Source of the DNA: Vitrella brassicaformis CCMP3155
Taxonomy: Eukaryota > Protista > Chromerida
Direction of reading: 5' to 3'
Length of the DNA stretch: 64,000 bases
Assembly: GCA_001179505.1 (NCBI GenBank)
Contig: CDMY01000677.1
Span: 236,753-300,752, forward strand
Part shown: positions 1 through 64,000 of the stretch, in pieces
Layout of the letters: every line of letters starts with the position of its first letter
Position numbering within the stretch: position 1 is the stretch's first letter
Position numbers and translations under genes: made by a program
The notes under the pieces: model-generated
What the model was told of the DNA's origin: nothing
Database searches by the model: none
What the model saw: only the letters and a program-made list of their open reading frames with translations

Positions 1-47
1 TGAGCATCCACATCCACGAGCCCCATCCACCTGCCTGTATCCATCAG

Positions 48-2559
48 CTGGAGTCGGTCAAGGCCATGCGGGCCCGCAAGAACAACATCAACGTGCCACC
101 GCAGGTCAGCCGCGCACACCGCACCAGGCACGAGACCCATGCACCCGACCCGGCTGCCATGACTGTCTGCAGGTGTCGGCCTTCTTCGACTCGCTGGCAC
201 AGCAGGACAAGAGGGGCAGCAAGGCCAAGTCGACTCAGCCGTACTTGTCGGATGCTCAGCTGGCGGCCAGGGACAGAGAGGCGCAGCGCAGAGCGGACGA
301 GCTCATCGAGGAGGAACGGCGCGAGAAGGCAGCCAAGACCAAGAAAAACAACAAAGCCAAGAAGGGCAAGGCCCCCGAGTCGGCGACGGAGCCGTCAGTG
401 CCCTCACCAACGGCCGCACCGACCAGGTGTGAAGGAAAGCCACCCACTCCACCACCACAGACCAGACGCAACGTCTTTTCATCCGTGTGTCTGCTGTGCG
501 CAGGTCGTCGTCTACGGTAGTGGAGGAGGACGTGGAGCCGCCTGCTCCCTCCTCATCCAGTGCCGACACGTGAGCAACCAACCAATCCACTCGACGCGAT
601 GTACGCCCAACATCCATAGCATGTGTCTGAGCGGCCTCTTTTGTAGGTCGGTTCCGTCGGTTGCACCTGCAGCGGACGGGGGGCAGCGAGAGGGATTGAT
701 CGAGCCGACGGCGAATGAGGAGAGCGACGACAACAACGGCGACAGTGACGACATGCTCATCAACTCGGCGTTCGGCCAGCATGCACGACAGAAGACCACC
801 GACAGCCACAAAACCAAGACCGGCAAACAGGGCATGAAAGACCTTCTCACACCCACCCCTCATGCGAAGCCACTGCCCCCGCCCCGCCCCTCCACCACGT
901 CCACCGAGAAGGGGCAGGGCCGTCGCGGCAAACCCCGCTTCTCCACGGCCACTGCGTGCCTCCCCGCGGCTGTGGATGGGCATCAGCACAACCACACCAA
1001 CACCAGCACCAACAAGAAACAAACAGCGGCCCCCCCGCGAGTCGGGCAAGGTTCGCTGGCCCCCTTCGCCAAGGGGATGGTGACGCTGAAGCCCCCACAT
1101 GGCAGAGGGAGTGGGCCGATGGCTCGCGGCCCACCTGTCCCGGAGGGCCCCTCTCGCTCTACGACAGCCGGGAGTGGCGCCGGCAGGGGCCTGATGTCTC
1201 TGTTTGCTAATGAGTCGACTCCACCGCCCCGCCCCCTCTCCCCGCCCCCATACCCAACACTCCCGTCAGCCGAAGAGCTCAGAAAGGCCGACCAGTGGCA
1301 GGAGCAGCAGCAGCAGGCGACATTCGAAGCCGAGTGGCCGAGGTAAGACAGACTATAGCGGTCGAAACTTCTGCACCTCTGATCTGCCTGTATGTCTGTA
1401 GTCTCCCTACTACACCTGCGTCAGCCGCTTTCGGCCCGTCGTCACCACGGCCACCTGTCAACCCACAGTGAGGCACATGATTCTGCCGATCGATAAGTGC
1501 ATTCATGAGCTGTGTCACTCATCGTTCGGTGTGCACGCAGTACTCCACCGTTGCCCGTTAGCCATGACGGCCCCATCAACATCGGCTTCTCAAGCGTTGC
1601 CCTGCCACACGATCCCATTCCTCTCTCCCCGCCCGGCTCGCCACTCCCTCTCTTGCCGATGTCGCACTCGGATGGCCCCCCCGCCGTCGCTGCTGGTGGT
1701 GAGGGGCCGTCATCTTCGGTCGACCCGTTCTACGACGACCATGACAGTGACGATGACATGCATGTGCCGCCCCCGCCGCCAATATTCGAATGGGAAGAGG
1801 ATGAGGACAGCGGCTACGGTACCCCAGCACCAGCACCAGCAGCGGCATCATCGAGTAGTGCATCCATCCCGTCTGCTGCCAACGGGAGAGCGGGTGGGTG
1901 AACACGGCACCGAACAGAGTGGCCAAGGGGCGAATCAATCATGTGTGTCATGAGCAAGGTTTGGCACGTGTGTGCTGTCCGTCCGTCTGCAGGTCTTCTG
2001 AGGGCCATGGCGATATGTACCACTTGATGCTGCAGATGCAGCTCGAGATGCAAGCCATGAGACAACAGTGAGCCAGCCGAGAGGCAGCCACCAAACGAAC
2101 CGAATGCCAGCCTTCTCCTTCGTTTCCCATTTCAGGCTCGCCCAGATGAGTGGGCAGCAGTCCTCACAGCAGCCCCCATCCAGCAGCTCGTCGGCTCCTC
2201 CACCCCCTCTCCCTCTCCCTGCCCCTCTCCCTGCCCCTGCCCCACCCACCACTCAGTCTCAGCCAAGCGGCCAGTGCTGTGTGTGTTACGGCGAGCACGG
2301 CCCGGCCACTTTCGCCTTCGTCCCCTGCAGGCATCTGTGTTTGTGCGCGCATTGCCACCAGCAGTACAAGGCCCGTCACGACCAGAAGGTGGCGCGGGTG
2401 CAGCAGCGGAACCGCACCAGGGACAAGCCGCTGCCGCTGGCGCAGTACCGATGTCCCTACTGCAATGGCGAGGCGGTGCACTCTGACACGCTTCCCAACC
2501 TCCGGCAGTGGGTGGAGCAGATTCACACGATCGACGGAGGCGACGAGCTGTGCGTTTAA
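48..2559 (+). CDS. 5'-partial multi-exon protein with a charged/coiled-coil and low-complexity middle and a C-terminal C3HC4 RING finger (probable E3 ubiquitin ligase)
   Basis: Splice acceptor at 46-47, then GT-AG introns joining LESVKAMRARKNNINVPPQ|VSAFFDSLAQQ...DREAQRRADELIEEERREKAAKTKK. The last exon (about 2136-2559) encodes CCVCYGEHGPATFAFVPCRHLCLCAHC...CPYC, a C3HC4 RING pattern. Internal exon boundaries are approximate. Confidence 0.75.
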
Positions 2560-2789
2560 GTTGAGAAGAGATGAAGGCCGTGTGTGGTGTGGGGGTGGAT
2601 TTAAGTGTTGCCGAGGGGTTTAAGTGTCGGATGTCTTCCGTCACGGGCATTTTTGCCCCTACCGCTCGCTCACTAAGTCATTCCATTGCACTACACTACA
2701 TAGCCATTCATCCATTCGTTCATTCATTCAGGTGTTTGTGTGTGTAGGTATATATATATATACGTTGTCTGTCCTGAATCAATCAATGA

Positions 2790-3127
2790 GTGCATGTGCG
2801 TACCCACTCGCTGTTCGTGTGCATGTGCGTATTTATCCAGGTCTTGTGTATGTGCTCAGACGGGGGGCGAGGGTGGGCGGAGGACATACACACAGACATA
2901 CATGTGCATGGTGTCAAGGAAGGTTGGTCTATCAACTTTCTTGTAGCCGCTGTCCCGCTGATGCACTCATCCCACCCCCTTCCTCCCTACCTGTCTGCCT
3001 GCCATGTGCGTACCTACTCGCTGTTCGTGTGCATGTGCATATTTGTCCAGGTCTTGTATTGATGTGCTCCGACGGGGTGCGTGGGTGATGGTGGACATAC
3101 GTATACGTGGTATCAAGGAAGGTGCAT
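2790..3127. repeat. Imperfect direct duplication of a roughly 130-140 bp non-coding segment (2790-2930 and 3001-3127)
   Basis: Both copies read CATGTGCGTACC(C/T)ACTCGCTGTTCGTGTGCATGTGC(G/A)TATTT(A/G)TCCAGGTCTTGT...ATGTGCTC(A/C)GACGGGG...TCAAGGAAGGT. Confidence 0.85.
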
Positions 3128-3249
3128 TCATTCACACACTCATGAATGGAATGGCACGTCAGAGTGTCCAACCAACGTTGCGGGCATCGTCATCCCTCTC
3201 TCGCACGCCAACAAACGAAAAGCAATGCAGTCATACATTTGTACACGCA

Positions 3250-5671
3250 CTACAGCTGGGACTGGTCCACCCCACTATCGTCCACACGCCTCTTCTTCGG
3301 CACCCGCTTCAACTTACGCCTCACTGCCGGCCTCTCACACGCGACCGCCCTCTCAATCCCATCTCCATCACACGACATCCCTCCCCCTCCCTCTCCCCCC
3401 GCCCCAGCCTGGCTCTCGCGAGGCCGCTTGACCAGCCGCTTGATCAGCCGCTTGTTGGCGCTGCTGCCCACCTGGCTGCCCTCCTCAACGTCGATCGGCG
3501 ATGAAGACGACATGCCCACCATGCCATTAGCATCAGCACTGACAGCAGCAGGTGCAGGTGCAGGTGCTGCTTCTGATGTTGGCTGGTTCCGGGGAGAAGG
3601 TGGAGGGGACGACGCCAGAAAGTCGCCGAAGATCTGATCGAGAATATCCCTCTCTGGCGGCTCTTCTGGTGCACCAGCTGCGGGGCCCGTAGCATCGCCG
3701 GCTGCTGCAGCTGCTGCTGGTGCTGCTGCTGGTGGGAGAGACGGTGATGGAGGGGCCTGTGGGGGTGGTGCAGGGGTGTCTTCGGGGTCATCGGATGGGA
3801 AGAAGAAGTCGTTGATGTCAAATCCTAGGACGGGCGAGGCCGGAGCGTCCGCGGCAGGTGGCTCGGGTCGCTCGGACGACCGCCTGAGCTCGAGTGCCCG
3901 CTGATCTCGCTCATAGGCGGCCTCGTGACGCCTGATCAACACACACACACACACACACACAGAGAGAGAGAGGCAGGTAGGTGTGAGAATGATTGCCCGT
4001 TGTTCAGTGCCACACCGTTTCCGGTCAGGCGCGAGGCTCTCCCACTGCTCCTGCAGGTTCCTCACCAACTCATCTACCTGCATCCATGACAACAAACAGT
4101 CGAAGAAGACGTGATAGGTCGCCACAGCAGGCATGTGCGTGTGCGTTGGTGTTTGGCTCACCTCGGCGTACGGGCATTCGCCTCGCTTGAAGACGAGCAT
4201 CTCATCCACGAAACGACTCCTGGGCGACCGCACAGCCTCCCCATTAGGAACACCCTCCTCGACCACACTGAACACACCACACAAATCGACATATGACCAA
4301 TGTTGGCAGGTGTTACCAGGTAAGTCCGCTTTCTCACCGTTTCTTCTTCTTCCTGGCGGCGGCCTTCGGTCTCAGCGGCTTTGGCCCCGCCTTGCGCTTG
4401 GCCGCCCGCCGCACCCTCTCAGGCACCACATCCACACGCCCACCACTGCTATGCCCTGCCGCCGGAGCCGCCGCCTTAGCCGAACCAGCAGCAGCGGCCG
4501 GCTGCCCTTCATCCACTGCCGCCTCCTCCCCGTCCCCATTATCGGGCCCCTGTGGTAGCTCCTGTTTGTCCAGTATCTCCTTGATGTCGGTCTCATAGAG
4601 GACGAGGACCTTCTTGGCTATCGACGGGTCGTTGTTGAGCGCCATGGCGGCCTCGTACTTGGTGGTGCTCGTCACCGCCCGCCCGTCCTTGAGGTAGCTG
4701 CCCACCACCAGGTAATCGGTGTTGCGCGTGACACTGCTCTGCACCTTGCCCCCGAGTGCCCTGACTGGCCTCTCCGCGTCCTTCCTCGTCAGCTTCTTCA
4801 GCTCGCCCGTGAAGACAAAGCTAGCTCCAGCAAAGGGGTACTCGCGTGTCGGGAGCTCGGGCTCCTTCTTGGGCTTCCTGGGACCCCTCCTTGCCTTGGC
4901 CTTGGCCTTGCCCTTGGCGCCCGCTGCTGTCCCAAAGCTCAGGGGAATGCGGCGGGGACCACTCCCGCTGGTTTTCGCCCCTGGATGTGGCTGCCTATCG
5001 TCTTGTGGTGCGGCCTGGGGCGCAAGCTGGGCAGCGAGGGGCGCGTCGTCATCCCATAGCAGCGGGTCGGTGGTCCCCCTGGCATTGTTGGCGTCAACAG
5101 CGTGGTCGCTGGATGGCGTCACCATGTCGATTGGTGGAGGGGGAGGGGCAGACGCACGGGGAGGGATGGGAGGAGGGGCAGGGGAGGGAGCGGGGCAGAC
5201 CATGCCCGCCGGGTGATGCAGACAGGCGCGGCTGATCATTCCGATGATGTGGTGGCAGATGCCGTACTCTAGAAACACGTGGCAGTCGCTGCACGCCTTG
5301 TCCACCAAAGCCAGCTCATCGCCATAGCGCAAGGCCGCACGCACTTCATGAGAACGACCGCTGCTGCTCTTGGTGGAGCTGCATCGGCTTGATAGCACCC
5401 ACTGCCTGCCGCCATCCACCTCGTTGGTCGTGTTGCGAGCAGAGAGGTTGCTGATGAGCTCCGGTTTCTTCAGTACGCCGGAGCGGACAGCCATGAGGTT
5501 GTAGAAGGTCTGTGGGACGGTCGCTGACTCATGCCGAATCGGCGAAAGGTGTCCCAGGTCCTCTAACTCCTCCTCCTCCTCACGACAAATCAAAGCCGCC
5601 ACCTCCTCCTCAGTCACAGTGGCTCTGTGATGCCAATACGGCTCCTCCAAATCAGTATTCTGCGGTTCCAT
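3250..5671 (-). CDS. SWIM-type Zn finger + BRCT + HMG-box-like protein with an acidic/Pro-rich tail
   Basis: ATG at 5671. Exon 1 contains [17 protein letters not shown] (SWIM-like) and [45 protein letters not shown] (RFC1/LigA-type BRCT). The apparent stop at 4334 lies within a CG|GTGAGA donor. Splicing continues in frame into [22 protein letters not shown]|[21 protein letters not shown]|[10 protein letters not shown] (HMG-box pattern). Confidence 0.7.
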
Positions 5672-5783
5672 CGTGAATTCATACACAATTCAAAAACTGA
5701 GGACATTAGCTCGCAAGCTCGCAACAACGGTTCAGCCGTTGGTGGGCGTCTTCTTTTGGGCGCCTTTTGCATCACGCCGAGTG

Positions 5784-7000
5784 ATGGCGAAGCGTGTCTG
5801 CACGGAGGATGCTTTGGCGGCCTCCTCGGCCGCCTCCCACACGTCGCAAAGCCGCTTCCCCGACGTCCTTGGTGAGGCGGGCATTGTTCTGGCGGACTTC
5901 ACGACTGCACCGGACCTGTACGCCTTCAGACGGACCTCACGCGCGGCCACACACCAGCTGAGTGCCAACTACCTCGTCCAGCGCATCAGCCGGTGCTCAC
6001 CGACCAGCAGCCGTGTGAGGCCGGCGGACGTGCAGCGTGTGGGGTCCAAGGCGGTGCTTGACGGCCGGGCGGACAGCCTCAAGCAGTACAGCCTCTTCGG
6101 CCACCTGCTGGGGCAACATGAAGTGATAGCCCTCCGCCAGATCGACGGCATCGAGCAGCTGGGTGAGACACTGGTGACTGTCTACACACAGCAGACGCTC
6201 CCCGTCAACCATGAGTTCATCGGTTCATTTGACCCAACAGATCCTGTCGTGAGAGGTGAGGGACCGCGAATGCATGCAAGTGGCATGGCAGAACAGGGGA
6301 TGCCAAATTGTGTGCTATGGTGTGTGTTCCGTTCCCTTCAGCGAACAACGAGGTGGATTACATGAGTTTCCGACAGCTGGCCATCACGCGGTAAGTAAGG
6401 CGACACGACCCATGGAAGCCACTTGTACACATGTGGATGATCCGTCTGTGTGCCTTTGCCTAGTTTTCCGTCCCAGGAGCGGAGGATGTGTTATCGCAGC
6501 ATCCGGCAAGGCCTATACGCTCAGTTTCGGCACATGTTGCGGCGAGCTGCCGATCTGCTGACACAAGTAGGCCAACTACCGAGATCAACTGCTATGTCGG
6601 GGGTGCCTGTCTCTTCTCATCGTTGCAGGCCGCCATTCCCTGGGGCCGTCAGATCAGGCTGGTGAGAGTCGACCATGGGCGGCGGAGCGGCTCCATCTAC
6701 CTATGCGGAGAGGGCAAGGATGACACCTTTGCTGCCTGCGTGACCCTCCGTAGTCGCGACGACCGCTGTTGCACGATTGACCTCTACACGACTGAGACTC
6801 CCCAGCCGCACCAGGAGGGCCCCCTCCGCTTCCCCCAGACACTGCAGCTGGCCCGTCAGCTGCTGGGCAATGACGAACAGACGCTCTTTGGCGATTTGGC
6901 GATACAAGTGCGCGCCTTCGGCCCGCTGCCGAGGAAAGTTATGGCGTTGATGGCCGCGGGCATGACAAAAGCACAAGCCTGGGCCACGGTTGCACCCTAG
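5784..7000 (+). CDS. Lineage-specific uncharacterised protein (paralog of 49173-50386)
   Basis: MAKRVCTEDALAAS... multi-exon. It shares QTLPVNHEFIGSFDPTDP and IYLCGEGKDDTFAA...LYTTETPQPHQEGPLRFPQTLQLARQLLG with the gene at 49-50 kb. Confidence 0.65.
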
Positions 7001-7417
7001 CAGGGAACAGGAGGATGACAGCTAGGAGAAGGCAGGGACGGTGGGGCGATTAACCTGACAGTGAAAGGGTCAAGCGATGCGAATCATTTGACTCTCCACG
7101 AATAGCCAAATAGCTTGATTGAATGGCGTGTGTGAGGTCTGGTGTCACATCCATGTCGTTCTTGTCGATGGCTGTGCCGCTGGCTGGTCGTGGAACATGG
7201 GTACTCTTGTCGTGTCTCCGATGAGTGGACGCGAGAATGTTCTGACGACATGCAATGATGCATTGTCCTTAAGCGCACTGACTTGATGAACGCACCGAGA
7301 CACGTCAGCAAGCAAAGTCATGACTTGGCAAAACATAAAACGCAGACGTAGGATCACAGGCATCGTGGTGGATGCCTCGGGCACATACATGCAATGACGT
7401 CTGCTCAGAATGAATGG

Positions 7418-9422
7418 CTTGATGGTACTGCTGCCAAATGGGGTCGGGATTGTCTGTCAGGCCGGGGGCGGGGGGGAGGTGCCGGTCCACTGTGTTGCGG
7501 CGACAGAAGCTGGGCGGCTTCTCGCCCTCTGGCACCACCTGACAAAGACAGATTGATGCTCACAGGTGGATTACACAGAAGTAGCTGGGACATGGCTGTT
7601 TTGTGTGTACCTGTGGTGGTCTGCTGCTGCTGCCGTCTTTGTCCTGTGTTGATGTGGCTGGCTCGTCCTCTTCAGCCGTGAGGGTGTCAAAGTCATCCTC
7701 TGCATCATCATCTGCAGCAACCGACGCACACTCATGTGCCACCATATGATGCCTGCCGAGTGAATGTGTCCCTTGCGTCCGTCGAGGGCCGCATCGAGAA
7801 GCGCTTCCACCCTACAGGCAGGCAGGCAGACAGATATCACAGCTGTGACACATCCACGTGTGTGTGACCATGGTCATGTAGGTCGCACACTCGTCGTCTG
7901 CCTCCTGAATGGCCGCGTCTCGCCGGGAATCCTCACACCCTGAACCAAACACACAGCCAGCATCCACCAGCTTGGTCGAGGCAGCTTTCTCTCCGAGGCA
8001 TCACCATGTTGGCTGGCTGTGCGCTGCAGGTCGCTGTATCGCTGACACACTCGGCCGAGCTTCCACTGGTGCACCGCTGCACGGGGGGCACCTGGTGGGG
8101 TGAGTGACACACACAAAGGTCAATGAGCTGGACACACGAGACGGGTGATTAATGACCACTGACCATCTTCCCCAATGCCTTTCTGGTAGCAAATCAGTCC
8201 GTTCGGATGAATCACAGACACATTGCCTGACAGACAGACAGACAGACAGACAGAGAGTGGGTGACGGACGTCTCAAGGTCTAATGGCGTGTTCCCTGGCC
8301 GGCCTACATGTGGTGTCGAGTTGGTGCGCCTTGTCGGGGCTGTAGAGGCGGAAGACCTTCCGCCCACGCAGCAACACATACAGATTGTCGTGCTGCACAC
8401 ACACAACTAACGAAATGCAAAGGACATGACGGTTGGCTGTGCATCTGTCTCACAAAGTCATGGTGGAGTCCACTGGTGGTGCCAGCGCGGCTCTGCCCCA
8501 TCCACACGTTGTACTGATACGGCAAGAGGTGACTGCACAAGCAGACGAACAACAGTGTGCCGCGGAGAGAACAACTGGTTGTTTCCATCCTCTCCTACCC
8601 GAACAGCTTGGGCCTCAACGGCACATCAGCGAGCAGGGCGGACGCGGGATGCCCAGTGAGCGACACAGGACCTGCTCTCAACACCCAAGACCCGGTGGAC
8701 ACAGCCATCAACAGAGTCCATCAGAGTGGTGTGTGTTGACTGACCGGTGCCTGTCTCGTCTATCGTCTGTGTGGTCAAGTAGAGATCCTCACGACCTGCA
8801 CCCAACATGCAGCCAGCACAATCAGCGGCCAAGTGGCTTCGTGGCTGCATCCAAAGTGGATCGCTTGCCTTTATCGAGCTCATCGAGGAAAGCACCGAAG
8901 GCCATCCTTACTTTGCGGCCCTCACCTGCACGGCCACAAAAGACAAAGCGATGACCGAACTCTACTCCTGCCCATCCCTCACCAAATTGGTCAAAGTCAT
9001 TCCGCCGGTGCTCGACATCGACAAACGAATCACCGGCCCTCTGTCGCAAATAGCTGTTCGTCCACCGCTGGAGACCCTTGAATTCGCCGCTCAATGAGTC
9101 AGTGAGCACCACTGGCATTCGCCACTTGACGAACTGATAGAAGAAATCACCAGCAGAGAGAGAGGCCAGGGGCACACCCTCAATGGGCCAAAACACATCA
9201 GGCGAGAACCTGAATCGACAGGCACAAAGTGCACCAACAGAGGAGCAATGGGAGGTGTGTGCTCGGGTGTGCTCGTCCAGCGGCTTCCTTCTTTGCATCG
9301 TCGAACTCACTCACTCACCCTTTGTATGTGACGACGGCGTCTTGACATCTTTTGCCTCTTTCTGCCCTGTTTGTGAAGATCTGCTCATCCCGCTGCCTTC
9401 TCGGCTTCTTGCGATGCTTCAT
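7418..9422 (-). pseudogene. JmjC (cupin-like 2OG/Fe(II) oxygenase), copy A, 3'-truncated
   Basis: MKHRKKPRRQR... and GLHHDF|HDNLYVLLRGRKVFRLYSPD (HxD motif). Homology to copy B stops abruptly at 7418, so the exon carrying YLPASWFHEV (third iron ligand) and AFNYWF is absent. Confidence 0.75.
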
Positions 9423-9520
9423 TTTCACTCCTCACAACAGCTAAGCTCGCAGACCTCGGGCAGGGTTTCGGAGCCACTCTCTCTCAGCCGCGCAGATCTC
9501 GCAGGTCTGGCTTACCAGCA

Positions 9521-12159
9521 ATGTCGAGCAGGGAGGAGCCCAACTTGGAACGGCTTCTGCAGTCGCTGCTGCCTCGTCTGGCCGCCTTGCCCACCACTCA
9601 TGAGCGGCTGCGAGTCGTCAGCCCCCTCGACATCATTGACCACAGCATCCCTGAGTCAGCCACAACGACCCCTTTCGGCCACACGCCCCGCGTCAAGATC
9701 AGGATCTTCCGCAAAGTGCGAGCATTCGGCTTCCGGGACGTGGCTGTCGTCGGCCACTACTATGGATCTATGCCGCGGGTGGAGGACCGATTTGCGCAGC
9801 TGCTGCGGGCCGAGGAGCCGCGGATGAGCGGCTGCTGGTTCATGCTGGGAACAGGTGGGCAAAAGGGCCATAGTGAGGGTTCACATTCGTGTCATGATGA
9901 GAAGTGCTCTGTGCTTTGTCAGGCGACGATGAGGCGTTGTCACGGCTGGAGGCGTCCGGCATCCCCAATGTGATGCTCGACTACACATTCCGCAACCCCT
10001 GCACAGGCAGCAGCTCACTCGACAGCCTCAAGACCACCATCGGCCGCATCCATGAGCACTTCAAACAGCTCGACAGGGAGGTGGGCATGGCTGCCGACAA
10101 TGACGGCATGCCTCACTTGGACGACCAGGCGAGTCAGTCGGGCTACCGGGAGCTGAAGCGCGATCACCTGTACATCAACTTTGTGGATCTGCTGGACTTC
10201 AACATCACCATGGACGCGCCAGAAGTGAAGGTGGGACCTCACCGGTGACTGTGATTGCCAGAGGACGATACTCATGCATTCCATGTGGCGCTTTCCATGT
10301 GCAGAAAGTGATGGATTACCTGTCGTCTGAGAGAATACCGATTCTGAAAGGCATCTGTTTTGAGGGTGCGAGAGGCATTGCGTTTGCTGATGAGTACGGC
10401 GATGTGACTCAGCGCCTCCGGTGAGCGCCAAGACAGAGCAGTGCACTGAGCCCACTGTACTTGTTATTCTGTCTCCAGCGCCTTGTTCCCTGCGAGTGAC
10501 TTCAAGTTGCTGGTGCACTCACACGCTGGGCCGCACGGCGACAACTCACAGGCGGCGGCATTGGAGTGTGTCCGTCGGGGGGCAGACGGCGTCTGGGCAG
10601 GCTTCATCCCTCAGGCCGCACAGACGGGCCACAACTGCTCATTGCAGTATCTGGGCTACCTGCACAGCTCCGGCAACAACCAAGTCGCGCAACTCTACAA
10701 TCTAAACACGGTGAGATAACAGGGGCGGGCCATCCGGCATCCAGAACAATATTCTAAGATGCCGCGTTGTGTTGTTCTGCAGGCTGTTGAGACGGCCCGA
10801 TCGCTGCATGAGTTGAGTTTCCCCGGCGAGCCCATCCCAGCCGACTGCCCCATCTTCGGCAGCAACGCCTACTCGTGGGTCCACAGCGTCTTCAGACACG
10901 ACAGACGGACACCGAGAGGGCTGCCTGCACGAGCGGTGAGCCAGCGGCAAGCACTAGGTAGCACTAAGAGAGGACATAGACACGTGTGTTGCTCCCCGTC
11001 AACAGGTTGGTGCGACAGAGGGTGCGCGGTTTGCTGGCATGACGACCGATGTCGACATGCTCATCCAGCGACTGGACGGCCTCATTGGCAGCGATTTTTC
11101 TTCGATGCAGCCTGATGCGAAGAAGGTCTCCGCATTGGGCGTTGTGACAGCGATCCAGCTCCTGCTGAGTAAAGAACATCAGTGCAACTTCAACGACCCC
11201 GACAACCTCAGATACATCTACAGACACGTGAGAGGAGCAGTAAAGGCAGAAGCAACAGAGAGAAGACGGGAGATGACTTTCGTTGTGCTTGTAGGTCGAC
11301 AAGGTGGGTTTTGGCGTTTCTGACACGGCCTCTCTCATCAAGAGGCCACACATACGCCATCTGCGGCAGTGGCTGAGACGGCCCTCCCAAGATGCGCGTC
11401 TCCAACTGCTCTACAGGTGAGAGGAGAGGTGTGTGAACCAAGCAGTGAATACGCGAAGAGGACTGTCTCTCTTGTCTGTCAGGTCGACACGTGATGGTGA
11501 CAGCTTTGATGACCTCATGAGCAAGGTGGGGTCGGCTCGCGGTCTGCTGTTCGCCGTCAAGCACAACAACAACAAGTTCGGCGTCTTCTTCGACGGCTCC
11601 CTCAACCAACCGAGCGACCCGAAATCCGACCAGACGACCAGAGGCGACCTCTTCTTTTCGCTCAGCGGCAGCTTCCCTCAGCCCACACAGATCCACCCAT
11701 CGCAAGACAGACAGCGGGTGGATGTAGCCGGGAGGGACGGGGCTGTGCAGGGGACCGGCGGGGCATCCGGCAAGATCGTGATGGCAGATGGCTACCTCTG
11801 GCTGGCGTATTCGAGGTCGTCCACTCCGTCGCCCTCCATCCTCAGCTGCCATCACTGGATCGACAAAGACATCACACCACCAGGCTTCACCGGCGGAGAG
11901 AGCTCTGACGGTAGAAACATTCTGGCAGACACCATGGGCTTCACGGCTGACGTCATTGAAGTGTATCAGGTGGGTGCGAAATACACGCACGTGCACGTCA
12001 GCGATCATCCCTGCGGTGTGCTATGTGTGTCAGGTGGTGAGAGGCCCCTTCCCTGCCATCGATCGTGACGCCCTCCTGCCCCTGCCCGTCGACTTCCCCA
12101 AACCTCTTCCTGCGAGTGCTCTGTCGTCGCCCGAGAGGACGTGCCGCAGACCAGCCTGA
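9521..12159 (+). CDS. DRE-TIM/HMGL-like TIM-barrel domain fused to a C-terminal TLDc domain, copy A (appears intact)
   Basis: N-terminal IIDHSIPES..GHT..KIRIFRKVRAFGF, LVHSHAGPHGDNSQAAALECVRRGADGVWAGFIPQAAQTGHN (HxH...G.d.v...G.N of the LeuA/HMGL fold) and PIFGSNAY. C-terminal RLQLLYR|STRDGDSFDDLMSKVGSARGLLFAVKHNNNKFGVF...LFFSLSG...FTADVIEVYQV is a TLDc signature. The exons I checked splice in frame. Confidence 0.75.
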
Positions 12160-12861
12160 CTGACTGATTGATCGTGTGATTGTGTGTGGTTGGTGTACTG
12201 TCTGTTGGTGTTGGCCTGCGTGTTGGTTTGCGGCAATTGTTTCGCCGCAACGGTCTTGTGAAGTCAGCCATGTGTGTCGTTCTTTTTGTACGTGTCTGCG
12301 CGTCGAGGTGTCCTTTTATCCGAGCCATCGCCGTAGTGTGCACACGATTTGTCCTACAACGCTCTACCCTTTTGCGTGCATCACACCGCTTCTTTGTGCA
12401 GTGAGGTGATTTTCATGCAAGTCGTGCCGGTACACTTGATGCTGCTGTCGATGAGCAGCAGAGAGACCACCGCACACGCTGTTGTCTTTCAGCGTCAAGA
12501 GATCCGACTTCCATGTCTTCCATGGACGTGCCGTAGCTCGTACCTGATTGATAGTTGCTGGCCGTCATGAACGGACTCTGACACATCTACTGAGTACGAA
12601 CAGTTGACTGGATGATGTCCCTTTCCAGGCTGAAAAGCCATCGCATGAATGAGTGATCACCACGTTTGTTTCTGTATGGAGCCAGCCAAGCCAGCGGCCG
12701 CCTTATACTCGAATGCAGTCAGCCAACCACACCAGGAGGTCGTCTACAGCCGCAGCAAAGTCACAGCCACCAGCCACTGCCAAACCGCATCCCTTAGCGA
12801 CAAGATGGCCAGTAAATTGCGTGGGTGTGGTACGGGGTGTGTGGCGGGGGCCGAGGACTCT

Positions 12862-15727
12862 TCACTTCGCATGGGCTGATCGCCGCCATCGTTTCTTGCT
12901 GCGTGTCTTGGCCTTGGCTTTGCCTGACGGGTGGAAAGACACGCCTACACGTCCACATGCAGATGAAGGAGCCGTGTGTGGTGTGTGTCTCACCTTTGGC
13001 GGCTGCCTTGTGCTTTTTGGTGAGCGGGCGCTTCGAGCCAGCATGACTCGCGGCCCTCCGCGACCTTTCCGCCCACACACATGAACGGCATGGTAACGAG
13101 TTGGCATAACTTTAGCACACTCATGTGTCCTTTGCGGGGCCGGACCGAGGGAACAGACACACCAACGATATGAAATGTAGGCAACGATTGTCTGGGGCAC
13201 TCAGCACTGAGCCTGTGCCTACATCGAGACACAAACGTGTTCCGCACGTGTTCCAGTTAAAAGAGACATGGAATATAAAATGCAGGCAGCGATGCAGGCC
13301 AGCAATGCAACGGACAAACGGACGGACCATCAGTGCCTGTGTCGTCTACGGGCACCACCCCCACTCTTCTGCATGCTGCAAGCACACACACACACACAGA
13401 CAGACAGACACACAGAGCGGCATAGTGGCATGCGTGTTACCGATACGTAGGCATTTCTTCTATGTACCTGCTGATCGCCGACAGGCCTTTGAGTACCCGA
13501 ATGTGATCCATGATCACGTACCCGTAGTGCCGCGGGTCGGGCGTGCCCCCGCTGCGGTTCCGCAAGTTGTCGACTCGCTTCTTGAGGTCGTGGAAGTCCC
13601 ACCCATGGCGGCGCCGTCTCGCCTCGTCGTGGATGTGGAAGTGGCCGTCCTTGCCGCCGTCGAATGGGCCCGCATACAGGCTGACGGCGTCCTTGTGGGG
13701 GCTCGGGCGGACGATGGCGTCCAGGCCGTGGAATGCCGCCTCGCCGTAGAAGGCATCGGTGGCCGAATCGACGAGCTCCCTCTTGGCGTGGGGCATGGCT
13801 GCATCCGTCCATGAAAGGAAGACAGACAGACAGACAGACAGAAGAGACATTGCACAGAGTGAGATGCATACATTCTCTAGGGTATCGAGCATGCGTACCT
13901 GGTGGCTCGTGGATGGCTTCCAGGGCGCGCAGAGTGTCGTACTCCGCCCACTCCTTGTCCTTGTCGACGCGGTACCACTGCTCCTCCGACTTGACGACAA
14001 TCCGGTACTGCTGTGGGAGGGGCAGCTGGCCTGTGAGGTCGCGGGCCTCCTGCACCTTCTCGGCGAGCTGGGTGAGGTCCCAGCTGCACCGTGGCAGCCG
14101 CCGCGCCTCCCCCACCACGAAGTAGCCCTCCCCAAAGCCGTCGTTAAATTGGCCGAAGCCAAACTTGACGGCCTGCTCGGTGGGAGGGCTGCTGCCGACG
14201 GCCATCAGCTACAGCGGGCCGATCCACCACCCGTCCTTGCGCATCTGCAGCAGAAAGTTCTGCGCCACCGTCGTCAGCTGCTGACCCTCGGCCTCGTTGT
14301 CGGCTGGCGGCGCGGCGACTGATTGACCAAAACAAGGCGCAGCGCACACAAAGTGGCAGCAGCGGCAGCAGCAGCCTGTCTGTCTGGCTGTCTGTCTGGC
14401 TGGCTGTCTGTCTGTGTATGTCTGTGTGTGGGGTTTTGACTCTGCTGTGGCTTGTAAGATCCTCAAGCCGATCCTGCTCGTAAGGCTCATCCTCCTCAGA
14501 GTGGAACAGGTCCCTGCACACACGCAGACACGGACACACAGAGAGCGACCTCACTCCCTTTGTCAACTCTATGTGCCCATCTGACCCTCGTCCTCGTTCA
14601 ACTTCTCGTCCTCTGCTCACAAACGAGAGACACACACACGACCCAGAAACACGCGTTGATGTATGGATGTACAGTACGTGGCTTGGTTTCGTGTGTTTCC
14701 GTGTCTTGGCTTATTTATTCACCGGTCCCTTTGCATTCTCTGCTTGGTATGGCGCACCTGAAAAGGCGACAGGAAGAGAAACCAAGCTCTTGCTTGGCGG
14801 TGAGTGCAGTGCTTGGTTTCGTATCACTTACCTTATGCTGAGCGTCGTATTGGTGCTCCTCGATGCAGCGAATGAGCTCGCTCACCTGCTGATGGAAAGC
14901 TTGAGGTGAAGACAACAAATGCGATGCGCTGTCTGTTTACCTCGATGTGCACATCTTTGCTGTGGAGGGCTTCAGCATACTATCAGCCAAACACACAAAC
15001 AGACATGAGGACGAATCAAGGTCATGCATTTGGTCTCGTTGAACATCGCCTCCAAAGCTTGACGCTTCCTCTTCCTGCACACACACATATGCCACAAACA
15101 CACATACATACAATCGTCAGCCGACGGGTAACTATGTGTGTGTACCGCCATGTCTCGCACAACACCAAATTGCAGCTTGCCGCCACGAGGTTGTCCTTGA
15201 TGCGCCCGCCACATTTTGAGCTGCACACTCACCCACACGCACATACACGTGGAGAAGCTTTCTGTCTGTGTGTGATACATACAAGCGTGTGGCCCTCCTC
15301 GGCTCCAAAGCGGTACATCGCCTACATCATAAGCCAACAAATATAAAATGTAGGCAACGATTTGCCCGCTCGCCCCCGCCTCCCCTCCCGTCTTGGCCTT
15401 CTTCGCGGCCGGCTCGCCCCCTTCCTCCTCCTTCTTGTCCTCCTCCTTCTTGCCCATGTGGGCCTGGCGGATGTGCTGCAGGAACTTGTGGTAGCTGAAC
15501 TTGCCCCACCCACCCCCGCTCAGCACTCTCCGCGCAGCCTTGTTCCTCACGCCGCAGCGCGTGCACTTGTAATAGACCACCACCACGCTCTCCGGCTGCA
15601 CAACACATGAACAGCAGCAATTTTTGAACAGAAGCCAGCAGCATACAACACACAAATACACGCCTACGTCTATCTCTATGCCATTCATGATCTCGTTGGT
15701 CTTCGCCTCCCTGTCCCTCGGTGTCAT
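12862..15727 (-). pseudogene. Unknown gene X, left copy: N-terminal BED/C2H2-like Zn finger plus the family-X domain, with an in-frame nonsense codon
   Basis: Exons include YYKCTRCGVRNK...FSYHKFLQHIRQAHM (Cx2C...Hx4H), KDGWWIGPL*LMAVG (TAG at 14209-14211 where the right copy has TGG), FNDGFGEGYFVVGEARRLP and AAMPHAKRELVDSATDAFY. Basic terminal exons end KAKAKTRSKKRWRRSAHAK*. The start codon is uncertain. Confidence 0.55.
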
Positions 15728-15828
15728 GTGGTCCAGTCGGCCGTCATGCTGATGCACGTATGCAGCAGGGTGAAAGTGCTGACCTGCTCGTCAACAGAGA
15801 GAACAAGCGAGAATTTTAGAATAAACTG

Positions 15829-15940
15829 GAGAATTTTTTCGCGCGTCTCGCCGTCTCGCGCATCGCGAGATTCTCGCCGGCGGTGAGTTCGTAAGTTCGT
15901 GATGTGCCAATTGTGATGTGCCGGTTACGTTGCTAGTCCG
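15829..15940. repeat. About 110 bp element, inverted partner of 18546-18655, with an internal hairpin TCTCGCG-CAT-CGCGAGA
   Basis: Direct reading shows GCGTCTCGCCGTCTCGCGCATCGCGAGATTCTCGCCGGCGG.GAGTTCGTAAGTTCGTGA.GTGCCAATTGTGATGTGCCGG..CGTTGCTAGTCCG is reverse-complemented at 18546-18655. Confidence 0.9.
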
Positions 15941-16053
15941 CTAACCTCTCGAGAGACTGGGGGGTACGGAAGAGCCTCCACCCCAAAGCTCGCAGATCTT
16001 CGGTCATCTGAGCGAGAGCGGTCTTCCTTGTGTCAAAGTGTGGTTGTTCCACC

Positions 16054-16720
16054 ATGGCGCATCTTGCTGTGACAATCGACGAGGAAATGCTCAATGTGCT
16101 CATGGTACGAGCAGGCATGACGAAGAACGGGGACGCAATCACGTGTTTCGTGTGCCGGTGCTCAGGAGGAGAAGGGGGTGTCTGGGATGAGCGCCATCAA
16201 GGCACTGCAGGCCACAAACAATGAGAGTGGTAGGTGGGTGATGCGTCACAGCACGACTTTCTTACTGCATCTGCATTCGATCGTGTTTGTGCAGTTGAAG
16301 CGGCGATGGCGTGGTTGTCTGAGCATGCCAATGATGCCGACCTGGACAAACTCACAGGCAACATGCTGGCGGGAGGCAGTGGAGCCACCGCATCGACCAC
16401 GCCAAGTGAGGCGTGCAACAACAGGACATGTGTAATGAGTATGTCTGTGGCGTGTGTGTGTGTGTGTGTGTCAGGCGGCCCTCCCCCCACAGACAACCCA
16501 CCACACGTCAAGGAGAGTCTCAACCAAGAGGTCAGGAGAGCGGCGTGCAGTACAGGAACAGTAAACAGTATTGCACCTGTGCCATGTCATGTGTGTGTCA
16601 GTGGTTAAAGGAGCTGCTCGACATGGGTTTCGCGAACATCCCTGCAGAGAAGGCCCTCTACCTCACCCAGAACGCAAGCCGTAACAGAGCACAAAACGGC
16701 AGGGGACCCATCCACAGCTT

Positions 16721-16756
<36 letters not shown>

Positions 16757-18301
16757 TGTGTGTGTCAGTCGAGGCGGCCGTCAACTGGCTGAGTGACCAC
16801 CAAGCGGACATGGACTTCGATACACCCATCATCGAGCAACAACAGCCACAACGTACGTGACTTAGAGAGGGAGACGGCCTTATGCGTTACATGAGTGTGA
16901 ACACGCGTGTGTGTCATGTGTGTGCAGCGAGTCGGCCGAAGTTGTCTCCCGAGGAAGCCCAGAAGAAGGCCTATGAGCTGCAGAAGAGGCTCAGAGAGGT
17001 GTGCGCCTTGTAGTGTCCACGCAGAAAAAACACCCCACACACACAGTGTGCATGGTTGTTGGTGGCTGCACTGCAGGAGCGCGAGAAGCGGGAGAAGCAG
17101 GAGGCGATCGACAAGGAAAGGGCGAGGATCGAGTAAGCCGCGGGACCACTGACATGACCCAACATGCCTATGTGCATGCTGGTGTGCGCCCCGTTGGTTG
17201 TGTCATCCGTCGATCAGGGGCTCCAAGGCTCTGCAGGAGGCGCAGCGCAAGCTGGATGAGCAGCAGAGGAAGCGCGACCTAGACGAAATCAAGAGGGAAA
17301 AGGATGTGAGCCATATTGCACCGCACCCGGCACATGCACACACAGCCACACCTATGGACGCCCGCTGGTGTGTGTGTGTGTGTGTGTGTGTGTGTCAGGA
17401 GCATGAGAAGGAGAAGAAGAGGCAGAAGGAGCTGCTCAAGCGGGAGTGGGAGGAGCGATTCGGAAGACCGGTACAGACAGACACTCACACAGACACGTAC
17501 AAAAGTAGCCATTGATGGATGCTGACCAGCACACATGCATCTGCGTGTGCACGTCTGAACACACACATCTGTGTCATGTCAGTACCCCGAGGGCGAGGAG
17601 GTTGACGAGAAACAGAAGGAGGACGAAGTTTCCAAGAAGAGCAAAAAGGACCAGGTGAGCTCAAGAGACGATCCGCACACCGCTCGCACACCACTTGACG
17701 CATGTTGTCTGTCTGTGTGGTGGTCGCATCTGTGTCAGATCATCTACTGGGTCAATAGGCTCAAGAAGAACTACAAGGTGAGTGACCACCGCGACAAACG
17801 GATGAAGAGAAAGCCTGCAGGCACAGTGCTGTCTGTCATCTCTCTCTCATTGTCAGGACACGAATCCTGCCGGCCTCAAGACCTGCCTGCAGACCATCCG
17901 ACTGTACGTCGACAACGCGGCCAAGAACCCCACCGACAAGAAATACCACCGAATCAAGTTAGTGAGCGAGGAGAGAGAGAGAGTGGGGCGGAGGCCAGGG
18001 TGCGGAGCTGATGTGTGTCTGGTTTGTTTGTCTGTGTGCGCGCGCAGAAAGGAGAACAACGCCTTCAAGACGCGCGTGGCCGTGTTCTTTGAAGCGATTG
18101 AGCTGCTCAAGGTGGTCGGCTTCGTAGACGATGGTGAGGAAGGCACACAAGTCACTAGGTTCCTGTAAGGGCGAGTATGATTCGTGGACTGTGTGTGTCC
18201 TTGGCGCAGGTGGTGAGTTCTACGCCATCGATGGCATCCCTGACGGCTTCCACTGCGGCCAGGCCATCAAGTTTATCGACCTCATCATGCCCTCCCTCTG
18301 A
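16054..18301 (+). CDS. UBA-UBA-coiled-coil-PUB domain protein (probable p97/Cdc48 cofactor)
   Basis: Spliced product includes SAIKALQATNNES|VEAAMAWLSEH (UBA), LKELLDMGFANIPAEKALYLTQNA|SVEAAVNWL (UBA, MGF motif), an E/K/R-rich coil, and CLQTIRLYVDNAAKNPTDKKYHRIK|KENNAFKTRVAVFFEAIELLKVVGF (PUB). Confidence 0.85.
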
Positions 18302-18545
18302 CGCGACAGACACACAGACAAAGAGAAAAACAGCAGCAGACTTTCCCTTCTTTATGGTGACGTATTCGAGAGAGATGTCGTGCGAGTCCATGATCTCGTG
18401 TTGCTCCTCCCTCCTGTTGGTTTTTCCATGGTCGGTGGGCTCGGAATGTCGACGCTGGCCTGACAGACACGAAAGGCGGGAACACACCGGATCTGGCATA
18501 TTTGGTGTGTCGGATTGGGCCCATGAGTGGCATGCGGTACCGACT

Positions 18546-18655
18546 CGGACTAGCAACGCAGCCGGCACATCACAATTGGCACGTCACGAACTTACGAACT
18601 CGCCGCCGGCGAGAATCTCGCGATGCGCGAGACGGCGAGACGCCAAAAAATCCCA
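18546..18655. repeat. About 110 bp element, inverted partner of 15829-15940
   Basis: CGGACTAGCAACG..CCGGCACATCACAATTGGCAC.TCACGAACTTACGAACTC.CCGCCGGCGAGAATCTCGCGATGCGCGAGACGGCGAGACGC. Confidence 0.9.
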
Positions 18656-18769
18656 GCACTGAAACTTCGTCAAAACTGCGATGCGTTCGTCTGTGCGACT
18701 GCCGCAAAATTCTCTCTGTCGTCAACTTCCAAGACGGCATCGTTTCCATCTCGTGAATTCCTCTCATCA

Positions 18770-21700
18770 AGCCACAATCGCGGCTGGCCGCTCGTCGAGG
18801 CAGCCATTGCCGCCTGCTTCGAGGACGGGTGGTGGATCGGCCCGCTGTGGCTGATGGCCGTCGGCAGCAGCCCTCCCACCGAGCAGGCCGTCAAGTTAGG
18901 CTTCGGCCCATTCAACGACGGCTTTGGGGAGGGCTACTTCGCGGTGGGGGAGGCGCGGCGGCTGCCACGGGGCAGCTGGGACCTCACCCAGCTCGCCGAG
19001 AAGGTGCAGGAGGCCCGCGACCTCTGCCCCTCCCACAGCAGTACCGGATTGTCGTCAAGTCGGAGGAGCAGTGGTACCGCGTCGAGAAGGACAAGGAGTG
19101 GGTGGAGTACGACCCTCTGCTGCGCCCTGGAAGCCATCCACGAGCCACCAGGTACGCATGCTCGATACCCTAGAGAATGTATGCATCTCACTCTGTGCAA
19201 TGTCTCTTCTGTCTGTCTGTCTGTCTGTCTTCCTTTCATGGACGGGTGCAGCCATGCCCCACGCCAAGAGGGAGCTCGTCGATTCGGCCACTGATGCCTT
19301 CTACGACGAGGCGGCATTCCACGGCCTGGACGCCATCGTCCGCCCGAGCCCCCACCCGGACGCCGTCAGCCTGTATGCGGGCCCATTCGACGGCGGCAAG
19401 GACGGCCACTTCCACATCCACGACGAGGCGAGACGGCGCGGCCATGGGTGGGACTTCCGCAACCTCAAGAAGCGAGTCGACAACTTGCGGAACCGCAGCC
19501 ATGCCCCATGCCAAGAGGGAGCTCGTCGATTCGGCCACTGATGCCTTCTACGACGAGGCGGCATTCCACGGCCTGGACGCCATCGTCCGCCCGAGCCCCC
19601 ACCCGGACGCCGTCAGCCTGTATGCGGGCCCATTCGACGGCGGCAAGGACGGCCACTTCCACATCCACGACGAGGCGAGACGGCGCCGCCATGGGTGGGA
19701 CTTCCACGACCTCAAGAAGCGAGTCGACAACTTGCGGAACCGCAGCGGGGGCACGCCCGACCCGCGGCACTACGGGTACGTGATCATGGATCACATTCGG
19801 GTACTCAAAGGCCTTTCCGCGATCAGCAGGTACATAGAAGAAATGCCTACATATCGGTAACACGCATGCCACTATGCCGCTCTGTGTGTCTGTGTGTCTG
19901 TGTGTTTGTGTGTGCGTGGTAGACCCCTATGATGCGCTTCGCTGAGTACTTCTTCTACGTGGATCTCGAGCGGTTCAAGGACACCTTCCCCGTCCCACAG
20001 GTACGCAACGATACGCACATACACAGCGATGTGGGCATGCACATGAGTACATTCATGAGAATGTGTGTGTGTGTCAGATGGGTGGAAGGCGTTTGTGCTG
20101 GTTACGCTCATCGAGACGGGCGAGTCGCCCCCGCTCCCCCCCCCCCGGAAGAGAGCGGTCGGTGAGCAGGAATGCTGAATGTCTCACGTTGTGTCTCTGA
20201 GCGATTCGTTTGCAGAGGAGGGAGGGTTGAGAAAATCGCTGGCTACATTTTATATCTGGCGGTCTCTTATCTTTTCGACCTCTTGCCTCACGTCTGTTCC
20301 CACGAGGTGACTTTAGCCTCCAAACAAATCACGTCGTCTCTCTTTGTCGCTGTGTCTCCCTTGCAATACAGCAAAGGAGAAGACCAAGACGACGCGGATG
20401 ACTGCAGAGACACACACATAACGAGATAGAGAAAGAGAGAGAGACTGAACTACGCTTCTTTGGTGTTACCTGCTGTGTGTCCTCTCAAAGGTCACGGTGC
20501 CCAAGCGGGGCTCGCTGCAGAAGACGGTGATGCGGCCCTGCCATCTGTTGATGCTCCAGGTGAGGCAGAACGGCTCGTCACGGAAACTGAGGCGTGAGAG
20601 TCGACTGGACTGCTTCCCAGACTTACGCTGTCTGTCTGTCTGCCTGTCTGTGTGTCTTTGTCAGTCAGCAAGATGGTGCTCTTCCTTCTCCAGCGGCTGC
20701 TGAACCTCTGGATTATGAAGATGCGTCCAGGGACCACCCTGGCAGGGCGTTGCTTGGTCGAAGTGAGCAAGAGAAGATGTGTTCGTGTGTAGGGGAGTGA
20801 TGCCTCCACGCGTCCCTCTGTCACGCAGGCCGCAATAGGGGCATGAGTGCTGATGAGCCCGTACGGGTCCGTGTTGATGCGATATGAATGCTGTCTCCTG
20901 GTGTGCCCTTCTGCAGGAACGGGAAGCGGCAAGGAGGATTGGCAGAAAGAGGAGCGGGAAGGACATAACGCAGATCACACACTCGACTCGCATCCGACTG
21001 ACTGATGGTCCTTGTTCTCATCTGTCTGTCATGGTAGAAGAGAGAGGCGGGCGATCATGCTGCGCGACATCCGTACGCCACGCCTACACACCGACACAGA
21101 CACACACACGAGTGTTGCGGGTGTGATTCATTCACGTGTGCAGAGCTGCTTCGTTGTCGTCCATCTCCGCCGAGGCGGCCGCAAAGGCGGCGGCCATGCA
21201 GGAGCCGGCAGAGGGTATGCACACACCCAACAAGTCCGTTTCTAATGAGAGCGAATTGTGAATGTGTGGATCAATTTGATCAATCTGCGGACTCTGTTGG
21301 TTAGCTCTGGTTGGGTCAGCCACACCTCGATTTCTCTTTTTGTTGCTGCAGGGGTCAGGCCTCAGCCATGTGTGTCACCCGGCCACAGAAGAGCAGAAAT
21401 GAGACCGATGCATCCAGCTGACTGATCGTCCCTGTTTTGACGTGTGTGTATGCAGGCTTCGTTCCCGCTCAGCGTCGTGTACGAGTCCGACCAGAACACG
21501 CACATCGCCACCACGCAGACGACCTACCAGGTACATGGATGCACGAGTGCATGCGGTGTCCTTCTCTTGCCATGCGCACACAATGTTCGCTCGCCCCCTC
21601 CGTGTGTGTGTGTGTGTGTGCAGACCCCGCTGCAGGTGCCGCCTGACAAGCGCTGCCCCGTCATCAATATGGTAAGGGCATCATCAGTGTGCCTCCACAC

Positions 21701-23098
21701 ACACACACACACAGACACACATATCTGTCAGCGTGTGCTGGGCTTCGTCCCATTCAACGACGGCTTTGGGGAGGGCTACTTCGTGGTGGGGGAGGCGCGG
21801 CGGCTGCCACGGGGCAGCTGGGACCTCACCCAGCTCGCCGAGAAGGTGCAGGAGGCCCGCGACCTCACAGGCCAGCTGCCACTCCCACAGCAGTACCGGA
21901 TTGTCGTCAAGTCGGAGGAGCAGTGGTACCGCGTCGAGAAGGACAAGGACTGGGCGGAGTACGACCCTCTGCGCGCCCTGGAAGCCATCCACGAGCCACC
22001 AGGTACACATGCTCGATACCCTAGAGAATGTATGCATCTCACTCTGTGCAATGTCTCTTCTGTCTGTCTGTCTGTCTGTCTCCTTTCATGGACTGGTGCA
22101 GCCATGCCCCATGCCAAGAGGGAGCTCGTCGATTCGGCCACTGATGCCTTCTACGACGAGGCGGCATTCCACGGCCTGGACGCCATCGTCCGCCCGAGCC
22201 CCCACCCGGACGCCGTCAGCCTGTATGCGGGCCCATTCGACGGCGGCAAGGACGGCCACTTCCACATCCACGACGAGGCGAGACGGCGCGGCCATGGGTG
22301 GGACTTCCGCAACCTCAAGAAGCGAGTCGACAACTGCGGGGGCAAGCCCGACCCGCACCACTACGGCTACGTGATCATGGATCACATTCGGGTACTCAAA
22401 GGCTTGTCCGCGATTAGAAGGTGCATAGAAAGAACGCCTACACATCGGCAACACCCATGCCACTATGCCGCTCTGTGTGTCTGTGTGTCTGTGTGTGTGT
22501 GTGTGTGTGGTGTGCGTGTGTGCTTGCAGCATGCAGAAGAGTGGGGGTGGTGCCCGTACACGACGCAGACACTGAGGGACACATGCACCACATGCTGCGG
22601 GGCAGGGGATGGTAGGGGATGCGATGGCAGCGAGGAAGGGCAGGATGCCTGCACGGGGCCTGCATCGCTGCCTGCATTTTATATTTCCATGTCTCTCTCA
22701 CTGGAACACCTGCGGAACACGTTTATGTCTCGATGTAGGCACAGGCTCAGTGCGGCTGAGTGCCCCAGACAATCGTTGCCTACATTTTATATCGTTAGTG
22801 TGTCTGTTCCCTCAGTCAGGCCCCGCAAAGGACACATGAGTGTGTTATAGTTATGGGAACTCGTTACCATGCCGTTCATGTGTGTGGGCGGAGAGGTCGC
22901 GGAGGGCCGCGAGTCATGCTGGCTCGAAGCGCCCGCTCACCAAAAAGCACAAGGCAGCCGCCAAAGGTGAGACACACACCACACACGGCTCCTTTATCTG
23001 CATGTGGACGTGTAGGCGTGTCTTTCCACCCGTCAGGTAAAGCCAAGGCCAAGACACGCAGCAAGAAACGATGGCGGCGATCAGCCCATGCGAAGTGA
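18770..23098 (+). pseudogene. Unknown gene X, right copy, carrying two family-X domains; the first is frameshifted
   Basis: First domain (18.8-19.9 kb) has a 10-nt deletion (ACAGGCCAGC missing at about 19024), a 1-nt insertion near 19120 and a 247-bp tandem duplication. The second domain (21.73-22.45 kb) begins at a normal acceptor (CAG|CGTGTGCTGGGCTTC). The gene ends with the same basic exons as the left copy. The 5' end is unresolved. Confidence 0.55.
19254..19747 (+). repeat. 247-bp head-to-tail tandem duplication of an exon
   Basis: ATGCCCCA(C/T)GCCAAGAGGGAG starts at 19254 and 19501. The junction sits on a GCAGC microhomology (GGGTGCAGCC / AACCGCAGC). Confidence 0.9.
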
Positions 23099-23788
23099 AG
23101 AGTCCTCGGCCCCCGCCACACACCCCGTACCACACCCACGCAATTTACTGGCCATCTTGTCGCTAAGGGATGCGGTTTGGCAGTGGCTGGTGGCTGTGAC
23201 TTTGCTGCCGCTTTAAACGACCTCCTGGTGTGGTTGGCTGACTGCATTCGAGTATAAGGCGGCCGCTGGCTCCATACAGAAACGTGGTGATCACTCATTC
23301 ATGCGATGGCTTTTCAGCCTGGAAAGGGACATCATCCAGTCAACTGTTCGTACTCAGTAGATGTGTCAGAGTCCGTTCATGACGGCCAGCAACTATCAAT
23401 CAGGTACGAGCTACGGCACGTCCATGGAAGACATGGAAGTCGGATCTCTTGACGCTGAAAGACAACAGCATGTGCGGTGGTCTCTCTGCTGCTCATCTAC
23501 AGCAGCATCTAGTGTACCGGCACGACTTCGATAAAAATCACCTCACTGCACAAAGAAGCGGTGTGATGCACGCAAAAGGGCAGAGCGATCTAGGACAAAT
23601 CGTGTGCACACTACGGCGATGGCTCGGATAAAAGGACACCTCGGCGCGCAGACACGTACAAAAAGAACGACACACATGGCTGACTTCACAAGACCGTTGC
23701 GGCGAAACAATTGCCGCAAACCAACACGAAGGCCAACACCAACAGACAGTGCACCACCCACACACAATTAACACGATCAATCGGTCAG

Positions 23789-26393
23789 TCACGCTGGTGT
23801 GCGGCACGTCCTCTCGGGCGACGACAGAGCACTCGCAGGCAGAGGTTTGGGGAAGTCGATGGGCAGGGGCAGGAGGGCGGCAGTTGGCATGGCGGGGAGG
23901 GGGCCTCTCACCACCTGACACAACACATTACAGGAATTATCTCTCACGTGCAGGTGTGTGTGTCCATCGCACCCACCTGATACACTTCGATGACGTCAGC
24001 CGTGAAGTCAAGGCGGTCTGCGAGAATGTTGTCGCCGTCGGAAAGCACCGTGCCGGTGAATCCTGGTGGTGTGATGTCTTCGGGGATCCACTGATGGCAG
24101 CTGAGGATGGAGGGCGACGGAGTGGACGACCGAGAGAACCCCAGCCAGAGTTTGGCGCCTGCAATGAAGATCTTGCTGGAAATGGTGCCGCTGTTCGACA
24201 GCACAGCTCCGTCCCTCCCGGCCACCTCCACCCGCTGCCTGCCTTGCGGTGGGTGGATCTGTGTGGGCTGAGGGAAGCTGCCGCTCAGTGAAAAGAAGAA
24301 GAGCTCCCCTCTGGTCGTCTGTGTGGATGTCGGGTCGCTGGGTTGGTTCAGGGAGCCGTCGAAGAAGACGCCAAACTTGTTGCTGCGGTTCTTGACGGCG
24401 AACAGCAGACCGTGAGCCGACCCCACCTTGCCCATGAGGTCAGCGAAGCTGTCACCGTCACGTGTCGACCTGACGGACAAGAGAGGCAGTCCTCTTCGCG
24501 TATCCACTGCTTTATTCCCACTTGTTTCGTCTTGCCTGTAGAGCAGACGGAGCCGCGCATCTTGGAATGGTCGTCTCAGCCACCGCCGCAGATGGGGTAT
24601 GTGTGGCCTCTTGATGAGTGAGGGGCTGTCAGAAACGCCAAAACCCACCTTGTCGACCTATAAGCACAAAGCAAGTCATCACCTGTCCCTCTCTCTGTCG
24701 CTTCTGCCTTTCCTTTCCTCTCACGTGTTGGTAGATGTATCTGAGATTGTCGGGGTCGTTGAAGTTGCACTGATGGCCCTCAGTCAGCAGCAGCTGAATC
24801 GTTATCACGACGCCCAATGCGTAAGCCTTCTTCGTGTCAGGCTGCATCGAAGAAAAATCGTTGCCAATGAGGCCGTCCAGCCGCTCGACGAGCACATCGA
24901 CATCGGTCGTCATGGGAGCCAGCCGCGCACCCTCTGTCGCACCAACCTGGACGGGGAGCAACACACGTGTCTATGTCCTCTCTCAGTGCTACCTAGTGCT
25001 TGCCGCTGGCTCACCGCTCGTGGCGGCAGCCCTCTCGGTGTCCGTCTGTCGTGTCTGAAGACGCTGTGGACCCACGAGTAGGCGTTGCTGCCGAAGACGG
25101 GGCAGTCGGGCGGAATGGGCTCACCGGGGAAACTCAACTCATGCAGCGATCGGGCCGTTTGAACGGCCTGCAGAACAGGTTGCTTAGTTCAGAACTACCT
25201 TGGCTGCTTGATTACCGACCGTGTCGAGTTTGTAGATCTCTCGGACTATGCCGTTCCCGCAGCTGTGCAGCTTGCCCAGGTACTGCATGGAACAGTTGTG
25301 CCCTGTCTGTGCTGCCTGTGGGATGAAGCCTGCCCAGATGCCGTCCGCTCCCCGCCGCACACACTCCCACGCCATGGCCTGCGAGCTGTCCGAGTGAGGC
25401 GCCGCGTGTGAGTGCACCAGCAGCTTGAAGTCGCCAGACGGGAATGACAGCCTGACACAAAACGAACTCGAATGTGGTGGAGTGTCAATGGCCATCTGCG
25501 GCCGCTTCTCACCTGAGTCGCGAGGTCACTTCAGCGTAGTCGTCGATGTCAGCGTTGCCCAAGCCGCCCTCAAAACAGATGCCTTTCAGGATCGCGGTGC
25601 TCTCTGACGTCAAGGAATCGATCACTTCCTGCACTCACAAACACAATGACACCAACACGTGCATTATCCTTGAGCAAATCGCCTCACCTTCACTTGTGGA
25701 GCGTCCAGGCTCACGTCGGAGTCCAGCAGATCCACGAAATTGATGTACAGGTGATTGCGCTTCAGCCACCTGTACCCCGACGCGCTGGGCTGAGAGTCTT
25801 CGTGAGGCATGCCATCATTGTCGGCGGCCATGACCACGTCCCTGTCGAGCCTCCTGAAGTGCTCGTGGATGCGGCCGATGGTGGTCTGGAGGCTTTGAAG
25901 TGAGCTACTGCCTGTGCGGGCGCCCGCAAATGTGTAGTCGAGCATCACATTGGGGATGCCGGATGCCTCCAGCCTCGCCAGTGCCTCATCGTCGCCTGAC
26001 AAAGCACAGAACGCCGCTCATCAGTGACATGAACATGACCCTTCGGAACGGGGCCCCTCACGCACCTGTTCCCAGCATGAACCAGCAGCCGCTCATCCGC
26101 GGCTCCTCGGCCCGCAGCAGCTGCGCAAATCGGTCTTCCACCCGCGGCATAGACCCATAGTAGTGGCCGACGACAGCCACGTCGCGGAAGCCGAATGCCC
26201 GCCCTTTGCGGAAGATCCTGATCTTGACGTCTGGCGTGTGGCCGAAAGGGGTCGTTGTGGCCGACTCAGGGATGCTGTGGTCAATGATGTCAAGGGGATT
26301 GGCCTTCCTGAGCTGCTCTCTCGTTGTGCGTCGGCGAGGCCGGCGCCTTGAAGTCCGCTCCGACTCTGCGGTCTCATCGCCGCTCGAGGCCAT
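23789..26393 (-). CDS. DRE-TIM/HMGL-like + TLDc fusion, copy C (appears intact, distinct N-terminus)
   Basis: MASSGDETAESERTSRRRPRRRTTREQLRKANPLDIIDHSIPES..., LVHSHAAPHSDSSQAMAWECVRRGADGIWAGFIPQAAQTGHN, and TLDc RLRLLYR|STRDGDSFADLMGKVG. The exons I checked splice in frame. Confidence 0.72.
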
Positions 26394-26535
26394 GCGTGGG
26401 GAGATCTCAGATCTCTGGAAGAAGAGCTCGCAGAGAGGATCGCCGGTGCGCGAACGAAAGGAATGACTCATCCATGAGGCTCCAGAGCGTTTGCTCCACA
26501 GATCTTGATCAAGATTTGAAGAATCGGACACATCA

Positions 26536-29500
26536 ATGGCTTTCTTGCGATGCCTGTCGTCGCTGCCCTTCCCGCCCTTCCCACGACCAAGGAGGCCTCT
26601 CTCCCTCTGTGCGCTCTCCAGCCGTCATCAGTCGAGAGCCCAGTCATCATCCAGCAAGACGAGCAGCAACAACAGCAACACCATGACTGTGGACCGGCTG
26701 CCCATCGACAGTTCGCTCAAGCAGGCCCTGGCATCGCTGAAGATCACCTCTCTATTCGACATCCAGCGGGACGTCTTCCACCCCATTCTGCAAGGGATGA
26801 ACGTCGTCGGCCGCTCGCGCACCGGCACGGGCAAGACGCTGGCCTACCTAGTGCCTGTGCTGCAGCGCATGAAGATGGAGAAGCTCCATGCCAGCGATGC
26901 GGCCGTGCTGATTCTGCTGCCGACACGAGAGCTGGCCAAACAGGTGTGCTGCAGGAATGTCGCATACGTGGCGATCTGTAAGTGTGGGGCGTGTATGTGT
27001 GTGCAGGTTGGGATGGTGCTGTTGGGTCTGAGCAGCTCGTTCCTTCACTTGAACATCGCCCTGCTGTATGGCGGTGCGCCGGTGGCTCCCCAGGCACAGC
27101 TGCTGAAGCTGCAGCCCAACGTCGTCATCGGCACGCCGGGGAGGTGCCAGCTGATGGTGAGTGACCGAACGAGGCCTTACGTAGCCGACGGTCGGGTGTG
27201 TGTTCTCCTCGTCAGGTGGATAAGGGTCTCTTGTCGCTGTCGTCGACTAAGGTAGTCATCATCGACGAGGCAGATGCTCTCATGGCCCATGGATTCGCTG
27301 CACAAGTCCAGACGTGAGCATGACACCAAACCTCACCCTCTTTCACATTTCTGAGGTTCCCCTCTGTTCCTGCAGCCTGCTGCAAGGCGTCGGGCAGAAC
27401 AACGCCAAGTTCCAGAGCCTTCTCTTCACGGCCTCCTTCACCCCCGAGCTGAGGGCCCTCATCGACAAACACTTTGACACACCCACGTCGGCAGCAGAGA
27501 CAGGCACCAACACAGGGGGCGATGGCAAGTGCCGCACAGTGGTGATTGACACAGTGGAGGGCACACGTGTGGGGGTGGACGACAAGGGCAAGGCCAGCGA
27601 GACCGTCACTGGTGAGAAAAAACATGCGGGGAGACAAAGCGCCCATTGACAGATATGTGGATTGCCGACAACTTCTCTGTTGTTTGTTCAGTGCCGACGA
27701 CGGTTCAGCAGGTCCGTCATTACGTGCTCAAGGTCCCCACTCTGGCGTCGCCCCACTCCCCCACCCCGACGGACCCCTCTTCTCCTTTAGACCTCACAGC
27801 CACCTCCACACTGACGTCCCACCGGAACGTCGAGAGGCGGCTGCGTGTGCTCATCCAGCTTCTTACCGACAAGCTGCGGCTGAAGCCTTACCGCGGGAGT
27901 CTTGCCAAGGATGGTTCTCGGGGGAGGGGGAAGGCGATAGTGTTTGCGGGCATGAAGGAGGTGGAGATGGTTGTGCGCCATCCTGCCTTGGAGGGGCACG
28001 CGAGAGCCCTGCACTCGAAGCTCGATCAGACACAGAGGTACGCAGTGGAGGGGAAAGGGCCGTGGAGCAGAAGAGCATTACCCCTGTGTGAGTGTTGCAG
28101 AGATTTCATTCTCAATGGGTTTGCCGAGAACAAGGTGAGTCCGTCACGCACAGCGGACAGACAGTATGTGAGTGTGCGCGTGTGTGTGTCGGTCAGTATC
28201 GAGTGTTGGTGTGCACCGACTTGGTTGCCCGCGGGCTGGACTACCCCGACGTCACACACGTGGTGCACTTCAGACCGCCCGCAGAACCCAACAACTACAT
28301 ACACAGGCAAGGCAGACACACACACACATGAACGATGCATGAGACGAACGAATCAATGTGTGTTGGCATCACATGCAGAGCTGGCCGCACTGGTCGTGCC
28401 GGCAAGGGTGGCGAGAGCATCATGATGTATTCCAGTGACGAGTACCCCCTCGTCAAGGCCATCCACACCCTCACACGACAGCAGTTCACACCCCTCCCCA
28501 CACCCGACCCCAAAGACCTGGAAAGGACCCACACACAACAGCTCATGAGTGAGTGCCCGCACAACAGACAGGCAGCCACACCCAGTCTCTCCATTTGTGT
28601 GTCTGCCAGATGCGCTGCACGACATCATATCGTCCACTGACGACGGCACACTCAACGACAGCGAGCTCGACTACCGCCCATACCTGCCAGCAGCCGAGCG
28701 GCTCATCAAGACACACGGTGCCGCGCCACTTGCAAACGCCCTCGCACTGCTGGACGGAGGGTGGGCACACACACACACAGACGCAGTGGACTCTGCCGTG
28801 CCATTTGTGTTGGCTGGGTCGTGTGTGTGGTGTGCAGGAGTGTGCCTTTGGCATCCGGACTACCGGCTCCCCTGCGTGTGTCCCCGCTGTCCGGTCGTCG
28901 GGGCTTCATGCCACTCGCACTCATCGACACCAACCACACTGTGAGTGAGTGCAGCCGTTCCATGACGGCCACGAATGCCGGCGTGTGTGTGCGTGCAGGT
29001 GTTGACGAATGCCGACAGGGTCCGTGCGGTGCTGCAGGAGCGGATGCCGGTGCTCAAGCAGAAGAAGGCTGCACTCGGACGCATCGTCAAGACAGCAAAC
29101 GGATACGTCTTCGACGTGAAGGTGGGGAATTGCCTGCCGCCGCGGATGTGCCGATCTATGTGCTCGTGTCCGTGTGTCAGTATGTGTACGGCGCCAAGCT
29201 GCTGCACGACAGCGAGGAGCGAGCTGCCCTGGAGCAGCTGGGCGTACAGCTCACACACGTCAGCCAGGTACAGGGAAACGACACACGCGCTCACTCACCC
29301 AGCCACACACATCGACGTGCAACATGCACCTCCGCTACTCTCTTAGCTGCCGCGTCTGCTGGTCGATGAGTCTGAGAAGGCCAAGATGCGCAAAAACAAA
29401 AAGCTGCCGTGGAGACGGTAAGCGAGTCCGCCGACTGTTACATCCCAGCCACACGTCTGTGTGTGGCTGTGTCTGTAGGAGGAAGGGCGACCGGCAACAT

Positions 29501-29686
29501 CGACTGATAGTGATGGGCCTCTCGGCGCGGCAGGCGTCATCGGCCGGCCTCCACCCGTCCAGGCGCATCACACACCGACAGAGGAGGGCACCCAAGGGTA
29601 CGTTTGAGGCAAGAAAGACGGACCGGGGGGAGGCGGCTGCGTGGCGAATGGCCATGGGAGAGATGATGCGGGCAGGGGGCGGCTGA
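26536..29686 (+). CDS. DEAD-box RNA helicase (DDX21/RH3-like) with an N-terminal organellar transit-peptide-like leader
   Basis: Q-motif LFDIQ, GRSRTGTGKT (I), LLPTRELAKQ (Ia), IGTPGR, IIDEAD (II), LLFTAS (III variant), CTDLVARGLDYPDV (V) and YIHRAGRTGRAG (VI). The N-terminus is S/R-rich and lacks acidic residues. Confidence 0.9.
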
Positions 29687-29828
29687 TGGATGGAGTGTGT
29701 GTGTGTGCTGTGGGTGGGTGGGTGGGCTGGTGACAGTGCTGCGTGTGTGAGCCTCTGTCGATAACTTGGAGTGTGTGACATCGATTTGTCCATTGAAGAG
29801 ATAGTGTACTGAGTCAAACATTTGTCTC

Positions 29829-32585
29829 TCACACATAAGCATCGAGCCCCCTCACTGCAGATGCACACGCAAGGCCCGCCCTCCTGATCAGAATGCTCTT
29901 GGTATGCCGATCCAACGTTCTATACCTCTCCTTGCCCATCCCAAACAGCCGTACAAAGTCTGATGGGTGAAGGTACTCCCACCGCCTCTCGTGGTCCACC
30001 CACGGCGGCAGCCTCGACTCGCTTCTCTCCCGCACCACCTCGTCGAGTGGGAAATACAGCTCAAATGGGTATGGGGAGAAGGGCGGGCTGACGTCACGAG
30101 ATGTCTCACGGAGGGGAGCCCCACAGCAGCTTGGGGACGGCAGGTAGCTGCCTGTGGTGGTTGCGAGGAGGCGGTCTCTGGTCTTGTCGACGATCCTGTC
30201 CTCTTGGAAGAGTCTGCGGGCCGCCGAGAGAGACATGGTGGGCGACGATGGGGCGACTGCCGATGAATACGCGAAGCAGCAGGGGCGTGTGGCGGCGTAG
30301 TGACACACGCGAGCCGCATGACATGACACACGCGATCGACGGGGTGAGGGGGAGTACAGGTGCTCCCTTCCGAGTAATATGGGGAGGTCATGAGAATGGG
30401 ACGCAGGGCAGGCGGTGGTGCTGAGCGGCGGGGAGGCAGTCGATGGCGACATCGATGGATACATGCTGCCCCCTCCTCCTCTCGTCTTGGCATTTGGCGA
30501 CGACGGCCTCGTGTCTCTGTGAGGACTGAGTCGCGGCTGCTGCTTGTGTGGGTTGAATCGAGGGTTCGTGTGGATGAACAGGCCGGTCCGCTCGCCCTCA
30601 TCGATGACACCACGACCGAGAGGCACACGCCCTGCAGCTGCCGTCTTGACTCTGCTGTTTTCTCCCCACTCATTGCCCGACATCAGCAGCGACTTCTGGG
30701 GTGTTTGCTGCTGTGTGGTAGCCATGGTGGCCGACAGGGTGTTGAGCATGCTTGTCAGCTGTGAGATCCACCAGGGGTTGTGTGACGACGCAGAGAGCGT
30801 CAGGTGAGCTGTGGGAGTCGGGGGGAGGAGGTCCTGGGCCGGCTGCTGGGTGGGGGAGGTTATAAGAGACATGAGGGAGGAGGGGGTGTTCGGATGTTGG
30901 GAGGCGTGCAGCGTGGCGCGCTGCTGGGCGAGATACCAGTCGACCAGCTCCTTCAAAAGCTCACGATGGCTCTCAATCGCGTCCTGTGTCGAACACCAAG
31001 CATTGGAGGACATCTCTGACATCCCTATCGCGTCACTCACCTTGACGAATGGATGGTTGCACAGCTCCTCGGCTGACGCCCTTGCACTTGGGTCCAGACG
31101 CACACAGCCTTCCACAAAATCCCGGATGTAGCTGAAAAATGGGACAGACAGGAACCAATCGATGGTATGATTGTCAGCTGCCCCCCTCCCCTACTGGCTG
31201 AATCTGTGTGGGGGGTTGAGCTCTGGCGGGTGCCGCAGCTGCGTCATCTGCAGAAAGAGGCTGATCGGGGTGGCTGAGGGGTCGGTAGTCAACTCGCTCG
31301 TCGGAGGGGACCCCTAAGGGATGGATGGGTGACACACACACATATACACGTCACTGGCCTGTGAGAGACACAAGACCGTTTGAGCATGCCTTTGCCAGCT
31401 CCATCGTCGTGATGCCGAGCGACCAGATGTCAGCCTTCTCGTTGTACCCCTTCTCGCCCAGCACCTACACAGCATCTCAGTGCATGCCTAAGGGGCATCC
31501 CAAGTGTGTGTGTGTGTACACTCACTTCTGGGGCGATCCACAGGGGGCTGCCGCAAACGGCATACACGGTCTCGCCAGGAGAAAACACTGCAGGACAGCA
31601 CATCGCGCCATCGATGTGATGTCCACTCGCTTGTCCATGCCCGACGCTCATTTACGTTTGCTGATTCCAAAGTCTGTCAGGTATGCCCTCCCCTCGTTCG
31701 ACACCAGGATGTTGGCAGCCTTCACGTCTCTGTGGATCAGCCCTTTCTTGTGCAGGCCGTCGAGGGCTCTGCAGACGTCCTTCATGATGACGGCAATCAG
31801 CGACTCGTCGATGCCCCAGCCATCTGAATCGTCATTCTGCTGATACATGTGCACCTATGGAGGCCACACATGGCTGACATCTGGGCAAACAGACACGTGC
31901 TTCCTTCCTTGCTTGCATGGCGCACCAGCGTGTCAAGTGAGCATCCCTCAATGCACTCCATGGCCAGCACCAGGACAGCTTTGTCTCCATCGCCCACCAC
32001 AAAGGACTCATAGAGTGAGGGCGTAAGGCCTGGGATGGTCTCGGACGCCTGCGCAGGAAAAAAAAGCGAACTCTCAATGACTCAAACTTCAAGCAATCCT
32101 ACCAATTTGAGGAACGATATTTCCTGTGCCACATCGGCCAAATCAGCTGGCATCCCGCTCTTCTCCACACCAGCAGCCCCTTGGTTGCCGCCAAAGCTCG
32201 TGACTTGCGGCTGGCTTGACCCGTGAAGAGGCTTGTGTGTGGCGTGATTGAGAGGAATGAGCTTCAACGCAACCGTGGCGGGCAGGTGAGCCGAACTGGA
32301 GGGAGCCGATGGCGAAACGGGAGCCAGAGAGCTGCATGGAAAGGCACTAGCTCTGAGAGGCACTAGCTCTGAATCTCCTTCCCGCTCCCCGCACACTGTG
32401 TCTGCCTTACCATTTCCATACTTCTCCAGAGGCCCCTGACACTCACGCACACACAGAGAGATGCACAAAATGTCGGCGGTCCTCCGGGAGTGTGTGTGAG
32501 ACTCACCTGCTCCAAGGTATTCCTCGATGGAATAGCAGTGCCCTGGGTATTTCCGCGATGGCACCTTCTGGCTTGTCAGCGCCAT
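29829..32585 (-). CDS. STE20-family Ser/Thr kinase with a C-terminal villin-headpiece-like domain
   Basis: LGAG|ASGEVWK, VALKLI, QEISFL, HRDVKAANILV...LTDFG, GSPLWIAPE, YNEKADIWSLGITTMELAKG and AEELCNHPFV. The C-terminus reads LPPWVDHERRWEYLHPSDFVRLFGMGKERYRTLDRHTKSILIRRAGL. Confidence 0.85.
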
Positions 32586-32713
32586 CACTGCTGCCCTTCG
32601 CGTGGTGATGCTCACCGGCCTCAAGAGAGGCGCAGGCCCCTCGCGATCTAAAAAATCGCGCGCCAAGCCCGCGACAGGGGAGCAAAAAGCCTTTCGCTTC
32701 GAATGGCCACACG

Positions 32714-34914
32714 ATGAGGCTACCTGAATACTGGCAACTCAAGGTACAACAATCGCAGACACACATCGCATCTATCGCCTCCCTTCCGATGACCTTCAAG
32801 ATGACCTTTCTCCCCTCCTGTCTGTCTGTCTGTCTGTCTTTGCTTTCTCTGCTCTCTGTCTTCGCTTTCAGTGGTTGTACTTCAACGCGTTTCTTCACAA
32901 GTAAGTAAAGCACGAGAGAAACGTGGGGATCCATTCACTTCACAAACACTTGGCTCCGTGTGTGTCCAATGGCCATCGTGTCTGTCTGCAGTGCCGGGAC
33001 TGGCCGCTTCATCACTCTCTGGTACAAGAACGGATGCGGCTTCACAATCGCCCAAGTCGGCACCATCCTTGCCACCGCCCGAACAGGAGATCTCTTCTTC
33101 ACGCCTTTTTGGTCGGGACTCGCGGACAAGACGCAGCAGGGGCGGCTCATCCTGCTGTCCCTGCAACTGGCACACATGCTCATCTTCCTCTCCCTGCCCC
33201 TCTCCGTCTACCTCACCTCAGCCGACCACCAGTGGCTGCCTTTCATGCAGCCCAACAACCGGTTTCTCATCTTGTGGGTGACGGTAGCCGTCTGGTCTGC
33301 CTTTCGTGGACCGTGCAACCCTCTGCGTGACGCGTTAGCTTTGGCTGCATTGGGGAAAGAGAAGGCTAAATGGGGCCAGCAGCGGCTTTATGGAGCGGTC
33401 AGCTGGGGAATCGCACACGCGATTCTCGGGCTGTCGATGGACTATGGGGGGTTTGCCGTTTTGTTCATTCTCTTCACTCTCTCTGGTGCGTGGAGGAAAG
33501 AGGCCGTCAACCAATTGTGTGTATGTGTGTGTGTGTCCGTTATCTCTCTCGTGTGTGCAGGTGTGATGCTGTCGTTCACGCAAGTCGCGTGTCTGCCCGC
33601 GAGTACGAGCGAATCACGGCAGGCTGTGGATCTGCTGGCGGGGCTCAAGCAGCTGGTGGTGCAGCCGCACGTCGGCATCTTCTTCCTCAACCTCTTGACG
33701 ATCGGCGCATGCTTTAGTCTAGTCGAGAGCCTGCTGTTCCTGCGGATGGACGAGCTGCACGCATCCAATTTCCTCTGCGGCCTTTCGGTAAGGCCTAAGC
33801 AGCAGATGGGTGGGACCTGCCTACGTGGAGACCTATCTCTCCCTCTCCCTCTGTGTGTGTGTGTGCGTGTGTGTGAAGGTGGTTGTGACGGTGGTGTTTG
33901 AGCTGCCGATCATGTATTGGTCTGAGGTCTTCATCCGTCGGCTCGGTGTGGCGGGCATGGTCATCGTCGGACAGGCCGCATGGATCGTCAGGGCTATCGG
34001 GGTAAGCCAGATATATGCTACACCACCACACACAAGCAAATTTATGGCTTGCTGCTCGTTTGTATGCCTTTTGCGTCTTTTTCCTTCAGTACACGATGGT
34101 ACCATCAGCCTGGTCAGTAGACACGGAACGAGCCGCTGAACCAGAAAGCTCAGCTGCGTGGTGTGCGGTTGCCTGTGTGCAGGTGGTACCTGTTGCTGGA
34201 ACCTCTCCACGGCATCACCTACGGCCTCGTCTGGTGCGCGGGCGTCCACTACTGCTCGCTGCCAGAGATATGGCCTGAAGGGCTGGAGGCCACCGCACAG
34301 GTAATGCTGATTGATGTGACTGGCTGAGTGTGGTACGTGTGTGCGCGTTGTGTATATGTGCAGGGTCTGCTGACGTTGGCTCACTTCGGTTTGGGTCCTG
34401 TGTTGGGGACGAGTTTGGGTGGGCTGGTGATGGACAAGTGGGGCGCTGACACCATGTACAGGTAGGTATCTCCCACACTCACACGCCCATCCACACCCTA
34501 GCTATCGCCATCGAACCATGTGCGTGTGTTGTTCCATTTGCCAGGGGTGCGGCCATAGTGTGTCTGATGTCGCTGCTGCTCTACACCTTCTCAGCCCTTG
34601 TCAACGGCGACCTCTACTCGCCCTTCCACCGCTACGCCGTCATCAAGAAGGGCGCCAGCGACTTCCACCTCACAGACACTAGAAGGAAAGGGGAGGCCGC
34701 CGTCACCCCACTGCCCCTCAAACACACGAGACATACCGACAGGTCGCCGCTGTCGTCTGTGGGCTCATCGACGTGTGACCACACGCCGAGCGAGGGCAAA
34801 GGGCTGTCGCCCGTCAGCTCAATGCCGGAGGTGCTGGGCAAGCAAGAGGTGGCGGGAGAGAGGGATTGGGAGGGAGAGCAGCTGATTGTCGGCGGCTGTG
34901 AGGACAGTTGCTGA
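32714..34914 (+). CDS. Major facilitator superfamily transporter (MFSD6/MFS_1-like)
   Basis: MRLPEYWQLK|WLYFNAFLH..., PFWSGLADKT (MFS loop motif), WGQQRLYGAVSWG, LLEPLHGITYGLVW and multiple hydrophobic helices. Confidence 0.85.
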
Positions 34915-35910
34915 GGGATCGGGAAGCGGGGGCAGAGGTGTGTGGGTGTTTTGTGTGTGAGTGTGCTGGCTAACGCTCATGCGTGCTTAGTTGTCCGTCT
35001 CTGTGTGTTCGTCACGCGCACACACGTCCCTCCATACACACACACATACCGACCAGCCAGCCAGCACCTTCAAATGCCTGCCTGGCTCCATCCATGGAGT
35101 GTGTGTGAGCGTGTGTGTGTGTGTTAGCTATCAGTTTGGGGGCGGTTTTGGATTTTTGTTGTGTGTTGGTCTCTGTCTGTGTAAGTGTATCCTTCGCATG
35201 TGTTCCTTTGGTGCTTCCCTATCGTCCACGCAAGACCAGGAAGACACACAAGGGGAAGCGATACATCTGCATATACACACACACGGGGTGGGAGTGAGTA
35301 CGCACCTGCCGACCGGCCAGCACTTTTCAAATGGCTGGCCCCATCACGATGTAACTGCGGGCGAGCCTGTGCGCGTTTCTACTCACTAGCTGTGCCTCTT
35401 TATGTGTCGGTCCTGTGCGGCGTGTCGATCGATGGAGCGGCAGGCAGCCGGCGTGGCTTCAGCGGGCCCCTTGTTGCCTCTGTAAGTCGGGAATTCATTG
35501 TGTGTGTGTGTCGGAGTGGGGAGGGTGACTAGCGGACGTGCTCGTGTGTGTGTGTTTGGTCCACCGTTTTTGTAGATGTGTACACGCTGTTGCACCGACC
35601 ATCAGGAATCAAGGATATGAGCTGATCAGCATGAAGGTCTTGACCAAAAATACGTCCCATCCCATCCACAGACAGACAGACAGACAGACAGCCACTCATC
35701 CATCACACCGACACCGCAGCCGTAGCCAGCCCCCCCGGGTCATACAAAAAGGTAGCGATAGAGGGGCGACTTGGCCAGCCACACAGACAAACAATTCACT
35801 CACTCAGAGACACGCACTCTAGAGGGAGGCGGTTCTCTGGGAGAGCCGAGGCTAGTCGGGCATGCGCACATCCCACAGCAAGGTGGCCGCGCCGTCCTTG
35901 TCTTCCCCCA

Positions 35911-37446
35911 TCAGAGCTCGAGCTTGACAGTGCCGCCCTCCGACACGCCGACCGACTCGGACCCCTGAGCCAAATCAACCTGACCCTGCGCAGCACAGGA
36001 GGGCAACGCAGCACCCATTCTTCGATGTGCGCATGCAGTAGTTTGTCCTCACTGACCGTGTTGGAAGCGTCCATGTCCAACTCGATCTTCTCGCCGGGTT
36101 TGAACGCTGGTTGACCTGCGAGCCAGCCAACACGCAGCAAGAGGTCGGGATTTATTGCATGCATACGAACTGAAAGTCTGCGCACCTTTGTATGGGCACC
36201 CTGCGCACCGGAAGGCGTCACCCAAATAGCACTGCACAGTGCATGAACCACAGCAACCCACACATGTGATCGTCTGCAATCATTGTGCTTCCATCTGTCA
36301 TGTCGCTATCCTTCGGGCGTACGTTGCCGCAGGACGACCTGACGCCGCCAGTCTCGAGTTTCTTCTTGGCCTCCTCCGCCCCGATTTTCTTCTCCAGCTC
36401 GGCCCGCCCACACGTGCAGTTGGCGCACGCCTTGGGCTTGGACGCACAACTCTCCTTGCCTGATGGACGGGGAAGGACATCGGCCGATGGACACACACAC
36501 ACACACATGTAAGACACACACATGAACATGAGGCATGGCGTGTTTGGTGTGAAGTGTTGGCTGACTGACTGACCGGCTCCGAGTGGTTTGTACTCCTCTT
36601 TGTCGTCGATGAGGGAGCTCTCGTCGATCAACTCCTCCTCACCGGGGCTGTCGACTGACAACCAATACACACACACACACACACACACACGACGCATGAA
36701 GGGATGAAGGGATGGCGTGACACACCGCATTGTACACAGCGCATCACTGCTCACTTTTGACGGCCGTGGCGGCGCCCAGGTCCCAGTCCGGCTTCTTGCA
36801 CACAAACTGACCCACATGGCGCCAAAAGCACAGACACACTCGATGGAACACTCTGTGTGGCGGTTGTCGGAGTGTGCTTCTTCTCTCACCTGCACGATGA
36901 ACTGTTTGTTGTCAGCCGAGTCCCTCCTGGACACATCGCCGTCGATGAACCCGGCGTACATCGCGTTCTTGCTCACCCCCTCTATGAAACCATCAGCCTG
37001 AACATCATACACACACACACACACACGGCACGTCAGTCATCCCTCTGCCCTCCCCTCGGCTCTGCTCTTGCTTACGTCGTCGACAACACATTGGACGGTG
37101 CAGTTGCCGCCCGGTTTGAGTGCTGTGAAGCAGCTGGTGAGGAAGACCAAATCCAGCGGCAGCGTCCCCTTGGTCGCGTAGCACGACACGCCCTCAAACT
37201 GATCACGGTAGCCTACAACACACACCACGCCACACAGCCCACACCGGGAGAGAAGAGAATCAACCAACAGCCAGCCATTGTGTTGTGTCTGGTCGTGTGT
37301 TGGCGCTCACCAGCAGTGGCGATGGCTTCTGGTTCGATGACCGTTGCGTTTGCGGCCCTGTAGTTCTTGATGAGCTGCCCGCAGCCCTCGTCGCCCGCCG
37401 ACGCCACCACCAGCAGACGCCCTTTGAAAATCGACGGCAGGTGCAT
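35911..37446 (-). CDS. DRE2: Anamorsin/Dre2 (CIAPIN1) cytosolic Fe-S assembly protein
   Basis: Degenerate N-terminal methyltransferase-like part (ALKPGG), acidic linker EEELIDESSLID, and the motifs SCASKPKACANCTCG and SSCGN|CYLGDAFRCAGCPYKG|QPAFKPGEKI. Confidence 0.92.
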
Positions 37447-37747
37447 TATCTCACTCCCAAAATCAGACGAAACAAGCACGGGACAGCTACACCAGCACCT
37501 ACAGGAGCTCTTGGCAGACAAAAAGCGCAGGGGTTTGTGGACGCGAGCTTACGGCACCGTAAAACAAATGCGGTGAGGAAATCGTCGCGAATCGCAGGAA
37601 AAGGGCGCTGGTGTGGCATCTGCATTCGCTCAGTGGCCGGGCTGGGGGCCCTCTTCATCATCACGAGTGCGTGACGCGGTGAGGCGCGGCCATCCGGACA
37701 CGACAGAAAGGGACGTCCCTCCAGGAGGCTCGAGAGGCTGAGTGAAG

Positions 37748-39317
37748 ATGATTGAGGCCACAGGCGATTCGTGGATGACGGGGTACGTGTCGCGTGGCGA
37801 CGCCGAAGCCCTGCTGATGGTGGGAGGCTTCGCGGCCACTATCCTGGTGGTCCGGATGAAGCCTATGGTCTTCACCTACGTCTGGTGAGCGCCTGTGCAT
37901 AGCTGGGGATGCATTCGTGTCTCAAAGTGACAGGGAGGAGGCAGTCAGGTGCTCTGCTCCCACGAGGTCTCTGTCTTTCTGTGTGCTCTGTGTGTTCAGG
38001 TTGGCTCATGCGATTGTGGCGGTGTGGCTTCAGTCAGATGTGGCGATTGGGATGGCTATTGTGGTCGGCCTGTGCATCAACATCGGCTGGTACTCCATCC
38101 AGCTCCACCGACAAATGGTGCAAACACACAGTCACACACACACACACACGTATCATCCACAACGTTCGTCCTCTTGTGTCTGTCTGCCAGGTGTGGGATG
38201 CTCTTCTGCCGTATTGGGTGAACTCGCTGGGTCTGGACCGTTCCACGGTGTCGCTGCTGTGTCGGCTGGGCGACATCATGCTGCACCCGGTGCCGCTGCT
38301 GTACCTCATCTACCACTTCAACCACACCGTCAAGCCACACATGGCCGTGGCCGCCTTCGTCCTCACACGGGGGTACCACGTCTGTGTGGAGGGGCACTTC
38401 TTCGGCCCCGGCGACAAGCTCAACTCCATCTACGCATTTGACCCACCGCTGCCACGGGCGATCTTCTTCACTGGTGAGTGAGCCACGGAGGGAGAGGGAG
38501 AGGGAGAACCATCTCATCTGTGCCGGTGGATATATATTGCTGCCTTGTGTTGTGTGTGTCAGGTTACTACTACGAGCTTCTGGCGCTGTCTCTGGTTGGG
38601 CAGGGTGCGATCGAGGAGCCATCGCTCCGCCTCATGACCCGCATGTTCACCATCGCCGTGGGGCTGACCTTCCTCATCCAGTCCTCCGACTGGCTCATCG
38701 TCCACCAATGGCTCGCACACCCCACAATCGCACAGCTCTGCCGGCGGCGGAAGCGATCGCACATTCAGCAGCAGCAACAGCACGGCGAGGCCACCACCGA
38801 GGACAGCGACAGCAGGGAGACGGACGAGCAGCTGCTGGACGCCATTCGGTCGTCGGCCAGCCGGCTGCTGGATCGGCTGCCGCCCAAGGCTGCGGAGAGG
38901 CTGCGTGTGGTGCTCCAGTCGGTCATGGCGTCGGGCATCGCCATGCGCGACAAGCTCATCCTCATGAACGACATCAACCAGGCCATCGCCGTGCTGTCCT
39001 CGCTCCCTCTCCCCCTCGCAGAGGTCTCCGACCGGATGGTGCTCTTCGCGCGGGTGAGCATGCACCGGCTGACCAACCTGATCAACGAGAGGAAGGCCTC
39101 GTTCAGCCTCCCGTCGCCTCCGGCCTTCCCCCCGCTGCCGACCTTCGTGAGCCTGAGCAGTGTGGACTTCGATCGTCTGCGGAGCGCCTTCACGCGACGC
39201 AAGAAGTGCATGTCCCGCTGCACGTCGTTCCTGTCCTGCCTCGGGGAGGACGACGCGGCCTTCGCATCGTCCATGGAACAGATGTGGCAGGAGCACATCA
39301 GTAGGAGCGGCGACTGA
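37748..39317 (+). CDS. Uncharacterised multi-pass membrane protein with a C-terminal helical cytosolic domain
   Basis: Several hydrophobic exons (ALLMVGGFAATILVVRMKPMVFTYV, GDIMLHPVPLLYLIY, MFTIAVGLTFLIQSS) followed by a long open last exon (38562-39317). No family recognised. Confidence 0.55.
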
Positions 39318-41193
39318 CGGGGACTGACAACATCGGGTGATTGATAATACAGCAGAGCAGATCGTGCAGTTGCTGGACTGGCTGATGGGGGGATGGGTGG
39401 GTGGAATTGCATCGAGGGATGGAATGTGTAAACTAGGAATGGGCGGGCGGACGGATGGCTGGATGGCGTGTACATACGGACGATGTGGCTGGTGGACGCC
39501 GAGGGAGAGACTAATTGACTGATTGATTCGTCGACTCAGGCAGACAGACACAGAGAGAGAGAGAGAGGTGTCGCTCTTTTTCGTCCGTTGATCCCGTTTC
39601 TGGCTGTTGTTTGTTGGTTTGTTTGAGGCTTGTCATGCCTGCCGTGTGCATGCCTGGGTGGGTACGTGGTGTGGTGGACACGGCATGCATGACATTTGAC
39701 ACACACGACAGACACATTTAGTGTGCAGTGCGGTGCAGCGACCCTTCTATCTATCATCACAGCGAATGCAGTGAGTGCAGTGAGTGAGTGCTTCTTGCCT
39801 GCTTGCTTAACACCTACCTGCCCAGTGTGCGCCCGTCGGCCTGCGTCCGAGTGCACGCAGCAGGCCGGCTGGCACAGCTGGGTGTACATAGCTAGCTCCT
39901 TAGGTTACTTGCTACCTGCCTGTCTGCCTACTGACTAACTCCAGACACACAGTGCGTGAGCCTGTGTGCGTACGTACCGGAGAGAGGACAACACTTTGCC
40001 TAGCCTTTGTGGCTCGTGTCCTTCTGTTTGGAGCAGTCGCCGCAGATGCTTGGTGTGCTGTCCTGCAACCGACGGCACACACTGCCTCGGCGGCGAGTGC
40101 GAGAACCAGAAGGATGGGACCCAGCAGACTTGCTCGTGACTACTGACAGACAGACAGACAGACAGATAGGCATTACACAGACAATAGCTCACAGAGAGCG
40201 GCAGATACACACACACACACACCCATCCAGAGAGAGGATGCACCAGCCAGCCCTGCTTTGCTTAGCCTACCTGTGGCGTTGCATTGCAGTGGTTGGCGTG
40301 TTACTTGTGTGGTCAGTACGAGTACGTGCTTCGGAGCCGTGCGTGCCTCGCAGCTTTCTTCGCTACTACCAATGACTGCAGTCACGAATGGGATGGGGAG
40401 GGATGAGGAGGACGAGTGGATGATGCTACGGGTGCTGTTTTCTTGGTGGCTGGTTGTTTAGTGCAAGAAGGCAGGGTTTTTCCTGTTGGTTTTGCTATGG
40501 TGACTGACTGCCCGACTCGCATCTTGCCTTCTTTGCGTCTTGCTGTTGAGTTTCCGTGGGGCTGGGGAGCTGCTCACACATGACACACATAACGCCACGA
40601 CAACACACGGATCTTTTTGTGACTCGGCAGGGCCCTCATGAGCCGTGCCTCTCCTCTCTCATCTCACACTGCTAGCCTTTGTGGGGGAATTTGTGTGGAT
40701 GTACGTGTTCGTATTCATTCATTCATTCATACCGGTCTGGATGCGCACACGCACGTGCGTGCATCTGCGAGTCTGATGAGCCAGAGCCAGCCAGGCAGCA
40801 CCAAACTGGTGTGTTGCATTGCTGACTGCATGCTTGCGCATCGGGAACCGATTGCCATGCCATGCATGTTGTGATCCACCTGTCTGATACGCAAAGCTGA
40901 TGAATCCATCAACAAGAACTCGCATCGATCAGCATCGATCAGCAATGAGTGAACCAGCAGATGACGAAGTCTGGTAAGACAACTTGAATGTAGCTCGTAC
41001 AGATCTCTACCAAAGAAAGCCCCTTCAAGTTCAAATCTGGCTGTCCTCTTCGAGTGACATCGATTGCCGTCTCGAGCTTGCAGCCAATCAAATTCCGCGA
41101 ATGGAATCCGTGAAACCGTTCGCGATCGGCTGACTCAGAGAAATCTCGTTGCTTCTCACCCTCCAGAATCGTTGTACTCCCACCGCCGCCAAG

Positions 41194-43647
41194 ATGAAGT
41201 ACCAGTGTAAGCAATGGCAGATCCATGCATTGCATGCACTGCGACCACAACGCAATCATGAGTGTGGTGGTCCACACGGGCTGTGCTGTGCATGTGTTTG
41301 CAGGCAGCTTCAAGAGCGCCAAGGACATGGCGCAGTACATCAAGGCGGAGGGCATTGAGCTCATCGATGCCGTCTTCTGCGACCCCCTGGGACTGTGGCA
41401 CCACTGCACCTTCTGCCCCAACCAGGTAAGCAGCGAGGCAGGGAGATCTGATGCCCGCCCACACACAAGACACACAGGGGGAGGCGGGGAGGGGCAGATC
41501 TGCACATGCGGCGCCTCTTGATGGGTGCTGGTGTGTCTCGTGTGTTTCGTGTGTGAGTGCGCAGGTTGAGGAGGATGACATCAAGGACGGCCTGCCCTTC
41601 GATGGCTCGTCCATCAGGCTCTTCTGCTCCATCGAGAACTCTGACATGGCCATGGTCCCCGGTGAGGCAGGCGTCTTGTGTTGTCCACCTGTTGTCTTGT
41701 CTTCTCACTCACCTGACCGCTGCGCTGCCTGCCTTGTGTGTCGCCTTCCTTCATGTCAGATCCGTCATCGTGCTGGATCGACCCGTTTTGCGACCGCAAG
41801 ACGCTGCACGTGACATGTTCGATCAAGAACCCCCAGACCAACCAGGGCTTTGCGAGGGACCCGCGGTCGGTGGCCGCCAGGTGCCTCGAGTTCGTCAAGA
41901 AGGAGGGCATCGCCGACACGGTCAGCCAGCCCATGACATGAGGGGGGATGCCTGCCGCCAGGGCAGGGCAGGGGTCGACTGTCTGCCTGTGGTTTTATGT
42001 GGTGCTCGTGTGCTGTGCTGTGCAGATCATCATCGGTCCGGAGGCTGAGTTTTTCATCTTTGACGACGTCAAGTACGGCGTGAGCAACAATGAGATGTTC
42101 TTCAAGGTCGACGGCGTCGAGGGATACTGGAACACCGGATGTACGATATATGTCACCAACACACACTACACAACGCAATATATGGGTTATCGCTTTCCTC
42201 TGTCTGTGGTGTTTGGTGTGTGGTGTGAGTGCAGCTGAGCAGGGTGGCGCCAACTTGGCCCACCGTGTGCCGCCCAAGAACTGGTACTTCCCCGTGCCGC
42301 CCATCGACACGACCATGAACCTCCGAGGCGAGATGCTCCTCACAATGGGCGACATGGGCGTCCCCATCGAGAAACACCACCACGAAGTCGCGTAAGCGCC
42401 AACACACACCACACAGAGGGATAGACGGAAAGGTGAACTCCCCCCCCTCATGTCATGTGTGTGTCGGTGTGTGTTGCTATCCCTCTCAAGTACGTGCCAG
42501 AGTGAGTTGGGTTTCACGTGCCGGCCGATGATAGAGTGTGCGGACATGCTGATGACGTACAAGTACGTCATCAAGAACGTGGCGCGGAAGTACGGCAAGA
42601 CGGCCACCTTCATGCCCAAGCCCATCTTCGGCGACAACGGCACCGGCATGCACGTCCACCAGTCCCTCTGGAAGGACGGCAAGCCGCTCTTCTTCGACGA
42701 AAACGGAAAGTAGGCTAAGCTCTCCGACACACACTGGAAGGGCCGTTGCATCTCTCTCTCTCTGTGTCTGGTGGTTGTGTGTGTGTGTGGTGTAGGTACG
42801 TCAAGTTGAGCCAGATGTGCACTCACTACATCGGCGGTCTGCTGAAGCATGCCCCCGCCGTGCTGGCCTTCACCAACCCCGCCGTCAACTCATACAAGCG
42901 TCTCGTGCCAGGCTTCGAGGCCCCCGTCAACCTCTGCATGTCAAAGGTGCCTCTGTCTCTGTCTGTCTGTCTGCACACTTGACAGAGGGCCGGTGTCTGT
43001 CAAACACTTCGTTCTCTTTGCGTGTCATGTGTGTGTCTGCAGGGCAACCGATCTGCCGCCGTGCGCATTCCGATGTACAAGCCAGACAACCCGAAGCAGA
43101 AGCGTCTGGAGTTCCGCTGCCCCGACCCCTCCTGCTGCCCATACCTCGCATTCGCAGCCATGGTCATGGCGGGCATCGACGGTACGCACTCTGCCACTCA
43201 CACACATGCAGCATAGATCATCCATCCGTCCTTCATGCGCCCATCTCTGTCTGTCTATTGTGTGTGTTGTATGTGTGTAGGCATCAAGAACAAGATCGAG
43301 CCGCCCCCTCCCTGCGACTTTGATATCTACGAGCTGTCCGAGGAGGAGAAGGCCAAGATGGGACTCAAGTCGACTCCCGGCAGTCTCGCAGAAGCACTGG
43401 TAAGACACAGACAGACGATGCGAGAGAAGCCCAGGCTCGTCTACAGGACACGTGTGTGTATTGTGTGTGCTGTGTGGTGTGTGTTGTGTGTCAGGATGCG
43501 CTGGAGGCCGACCACTCCTTCCTGACGGCGGGCGGTGTGTTCACAGAGGACTTCATCCAGGCGTACATCGAGTGGAAGCGCAACGAGTACCTCATGGTGG
43601 CCACCCTGCCGCACCCCAAGGAATACGAACTCTACTTCCAGTGCTGA
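41194..43647 (+). CDS. glnA: Glutamine synthetase type I (bacterial GSI-beta-like)
   Basis: [77 protein letters not shown] and [19 protein letters not shown] across about 13 in-frame exons. Confidence 0.97.
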
Positions 43648-44842
43648 TCGACCATACGACACACGGATGGATGGACCGATCCCATCCGATCACACATGCT
43701 CACTCATTCCTTTACTTACTACTTACCACATGCCTGACTGCCTGCCTGTCTGCCTGCTGCACGTTGTGTGTGCTGTGCCTGTCGTGTGAGTGGTGTGTGG
43801 TGACGCATTTGGCCCTTTTGACCGACCGAACAAACCACTGACTGAGGGAAGAGACGGCTGAGAGACTGCATGTGTCAGTTTGGTTGTAGTCGGTCTGCCC
43901 ACCCATCGTCTGCATGCTCGTCTGTCTGTCTGTGTGTGGCGTCCACTCCACTCCACTGGATCACTGGATGTTTTCTCGGCCTGCTTGAGTCAGCGAGGCG
44001 TGGGTTTTTTCCCCGCCGTCCCCCACATAGCGGGCACGCTGACCGATGCTCCTGATCGATGCTGGTGTACCTACCTCCATACATACACACACACGCATAC
44101 ACGCCTTCCTTCACGTTAGGTCAGTCAGTTATGGTTTGCCTTCGTTGCCTGCCTGCAGCAACAGACATGGTGCCATCGCATCCCGTGTGCGTGACGCTGA
44201 ATGAGGATAAGCACACGCATCGACGGCCGGCAGAGACGTGCTGGTCGTGGATAGGTGGGCTTCTCCCGTATGAAGCAACGCGCACACGAGATCAGGTCAC
44301 TTGGTCATTACGCGTACGGTCACATGGATGTGCTCTCACCTTGCCACCATTACAGTGCTCGCTCGTGTCTGACTCTGTAGGATGCTGGTACCTCAGGGCC
44401 GGGGCATCCCCTGTCATCAGGTGGACGCTCAGAGCCTGTTGCATGCCGGCGTCAGATGGTGTCAGACCGAGTGCGCTGCTGGCTGGTTCATGTGCTGCAC
44501 GACTTGCCTTGTTGTCCTCATTCAGTTTTCGCCTCGGCCGCCTGGGAATAGGCGCCATGCTTGCTCGCTGATTGACTGATGATTCGATGTGTGCGCGTCA
44601 GCAATCCAGACATCTGGCGTCTTTTTGCTTCGATGACTCGTTTATTTCATGCCCGTCTGCATGCTGTGTGTCGTGTATGCGTGTGTATGCTGGTGTGTGA
44701 GTCGAGAATACCCCTCACACACACAGATGGAGAGAGAGAGAGATGACTCGCTGCGTGAGCTGAGTTTTACAGCGCAGTGGGTTGAGTGAGGTGAGTGTCG
44801 GTCTGTCTGCCATGCCGGCTGGAGCACCAAGGTGAGCTGCTG

Positions 44843-44879
44843 TGTGTGGTGTGGTGTGGTGTGGTGTGGTGTGTGGTGA
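44843..44879. repeat. (GTGTG)n pentanucleotide microsatellite, one example of the abundant TG/CA/GACA/TCTG tracts in introns and intergenic DNA
   Basis: gtgtggtgtggtgtggtgtggtgtggtgtgtgg. Similar (TG)n, (CA)n and (GACA)n runs occur in most introns. Confidence 0.9.
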
Positions 44880-45365
44880 GATGAGACTGTCCGCAGCTCT
44901 TCGATGCACAGGCTTTTTCCGCTGTGCCGAGCTGATAATGTGATGCATCACACTGATGGACCGATGGATGGATGGAGTGTTTTGCGTGACGCTCGATTGA
45001 GTGATTGCATCCCATGGCCATGTGGTGTGCGTGGACAGCTTTTATCTCAAGTGCGGTGCGCATGGTGCTGCCCCGACCACACACTTTCGTCACTCACACC
45101 GGCCGAGGCAGATGAGGGTTGTCTCAGATCCACGGCCGAAATCTGTCACCAATTCATTGCAACGCAGTCGCCTGGAGCGCTGGCATTGCCTGCAAAGCAG
45201 ACAGGCCGTTGAAAAGGCGGCGCGATCGGAATCGCTTGCGCGCTAAGCTCGAGGCGATCTCCCCCAACTGACCTGGCGCTTCGAGTCAATCAGCCTCGGT
45301 CGTTCCATCATCGGAGCCCTCTGATGCGAGGAAGGGAAAGCAGAGGCACGCGAGGGGTGGGTGCG

Positions 45366-47704
45366 ATGTTCGCAGCAGCGTCATCCTCATCGTATCACCC
45401 GGCGGAGGACCAGCAGGCCGCTGCTGGCGCTGCTGGTACCGGCACATGGCCAAACGCAGTGGTGTTTGACCAACACCACCAGGTGGGGAATGGAGGGCCA
45501 TCCAGAGGGCGAATGGAGGGCCATCGAGAGGGCCATCGAGATGTGCGCTGTCTTGTTGCGGGTGTGTGCGTGTCTGCACAGATGATGCCAGCGTCCTCGT
45601 ACGGTCAGCAGCAGTTGATTATCCCACGGTAAGCGACACCGCACACATGTCCGTAGTGTGGTGCGTGTTTGTCCATGGCGATGTATCTGTCTGTCTGTCG
45701 CGTGCAGGCCCCTCTTGCCAACGCTCTCAACCCCAGAGGTAGGTATGCCTGGCCAGTACCATTGATCAGAAGCTGCCCGGTCGGTCGACCGACGATGGGT
45801 TCGATGTGCGGCGTTGGTGACATCCATCAGATGCCGGCCCATCTTGGTCAACTGTTTCAGTCCTGGGTGTCGTCATCCGGCTTCCTCGCCATGGACGCCT
45901 GGCACGTCGACCCACAAACACACGAGTGCCGATACCTCAGAGAGTGAGCACAGCACCGCCTCCGCCACCAGGAGAGGGCGACAATCAATGAGTGGCGACA
46001 TGTGGCTTGTGTTGCGTCAGGTGTCACATCGAGGCTCGGCCAGAGTTGGTGCCGTGGATGGTCGAGTCGTGTGGATTCGTATTCAACAGGGGAGAGGTGA
46101 GTGAATGAATGGGTCACCGGAGGGCTGGGACACACAGACATACACACAGAAACAGGCAAGCCGCCAACGCCGCTGGTGTGTGTGTTGATGTGTTGCAGGG
46201 CATGCCAGGTCGTGTGACGGCCACTTGCCAGACAGAATACTCGCCGCACCTGCCCTACTCACACCAAGTCACTACACTGCACACAGAACCCATCACACAC
46301 ACACACACACACACCTCATACCCTTGTTCTTGTTTCGTGTGCGCCAGAACGGTCGTCCCTTTCTGCGATACAAGATGGCCTGCAAGCTGGGCATCACATC
46401 GGCACTCGGCATCCCACTGGTGGACCGCTCGGCCAAGGTGCGATTCGTCGTCGCCTTCTACGGCGGACCCAATGCCGCCTCGGCACAGAGGTGTGTAAGG
46501 GGACCGACACATGAGGCTGGCCGTTGATGGATTCATTCATTCACCTGTCTGTGCATGTGTATGCAGCGATGTGTCGAGTGTGGTCCGGGCTGTGCAGTCC
46601 CACCCACAGCTCGGTGACTGGCTCGCTGTGGCTGCTGGTGAGCAACAGACAGACAGAAAGACCATAGGGCGACAGACAACTAGTGCCGACCGAACTCCCT
46701 CTGTTGTGTCCATTCATTCTTGCAGACCACTGTCCCAACAGGAGCCGAAAACGGCTCCCCGTGGCCAGAGAGGTACCTGACCACCGACACACACAGAAAC
46801 ACAGAGACACATGTGCCGGCCATGCCCACGGAGTAATGTCCTTGTATCTGTTCAGTCACATGGTTCGGTGGACTCTGACGACGATAGTGGTCCGAAGCGG
46901 CGGCGTGGCGGGGGCGGGGACACCCGCCCTGCCGCCAGCGGCAAGTGTCCACACAAAGGGGACGAGTGCTGCGATTGCAGCCAATGCCTCAGGTGAGAGA
47001 GGTACATACATACACACATGCAGCTCCTTGGTCATGTCATGGATGTCGGTGTACTCGTGTCTTGGCTGGCCTGCCTGCCTCTTGTGTGCGTGCAGGATCC
47101 GTCGCAATCGCGAGTACAGCCGTCGGGAGCAGCGGCGACGGAGGGAGGCGCTCGAGGCGGTCGGGCCGCTCAGGGCGGCACTGCATGCCGTCGAGGAGAA
47201 ACTCGAGGCCAAGGACGCAGAACTGAGACAAAAGGTATATACTCACAACCAAACACACCCATTCACGCTGACAGACCACACGTCACTCTTTCTTCCCCTT
47301 ATATGTGCTGTCCACAGTCTCAGGAGATCGCGATGCTGCACCAGTTCTTGGGAAGACTGCAGCAGCAGCACCAGCCTCAGCCTCAGCCAGCAGCGGCCAC
47401 CAACACGCAGATCGGGCAGGACTTCCTCACTCCCTCACCAATCGTCGAGTCCCTCCTGTCCGACACCCAATTCTACGCCACACCCTCACCAGCCCCATCA
47501 CCAGCAGCGCCACCGCCGGCAGACCTGTTCAATGACGGCAGCAAGATCGTCGATGTGACCGATCTCGACCTGGACACCACCGAGCGGCGATGGTCAGTGT
47601 CGCCGGGCCTGTCACAGGACTGCGTTTCGTCGAGCAGCAGCGACTTGGCGCCACCACTGATGCTGCCGGGGCTGCTGGCGGGGGCGGGCCATCTGGGGAC
47701 GTGA
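45366..47704 (+). CDS. Putative transcription factor: GAF domain + Cys/His cluster + bZIP-like basic-zipper region
   Basis: Exons 45861-45943, 46021-46096, 46199-46267 and 46348 onward splice in frame to AMDAWHVDP...ESCGFVFNRGEGMPGRVTATCQTEYSPHL...PFLRYKMACKLGITSALGIPLV...VRFVVAFY (GAF). This is followed by CPHKGDECCDCSQCL|RIRRNREYSRREQRRRREALEAVGPLRAALHAVEEKLEAKDAELRQK|SQEIAML. Confidence 0.72.
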
Positions 47705-49172
47705 CATCATTTTTGTGTCGCGAATATATGAATTTTTTGTCACCCACTCACTCATTCACTCATTCACTCATTCACTCACTCACGTGTATCCGGCTGCTTT
47801 TTTGTGCCAGCTGTGGCGGGCCCGTCGAGATCGACAAGCCCATCTGGTTATTTTGCCAACAAGTGATTTTTGCTCTCTGGGTTCTCGTCGGTGTATGATA
47901 TACGGGGGGGGACTGCTGCACACGTGTGTGTATGTATACCTGTTTACGGGTGTGTGTATGTCTGGGTGGGTGGATGGGATCGCTTGTGCCTATGGATGGA
48001 TGTGTCGGCCGGAATCATGATCTTCGGACGGCTGGTGCGTAAGTTGACGGTCGGTCGGTTTGTTGATTGCGTCTCCTTCTGTGTGCGCCACGTTGTACGG
48101 CATCGTTGATGGCCCTTCTGCGGTGCGCCAGCGATGTGCAGCACCAGGAGCGCCGTCGACAGCGCTGTCGAACGTTGCCACACATGACAGGAAAAGCACT
48201 CAGTAAGACAAAGGGAAAAGCGTACCGTTGACAGTCTTTTTCTCGGCCCTGTGTGTGGAGCTGAGCTAATGGGAGCCATCGATGGTTGTCCGTGTGCATG
48301 TCTCTCGCCTTCTTTGTTCCCTTGTGGTTTGTCCATGCGATCGCGGCCTTCTTGGCCGGCTACTCGTGTTGACAATGAGCACGACGTAGGCAGCCTGGTG
48401 GGCGTCTGTCGACTGGATGACCACGAGGTGGATCAGGACTTGTGAGTGGAGCGGGAGACATACAGTACGTGTTGCATGTGTTGGGGCAAAGCGCAGATTG
48501 ACGGGACTCGTCAACTCTGCGTCCATTGCAATGCAGCACGGCTGCTGCTGCTGGTGCTGGTTGGTGGGGTGGGGTGGGGTGGGGGGTTGCGTGTGTCTCT
48601 AAGAGAGGACGTGTCGGCTCTGGTGTGTTGCGCTCGTGGTGCTGTTTCGATGGTGTGCGGTGTGGTACTTGTGAGTAGAGAAAATGGCTGTAGGCTTTGT
48701 ATCATTTATCCTGTCGGTCGGTCGGTCGGTAGACATATGTCGGTATTGTGTACGTGTGGTGTGGTAAGTGTCGCGACAGCGTTGAGTGTGTGTGGACCGT
48801 CTGTCTCCTGGTGACCGTTGACTCGTGATCGAAGTAACACGTCAGTCGATCGAGCTCGTGATCGACCAGCATTTGCCGCAACAGAGAAGCTCTGTCTTCG
48901 CGTAGACGTATTCTACTCGCTAACGCAGCTACCAACACAGCCATTTTCACACACACACACACACACACACAATGAGAGCGCACTCGCATCAGCGCAGAAC
49001 ACACGAATTGAAGAAAGTGACGGCCAGGTAGAGAGCGGCTAGACAGCCTTGCGCACACGCACGCTACTGACATCCAGAGCAGAGCCTGCATAGAGCTACC
49101 TACGCGTTCGGCCACCAAGAAGCACAGCCCTTCTCTTCTCACATCCAACAGGCACACGCACATCCCATCCCA

Positions 49173-50386
49173 TCACTCGCCCCTGCCGAACAGCAGGAAG
49201 GCAGCAGCGCCCATGACCCGCTTCGCCACCTCACACGTCAGGGGGAATCGGTCAGCCCCCTCCATCCCACTTACTGGCTCCTCAGTCGTGTGCAAGGACA
49301 CAGAGCAGAAGTGACAGTCACGCATGATCAGCAGCTGCGCCGCATAAGTGTCGGTGCTCCTGTGACCGGAGAGGAAGATAAGGCGCCAGAGCGGCTGGCC
49401 CCAAGTGCAGGAAACGAAGTCCGCCTGGTGTGTGTCGGGGTGTGGCACGCCGCCGCCGTAGTGGACACCCACGTAGTCACCCGGCTCCGTCAGGTGCTTG
49501 ACGGCGGCCTTTTCCTCAGCGGTGTTGCCGCTCGTGAGCTCCCAGGCTGCCGTGTGCGCCACCGTGTGGCCTCGCGAACGCAGACTGAATGCATAACACC
49601 ACCGGACATTCGACCAACGAGCATGTGATGCGCAGTCATGTGTGTGTACCTCGTGTGCGTTGCGTACCCCCAGAGTATTAGGTCACGGCAGCAGCGAAAA
49701 TCCAGCCCAGCCCAAGCACCTGAACGACGACACACGCAAGGCCACAGTGCATTCGGAGCAGCCAGGCCGTCTTCATGGTCTCCCTCTCCCCCACCTGTGC
49801 ATGGAGGATCGGTCACGTCGAACATCTTCGCGAAGGGATGGTCCAAAGGGAGCGTCTGTGAGTCGTAGACCGTCAGGTGCAGCCCCTCCAGCCTCACTTC
49901 CCCGTCATTGCCCAGCTCCAGGGGCAGCCTCTCGCCAGACGCGTTCACCAGCCGATGGGCGAAGAGGGCGTACTGTCCCATGCTGACGGGGAGTCGGGCC
50001 AGCTGAGCCTTTGAAGGAAGCTGCCTGATGTCAGCTGGGGTGATGGTGAGGGGGAGGGAGTCGATGAAGCCGTAACACTTGGCGAGCGAGAGGATCGTCG
50101 TCCACGCCTTCATCTCCCCTTTCTCCAGTACGTGAAGCAGCCGGATCATCTGCGCCACACCCCCGGCGCCTTCCGGCGTCCTGTGGGACAAGACAGGCTC
50201 CCCCATGGCGCGGAGGACTACATCGATTCGCCCCCTCGTGAACATCTCGATGCTGACATGGTTGTTGCGGCTCCCCAGGGCGGTGAGGAGCGGACACAGA
50301 TCCTCGGCAGCGGGCAGGAAGTCACCCACACGACAGAACAGTTCAGACGGGAGGGAAGCCAAAGTTGGAGAGGGGGCCTCCGCCAT
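49173..50386 (-). CDS. Lineage-specific uncharacterised protein with an F-box-like N-terminus (paralog of 5784-7000)
   Basis: MAEAPSPTLASLPSELFCRVGDFL (F-box-like), QTLPLDHPFAKMFDVTDPP and RLIFLSGHRSTDTYAA...LHTTEEPVSGMEGADRFPLTCEVAKRVMG. Confidence 0.65.
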
Positions 50387-50645
50387 GTTGTCCTTTGCTT
50401 CCGTCCTCCTCCGCACGACGAAAGGGAGGTGCTGCGAGGGAATATCAGATGCGAGCTAAGCTCGTGGCGCAAAGGGATCGAACGAAGCTGAAAAAGGGAA
50501 AGAAAGACGAAAAGGCGACGCGTGGGCCAGTTGGAAAGATCCGAGGAAGAAAGAGCAAAAGACCCCGCTGCGCCACTTCGTCACCAGCAGTGTGTAGTTG
50601 GCCTGGGATCCCTTGCATTTCATTATCCATCAACTCGCCGAGATC

Positions 50646-51775
50646 ATGTCCAAGCCTTCTCCCCGTGTGGTGCTGGTGAGATCTCTCACACACGGCAAAT
50701 GAATACAGGCGAGCACGTGAGCGCTGCATCTCAGCGCAATTGGATGTATGTGTGTGTTGCAAGGTGACTGGAGCCAGTGGCGGTATTGGCAACGCGGCGG
50801 CCATCGCATTCGCGGAGAAGGGCGACACTGTGGCCGTCCATTACTCGGGCAAGCGTATAGCAAACTATCTTCTCGCGTCATGCAGCATCCATGCACGTGT
50901 GTGTCTTTCGCTGATTTCCAGCTAGCGAGGCCAAGGCCAAGGCGACGCTCGAGGCCGTCGAGAAGGCGGGCGGCAGCGGGGCCCTCTTCCAAGCCGACCT
51001 CTCACGCGTCAGTGAGATACGACGGCTCTACGATGAGGTGGGGTGTGTTGGGACGGGATCTGAGGCCGTCCTTTCATTCTTGGTTGTGTTGTGTTGTGCA
51101 GGTGTATGCTCGGTTCGGCCGTGTGGACGTAGTGTTCAACAACAGTGGCGCGGGAGCGGAGGCACTTATACAGGACACATCAGAGGAGCAATATGACAGG
51201 TAGTTGTGCATGGTGAATGCAAGCCGCTGTCCTAATGAATGAATGAATGAATCGATGGCTTCTTCTCTCCCTCTCCCTCTTCCTGCATTCTCTTAGAATG
51301 TTTGATCTTAACGTCAAGGGCACGTTCTTCTCGCTGCAGGAGGCCATCAAGCGCATGGGCCAGGGGGGCGTCATCATCAACAACAGCAGCGTCCTCGGCA
51401 GCCACCCCATGGCCACCACTGGGTGCTACTGCGGCAGCAAGGCGGCGGTCTCCATGCTCACCAAGTGTGCCGCCAAGGAAGCCGGTGAGAAGGGCATCCG
51501 AGTCAACGCTGTCGCCCCTGGGCCAGTGCTGCCTGGTGAGTCAGTCTGGATCCGCGTTCAATCATTGTCTGTCTGTGTGGAGCGTGTGTTTGTGTGATGT
51601 GATACATGCAGGTATGGTGGGAGAGGATATGGTGAATCGGATGGTGAATCTGTCTCCCTTCAAGAGGATCGGCGAGGCGATGGAGGTGGGCCGGCTGTGT
51701 GTGGCCATCGCCAGCGACGACATGAGCTGGGTGTCGGGTCAGATTATCGGCGTCGACGGGGCGGCATTCTGCTGA
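50646..51775 (+). CDS. Classical short-chain dehydrogenase/reductase (FabG-like)
   Basis: MSKPSPRVVL|VTGASGGIG (TGxxxGIG), VFNNSG, IINNSS, YCGSK (YxxxK), GIRVNAVAPG and VSGQIIGVDG. Confidence 0.92.
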
Positions 51776-52999
51776 GCAGAGATAGACTGATGGCGCTGAT
51801 AGCATTGTGCAGTGTGGCTTTTATCCCCTGGCTAGCTAGCTGCGTGTGACGACGGGTATTTTCTGAAGGCTGTGTGTGTAGCTAAGATCACTGTGTGCAG
51901 AGGGAGGGGTGTGTGCAGTGCTCATGTGGGTGGGTGGGTGGTTGGGGGGCTGTGTTGTCGATAGATGACCATTGCTGCTGATGGGCGACATTCGTTAGCA
52001 ACGTTGCGGACGATCCTTTGCTCAAAGAGCTACCTGAGTCATTTATGAAAGGCAACAAGAGCTCCAAGCGCTGAGCGTCGGGTCCACAAGCACTCACGTG
52101 TTGGATGACAAGGGTAAACACATGGAGCGGGCGGCGAAGTACCAAGCAAGCAAAAGGGAGCACAACCACGCAAAGTCAGTAAAACAACAACGCTCAAACA
52201 AATGGACGTCACACACTGGAAACAAGCGTGAGACACGTGCACACGACAGCATCCGGGTTTGAGTGAACGAGACATGGAAATATAAAATGTAGATAGCGAT
52301 GGAAAACCTCGTCGACTCTGGCTCCTCCTCCTACACAGCGGCCACACACGGACATCTTCTCCATGGATGGAATTTGACGCCGAGCGTCACGTCGGACCCC
52401 GCCCTCGCCCCCTTGGTCTCGTTGATGTCGCTCTCGTACAATGTGGCCTTGATGAAGAGGCCGCCCCCCTCGCTCCCCTCGGCCTTGACCAGGCCGTACA
52501 GCAGCGTCTCGCTTGGCATCCTGGAAACACCACTTTTCGTGGTATCGCACGGCGAACCACCGTCGCACGATGCTCATGTCTGTTCTGGGCAGGTGTCAGT
52601 GTCGTCTGCTCTCCGCTCTTTCTTCGCAGCAATCAGTTCCGAGGCTTTGCTCATTGACAAGAGACATACAGGAGACACACAACCAAGCGATTGCCGCGGG
52701 GATGGTCTTGTACACATACCTGCTGAAGATCGACGACGCATGGTCATCGGTCATGCCGTCGATCTTTTCAACCCAGTCGTCAAATATGAGACAGTCCACA
52801 GACTTGTTGTGCCACCTCGGCAACCTCCTGCAGCGTGTCATCCGTTGCGGTTGCCCAAGCTATCCGCACACCAATCTCCCCCCAGTTGAAGACGCCCCCC
52901 ACGGTTGAGCATTGTTTTCCTTAGATGCTCTTTAAGCGACAAAGCGGGCACCTGATTAAGCATAAAACACGAAGGAGACATACGTTTCCTGTTGTCTTC

Positions 53000-54480
53000 G
53001 CATCGCTCACTTGTCGTTTGAGGGTTCTCCTCAGATGCTCCTTCAGGGAAAGTACGGGCTTGCCGTCAAGAGTTCGCCTCAGCTGATCTTTGAGGCCGAT
53101 GCGATCGTGCCTGGCGGTGTCCTGCAGGCACGGCACACCACACAAGCGAGGCACAATGGATGGATGCGTCCATGGGTCTGTGCAAGAAGTTGAGCCTTCT
53201 GGTCTCGTTGAAAGCGACCTTCGGCTTCTGAAACCATGTGTGGCCGAGAGCTGTCGACGCTGAATGATGGCAAACAAAGATCAACGAAGACGTCGCGTAC
53301 TGCTCTCTCCACATACTCACCGGGTGGGCGATTTCCAGGGTCCAAGTTCAGCAGCTGTCGACATAAGGAGATGTCATCCTCCCAGCCTTGTCTCAGTGCG
53401 AAGACGGGCGGCTGTTGTTACCGCACAAAGGCAAGCACACAACCTAGCGGCTGCGACGCACACGGTCTTGTGCATACACACCTGCTGCACAAGTGCCACG
53501 ATATCGTCAGCGGACATGTCGTTGTCGACCTTGAATGAACGCCCGTATATCAGCAAGTAATCCAAAGGTATAGAGAAAGAGGCAGTAAGATTTCGAGAAA
53601 CCAGAGATCAAAATGTCATGATGTTATCAATCATGGTAGACAGACACGTATACTCGCAACTGCGCGTACCAAGCATCTTGGGCATGCGAGTTTTCCCACC
53701 GCCCGTGTGGCGGGTGAGCGCCATGGGAGGGATTCGCGGCAGGCGGAATTCTGTGTTGGCGTCGCTCTTCGGAGAGCCGATCGTCTCGGGATACCACAAT
53801 GCGTCCTTACAGGATCACGTCGAGGGACCACATGTCGCTCTTCTCCGTATAGGACCCCTCAGCCACGCTCTCGGGCGCCTGCAAAGTGAACAATAGAAAG
53901 AGTGCTTTGTGCAATCCGCCAGCTGCCCCGACAGGCAACCCACCATGTATCCCCGTGTGCCAGGCCGCTCGGAAATCTTCTTCCCATCAGGAAACCCACA
54001 GAAGTCAAAGTCCACCAGCTTCAGCTGGGTCTCGCCGTCCAAGAATACGCAATTCTCGGGCTTCAAATCACGGTGGACGAGCTGAGAATGGAGCAGGGCA
54101 GCATTCATCCCTGTCTAATGTGTCCGTCCGCTTCTCCATGTGTGTTTCCTTTCCTCTCTCACCCCGTGATGGTGCAGATGCCGCACGGCAGAGAGCAGCT
54201 TCTGTATGATTCTCCTCACTCTCGTGGCTGCCGGCCGTGGCCACACGCTGTCCCCTCTGGTGCATGGATGCCAGCTGCTGCTTCATGCGATCCACTATCT
54301 ACTTTTCGTTGAAGGGCGCATGCTTCTTCCTCGGTCTCCTGCCACCATCAGGGCTCCCCGCCTTCTCGATCTTGTCGTGAAGTCGGCGCACCATGCCTCG
54401 CAGGACCTCCTCAGCAGCAGGTTCACCGGCAGGGGCGGAAGGGCGGGGGAGGGCCCGATCGTCATCGTCTGTGCGACGGA
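53000..54480 (-). pseudogene. Degenerate CAMK-like protein kinase with a DFD motif
   Basis: VRRIIQKLLSAVRHLHHHG|LVHRDLKPENCVF...LKLVDFDF...GTRGYM|APES...KSDMWSLDVIL* (TAA plus frameshift at about 53812), then LVQQ|LLNLDPGNRPP|ASTALGHTWF. No recognisable intact N-lobe. Outer limits are uncertain, and further exon-like sequence runs down to about 52300. Confidence 0.7.
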
Positions 54481-55750
54481 CGGAGAACAACAGCACAGGA
54501 AATGAGAGCGATGTCTTGATGTGATCTGGCTTTGTACGATGTGTGTGCGAGGGCTCCTTTGATCTTGAGGCGGTGCGGTCTCCATACTGCAATGATGTCA
54601 CTGCATCAAAAAAGGCAAAACATCAAAACCACATCACGCTCCCTTCGCCCTCTGCCGAATACCAGTGGCATCTGATGCGACAATGTAGGATAAAAAGGAG
54701 AAATCATCAAAGTGTGTGATGTGTTGTCATGTTGTGCTGCTGACGCTTCGGTGGCGGCCGCTTTGGGTAGTCGTCACCACCAAAGTGAATACTCGCTGCA
54801 TGAGACAACACAATTCATGCAGGGAGTATTCACTGAGTCAGGAACCGTCTCTTCCCATCCCTTGTTTTCTCACCTCTGCCGCCCCTCGCTCCCCCCTTCT
54901 TCCTCGCCCTCCCTCCCCGGCCGGTGGAGTGCGGTGGTGTGTCGTGTCGGCCCCAGGGTGGCAGTGATGACGTCGGAGGCGCCTTGGGTCGAATGATGAG
55001 TGGCTGATGAAATTGTGGCTGATAGGGAGGAGGGGTCTTCGGTGTGTGGGCAGGGTGGTTGGGGCCGAGAGGTATGAGAGGCGATGAGGCGGAGGCTGGC
55101 GGGTATGACGGCGGGCTGAATGGCGGGGGAGGGGGGATGTTGTCGTCAACTGCATTGCATGCAGGGAAGAAGAAGCATACGGTCGTGTGTGTGCGAAGTT
55201 ATATGGCTGCAGGCTGTAGCTCCTCCATGAGTACCTGCAAAGTCAACACACCACGGCAACCCGTCATTGCTTTGTTCTCTGGTCAGGTGCTTTGACTCGC
55301 CTCACCTGGAAGTTCACCATGACGTCTCGCATCTGCTCTCTTTGCTGCGGCGTCATCAGCGCCTCTGCCGCGTGTGCGTTGGCGAAGAGGCCTCTGAGTG
55401 CGCCGTGTCGCGCATCGTAGTCCACGTCAGACAGATGATGCTGGTCGAGGGCGGTTGTCGTGATGCGATTCGCCACGCTAGCGAGTGTGTGGATGTAGTC
55501 CTGAGGATCCACCCTTTGCCTACCGGACATGTGCTCCCTAGCTCGCCGCCTGCGAGTGGGACGAAAGGAAAAATCGTCAAACTCATGTGTGTGTGTGTGT
55601 GTGTGTGTGTCGGCGGAGGAGCTTCGTGAAGAAATGGTGAGGTTAAATGGTGAGGTTCCTTCTCTGGAACCAGGAGACAGGGTTTGTGGGGTTCGTCTCC
55701 GATTCTCGCCATCGCCAAAATCGATCTGGCGCATTGCTGGCTTGGTCATC

Positions 55751-56638
55751 ATGACGCGCTGCTTGTGGATGCTGTCCTCTATCCTGGCCCTGCTGCCGCT
55801 CGTCCCGGGCATCGCGGACACCATCAAGCAAGTCAGCGAGTGACTCGTTATCTATCCACCAAGCATGAGTGTCACGTGTCTGTCTGTCTGTCTGTCTGTC
55901 TGTGAATGTTTGGTGTTGCTTGCAGCCCACTGGCAGCTCCGCCTTTGTCAGCCTTCTGCTGGGTCGCAACCATAGCCGACGCTCTCACCTGCGCCCTGCC
56001 CTCGCCCGAAGCACCGTCCGGCAGCCTCTCCTCGCAGCAAATGGCCAGTGGCAGCCTGCTTCCCGCCCTGGCTTCCGCTCTGGATTGCCGTCGTCCCTCT
56101 GGGCACAGGCGTACGAGCCGGGCGGCAAGATATTTGCTGGTCTCTTCAAGTCAAGGTGACGAACCGCATGACCCTGGGCGAGCTCGAAGACATGGCGGAC
56201 AAGGCGTTTCCCGAGAAGGACTTTCTGAAGAATAGTGGCAATGCAGTGCTGCGGCTGGAGGTGCTCTTCACTGGCCTACTCCCGAATGCCGATCTGATCA
56301 CTCGAGTCAAGAGCTGGATAGGTGATATTGTTCGTGCAGCTGGATTCTTCTCGCGTCGTGCGAATCGCGTCAATCCTGAGCTGCTCGTTACGGAAGTTCT
56401 GGCGGGTGAGTTGTCACACACTGACTGAAGGCGCTTTTCTGTCTGTCTTGCTGTCTGTGTACGCGAGTGTTTGTGGCATTGATCAATCAATCAATCAGGT
56501 TTCGGAACAGTCGACAAGCCGATACGCTTCATCGTCGAACGACCTTACACAGGTCAACGCGATACCGAACAGGAGCTGCGTGAAGCCCGTGCACTCCTTC
56601 GGCTGAACCCTCTCTACGCCGCCATCTTCGTTTCGTGA
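55751..56638 (+). CDS. Candidate plastid-targeted protein (bipartite leader), with an apparent frameshift near 56150
   Basis: Signal-peptide-like MTRCLWMLSSILALLPLVPGIA, then a SAFV motif and an S/R-rich, acid-free transit-like segment ending PSSLWA. The downstream coding-like sequence (KVTNRMTLGELEDMADKAF...|GFGTVDKPIRF...AIFVS*) is in a different frame. Confidence 0.45.
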
Positions 56639-57193
56639 TCTTCCCAAGTGCTGTGGATCAGCTCACTCTAGCCAACTACATTGCCCAGATCGCTCACGCA
56701 CTGCAGCTCCTCTGGCTCGGGGCGTTTGTCAAAGACGTCTTTGACAAAGCTGAAGGTGGGACATTAACAGACGACCATCTTCGGCCTATCGGTGACGATT
56801 CCCGGGGGGGAGGGGGCGGGGAGGGGGACGGGCAAGAAGGCAGACAGATACGCTTCCCCTGGTGGTGCTGTTCGCTTGACTGACTGGAAGTCTGTTGCGT
56901 GCATGGGGTAGAATGGATGGATGAGGCCCGATTCTCGGGGGGCGTCGGGAGCTTCCGCGCGACATAGCGCAATGACTGATTGTAGTGGGTGTTGGTTGGT
57001 GTGTATAGATACGTACGTGTGCTGTGCATGTGTGAACTAATCTGGTGGACCCATGGGAGGTGTGCGTGTTTGCACGGCTGAATGCCTGGTACACCGAGAG
57101 CCTCGCACATGTTTGTTCACTCACACACAAATATCACTCACATACAGTTGTTGTCAAGACGAGGCAAACAGGCCTGAGATGACGCGCAAGTCT

Positions 57194-59653
57194 CTATTGT
57201 GGGCAAGCGAGACTGATCATGTGTCTCCTCTTCCCTCTCATCATCTGAATCAGCCAGTAACCCGACGCCACAGACCGCTTTCTCCTCTTCACATCGGCAC
57301 CATCCCCCAGTCGGCCGGCCCTCTTATCCAGTTCGTCGAGAAGCGGCCGTAGATGGTCTGCCCAGAAGGAGTCTTCGTATGGCTCGTCAGCAGTGCCTGA
57401 TGCAACCAACCAGTCACAGGCAGGCAGACCCTTATTGCTCGGTGCCTCATGTGTCGCTGCTGACAGACCATCGGACGAAGGGGGGTAGAACCAGTAGTTG
57501 AACGCCATGTGGCCTGGCCGGTCGGCAGACCGCTCCTCCTCACCGCCCGCATCATCACCGCTGATCACCTCATGAAACCAACTCGCCGGCAGATACACTG
57601 CACACACACAGACAGGCAGCCATGATATCAGCAGGGTGTCAGTGAGTCAATCTGGCTGTCACTAACGCATTTCTCCCGCCTTGGCGGTCACTTGATGGTA
57701 CTGCTGCCAAATGGGGTCGGGATTGTCTGTCAGGCCGGGAGCGGGGGGGAGGTGCCGGTCCACTGTGTTGCGGCGACAGAAGCTGGGCGGCTTCTCGCCC
57801 TCTGGCACCACCTGACACACACACATCGATGCACACAGGTGGATGACAGAGCAGTAGCTGGAACATGGCTGTTTTGTGTGTACCTGTGGTGGTCTGCTGC
57901 TGTCTTTGTCCTGTGTTGATGTGGCTGGCTCGTCCTCTTCAGCCGTGAGGGTGTCAAAGTCATCCTCTGCATCATCATCTGCAGCAACCGACGCACACAC
58001 GATGTACCACGATATGCGTGCAGAGTGAATGTGTTGCTTTACGTCCGTCGAGGGCCGCATCGAGAAGCGCCTCCACCCTACAGGCAGGCAGGCAGACAGA
58101 CATCACAGCTGTGACACATCCAAGTGTGTGTGACCATGGTCATCTTGGTCGCTCACTCGTCGTCTGCCTCCTGGATGGCCGCGTCGTCACGCCGAGAATC
58201 CTCACACCCTGAACCAAACACACAGCCAACATCCACCAGGTTGGTGGATGCAACTTTCTCTCCGAGGCATCACCATGTTGGCTGGTTGTGCGCTGCAGGT
58301 CGCTGTGTCGCTGACACGCTCGGCCGAGCTTCCACTGCTGCACAGCTGCACGGGGGGCACCTGGTGGGGTGAGTGACACACACAAAGGTCAATGACCTGG
58401 ACACACGAGACGGGTAATTAATGACCACTGACCATCTTCCCTGATGCCTTTCTGATAGCAAATGAGTCCGTTCGGATGGATCACAGACACATTGCCTGAC
58501 AGATAGACACAGACAGACAGACAGAGAGAGAGAGTGACGGACGTTCCAAGGTCTTGTGGTGTGTTGCCCTGGCCGGCCTACCTGTGGTGTGGAGTTGGTG
58601 TGCCTTGTCGGGGCTGTAGAGGCGGAAGGCCTTCCGCCCACGCAGCAACACATACAGATTGTCGTGCTGCATACACACGACTAACGAAATGCAAACGGCA
58701 TGACGGTTCGGTGTGCATCTGTCTCACAAAGTCATGGTGGAGTCCACTGCTGGTGCCAGCGCGGCTCTGCCCCATCCACACGTTGTACTGATACGGCAAG
58801 AGGTGACTGCACACACCAGGCGAACAACAGTGTGCCGCCGCGAGAACAATTGGTTGTTTCCGTCCTCTCCTACCCGAACAGCTTGGGCCTCAACGGCACA
58901 TCAGCGAGCAGGGCGGACACGGGAGGCCCGGTGAGCGACACTGGACCTGCACACAGCACCCAAGACCCGGTGGACACAGTCATCAACAGAGTCCATCAGA
59001 GTGGTGTGTGTTGACTGACCAGTGTCGGTCTCGTCTATCGTCTGTGTGGTCAAGTAGAGATCCTCACGACCTGCACCCGACATCCAAGCAACACAGTCAC
59101 CGGCCAAGTGTCTTCGTGGCTTTCTTCTCAAGTGGATCACTTGCCTTTGTCGAGCTCGTCGAGGAAAGCACCAAATGCCATCCTCACTTTGCGGCCCTCA
59201 CCTGCACGGCCACAAAAGACAAAGCGATGACCAAACTCTACTGCCTGCCCGTCCCTCACCGAATTGGTCAAAGTCATTCCGCCGGTGCTCGACATCGACA
59301 AACGAGTCACCGGCCCTCTGTCTCAGGTAGCTGTTTGTCCACCGCTGGAGACCCTTGAATTCGCCGCTCAATGAGTCAGTGAGCACCACTGGCATCCGCC
59401 GCTTGACGAAGCGATTGAAGAAATCATCAGCAGAGAGGGAGGCCACGGGCACACGCTCAACGGACCAAAACACATCAGGCGAGAACCTGAATCGACAGGC
59501 ACAAAGTGCACCAACAGAGGAGCAGTGAGGTGCGTCCTCATCCACTCACCCTTTGTATGTGACGGCGGCGTCTTGAGATCTTTTCCGTTCTTCTGCCTTG
59601 TTTGCGGAGATCTGCTGACCCCGCTGCCTTCTCGGCTTCTTGCGATGCTTCAT
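57194..59653 (-). CDS. JmjC (cupin-like 2OG/Fe(II) oxygenase), copy B, complete
   Basis: LYLTTQ, NVWMG..GTSSGLHHDF|HDNLYVLLRGRKAFRLYSPD (HxD and the 2OG-binding Lys), KAGEM|YLPASWFHEV (distal His) and HMAFNYWFYPP. Confidence 0.85.
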
Positions 59654-62495
59654 TTTTCCTCACAACAGCTAAGCTCGCAGATGCGGGAGCTGTGCAGATC
59701 CCAGCCCGAGTCCCGTCTGCCCGCCGCACATTGGCAATGTCGAGCAGGGAGGAGCCCCACTTGGAGCGGCTTCTGCAGTCGCTGTTGCATCGTCTGGCCG
59801 TGCCTGCCACTGATGAGCGGCTGCGTGTGGTCAAACCCCTCGACATCATTGACCACAGCATCCCTGAGTCGGCCACAACGACCCCTTACGGCCACACGCC
59901 CGACGTCAAGATCAGGATCTTCCGCAAAATGCGTGCATTCGGCTTCCGCGATGTGGCTGTCGTCGGCCACTACTATGGGTCTATGCCGCGGGTGGAGGAC
60001 CGATTCGTGGAGCTGCTGCGGGCGGAGGAGCCGCGGATGAGCGGCTGCTGGTTCATGCTGGGCACAGGTGGGCAAGAGGGCTATGGTGAGGGCTCACATT
60101 GGTGCCCTGATGAGCGGCGTCCTGTCCTTTGTCAGGCGACGATGAGGCGTTGTCACGTCTGGAGGCGTCGGGCATCCCCAATGTGATGCTCGACTACACA
60201 TTTGCGGACGCCCGCACAGGCAGTAGCTCACTCGACAGCCTCAAGACCACCATCGGCCGCATCCATGAGTACTTCAGGAAGCTCGACAGGGAGGCGGTTC
60301 TGGCTGCCGACAATAACGGCATGCCTCACTTGGACGATGTAGCGGGTCAGTCTGGGCATCAGCGCCTGAAGCGCAATCACCTGTACATCAATTTCGTCGA
60401 TCTGCTGGACTTCAACATCACCATGGACGCGCCACAAGTGAAGGTGAGGTGACATTCATGAGTGTCATTGGTCGAGGATAATGCACGTGTCGGTCTCATT
60501 GTGTTTGTGCGTGCAGGAAGTGATCGATTTCCTGTTGTCGGAGACCATTCCGATTCTGAAAGGCGTCTGCTTTGAGGGTGCAATGATCTGATTTATCACT
60601 ACATCCGAGTGACCCAGCGCCTCCGGTAAGTCCCAAGACTAAGCAGTGAACAGAACCACCACGGTCCTTGTTTTTTGTCTTCAGGGCCTCATTTCCGGCG
60701 AGTCGCTTCAAGCTGCTGGTGCACTCACACGCTGGGCCGCATGGCGATATCTCACACGCGGCGGCATTGGAGTGCGTGGGCCAGGGGGCGGACGGCATCT
60801 GGGCGAGCTTCATCCCTCAGGCAGCACAGACGGGCCACAACTTCTCATTGCAGTACCTCGCCACGCTGCACAGATATGGAAACGAACTCGTGCAGGAGTT
60901 CTACAAACTCGACACGGTCGGTAGTCGAGCAGCCAGGGGCCGTCCGTTATGTCACGCAGCCACTTATCTCTGTGTTGCGTGTTGTGTTCTGCAGGCCGCT
61001 GAGACGGCCCGGTCGCTTCATGAGTTGAGCTTCCCTGGCCAGCCCGTCCCGGCCGACTGTCCCATCTTCGGCAGCAACGCCTACTCGTGGGTCCACAGCG
61101 TCTTCAGACACGACAGACGGACACCGAGAGGGCTGCCTGCACGAATGGTATGTCACCAACGGGCACTATGAGAGAGGAGAATAGCGTGTGTGCCGTTATG
61201 TGTAGATTGGTGCGACAGAGGGTGCGCGGCTGGCTCCGATGACGACCGATGTCGACATGCTCTCCCAGCTATTAGACGGCCTCATCGGCAACGATTTTTC
61301 TTCAATGACGGCGACAAAGAAGAACATATACGCCCAGGGCGTTTTGACGACGATCCAGTTGCTGCTGAGTGAGGGCCATCAGTGCAACTTCAACGATCCC
61401 AACAACCTCAAATACATCTACCGACACGTGAGAAGAGCAGGAAAGGCAGAAGCAACGAAAGAAAGACAAGTGATGACTTCCTTTGTGCTTATAGGTTGAC
61501 AAGGTGAGGTTTGGCGTTTCTGAAACGCCCTCAATCATCGAGGGGCCACATGTACCCCATCTGCGGCGGTGGCTGAGACGGCCATCCGAAGACGCGCGGC
61601 TCCAGCTGCTCTACAGGCAAGACGAAACAAGTGTGAATCAAGCAGTGGATACGTGAGGAGAATTGCCTCTGTTGTCTGTCAGGTCGACACGTGACGGCGA
61701 CACATTCGCTGACTTCATGGGCAAGGTGGGGTCGGCCCGCCGTCTGCTGTTCGCCGTCAAGAACAACAGCAACAAGTTTGGCGTCTTCTTCGACGGGCCC
61801 CTCAACCAACCGAACAATCCAACATCCATTTAGATGACCACAGGCGACCTCTTCCTCTTTTCGCTCAGCGGCAGCTTCCCTCAGCCCACACAGATCCACC
61901 CACCGCAGGACAGACAGCGGGTGCAAGTGGCCGGAAGGGACGGGGCTGTGCAAGCAACTACCTACGGCCCCGCATCCGCCAAGATCATGATGGCAAATGG
62001 CTACCTCTGGCTGGGGAATTCGAGGTCGTCCACTCCGTCCCCCTCCATCCTCAGCTGCCACCACTGGATCCACAAAGACATCACACCACCAGGATTCACC
62101 GGCCGGGAGCGCAATGCGATTGAAAACACTCTGGCACAGAGCCGTGACTTCACGGCTGACGTCATCGAAGTGTATCAGGTGGGTGCGAAATACCCTTACA
62201 TCTGCAATTCAGCGGTCATCCCTGTGGTGTGTTGTGTGTGTGTCAGGTGGTGAGAGGCCCCCTCCCCGCCATCGACCGTGACGCCCTCCTGCCCCTGCCC
62301 GTCGACTTCCCCCGGCCTCTGTCTCCGAGTGCTCTGTCGTCGCGCGAGAGGACGTGCCGCACGCCAGCGTGACGTGACTGAGTGATTGATCGTTTTGTTG
62401 TGTGTGGGTGGTGCACTGTGTGTTTTGCGTTGGCCTGCGTGTTGGTTTGCGGCAATCGTAGCGCTGCAACGGCTTTATGAAGTCAGCCATGTGTG
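57691..62495. repeat. Segmental direct duplication, copy B (partner 7418 to about 12290)
   Basis: Collinear with 7418-12290 at an offset of about 50.3 kb, including introns. The copies are diverged by substitutions and indels, so this is not an assembly echo. Confidence 0.9.
59737..62372 (+). pseudogene. DRE-TIM/HMGL-like + TLDc fusion, copy B (disabled)
   Basis: The FEG...VT interval is 29 nt versus 36 nt in copies A and C (7-nt deletion, TGA at 60589-60591). There is also a TAG at 61831-61833 where A and C encode Gln. Confidence 0.85.
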
Positions 62496-62899
62496 CCGTG
62501 CTGTTTGCTCGTCATAACGCTACTCTTTCGAGGTGTGTTTTGTGTATTCATGCAGTGATGTGATTGTTATCGGAGTCGTGCCGCAGATGTAGCACACGCT
62601 GCTGTTTTTGGCGTTGATTTATTCGATTTTCATGTTTGGCACAGACGTGGCCAGGCGGACGTGACTGAGGTGTGTGGCCAGGCGGGTCCATTCGAATTCA
62701 AAGACTGATTTCGTGGATGTCATATATGCACACACGACTGCAGACACGTCCGCAAATGCAATGCAGGCAGATGCACGCATAACACAGATGCTCACAAAAA
62801 GGAAAAAGAGAGATCCGCAGACGGTTGGCTACCCTTCCTTGACGTTTCTGAGTGTTGTGGATGTTAGGCGTGTGGTCGGCGCGTGTGCGGCTTCATGGT

Positions 62900-63800
62900 G
62901 GCGCGCACAGGGATGCACACACGCGGCTGGCCCGCCTGCACAGAAACACACTCATGCAGATGTGCAGCTGAGCTGTCTGTTTCTGAATGTGTTTGCACTG
63001 ACCACTTGGGTGTTGATGGCTTCCATGATGTCGCTGCGCAGCGAATAGCGGTCACCTGCACACGAGCCACAGAGGCGCACACATGAATGGGTGCGTACGT
63101 CATTGTGTGTCTGTGTGTCCATACGGCCGTCAGCCTTGGCGAACCACACCTCCACACGCACCGAACCTACCTTCTTCACCTGCACACACACACAGACACA
63201 CACATACCCACACACACCACGGCCAGCATGTCACACACAACACACGCCTCCACCCATCTCTGCACGTCCCTCACCATGCGCACCCTCGTGATGATCGAGT
63301 ATGGCTCCACCGACGCCCCGATGCAGCCCAGCACGGCATGCGTCCACACGCGGTAGGCCTCACCCATCGCCATCCCCTCGGGCACGCCGGCGTTGGCCAG
63401 GTCCATCTTCAGCACCACACGCCCGCCCCCCACGTTGTCCTTATCCTCCTCCATCGGCAGCACCTCGTCCTTGAACACCGCAATCGCACCATAGCAACTG
63501 ACACGCACACACACACGACGAAGATGTTCCCCTTCCAATTTGTTGAAGTTGTTGTGTGTATAGCAGAGTCCCACAGATCACGAGCGTTGATAAAAGAGCG
63601 GCAGAGAGGTCCGACATAAACAAGCAGGCAGGCAAACACGAAGGCGAACACGAAAAGGCACGTGGCCTTGGCGAACTGGGCTATCGGCGACCCACGGTGA
63701 CATGCAGGCTGGCTGGGCTTATCGGCGACCCACTTACATGAAGGCAGAGGCAGGAAGACAGGCAGCAAAGTCAGTCAACGCTCAAGTGTGCCAAAACAGT
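62900..63800 (-). CDS. Divergent eIF4E-family protein (5' end unresolved)
   Basis: SFINARDLWD (F.TVEDFW-like), AVFKDEVLPMEEDKDNVGGGRV (LFKDGIEPMWED..N..GG.W-like), VWTHAVLGCIG (W...LL.LIG) and VRVEVWF (I.IW). Confidence 0.6.
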
Positions 63801-64000
63801 AGGTAGAGCGGTATGACTCGTAAAACACATGCCAAAATCCCAATACCCCTCCTCACGTCTTGCAGGCTACTGCGAGACGTGGACCACACAGAAGCTAATT
63901 ACTTGTACGCAGTATGTAAATGTATGCAGGTAAACCGACGCCAAAAGCAGTTCCATGCATTGCATTCTTTCCTGCAACGCACTCCCCTCTTCAAACACAT

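What the first reader, a model, noticed from the sequence alone, without database searches (positions are those of the whole stretch)
9521..12159. DRE-TIM (HMGL/LeuA-like) barrel fused to a TLDc domain, with the catalytic Arg replaced by Pro in all three paralogs
Seen: three copies (9521-12159, 23789-26393, 59737-62372) join a TIM-barrel-like region (VHSH metal motif, E.V..GADG.WA......GHN, PIFG..A) to a C-terminal TLDc domain. All three read IIDHSIPES at the position of the DRE-TIM signature. Established: DRE-TIM metallolyases (2-isopropylmalate synthase, homocitrate synthase, HMG-CoA lyase) use D-x-T/S-L-R-D/E with an essential Arg and a downstream H-x-H. TLDc domains (OXR1/NCOA7/Rtc5) bind V-ATPase and are linked to oxidative stress resistance. 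Inference: this is a metal-binding pseudoenzyme or a neofunctionalised enzyme, possibly a metabolite sensor coupled to V-ATPase regulation. I do not know of a described fusion of this kind.
Basis: partly seen in the sequence, partly recalled or inferred. Interest (0 to 1): 0.75.

Follow-up and report, generated by a model that had tools for sequence, protein, structure and literature searches.

The report
Arg-less DRE-TIM barrel fused to TLDc
The alga Vitrella brassicaformis carries several copies of a gene that joins a metal-enzyme barrel of the isopropylmalate/homocitrate-synthase superfamily, lacking only that superfamily's essential arginine, to a TLDc domain; no such combination has been described and its function is untested.

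Summary
The window is the last 64 kb of Vitrella brassicaformis CCMP3155 contig CDMY01000677.1. It holds three paralogs at the stated coordinates, each with 9 exons. Copies A and B are intact at 699 aa. Copy C has a 7-nt deletion and an in-frame stop.

Copy A equals CEM29675.1, which UniProt names only "TLDc domain-containing protein". Pfam confirms the C-terminal TLDc domain.

The N-terminal domain has no direct Pfam hit. An exhaustive profile search found 251 relatives. Many of these match Pfam HMGL-like, and their profile hits solved homocitrate, citramalate and isopropylmalate synthases (E = 3e-12). A confident AlphaFold model (pLDDT 90.7) matches only DRE-TIM metallolyases in the PDB listing.

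The [LIV]D-x-[ST]-x-R-E arginine is present in all 104 relatives where the motif can be read. Only the Vitrella TLDc-fused paralogs have proline (CCT). The metal ligands (Glu45, His266, His268) and 40 of 44 conserved columns are kept. The barrel is under purifying selection (dN/dS about 0.3), and intronless transcripts span both domains. No other relative scanned carries TLDc.

The most likely reading is a ligand- or metal-binding barrel that no longer does the ancestral chemistry, tethered to a TLDc interaction domain. Coupling to V-ATPase is analogy only. This is a new variant of known kinds, of moderate interest.

The parts
9521..12159 (+). Copy A gene, 9 exons (9521-9854, 9923-10230, 10305-10420, 10479-10710, 10783-10935, 11006-11227, 11295-11416, 11483-11969, 12034-12159). 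Encodes 699 aa and equals CEM29675.1 / UniProt A0A0G4GIL3.
   Evidence: Spliced model with 8 GT-AG introns. Exact match to the annotated protein.
9584..11047 (+). Copy A DRE-TIM (beta/alpha)8 barrel plus its N-terminal helix, aa ~22-395 (coding parts of exons 1-6).
   Evidence: AlphaFold model pLDDT 90.7, pTM 0.88, eight alternating strands. Foldseek against PDB: the 50 listed matches are all DRE-TIM enzymes. Family profile against PDB homocitrate synthase, E = 3.4e-12.
9638..9655 (+). Copy A motif D40-H-S-I-P44-E45. The Pro codon CCT at 9650-9652 replaces the invariant Arg. E45 (9653-9655) aligns with metal-ligand Glu13 of T. thermophilus homocitrate synthase.
10516..10536 (+). Copy A H266-S-H268 (metal-ligand H-x-H at the end of strand 7), followed by A-G-P-H272. 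His272 replaces a Gly that 80% of relatives have.
   Evidence: Alignment to H195/H197 of homocitrate synthase. Conservation table.
11048..11303 (+). Copy A helical subdomain after the barrel, aa ~396-458. It is homologous to the region after the barrel in homocitrate synthase.
   Evidence: The profile alignment extends through this region in relatives and in 2ztj/3a9i.
11337..12054 (+). Copy A TLDc domain, aa ~470-665 (exons 7-9). A conserved Pro-rich 35-aa tail follows, up to the stop at 12157-12159.
   Evidence: Pfam PF07534, E = 1.5e-6, 28.7 bits against a cut-off of 24.5. The best PDB profile hits, though weak, are TLDc structures NCOA7 and Skywalker.
23789..26393 (-). Copy B gene, intact 699-aa ORF. 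Exons: 26393-26066, 25995-25688, 25628-25513, 25451-25220, 25167-25015, 24946-24725, 24657-24536, 24469-23977, 23914-23789. Pro codon at 26270-26268. The first ~35 aa are unrelated to copy A.
   Evidence: The B-type C-terminal half, including the junction across its GC-AG intron, is present in transcript-derived P0174.
59737..62372 (+). Copy C, a degenerate paralog. It has a 7-nt deletion in exon 3 just after 60580 and an in-frame TAG at 61831-61833 in the TLDc region. Pro codon at 59863-59865. Its public model is CEM29705.1 (512 aa, truncated).

Best explanation
These are members of a Vitrella-specific, recently duplicated gene family. Each encodes a two-domain, apparently cytosolic protein.

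The N-terminal ~440 residues form a DRE-TIM metallolyase-fold barrel plus a helical subdomain. They belong to an unnamed subgroup found in bacteria, dinoflagellates and chromerids. The nearest solved relatives are homocitrate, citramalate and 2-isopropylmalate synthases.

A duplication of a P0006-like Vitrella gene came first; P0006 still has the Arg and has no TLDc. On the branch that followed, the gene gained a C-terminal TLDc domain and changed the superfamily-invariant Arg to Pro (CGN to CCT). It kept the metal-ligand Glu, the H-x-H and nearly every other conserved position.

In characterised DRE-TIM enzymes this Arg holds the substrate carbonyl and stabilises the enolate, and its replacement abolishes activity. 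The barrel therefore most likely no longer performs the ancestral C-C bond chemistry. It probably still folds, binds a divalent metal and probably binds a ligand. It would then act as a binding module tethered to the TLDc domain.

In every TLDc protein tested so far (five mammalian and the yeast Oxr1p/Rtc5p), TLDc docks on V-ATPase.

Shown: gene models, domain identities, the unique R-to-P change, retention of the other conserved residues, transcription as one mRNA, and purifying selection.

Inferred: loss of catalysis (about 0.7), retained metal or ligand binding (about 0.6), and V-ATPase as the TLDc partner (about 0.3).
For: Gene models and expression
- Copy A's model equals CEM29675.1.
- Transcript-derived proteins span both domains. 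P0174 is 701 aa on a 2649-bp intronless contig. The MMETSP isoforms are P0004, P0171 and P0172.

TLDc domain
- Pfam TLD scores above its gathering cut-off.

DRE-TIM identity
- 251 relatives were found by exhaustive HMMER.
- 33 of 80 relatives scanned match Pfam HMGL-like, two of them above the gathering score.
- The family profile hits PDB homocitrate synthase at 3.4e-12, citramalate synthase at 9e-7 and IPMS at 9e-6, and also oxaloacetate decarboxylase, HOA aldolase and pyruvate carboxylase.
- The AlphaFold model has pLDDT 90.7, and the 50 listed Foldseek PDB hits are all DRE-TIM enzymes, with TM up to 0.80.

The Arg-to-Pro change
- Arg is present in 104 of 104 readable motifs and in 55 of 55 aligned relatives. 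Pro occurs only in the fused Vitrella clade.
- 40 of 44 conserved columns are kept.
- The fused clade is sister to the Arg-bearing Vitrella paralog P0006.

Selection
- dN/dS between copies A and B is 0.30 in the barrel and 0.55 in TLDc.

Literature
- The Arg is invariant and essential across DRE-TIM enzymes, and R89A/K/Q are inactive (PMC11532901).
- The engineered human HMG-CoA lyase R41M was crystallised with substrate bound (PDB 3mp5 title).
- TLDc is necessary and sufficient for V-ATPase binding in Ncoa7 (PMC8608904).
Against: - No biochemical data exist for this subgroup, so its ancestral reaction and substrate are unknown.
- The fused clade also acquired His272 four residues after the H-x-H. 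This could compensate for the lost Arg or create a new active site, which would favour the active-enzyme rival.
- The TLDc domain is very divergent. It has no close relatives outside Vitrella and only sub-significant profile hits to solved TLDc structures. Its dN/dS is higher than the barrel's.
- One of the three window copies is broken, so the family has turnover.
- The dN/dS estimate uses one pair of paralogs, and mosaic transcripts hint at gene conversion.
- The model was built on P0001 (93% identical to copy A over the aligned exons), not on copy A itself. Its coordinates could not be inspected.
Confidence: 0.5

Rival explanations
1. Neofunctionalised active enzyme. The barrel still catalyses a reaction, but a different one. 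The Pro reshapes the strand-1 loop, and the clade-specific His272 (Gly in 80% of relatives), or another residue, takes over the polarising or acid-base role. TLDc only localises or regulates this enzyme.
For: - All metal ligands and 40 of 44 conserved columns are retained.
- Three of the four differing columns are clade-wide, consistent substitutions (P44, H272, S316), and the fourth varies between Y and K.
- Barrel dN/dS of 0.30 shows real constraint.
- The fused clade has a long stem branch, which fits a burst of adaptive change.
Against: - Replacing this Arg abolished activity in every DRE-TIM subgroup tested (PMC11532901).
- Pro has no functional side chain.
- No coordinates were available to check that His272 points into the active site.
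Confidence: 0.25
2. A decaying gene family. After the Arg was lost the genes became functionless and are drifting towards pseudogenes. The duplications and transcripts are neutral by-products.
For: - Copy C has a frameshift and a premature stop.
- Another annotated relative, P0173 (CEM39106.1), is a 222-aa fragment.
- dN/dS is about 1 in the C-terminal tail and 0.55 in TLDc.
Against: - Copies A and B and P0003 keep 679-699-aa open frames across 8 introns, despite dS of about 0.34-0.40.
- Barrel dN/dS is 0.30.
- 40 of 44 family-conserved columns are retained.
- Several transcript isoforms are assembled.
Confidence: 0.12
3. Annotation artefact. The barrel and the TLDc domain are two adjacent genes wrongly merged.
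For: A prokaryote-style gene caller split one JGI contig into P0001 (barrel) and P0167 (TLDc).
Against: - There is one continuous frame through canonical introns 6 and 7 in copies A and B.
- Intronless P0174 (701 aa) and three MMETSP ORFs run across the junction.
Confidence: 0.03

Closest known systems
Claisen-condensation DRE-TIM enzymes: homocitrate synthase (PDB 2ztj, 3a9i, 3ivs), citramalate synthase (3ble, 3bli), 2-isopropylmalate synthase and methylthioalkylmalate synthase (4ov4, 1sr9, 6e1j)
   Same: - The same (beta/alpha)8 barrel plus the following helical subdomain.
- The D-x-[ST]-x-[R]-E motif after strand 1, H-x-H at strand 7 and G...G-[HN]-N at strand 8 all align.
   Different: - Identity in the structural alignments is only 12-18%.
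- There is no direct Pfam or NCBIfam hit for the Vitrella proteins.
- Arg is replaced by Pro.
- The substrate-binding Thr of the strand-6 'DT' motif aligns with Ala236 (a non-Thr position across the subgroup).
- There is no regulatory (LeuA-dimer) domain; a TLDc domain is present instead.
Human HMG-CoA lyase R41M (PDB 3mp4, 3mp5)
   Same: It has the same superfamily fold with the same invariant Arg removed. It is an engineered example showing that the Arg-less barrel still folds and can hold substrate (entry titles).
   Different: It is a laboratory mutant of a lyase-subgroup enzyme. The Vitrella change is natural, fixed in a whole paralog clade, is to Pro, and comes with a fused domain.
P0006 = CEM31294.1, Vitrella brassicaformis (882 aa), with dinoflagellate relatives (Symbiodinium CAE7342052.1, Durusdinium CAK9023796.1, Zooxanthella)
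   Same: They share the unnamed DRE-TIM subgroup. Identity is 27-40%, and the DHS/DQS-x-x-E-P-A-T-x-T-P-F-G-H-T signature is shared.
   Different: They keep the Arg. They carry other extensions (TPR, coiled N-terminal regions, or an unknown C-terminal region) and never TLDc.
TLDc proteins OXR1, NCOA7, TBC1D24, TLDC1/mEAK-7, TLDC2 and yeast Oxr1p/Rtc5p
   Same: - A C-terminal TLDc domain is recognised by Pfam PF07534.
- In the alignment the H-G-x-S and F-G positions match Vitrella D-G-D-S and F-G. By my counting these correspond to Ncoa7 G815/S817/G845, which are needed for V-ATPase binding.
   Different: - The N-terminal partner is a DRE-TIM barrel rather than LysM, TBC, or a myristoylated/EF-hand-like region.
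- The TLDc domain is highly divergent and has insertions.
- V-ATPase binding is untested.

Membership tests
DRE-TIM metallolyase superfamily (Pfam HMGL-like PF00682 clan) | (beta/alpha)8 TIM-barrel fold superposable on solved members | tested here: met
   The AlphaFold model has pLDDT 90.7 and pTM 0.88, with 8 strands alternating with helices. The 50 listed Foldseek PDB matches are all DRE-TIM enzymes, with E down to 2.9e-14 and TM up to 0.80.
DRE-TIM metallolyase superfamily (Pfam HMGL-like PF00682 clan) | Significant sequence or profile similarity to HMGL-like members | tested here: met
   A direct Pfam scan of the Vitrella proteins finds nothing. The link is transitive. Relatives are found at E <= 1e-30. 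33 of 80 relatives match PF00682, two of them above the gathering score. The family profile hits homocitrate synthase at E = 3.4e-12.
DRE-TIM metallolyase superfamily (Pfam HMGL-like PF00682 clan) | Invariant Arg in the D-x-[TS]-x-R-[DE] motif after strand 1 | tested here: not met
   Pro (CCT) is present in all three window copies, in P0003 and in the transcripts. Arg is present in 104 of 104 readable motifs and in 55 of 55 aligned relatives.
DRE-TIM metallolyase superfamily (Pfam HMGL-like PF00682 clan) | Metal ligands: the acidic residue after the Arg, plus H-x-H at the end of strand 7 | tested here: met
   E45, H266 and H268 align with E13, H195 and H197 of T. thermophilus homocitrate synthase. 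They are invariant in the family. Actual metal binding was not testable.
DRE-TIM metallolyase superfamily (Pfam HMGL-like PF00682 clan) | Metal-dependent C-C bond formation or cleavage on a 2-oxo-acid or acyl-CoA substrate | not testable with these tools
   This needs enzyme assays. Loss of the Arg argues against the ancestral activity (PMC11532901).
Claisen-condensation subgroup (LeuA / homocitrate / citramalate synthase) | Substrate-binding Thr in the strand-6 'D-T' motif (Thr166 in T. thermophilus homocitrate synthase, Thr257 in MAMS) | tested here: not met
   In the alignment, D165-T166-V-G pairs with family d-p-r-G. Vitrella has G235-A236-R237-G238.
Claisen-condensation subgroup (LeuA / homocitrate / citramalate synthase) | General-base His in the post-barrel H-x-x-G-x-H segment (His388 in MAMS) | tested here: inconclusive
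   The segment aligns, but the family consensus has no His there. Vitrella has His364 two positions out of register.
TLDc domain family (Pfam PF07534) | Match to the TLD profile above the curated cut-off | tested here: met
   Copy A scores 28.7 bits, P0003 scores 41 bits, and P0004 scores 43.1 bits covering profile positions 2-168 of 170. The cut-off is 24.5.
TLDc domain family (Pfam PF07534) | Conserved Gly/Ser positions required for V-ATPase binding in Ncoa7 (G815, S817, G845, G896) | tested here: inconclusive
   In the weak alignment to NCOA7 (E = 0.77), H-G-T-S pairs with D-G-D-S and F-G pairs with F-G. By my counting these are G815, S817 and G845. The G896 region was not aligned. The residue list comes from PMC8608904.
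TLDc domain family (Pfam PF07534) | TLDc fold and physical binding to V-ATPase | not tested
Binding needs pull-downs or complex modelling.

The most novel reading that the evidence does not exclude
The Arg-less barrel is a dead-enzyme receptor. It still binds the subgroup's 2-oxo-acid or acyl-CoA-type ligand at its metal site and, through the fused TLDc domain, switches V-ATPase assembly or activity. This would be a direct metabolite-to-organelle-acidification sensor built from an enzyme fold. It would also be the first TLDc protein with an identifiable small-molecule input.
Probability: 0.12. Interest if true: 0.8.

Novelty: new variant of a known kind. Interest (0 to 1): 0.55.

Why it matters
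TLDc proteins are emerging regulators of V-ATPase, but what signals they respond to is largely unknown. A TLDc domain fused to a metabolite-binding enzyme fold would offer a concrete hypothesis for an input.

For the DRE-TIM superfamily, the Arg is described as invariant and essential. A naturally fixed, selectively maintained Arg-to-Pro clade is therefore a clean natural experiment in pseudoenzyme evolution or re-invention of the active site.

The work also exposes a sizeable, unnamed DRE-TIM subgroup: at least 251 sequence clusters in bacteria, dinoflagellates and chromerids. Its members are fused to EF-hands, cNMP-binding, PAS-GGDEF, lectin and OvoA-like modules. No function is known for this subgroup, and Pfam and NCBIfam largely miss it.

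The caveat is that the fusion itself is so far confined to one species and nothing is known biochemically.

Tried and rejected
- **Direct Pfam scan of the N-terminal domain** (E up to 10): no HMGL-like hit.
- **Word-indexed homology search:** it returned only 5 proteins and gave the false impression of an orphan domain. The exhaustive HMMER search corrected this.
- **PDB profile search with the shallow 4-sequence alignment:** it gave only chance-level CcpA/LacI hits at E of about 0.4. I rejected these.
- **First AlphaFold job with 4 sequences:** pLDDT was 48, which is unusable.
- **Spliced copy A and B proteins:** I used database paralogs P0001 and P0003 as stand-ins instead.
- **NCBIfam:** there is no dedicated family, only far-sub-threshold hits to homocitrate, citramalate and isopropylmalate synthases and related enzymes in relatives.
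- **Search with the TLDc half:** it found only Vitrella sequences.
- **TLDc profile against PDB:** it gave only sub-significant, though correctly ranked, TLDc hits.
- **Looking for TLDc in relatives:** none was found, either with a local HMM or with Pfam scans of 80 relatives, most of them multi-domain.
- **Chromera velia relative P0021:** it lacks the strand-1 region, so its Arg/Pro state could not be read.
- **Pfam scans of other long ORFs in the window:** they gave only BRCT, MFS_1_like and DEAD hits.
- **Sequencing error at the Pro codon:** I considered and rejected this. The same CCT is present in three loci, and Pro is present in independent transcripts and in another contig's gene.
Full report
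**Source and gene models**

The window is eukaryotic DNA with 56-63% GC. Positions 49737-64000 are 100% identical to the end of Vitrella brassicaformis CCMP3155 contig CDMY01000677.1, assembly GCA_001179505.1.

The reading frame of the finding is broken into exons. Joining them at canonical GT-AG sites gives, for copy A, 9 exons and 8 introns of 58-74 nt, with a clean 699-aa ORF from 9521 to 12159. This protein is letter-for-letter CEM29675.1 / UniProt A0A0G4GIL3. NCBI names it only "unnamed protein product" and UniProt only "TLDc domain-containing protein".

I projected the exon map through a DNA alignment onto the other two copies.
- Copy B (26393-23789, minus strand) is an intact 699-aa ORF with one GC-AG intron. 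It has a different N-terminal leader of ~35 residues.
- Copy C (59737-62372) has a 7-nt deletion in exon 3 and a TAG inside the TLDc region. Its public model CEM29705.1 (P0002, 512 aa) skips most of exon 3 and stops at that TAG.

The copies are 81-84% identical at the DNA level, introns included. They lie within larger direct and inverted segmental duplications.

**One transcript or two?**

Transcript-derived proteins run across the domain junction.
- MMETSP ORFs P0004, P0171 and P0172 (598-600 aa) cross it.
- P0174 is a 701-aa ORF on a 2649-bp JGI contig. A contig that short can only be intronless cDNA.
- These sequences also confirm the splice junctions I inferred, including the junction across copy B's GC-AG intron.

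They are mosaics of A-, B- and P0003-like segments. This means either further paralogs, gene conversion, or chimeric assembly. None of those possibilities affects the conclusion that the fusion is transcribed as one mRNA.

**The C-terminal domain**

Pfam TLD (PF07534) matches above its curated cut-off of 24.5 bits. Copy A scores 28.7 bits, P0003 scores 41, and P0004 scores 43.1 while covering positions 2-168 of the 170-position profile.

A profile of the Vitrella TLDc regions has NCOA7 as its best PDB hit and the Skywalker TLDc structure among the top seven. These hits have E of only about 1.

The domain is very divergent. A search with it returned only Vitrella sequences.

**The N-terminal domain**

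Pfam, NCBIfam and a shallow PDB profile search see nothing direct in it, and the word-indexed search found only five proteins. One of these, P0005, comes from a bacterial-looking metagenome contig. It reads DHSIREP where Vitrella reads DHSIPES.

An exhaustive HMMER profile search then found many more relatives: 251 representative clusters at E <= 1e-3 and 42 at E <= 1e-30. [quoted passage not shown]
1. 13 of 32 and 20 of 48 relatives match Pfam HMGL-like. Two of them (P0035 and P0037) score above the gathering cut-off.
2. A 58-sequence family profile hits solved enzymes:
   - T. thermophilus homocitrate synthase, E = 3.4e-12
   - Leptospira citramalate synthase, 9.4e-7
   - isopropylmalate synthase, 9e-6
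   - more weakly, oxaloacetate decarboxylase, 4-hydroxy-2-oxovalerate aldolase and pyruvate carboxylase
3. With that alignment, AlphaFold models residues 1-400 of P0001 at pLDDT 90.7 and pTM 0.88 as eight alternating strands and helices. P0001 is 93% identical to copy A over the aligned exons. Foldseek against the PDB lists only DRE-TIM enzymes among its 50 listed matches, with E down to 2.9e-14 and TM up to 0.80.

**The Arg-to-Pro change**

The alignment pairs the family motif l-D-n-S-l-R-E with I-D-S-T-L-R-E of homocitrate synthase (R12, E13). It pairs the family H-x-H with H195 and H197.
- By my recollection of the T. thermophilus homocitrate synthase literature, E13, H195 and H197 are the metal ligands and R12 binds 2-oxoglutarate.
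- For the related MAMS enzyme, PMC11532901 states that Asp90, His288 and His290 bind the metal and that Arg89 contacts the substrate carbonyl.
- The same paper reports that R89A, R89K and R89Q are inactive. It also states that this Arg is invariant and essential across all DRE-TIM subgroups.

Among the 148 new representatives, every readable motif (104 of 104) has Arg. Pro occurs only in the Vitrella TLDc-fused proteins.

In the 58-sequence alignment, 44 columns are at least 70% conserved among the 55 non-fused relatives. The fused clade keeps 40 of them, including D40, E45, N127, N197, D200, E234, G238, R253, H266, H268, G287, G290, W292, G303, H304, N319 and G356. It differs at only four:
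- R44P, where the others are 100% Arg
- G272H
- N313Y/K
- R316S

The loss is thus surgical and not part of a general decay. The new His272 lies four residues after the H-x-H and is a candidate compensating or new active-site residue. That is inference, because I could not inspect the model's coordinates.

**Where and when**

Named relatives are dinoflagellates (Symbiodinium, Durusdinium, Zooxanthella, Gymnodinium), Chromera velia and Vitrella itself. All are "unnamed" or "uncharacterized". Other branches are bacterial.

A neighbour-joining tree puts the fused Vitrella proteins in one tight clade on a long stem. This clade is sister to P0006 (CEM31294.1), a Vitrella paralog that keeps the Arg and has no TLDc. 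Both together are sister to a group made of the dinoflagellate proteins, P0005 and P0010.

The fusion and the Arg-to-Pro change therefore arose after a duplication within the chromerid lineage.

No relative carries TLDc, whether checked with Pfam scans of 80 relatives, most of them multi-domain, or with a local HMM. Instead they carry EF-hands, cNMP-binding domains, ankyrin, TPR, WD40, lectin-like domains, PAS-GGDEF, or an OvoA-like DinB/FGE-sulfatase/methyltransferase module.

No paper in the library mentions TLDc together with HMGL or with Vitrella.

**Selection**

Nei-Gojobori estimates between copies A and B:

| Region | dN/dS | dS |
|---|---|---|
| Whole gene | 0.41 | 0.34 |
| Barrel | 0.30 | 0.40 |
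| Post-barrel subdomain | 0.39 | 0.26 |
| TLDc | 0.55 | 0.25 |
| 35-aa tail | about 1 | 0.11 |

The Arg-less barrel is thus still constrained. This argues against simple decay, although copy C shows that individual copies do die.

**How it most likely works**

In characterised DRE-TIM enzymes the Arg polarises the substrate carbonyl and stabilises the enolate. Removing it kills catalysis, but it need not kill binding. The engineered human HMG-CoA lyase R41M was crystallised with HMG-CoA bound (PDB 3mp5, title).

The Vitrella barrel keeps the metal ligands and the rest of the pocket. I therefore consider it most likely a folded, metal-binding, ligand-binding module that has lost the ancestral chemistry (about 0.7). 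It is tethered to a TLDc protein-interaction domain.

By analogy with all five mammalian TLDc proteins and with the yeast TLDc proteins (PMC8608904; titles and abstracts), the TLDc partner could be V-ATPase. This step is pure analogy (about 0.3).

Rival readings:
- an active enzyme with re-invented chemistry, possibly through His272 (0.25)
- a decaying family (0.12)
- a mis-merged annotation (0.03, essentially refuted)

**Comparison and novelty**

The barrel works like, and is homologous to, the DRE-TIM superfamily. It fails the superfamily's defining Arg. It also fails at least one hallmark of the Claisen subgroup, the strand-6 Thr. It should therefore be filed as an Arg-less member of an unnamed DRE-TIM subgroup, not as LeuA or HMGL.

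The TLDc assignment meets the Pfam criterion. Its fold and its binding partner were not tested.

The genes are already deposited, but only as uncharacterised TLDc proteins. The barrel's identity, the unique loss of the Arg and the architecture appear undescribed. I rate this a new variant of known kinds. Interest is moderate (0.55) because it is confined to one species and has no functional data.

Nothing here concerns a pathogen or a toxin.

Noticed in passing
window 59737-62372 (deletion just after 60580; TAG at 61831-61833): Copy C is a degenerate paralog, with a 7-nt deletion in exon 3 and a premature stop in the TLDc region. Its public model CEM29705.1 works around the deletion by skipping most of exon 3, and it ends at the stop.
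   Followed up: yes
window 7418-9264 and 57691-59539 (minus-strand genes ending about 83 bp upstream of the copy A and copy C start codons): A divergently transcribed Cupin_8 (JmjC-like) gene lies head-to-head with copies A and C. In the annotated copy C locus only about 83 bp separate the two CDS starts. This flank is 92% identical between the two loci, more conserved than the TLDc-fusion gene itself (83%).
   Followed up: partly
window 26297-27255: The duplication breakpoint of copy B falls inside exon 1 (A 9623 pairs with B 26297). Copy B therefore has a new 5' end. It sits head-to-head with an ORF matching DEAD-box helicase (26536-27255, + strand) instead of the Cupin_8 gene.
   Followed up: partly
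window 13330-14237, 18822-19920, 21741-22575: Several copies of an ~0.4-0.9 kb sequence are 92-98% identical in both orientations between copies A and B. The ORFs in them have no Pfam match. It is an unidentified repeat or multi-copy gene.
   Followed up: partly
L001 10001-11905 (ENA metagenome contig k141_5821049, 166 kb); also L002: P0005 is a 634-aa homolog that keeps the Arg and has a signal-peptide-like N-terminus. It sits on a gene-dense, intron-free bacterial-looking contig next to LRR proteins and TldD/PmbA. It nests inside the dinoflagellate/chromerid clade in the tree, which suggests gene transfer between a protist and an associated bacterium.
   Followed up: partly
proteins P0006-P0153 (relatives, not in the window): The barrel belongs to a large unnamed DRE-TIM subgroup of at least 251 clusters, with striking fusions: PAS-GGDEF (P0044), jacalin (P0032), Laminin_G_3/PA14 (P0045, P0054), an OvoA-like DinB + FGE-sulfatase + methyltransferase module (P0065), and EF-hand, cNMP-binding, ankyrin, TPR and WD40 domains in protists. 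No curated family or function exists for it.
   Followed up: partly
proteins P0004, P0171, P0172, P0174 (transcript-derived): The assembled transcripts are mosaics of copy A-like, copy B-like and P0003-like segments. This suggests gene conversion among paralogs, further unsampled paralogs, or chimeric transcript assembly.
   Followed up: no
window 10534-10536 (copy A His272), with the equivalent position in copy B and P0003: All TLDc-fused paralogs have His where 80% of relatives have Gly, four residues after the metal-binding H-x-H. It is a candidate compensating or new active-site residue that accompanies the loss of the Arg.
   Followed up: partly
window 4334-5686 (-) and 32960-33901 (+): Other long ORFs or exons in the window match BRCT (E = 2.8e-9) and MFS_1_like transporter (E = 1.1e-27). 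They appear unrelated to the finding.
   Followed up: no

What the first reader, a model, noticed from the sequence alone, without database searches (positions are those of the whole stretch)
45366..47704. NLP-like GAF sensor fused to a bZIP-like DNA-binding module, directly downstream of glutamine synthetase
Seen: four exons splice in frame into a GAF domain with the F..GEG(M)PGRV...EYSP...F.R...A...GI...LGIP pattern. It is followed by a compact Cys/His cluster (CPHKGDECCDCSQC) abutting a basic region (RIRRNREYSRREQRRRR) and a leucine/valine heptad coil. Established: this GAF motif occurs in plant and algal NIN-like proteins, where the GAF-like region senses nitrate but is coupled to an RWP-RK domain, not a bZIP. 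Inference: this is a differently wired ligand-responsive transcription factor. Its position as the next gene after glnA, on the same strand, suggests a nitrogen-sensing/assimilation pair in a chromerid. The basic region has N-x7-Q rather than the canonical N-x7-R/K, so DNA specificity may be non-standard.
Basis: partly seen in the sequence, partly recalled or inferred. Interest (0 to 1): 0.78.

Follow-up and report, generated by a model that had tools for sequence, protein, structure and literature searches.

The report
GAF sensor fused to atypical bZIP
This is a real 12-exon gene of the alga Vitrella brassicaformis that joins a GAF signal-input domain to an unusual cysteine-capped bZIP-type DNA-binding module, a domain combination I found only in this species, but nothing beyond adjacency ties it to the neighbouring glutamine synthetase gene.

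Summary
Twelve GT..AG exons (45324/45366-47704, + strand) splice in frame into a protein identical to an annotated, uncharacterised protein of Vitrella brassicaformis CCMP3155.

- **GAF domain (residues 80-236).** The AlphaFold2 model has pLDDT 90.8. Foldseek gives 198 PDB hits, and those listed are GAF or GAF-like folds. The domain is homologous to both GAF domains of a plant NLP (hhalign 98% and 97%). Bacterial sensor and brown-algal GAFs are at least as close.
- **C-terminal module.** It belongs to an apparently undescribed alveolate bZIP subfamily found in colponemids, Paramecium and Vitrella. The subfamily has a C-x7-C-x-C-x2-C cluster, an invariant N-x7-Q, and an "EAL..IGP" junction with a 3-residue heptad shift.
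- **Fusion.** Among 1.84 billion representative proteins, only this protein and one Vitrella paralogue carry both parts. Shared intron positions show that one fused gene was duplicated.
- **Nitrogen link.** Type I glutamine synthetase is the upstream neighbour (41194-43647), 1.7 kb away. The paralogue is not next to a glutamine synthetase, and no ligand evidence exists, so nitrogen sensing remains conjecture.

Verdict: a new variant of a known kind, a signal-domain-coupled transcription factor. Interest is moderate.

The parts
45324..47704 (+). Whole coding region of the GAF-bZIP gene. It has 12 exons and encodes 472 aa from ATG 45324, or 458 aa from ATG 45366. The stop codon is at 47702-47704.
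   Evidence: In-frame splice model. Identical to the annotated protein P0001.
45831..46637 (+). GAF domain, residues 80-236, exons 4-8 (45831-45943, 46021-46096, 46199-46267, 46348-46490, 46567-46637). It contains GEGMPGRV (split by the 46097-46198 intron) and FLR..A..LGI..LGIP.
   Evidence: AlphaFold2 pLDDT 90.8. Foldseek: 198 PDB hits at E<=1e-3, the listed ones GAF or GAF-like folds. Profile against PDB: EGL3 7.6e-10, Nlh1, PDE6, NreA. hhalign to a Welwitschia NLP: 98.2%.
46895..46906 (+). KRRR basic patch (residues 266-269), conserved in the paralogue. It may be a nuclear localisation signal (inferred).
   Evidence: Alignment of P0001 and P0002; coordinates.
46946..46987 (+). Cysteine cluster CPHKGDECCDCSQC. 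Subfamily pattern C-x7-C-x-C-x2-C: C283 (present in 13 of 15 members), and C291, C293 and C296 (invariant).
   Evidence: C291, C293 and C296 are invariant in 15 family members. AlphaFold2 block pLDDT is about 93, and the helix starts inside the cluster.
46991..47144 (+). Basic region RIRRNREYSRREQRRRR (residues 298-314), interrupted by the intron 46993-47095. N302 is at 47106-47108 and Q310 at 47130-47132.
   Evidence: The family profile hits the CREB bZIP 1dh3 at E=4e-4. Pfam bZIP_1 matches 5 of 15 relatives, best 26.4 bits.
47151..47359 (+). Conserved LEAVGPL junction followed by a coiled coil of about 6 heptads (residues 317-358), interrupted by the intron 47235-47317.
   Evidence: Heptad table. 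AlphaFold2 predicts one continuous helix with pLDDT 95-99.
47360..47701 (+). Gln/Pro-rich and acidic C-terminal tail (residues 359-472). It may be an activation region (inferred); it is poorly conserved in the paralogue.
41194..43647 (+). Upstream neighbour: type I glutamine synthetase (GlnA), 481 aa, multi-exon. It ends 1,677 bp before the annotated start of the transcription factor gene.
   Evidence: Gene call with Gln-synt_N and Gln-synt_C. Pfam E=2e-111. TIGR00653 443 bits against a cut-off of 429.

Best explanation
The gene encodes a nuclear transcription factor whose activity is probably controlled through a signal-input domain.

- DNA-binding end: a member of an alveolate-specific, divergent bZIP subfamily. 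A four-cysteine cluster, probably a zinc- or redox-dependent cap, sits five residues before a basic region with N-x7-Q. A conserved EAL..IGP junction follows, and then a dimerising coiled coil of about six heptads.
- Origin of the fusion: other members of the subfamily, including a third Vitrella gene, carry a different, weakly EF-hand-like N-terminal domain. In the lineage of this gene a GAF domain of the GxGLPGRV subtype stands in that place. The fused gene then duplicated.
- Likely mechanism: binding of a small molecule or a partner protein to the GAF domain changes DNA binding, dimerisation or localisation of the bZIP part, as in NLPs and in plant MYC/EGL3 bHLH factors.

Shown: the gene structure, the GAF fold and its homology, membership of the Cys-bZIP subfamily, and the restriction of the fusion to two Vitrella paralogues in the libraries searched.

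Inferred: metal binding by the cysteines, dimeric DNA binding, regulation through the GAF domain, and the nuclear role. The ligand and the target genes are unknown.
For: - Gene model: in frame, and identical to the annotated protein.
- One fused gene: intron positions from the GAF domain through the bZIP are shared with paralogue P0002 on another contig.
- Exhaustive HMMER search of 1.84e9 representatives: only P0001 and P0002 match the whole profile. The other hits fall into a GAF-only set and a Cys-bZIP-only set.
- GAF: 41 of 46 hits match Pfam GAF_2 and 27 of 46 match GAF_NLP. Profile hits in the PDB are EGL3, Nlh1, PDE6 and NreA. The AlphaFold2 model has pLDDT 90.8, and the listed Foldseek hits are GAF or GAF-like folds. 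hhalign to an NLP gives 98.2% and 97.1% for its two GAF domains, and 90.8% with the Vitrella-only profile.
- bZIP: the module is found in colponemids, Paramecium and Vitrella P0022 at E down to 5e-16. C291, C293, C296, N302, R303, Q310 and A316 are invariant. Pfam bZIP_1 is the recurrent DNA-binding match, up to 26.4 bits. The best PDB hit is the CREB bZIP, followed by GCN4, Jun, ATF2 and TGA7. UniRef names P0002, P0022 and P0029 'BZIP domain-containing'. AlphaFold2 predicts one helix through the basic region and the coil.
- Domain replacement: P0022 and colponemid P0003 are collinear over a different N-terminal domain plus the Cys-bZIP.
- Recurrent theme: the same GAF subtype is fused to RWP-RK (NLP P0071), C2H2 fingers (protist P0020) and HTH_10 (haloarchaeal P0046).
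Against: - The window protein itself matches no Pfam GAF or bZIP model even at E<=10. The best bZIP_1 scores of its relatives are below the gathering threshold.
- Four of the five canonical base-contact positions are changed: N,Y,S,E,Q against N,A,A,S/C,R. One change puts a glutamate where canonical bZIPs have Ser/Cys. DNA binding may therefore be weak, altered, or dependent on a partner.
- The hydrophobic core fits a register shifted by 3 residues from canonical bZIPs, at a Gly-Pro.
- I found no transcript-derived copy, so splicing rests on the annotation and on conservation in the paralogue.
- No ligand, metal or DNA-binding data exist.
Confidence: 0.6

Rival explanations
1. The GAF domain is a protein-protein interaction or oligomerisation surface, not a small-molecule sensor. 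The N-terminal GAF-like domain of plant MYC/EGL3 bHLH factors works this way, binding JAZ or MYB partners. Regulation would then come from a partner protein.
For: The best solved-structure relative of the GAF profile is EGL3 in complex with MYB partners (7fdl, E=7.6e-10). MYC3-JAZ complexes also hit. Pfam bHLH-MYC_N matches 41 of 46 relatives.
Against: Most sequence relatives are bacterial multi-sensor kinases and cyclic-di-GMP enzymes, where GAF domains usually bind small ligands. Ligand-binding GAFs (PDE2A, Lcd1-cAMP, NreA) match the model just as well.
Confidence: 0.25
2. One reading: a nitrate- or nitrogen-sensing transcription factor that forms a functional pair with the adjacent glnA and regulates nitrogen assimilation.
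For: Type I glutamine synthetase is the immediate upstream gene on the same strand. The GAF domain is homologous to NLP GAF domains. NLP7 binds nitrate through its N-terminal region (PMC11062454). The NLP7 GAF domain is needed for the nitrate-dependent response (PMC9310391). NreA is a weak sequence and fold match.
Against: Adjacency of separately transcribed eukaryotic genes in a compact genome is weak evidence. Paralogue P0002 is not near a glutamine synthetase. I found no ortholog in another species, so synteny cannot be tested. The motif is shared by hundreds of non-nitrogen GAF proteins. Identity to NreA is only 11-12%. The two promoter regions share no distinctive element.
Confidence: 0.1
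3. The protein no longer binds DNA by itself. It acts as a regulated heterodimer partner or inhibitor of the canonical-type family member P0022, or of P0002.
For: P0001 and P0002 replace the family's S-A...A/S base-contact residues with Y/L-S...E, while P0022 keeps the family consensus. The coiled coil is conserved among the three Vitrella proteins.
Against: The basic region stays very arginine-rich. N302, R303 and Q310 are invariant. The basic region is almost identical in the two GAF paralogues, which suggests selection on a DNA-contacting surface.
Confidence: 0.15
4. Annotation artefact: two adjacent genes, a GAF protein and a small bZIP, have been merged by gene prediction.
For: I found no transcript-derived sequence. 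The linker exons 8-10 encode low-conservation sequence.
Against: All 11 introns are short, uniform GT..AG introns, and the frame is kept throughout. An independent locus on another contig has the same architecture and the same intron positions. No stop codon or plausible start separates the two parts.
Confidence: 0.04

Closest known systems
Plant NIN-like proteins (NLP; GAF_NLP + RWP-RK + PB1), e.g. AtNLP7
   Same: An N-terminal GAF domain of the GxG[LM]PGRV subtype is coupled to a C-terminal DNA-binding domain. Homology is direct: hhalign gives 98.2% and 97.1% to the two GAF domains of a Welwitschia NLP. The Vitrella-only profile shows 35% identity over 52 columns.
   Different: One GAF domain instead of two in tandem. 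No RWP-RK and no PB1. The DNA-binding module is bZIP-type. Neither the window protein nor its paralogue reaches Pfam's GAF_NLP threshold. No evidence for nitrate binding.
Plant bHLH factors with a MYC_N (GAF-like) domain: MYC2/3, EGL3/GL3
   Same: A GAF-like N-terminal regulatory domain is fused to a dimeric basic-helix DNA-binding module. EGL3 is the best solved-structure relative of the GAF profile (7fdl, E=7.6e-10) and a top Foldseek hit.
   Different: Their DNA-binding domain is bHLH, not bZIP. MYC_N binds partner proteins (JAZ, MYB). Identity is only about 14%.
Canonical bZIP factors (CREB, GCN4, Jun/ATF; Pfam PF00170)
   Same: An arginine- and lysine-rich basic region with the RRNR..SA-type core in relatives, followed at once by a heptad coiled coil. 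One continuous helix is predicted. CREB is the best PDB sequence hit, and bZIP_1 is the recurrent Pfam match in relatives.
   Different: The invariant Arg/Lys at N+8 is Gln. There is a Cys4 cluster directly before the basic region, and a conserved IGP with a 3-residue register shift at the basic/zipper junction. In this gene the contact residues are N,Y,S,E,Q. All Pfam scores are below threshold.
Sensor-domain bZIPs of other protists: aureochromes (bZIP+LOV) and bZIP-PAS factors of stramenopiles (from my own knowledge, not tested here)
   Same: The same logic: a small sensory domain and a bZIP in one polypeptide.
   Different: The sensor there is LOV or PAS, not GAF. The bZIP is canonical. The lineage is different.
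Bacterial GAF sensor proteins (PAS-GAF histidine kinases, GGDEF/EAL, HD-GYP) and ochrophyte GAF proteins (e.g. Ectocarpus CBN79690)
   Same: These are the closest sequence relatives of the GAF domain, with the same GxGLPGRVW...FLR...A...G[LI]....G[VI]P signature.
   Different: Their outputs are kinase or cyclic-di-GMP domains, or none, rather than a eukaryotic DNA-binding module.

Membership tests
GAF domain superfamily | GAF fold (antiparallel sheet flanked by helices) | tested here: met
   AlphaFold2 pLDDT 90.8, pTM 0.88. Foldseek gives 198 PDB hits at E<=1e-3, and the listed ones are GAF or GAF-like folds with TM about 0.6. Caveat: the model's alignment was built from GAF relatives.
GAF domain superfamily | Significant sequence-profile match to GAF families | tested here: met
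   The Vitrella-only profile retrieves about 80 GAF proteins at E<=1e-3 in 1.84e9 sequences. Of 46 scanned, 41 are Pfam GAF_2. The PDB profile hit is 7.6e-10.
GAF domain superfamily | Pfam gathering threshold reached by the protein itself | tested here: not met
   P0001 has no GAF-family hit at E<=10. Paralogue P0002 scores 19.5 bits for GAF_NLP (cut-off 24.1) and 18.3 bits for GAF_2 (cut-off 28.6).
NIN-like proteins (NLP) | GAF_NLP-type N-terminal domain | tested here: inconclusive
   Homologous by hhalign (98.2%, 97.1%, 90.8%), and a Welwitschia NLP is retrieved at E=4e-4. But the match is below Pfam's threshold, and it is no closer to NLPs than to bacterial or ochrophyte GAFs.
NIN-like proteins (NLP) | RWP-RK DNA-binding domain | tested here: not met
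   No RWP-RK hit in Pfam.
NIN-like proteins (NLP) | C-terminal PB1 domain | tested here: not met
   No PB1 hit. The C-terminus is a low-complexity Gln/Pro/acidic tail.
NIN-like proteins (NLP) | Nitrate binding by the N-terminal region | not testable with these tools
   This needs binding assays. At 11-12% identity to NreA, pocket residues cannot be inferred.
bZIP transcription factors (PF00170 / PS50217) | Basic region signature N-x7-[RK] | tested here: not met
   The signature is N302-x7-Q310. The Gln is invariant in all 15 family members.
bZIP transcription factors (PF00170 / PS50217) | Profile match to bZIP models | tested here: inconclusive
   P0001 has no match. Relatives score 26.4, 25.9 and 19 bits for bZIP_1 against a cut-off of 27.6. 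The family profile hits CREB 1dh3 at E=4e-4. UniRef labels P0002, P0022 and P0029 as BZIP domain-containing.
bZIP transcription factors (PF00170 / PS50217) | Leucine heptads in fixed register directly after the basic region, on one continuous helix | tested here: inconclusive
   AlphaFold2 predicts one helix at pLDDT 95-99. V/L/L/L/I/L fall at N+18+7n. However, the a/d core fits a +3 register better (73% against 51% over the family), and there is a Gly-Pro at the junction.
bZIP transcription factors (PF00170 / PS50217) | Dimeric, sequence-specific DNA binding | not testable with these tools
   This needs EMSA, SELEX or DAP-seq, or a multimer model with DNA.
Alveolate Cys-cluster bZIP subfamily (delimited here) | C-x7-C-x-C-x2-C immediately before [RK]RNR...Q...EAL..IGP and a coiled coil | tested here: met
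   All elements are present in P0001. The Vitrella-only profile finds colponemid, Paramecium and Vitrella P0022 members at E=5e-16 to 7e-5.
Conserved glnA-regulator gene pair | Linkage kept in paralogues or orthologues | tested here: not met
   The P0002 locus has no glutamine synthetase within 10 kb. No orthologue was found in another species for comparison.

The most novel reading that the evidence does not exclude
The protein is a two-input switch. A metabolite binds the GAF domain, possibly a nitrogen-status signal such as nitrate, glutamine or 2-oxoglutarate. The zinc or redox state is read by the Cys4 cap on the basic helix. Together they gate a non-canonical bZIP (N-x7-Q, stammer at IGP) with a DNA specificity unlike any known bZIP, and the neighbouring glnA is a direct target. 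That would make it a chromerid counterpart of the plant NLP nitrate sensor, built on a different DNA-binding scaffold.
Probability: 0.06. Interest if true: 0.8.

Novelty: new variant of a known kind. Interest (0 to 1): 0.5.

Why it matters
- **Chromerid gene regulation.** Chromerids are the free-living photosynthetic relatives of apicomplexan parasites, whose transcription is thought to be dominated by ApiAP2 factors. A GAF-coupled bZIP shows that chromerids also have sensor-fused transcription factors, with a possible direct metabolite input.
- **A recurrent evolutionary pattern.** The same GxGLPGRV GAF subtype has been attached independently to RWP-RK (plant NLPs), bHLH (plant MYC/EGL3), C2H2 fingers (a marine protist), HTH_10 (haloarchaea), and here bZIP.
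- **An unstudied bZIP subfamily.** The alveolate-wide Cys-cluster bZIP subfamily appears not to have been described. It breaks two rules of the bZIP family: the invariant Arg and the fixed spacing between basic region and zipper. It is therefore a useful test case for how bZIP DNA recognition can be rebuilt.
- **No practical consequence is evident.**

Tried and rejected
- Pfam on the full protein and on each half gave no usable hit. Only the paralogue and the relatives gave weak hits.
- A PDB sequence search with the two-sequence profile found nothing meaningful. Deeper profiles were needed.
- One MAFFT alignment of GAF fragments and bZIP fragments against the long query misaligned the last GAF helix onto the bZIP. 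I discarded it and folded the two domains separately.
- Foldseek with the Cys-bZIP model returned no hits because the model is a single long helix. This says nothing either way.
- A word-indexed search with the eukaryote-type GAF alignment returned only 22 mostly unnamed environmental fragments. The search with the bZIP module returned 43 short, unnamed fragments, mostly metagenomic, whose origin I did not determine, and no new architectures.
- A neighbour-joining tree of 40 GAF segments put the Vitrella pair in a loose clade with ochrophyte and other sequences I judged eukaryote-like. No sister was stable in 100 bootstraps, so the origin of the GAF domain is unresolved.
- A repeat search across 39300-45366 for elements shared by the glnA and transcription factor upstream regions found only CA/GT, CAGA and GA low-complexity tracts.
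- Literature searches found no description of a GAF-bZIP protein and no bZIP or GAF discussion in the main text of the chromerid genome paper.
- Heme-regulatory 'CP' motif reading of KCPH: rejected, because the Pro is not conserved (CV, CA, CI, CK and CT in relatives).
Full report
**1. What is in the sequence**

The window comes from Vitrella brassicaformis CCMP3155. Between 45324 and 47704 on the + strand, twelve exons join in frame. All eleven introns are 76-103 nt and run GT..AG. The product is identical to the annotated protein P0001, which has 472 aa and is named "unnamed protein product" or "uncharacterized protein". The annotation starts at ATG 45324.

- GEGMPGRV, split by the intron 46097-46198.
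- EYSP.
- FLRYKMACKLGITSALGIP.
- CPHKGDECCDCSQC, at 46946-46987.
- RIRRNREYSRREQRRRR, at 46991-47144 across an intron.
- A heptad coil, at 47160-47359.

Two small corrections apply: the GAF domain uses exons 4-8, and the gene has 12 exons.

**2. One gene or two?**

A paralogue, P0002 (712 aa, 47% identity), lies on another contig. It has the same order of parts and shares the intron positions from the start of the GAF domain through the zipper. It has one additional intron in the coil. A single fused gene was therefore duplicated, which argues strongly against an annotation merger. I found no transcript-derived copy, so direct RNA evidence is still missing.

**3. The N-terminal domain**

Pfam does not recognise the domain in P0001. 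P0002 gives sub-threshold hits to GAF_NLP (19.5 bits), bHLH-MYC_N and GAF_2.

I searched 1.84 billion representative proteins with a profile built from the two Vitrella proteins alone. It found about 80 proteins that match only the N-terminal part. Of 46 scanned:
- 41 match GAF_2.
- 41 match bHLH-MYC_N.
- 27 match GAF_NLP.

Most are bacterial PAS/GAF histidine kinases or GGDEF/EAL and HD-GYP proteins. The best-scoring relatives outside Vitrella come from ochrophyte algae (Phaeothamnion, Hapterophycus, Ectocarpus). Some of these reach the GAF_NLP threshold.

Other evidence agrees:
- A profile of 32 aligned domains hits EGL3 (7fdl, 7.6e-10), Nlh1, PDE6, MYC3 and NreA in the PDB.
- The AlphaFold2 model is confident, with pLDDT 90.8.
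- Foldseek returns 198 PDB matches at E<=1e-3, and the listed ones are GAF or GAF-like folds.

A genuine plant NLP is among the hits of the Vitrella-only profile, at E=4e-4. It is from Welwitschia and carries GAF_NLP, RWP-RK and PB1. hhalign aligns the Vitrella-type profile to both tandem GAF domains of that NLP, at 98.2% and 97.1%. The two-sequence Vitrella profile aligns to the first domain at 90.8%, with 35% identity over 52 columns.

The resemblance to NLPs is therefore real homology. The motif, however, marks a broad GAF subtype rather than NLPs in particular, and it does not point to nitrate.

**4. The C-terminal module**

The same exhaustive search found a second, separate set of proteins that match only the Cys cluster, basic region and coil. 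They come from:
- colponemids, including Colponema vietnamica;
- several Paramecium species;
- a third Vitrella protein, P0022.

A word-indexed search added many short, unnamed fragments, mostly metagenomic.

The aligned module reads [K]C-x7-C-x-C-x2-C-x-[RC]-[IV]-R-R-N-R-x-S-A-[RK]-E-[SA]-Q-[RK]-K-K-[KR]-[ED]-A-L-x-x-I-G-P-L, followed by heptads. C291, C293, C296, N302, R303, Q310 and A316 are invariant. N-x7-Q is thus a trait of the subfamily.

Evidence that the module is bZIP-related:
- bZIP_1 is the recurrent DNA-binding Pfam match, in 5 of 15 members. The best score is 26.4 bits, just under the 27.6 cut-off.
- The family profile's best PDB hit is the CREB bZIP (E=4e-4), followed by GCN4, Jun, ATF2, TGA7 and C/EBP.
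- UniRef already labels three members as BZIP domain-containing.

HMMER aligns the family to CREB with a 3-residue gap at "xIG". My heptad count agrees: core hydrophobic residues occupy 73% of a/d positions in a +3 register, against 51% in the canonical register. In coiled-coil terms this is a 3-residue "stammer" at the junction between the basic region and the zipper.

AlphaFold2 predicts one uninterrupted helix from inside the Cys cluster to the end of the coil, at pLDDT 95-99. The Cys loop is also confident, at about 93.

In P0001 and P0002 the five canonical base-contact positions read N,Y/L,S,E,Q. The family consensus is N,S,A,A/S,Q, and canonical bZIPs have N,A,A,S/C,R. DNA specificity, or even autonomous DNA binding, is therefore uncertain. 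Zinc binding by the four cysteines is my inference from the spacing and from the C-x2-C at the N-terminus of the helix. I could not inspect the model coordinates.

**5. How the architecture arose**

P0022 and the colponemid proteins are collinear over a different N-terminal domain with weak EF-hand matches, followed by the Cys-bZIP. Paramecium shows a faint trace of the same region. Only P0001 and P0002 have a GAF domain in that position.

The simplest reading is that the domain was replaced in the Vitrella lineage and the gene then duplicated. The source of the GAF domain is unresolved, because the neighbour-joining tree has no bootstrap support.

**6. The link to glutamine synthetase**

The upstream neighbour, at 41194-43647 on the + strand, is a type I GlnA. 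It ends 1,677 bp before the transcription factor's start codon. These are separate eukaryotic genes in a compact genome. The paralogue's neighbours are GCV_T-like, CRT-like and unannotated genes. No orthologue exists for a synteny test. The two upstream regions share only low-complexity repeats. The regulatory pairing is therefore a hypothesis without support beyond adjacency.

**7. Mechanism and comparison with known systems**

The most likely reading is a dimeric nuclear transcription factor whose DNA-binding end is controlled through the GAF domain. Control could come from a small ligand, as in most bacterial relatives and as reported for NLP7 (PMC11062454, PMC9310391). It could also come from a partner protein, as in MYC/EGL3.

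It works like an NLP or a MYC-type bHLH, but it is a member of neither. RWP-RK, PB1 and bHLH are all absent. It is at best a fringe member of the bZIP family, because the defining N-x7-R/K and the Pfam threshold are both not met. It is a clear member of the alveolate Cys-bZIP subfamily delimited here.

The same GAF subtype is also fused to other DNA-binding domains: C2H2 fingers in a marine protist (P0020) and HTH_10 in a haloarchaeon (P0046). The GAF-bZIP is thus one more instance of a recurrent design.

**8. Novelty and score**

The gene is already in public annotation, but uncharacterised. The library held no paper using the term GAF-bZIP or its variants, and my other searches turned up no description of the Cys-bZIP subfamily. 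I rate it a new variant of a known kind, with an interest of about 0.5. The architecture and the subfamily are real and somewhat surprising. The nitrogen-sensing story that made the finding attractive is unsupported.

Noticed in passing
Related proteins P0003, P0004, P0005, P0009 (colponemids), P0016, P0018, P0019, P0029 (Paramecium), P0022 (Vitrella): This is an alveolate-wide bZIP subfamily that my literature searches did not find described. It has a C-x7-C-x-C-x2-C cluster, an invariant N-x7-Q and a conserved EAL..IGP junction. Members usually carry a different N-terminal domain with weak EF-hand matches.
   Followed up: partly
window 41194-43647 (+): The glutamine synthetase is a bacterial-type GSI (TIGR00653 above its equivalog cut-off). 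It is encoded by a multi-exon nuclear gene of a chromerid. I did not examine its origin or targeting.
   Followed up: partly
P0071 (Welwitschia NLP), residues about 170-320 and 343-523: The plant NLP carries two tandem GAF_NLP-type domains, each with its own G-x-P-G-[RK] motif. Both align to the Vitrella-type GAF. Which one binds nitrate in NLP7 was not stated in the papers I read.
   Followed up: partly
P0020 (MMETSP transcript, 648 aa); P0046 (Natrialbaceae archaeon, 1066 aa): The same GAF subtype is fused to C2H2 zinc fingers in a marine protist. It is also fused to BAT and HTH_10 domains in a haloarchaeon. These are further cases of this GAF subtype coupled to DNA-binding domains.
   Followed up: no
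window 46290-46318 (intron 6) and 47739-47785 (3' of the stop codon): There is a (CA)n microsatellite inside intron 6. Just after the stop codon there is a run of CACTCATT-like short tandem repeats.
   Followed up: no
window 45489-45545 (intron 1): There is a near-tandem duplication of a unit of about 25 nt (GAATGGAGGGCCATC.AGAGGGC) inside the first intron.
   Followed up: no
window 39500-44900: Introns and intergenic DNA around glnA are rich in CAGA, GT/CA and GA low-complexity tracts. These account for all the repeat families found there.
   Followed up: yes
window 49173-50386 (-) and 37748-39317 (+): Two annotated neighbouring genes (351 aa and 430 aa) have no Pfam family on record. The other neighbours are CIAPIN1 (35911-37446, -) and a short-chain dehydrogenase (50646-51775, +).
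   Followed up: no
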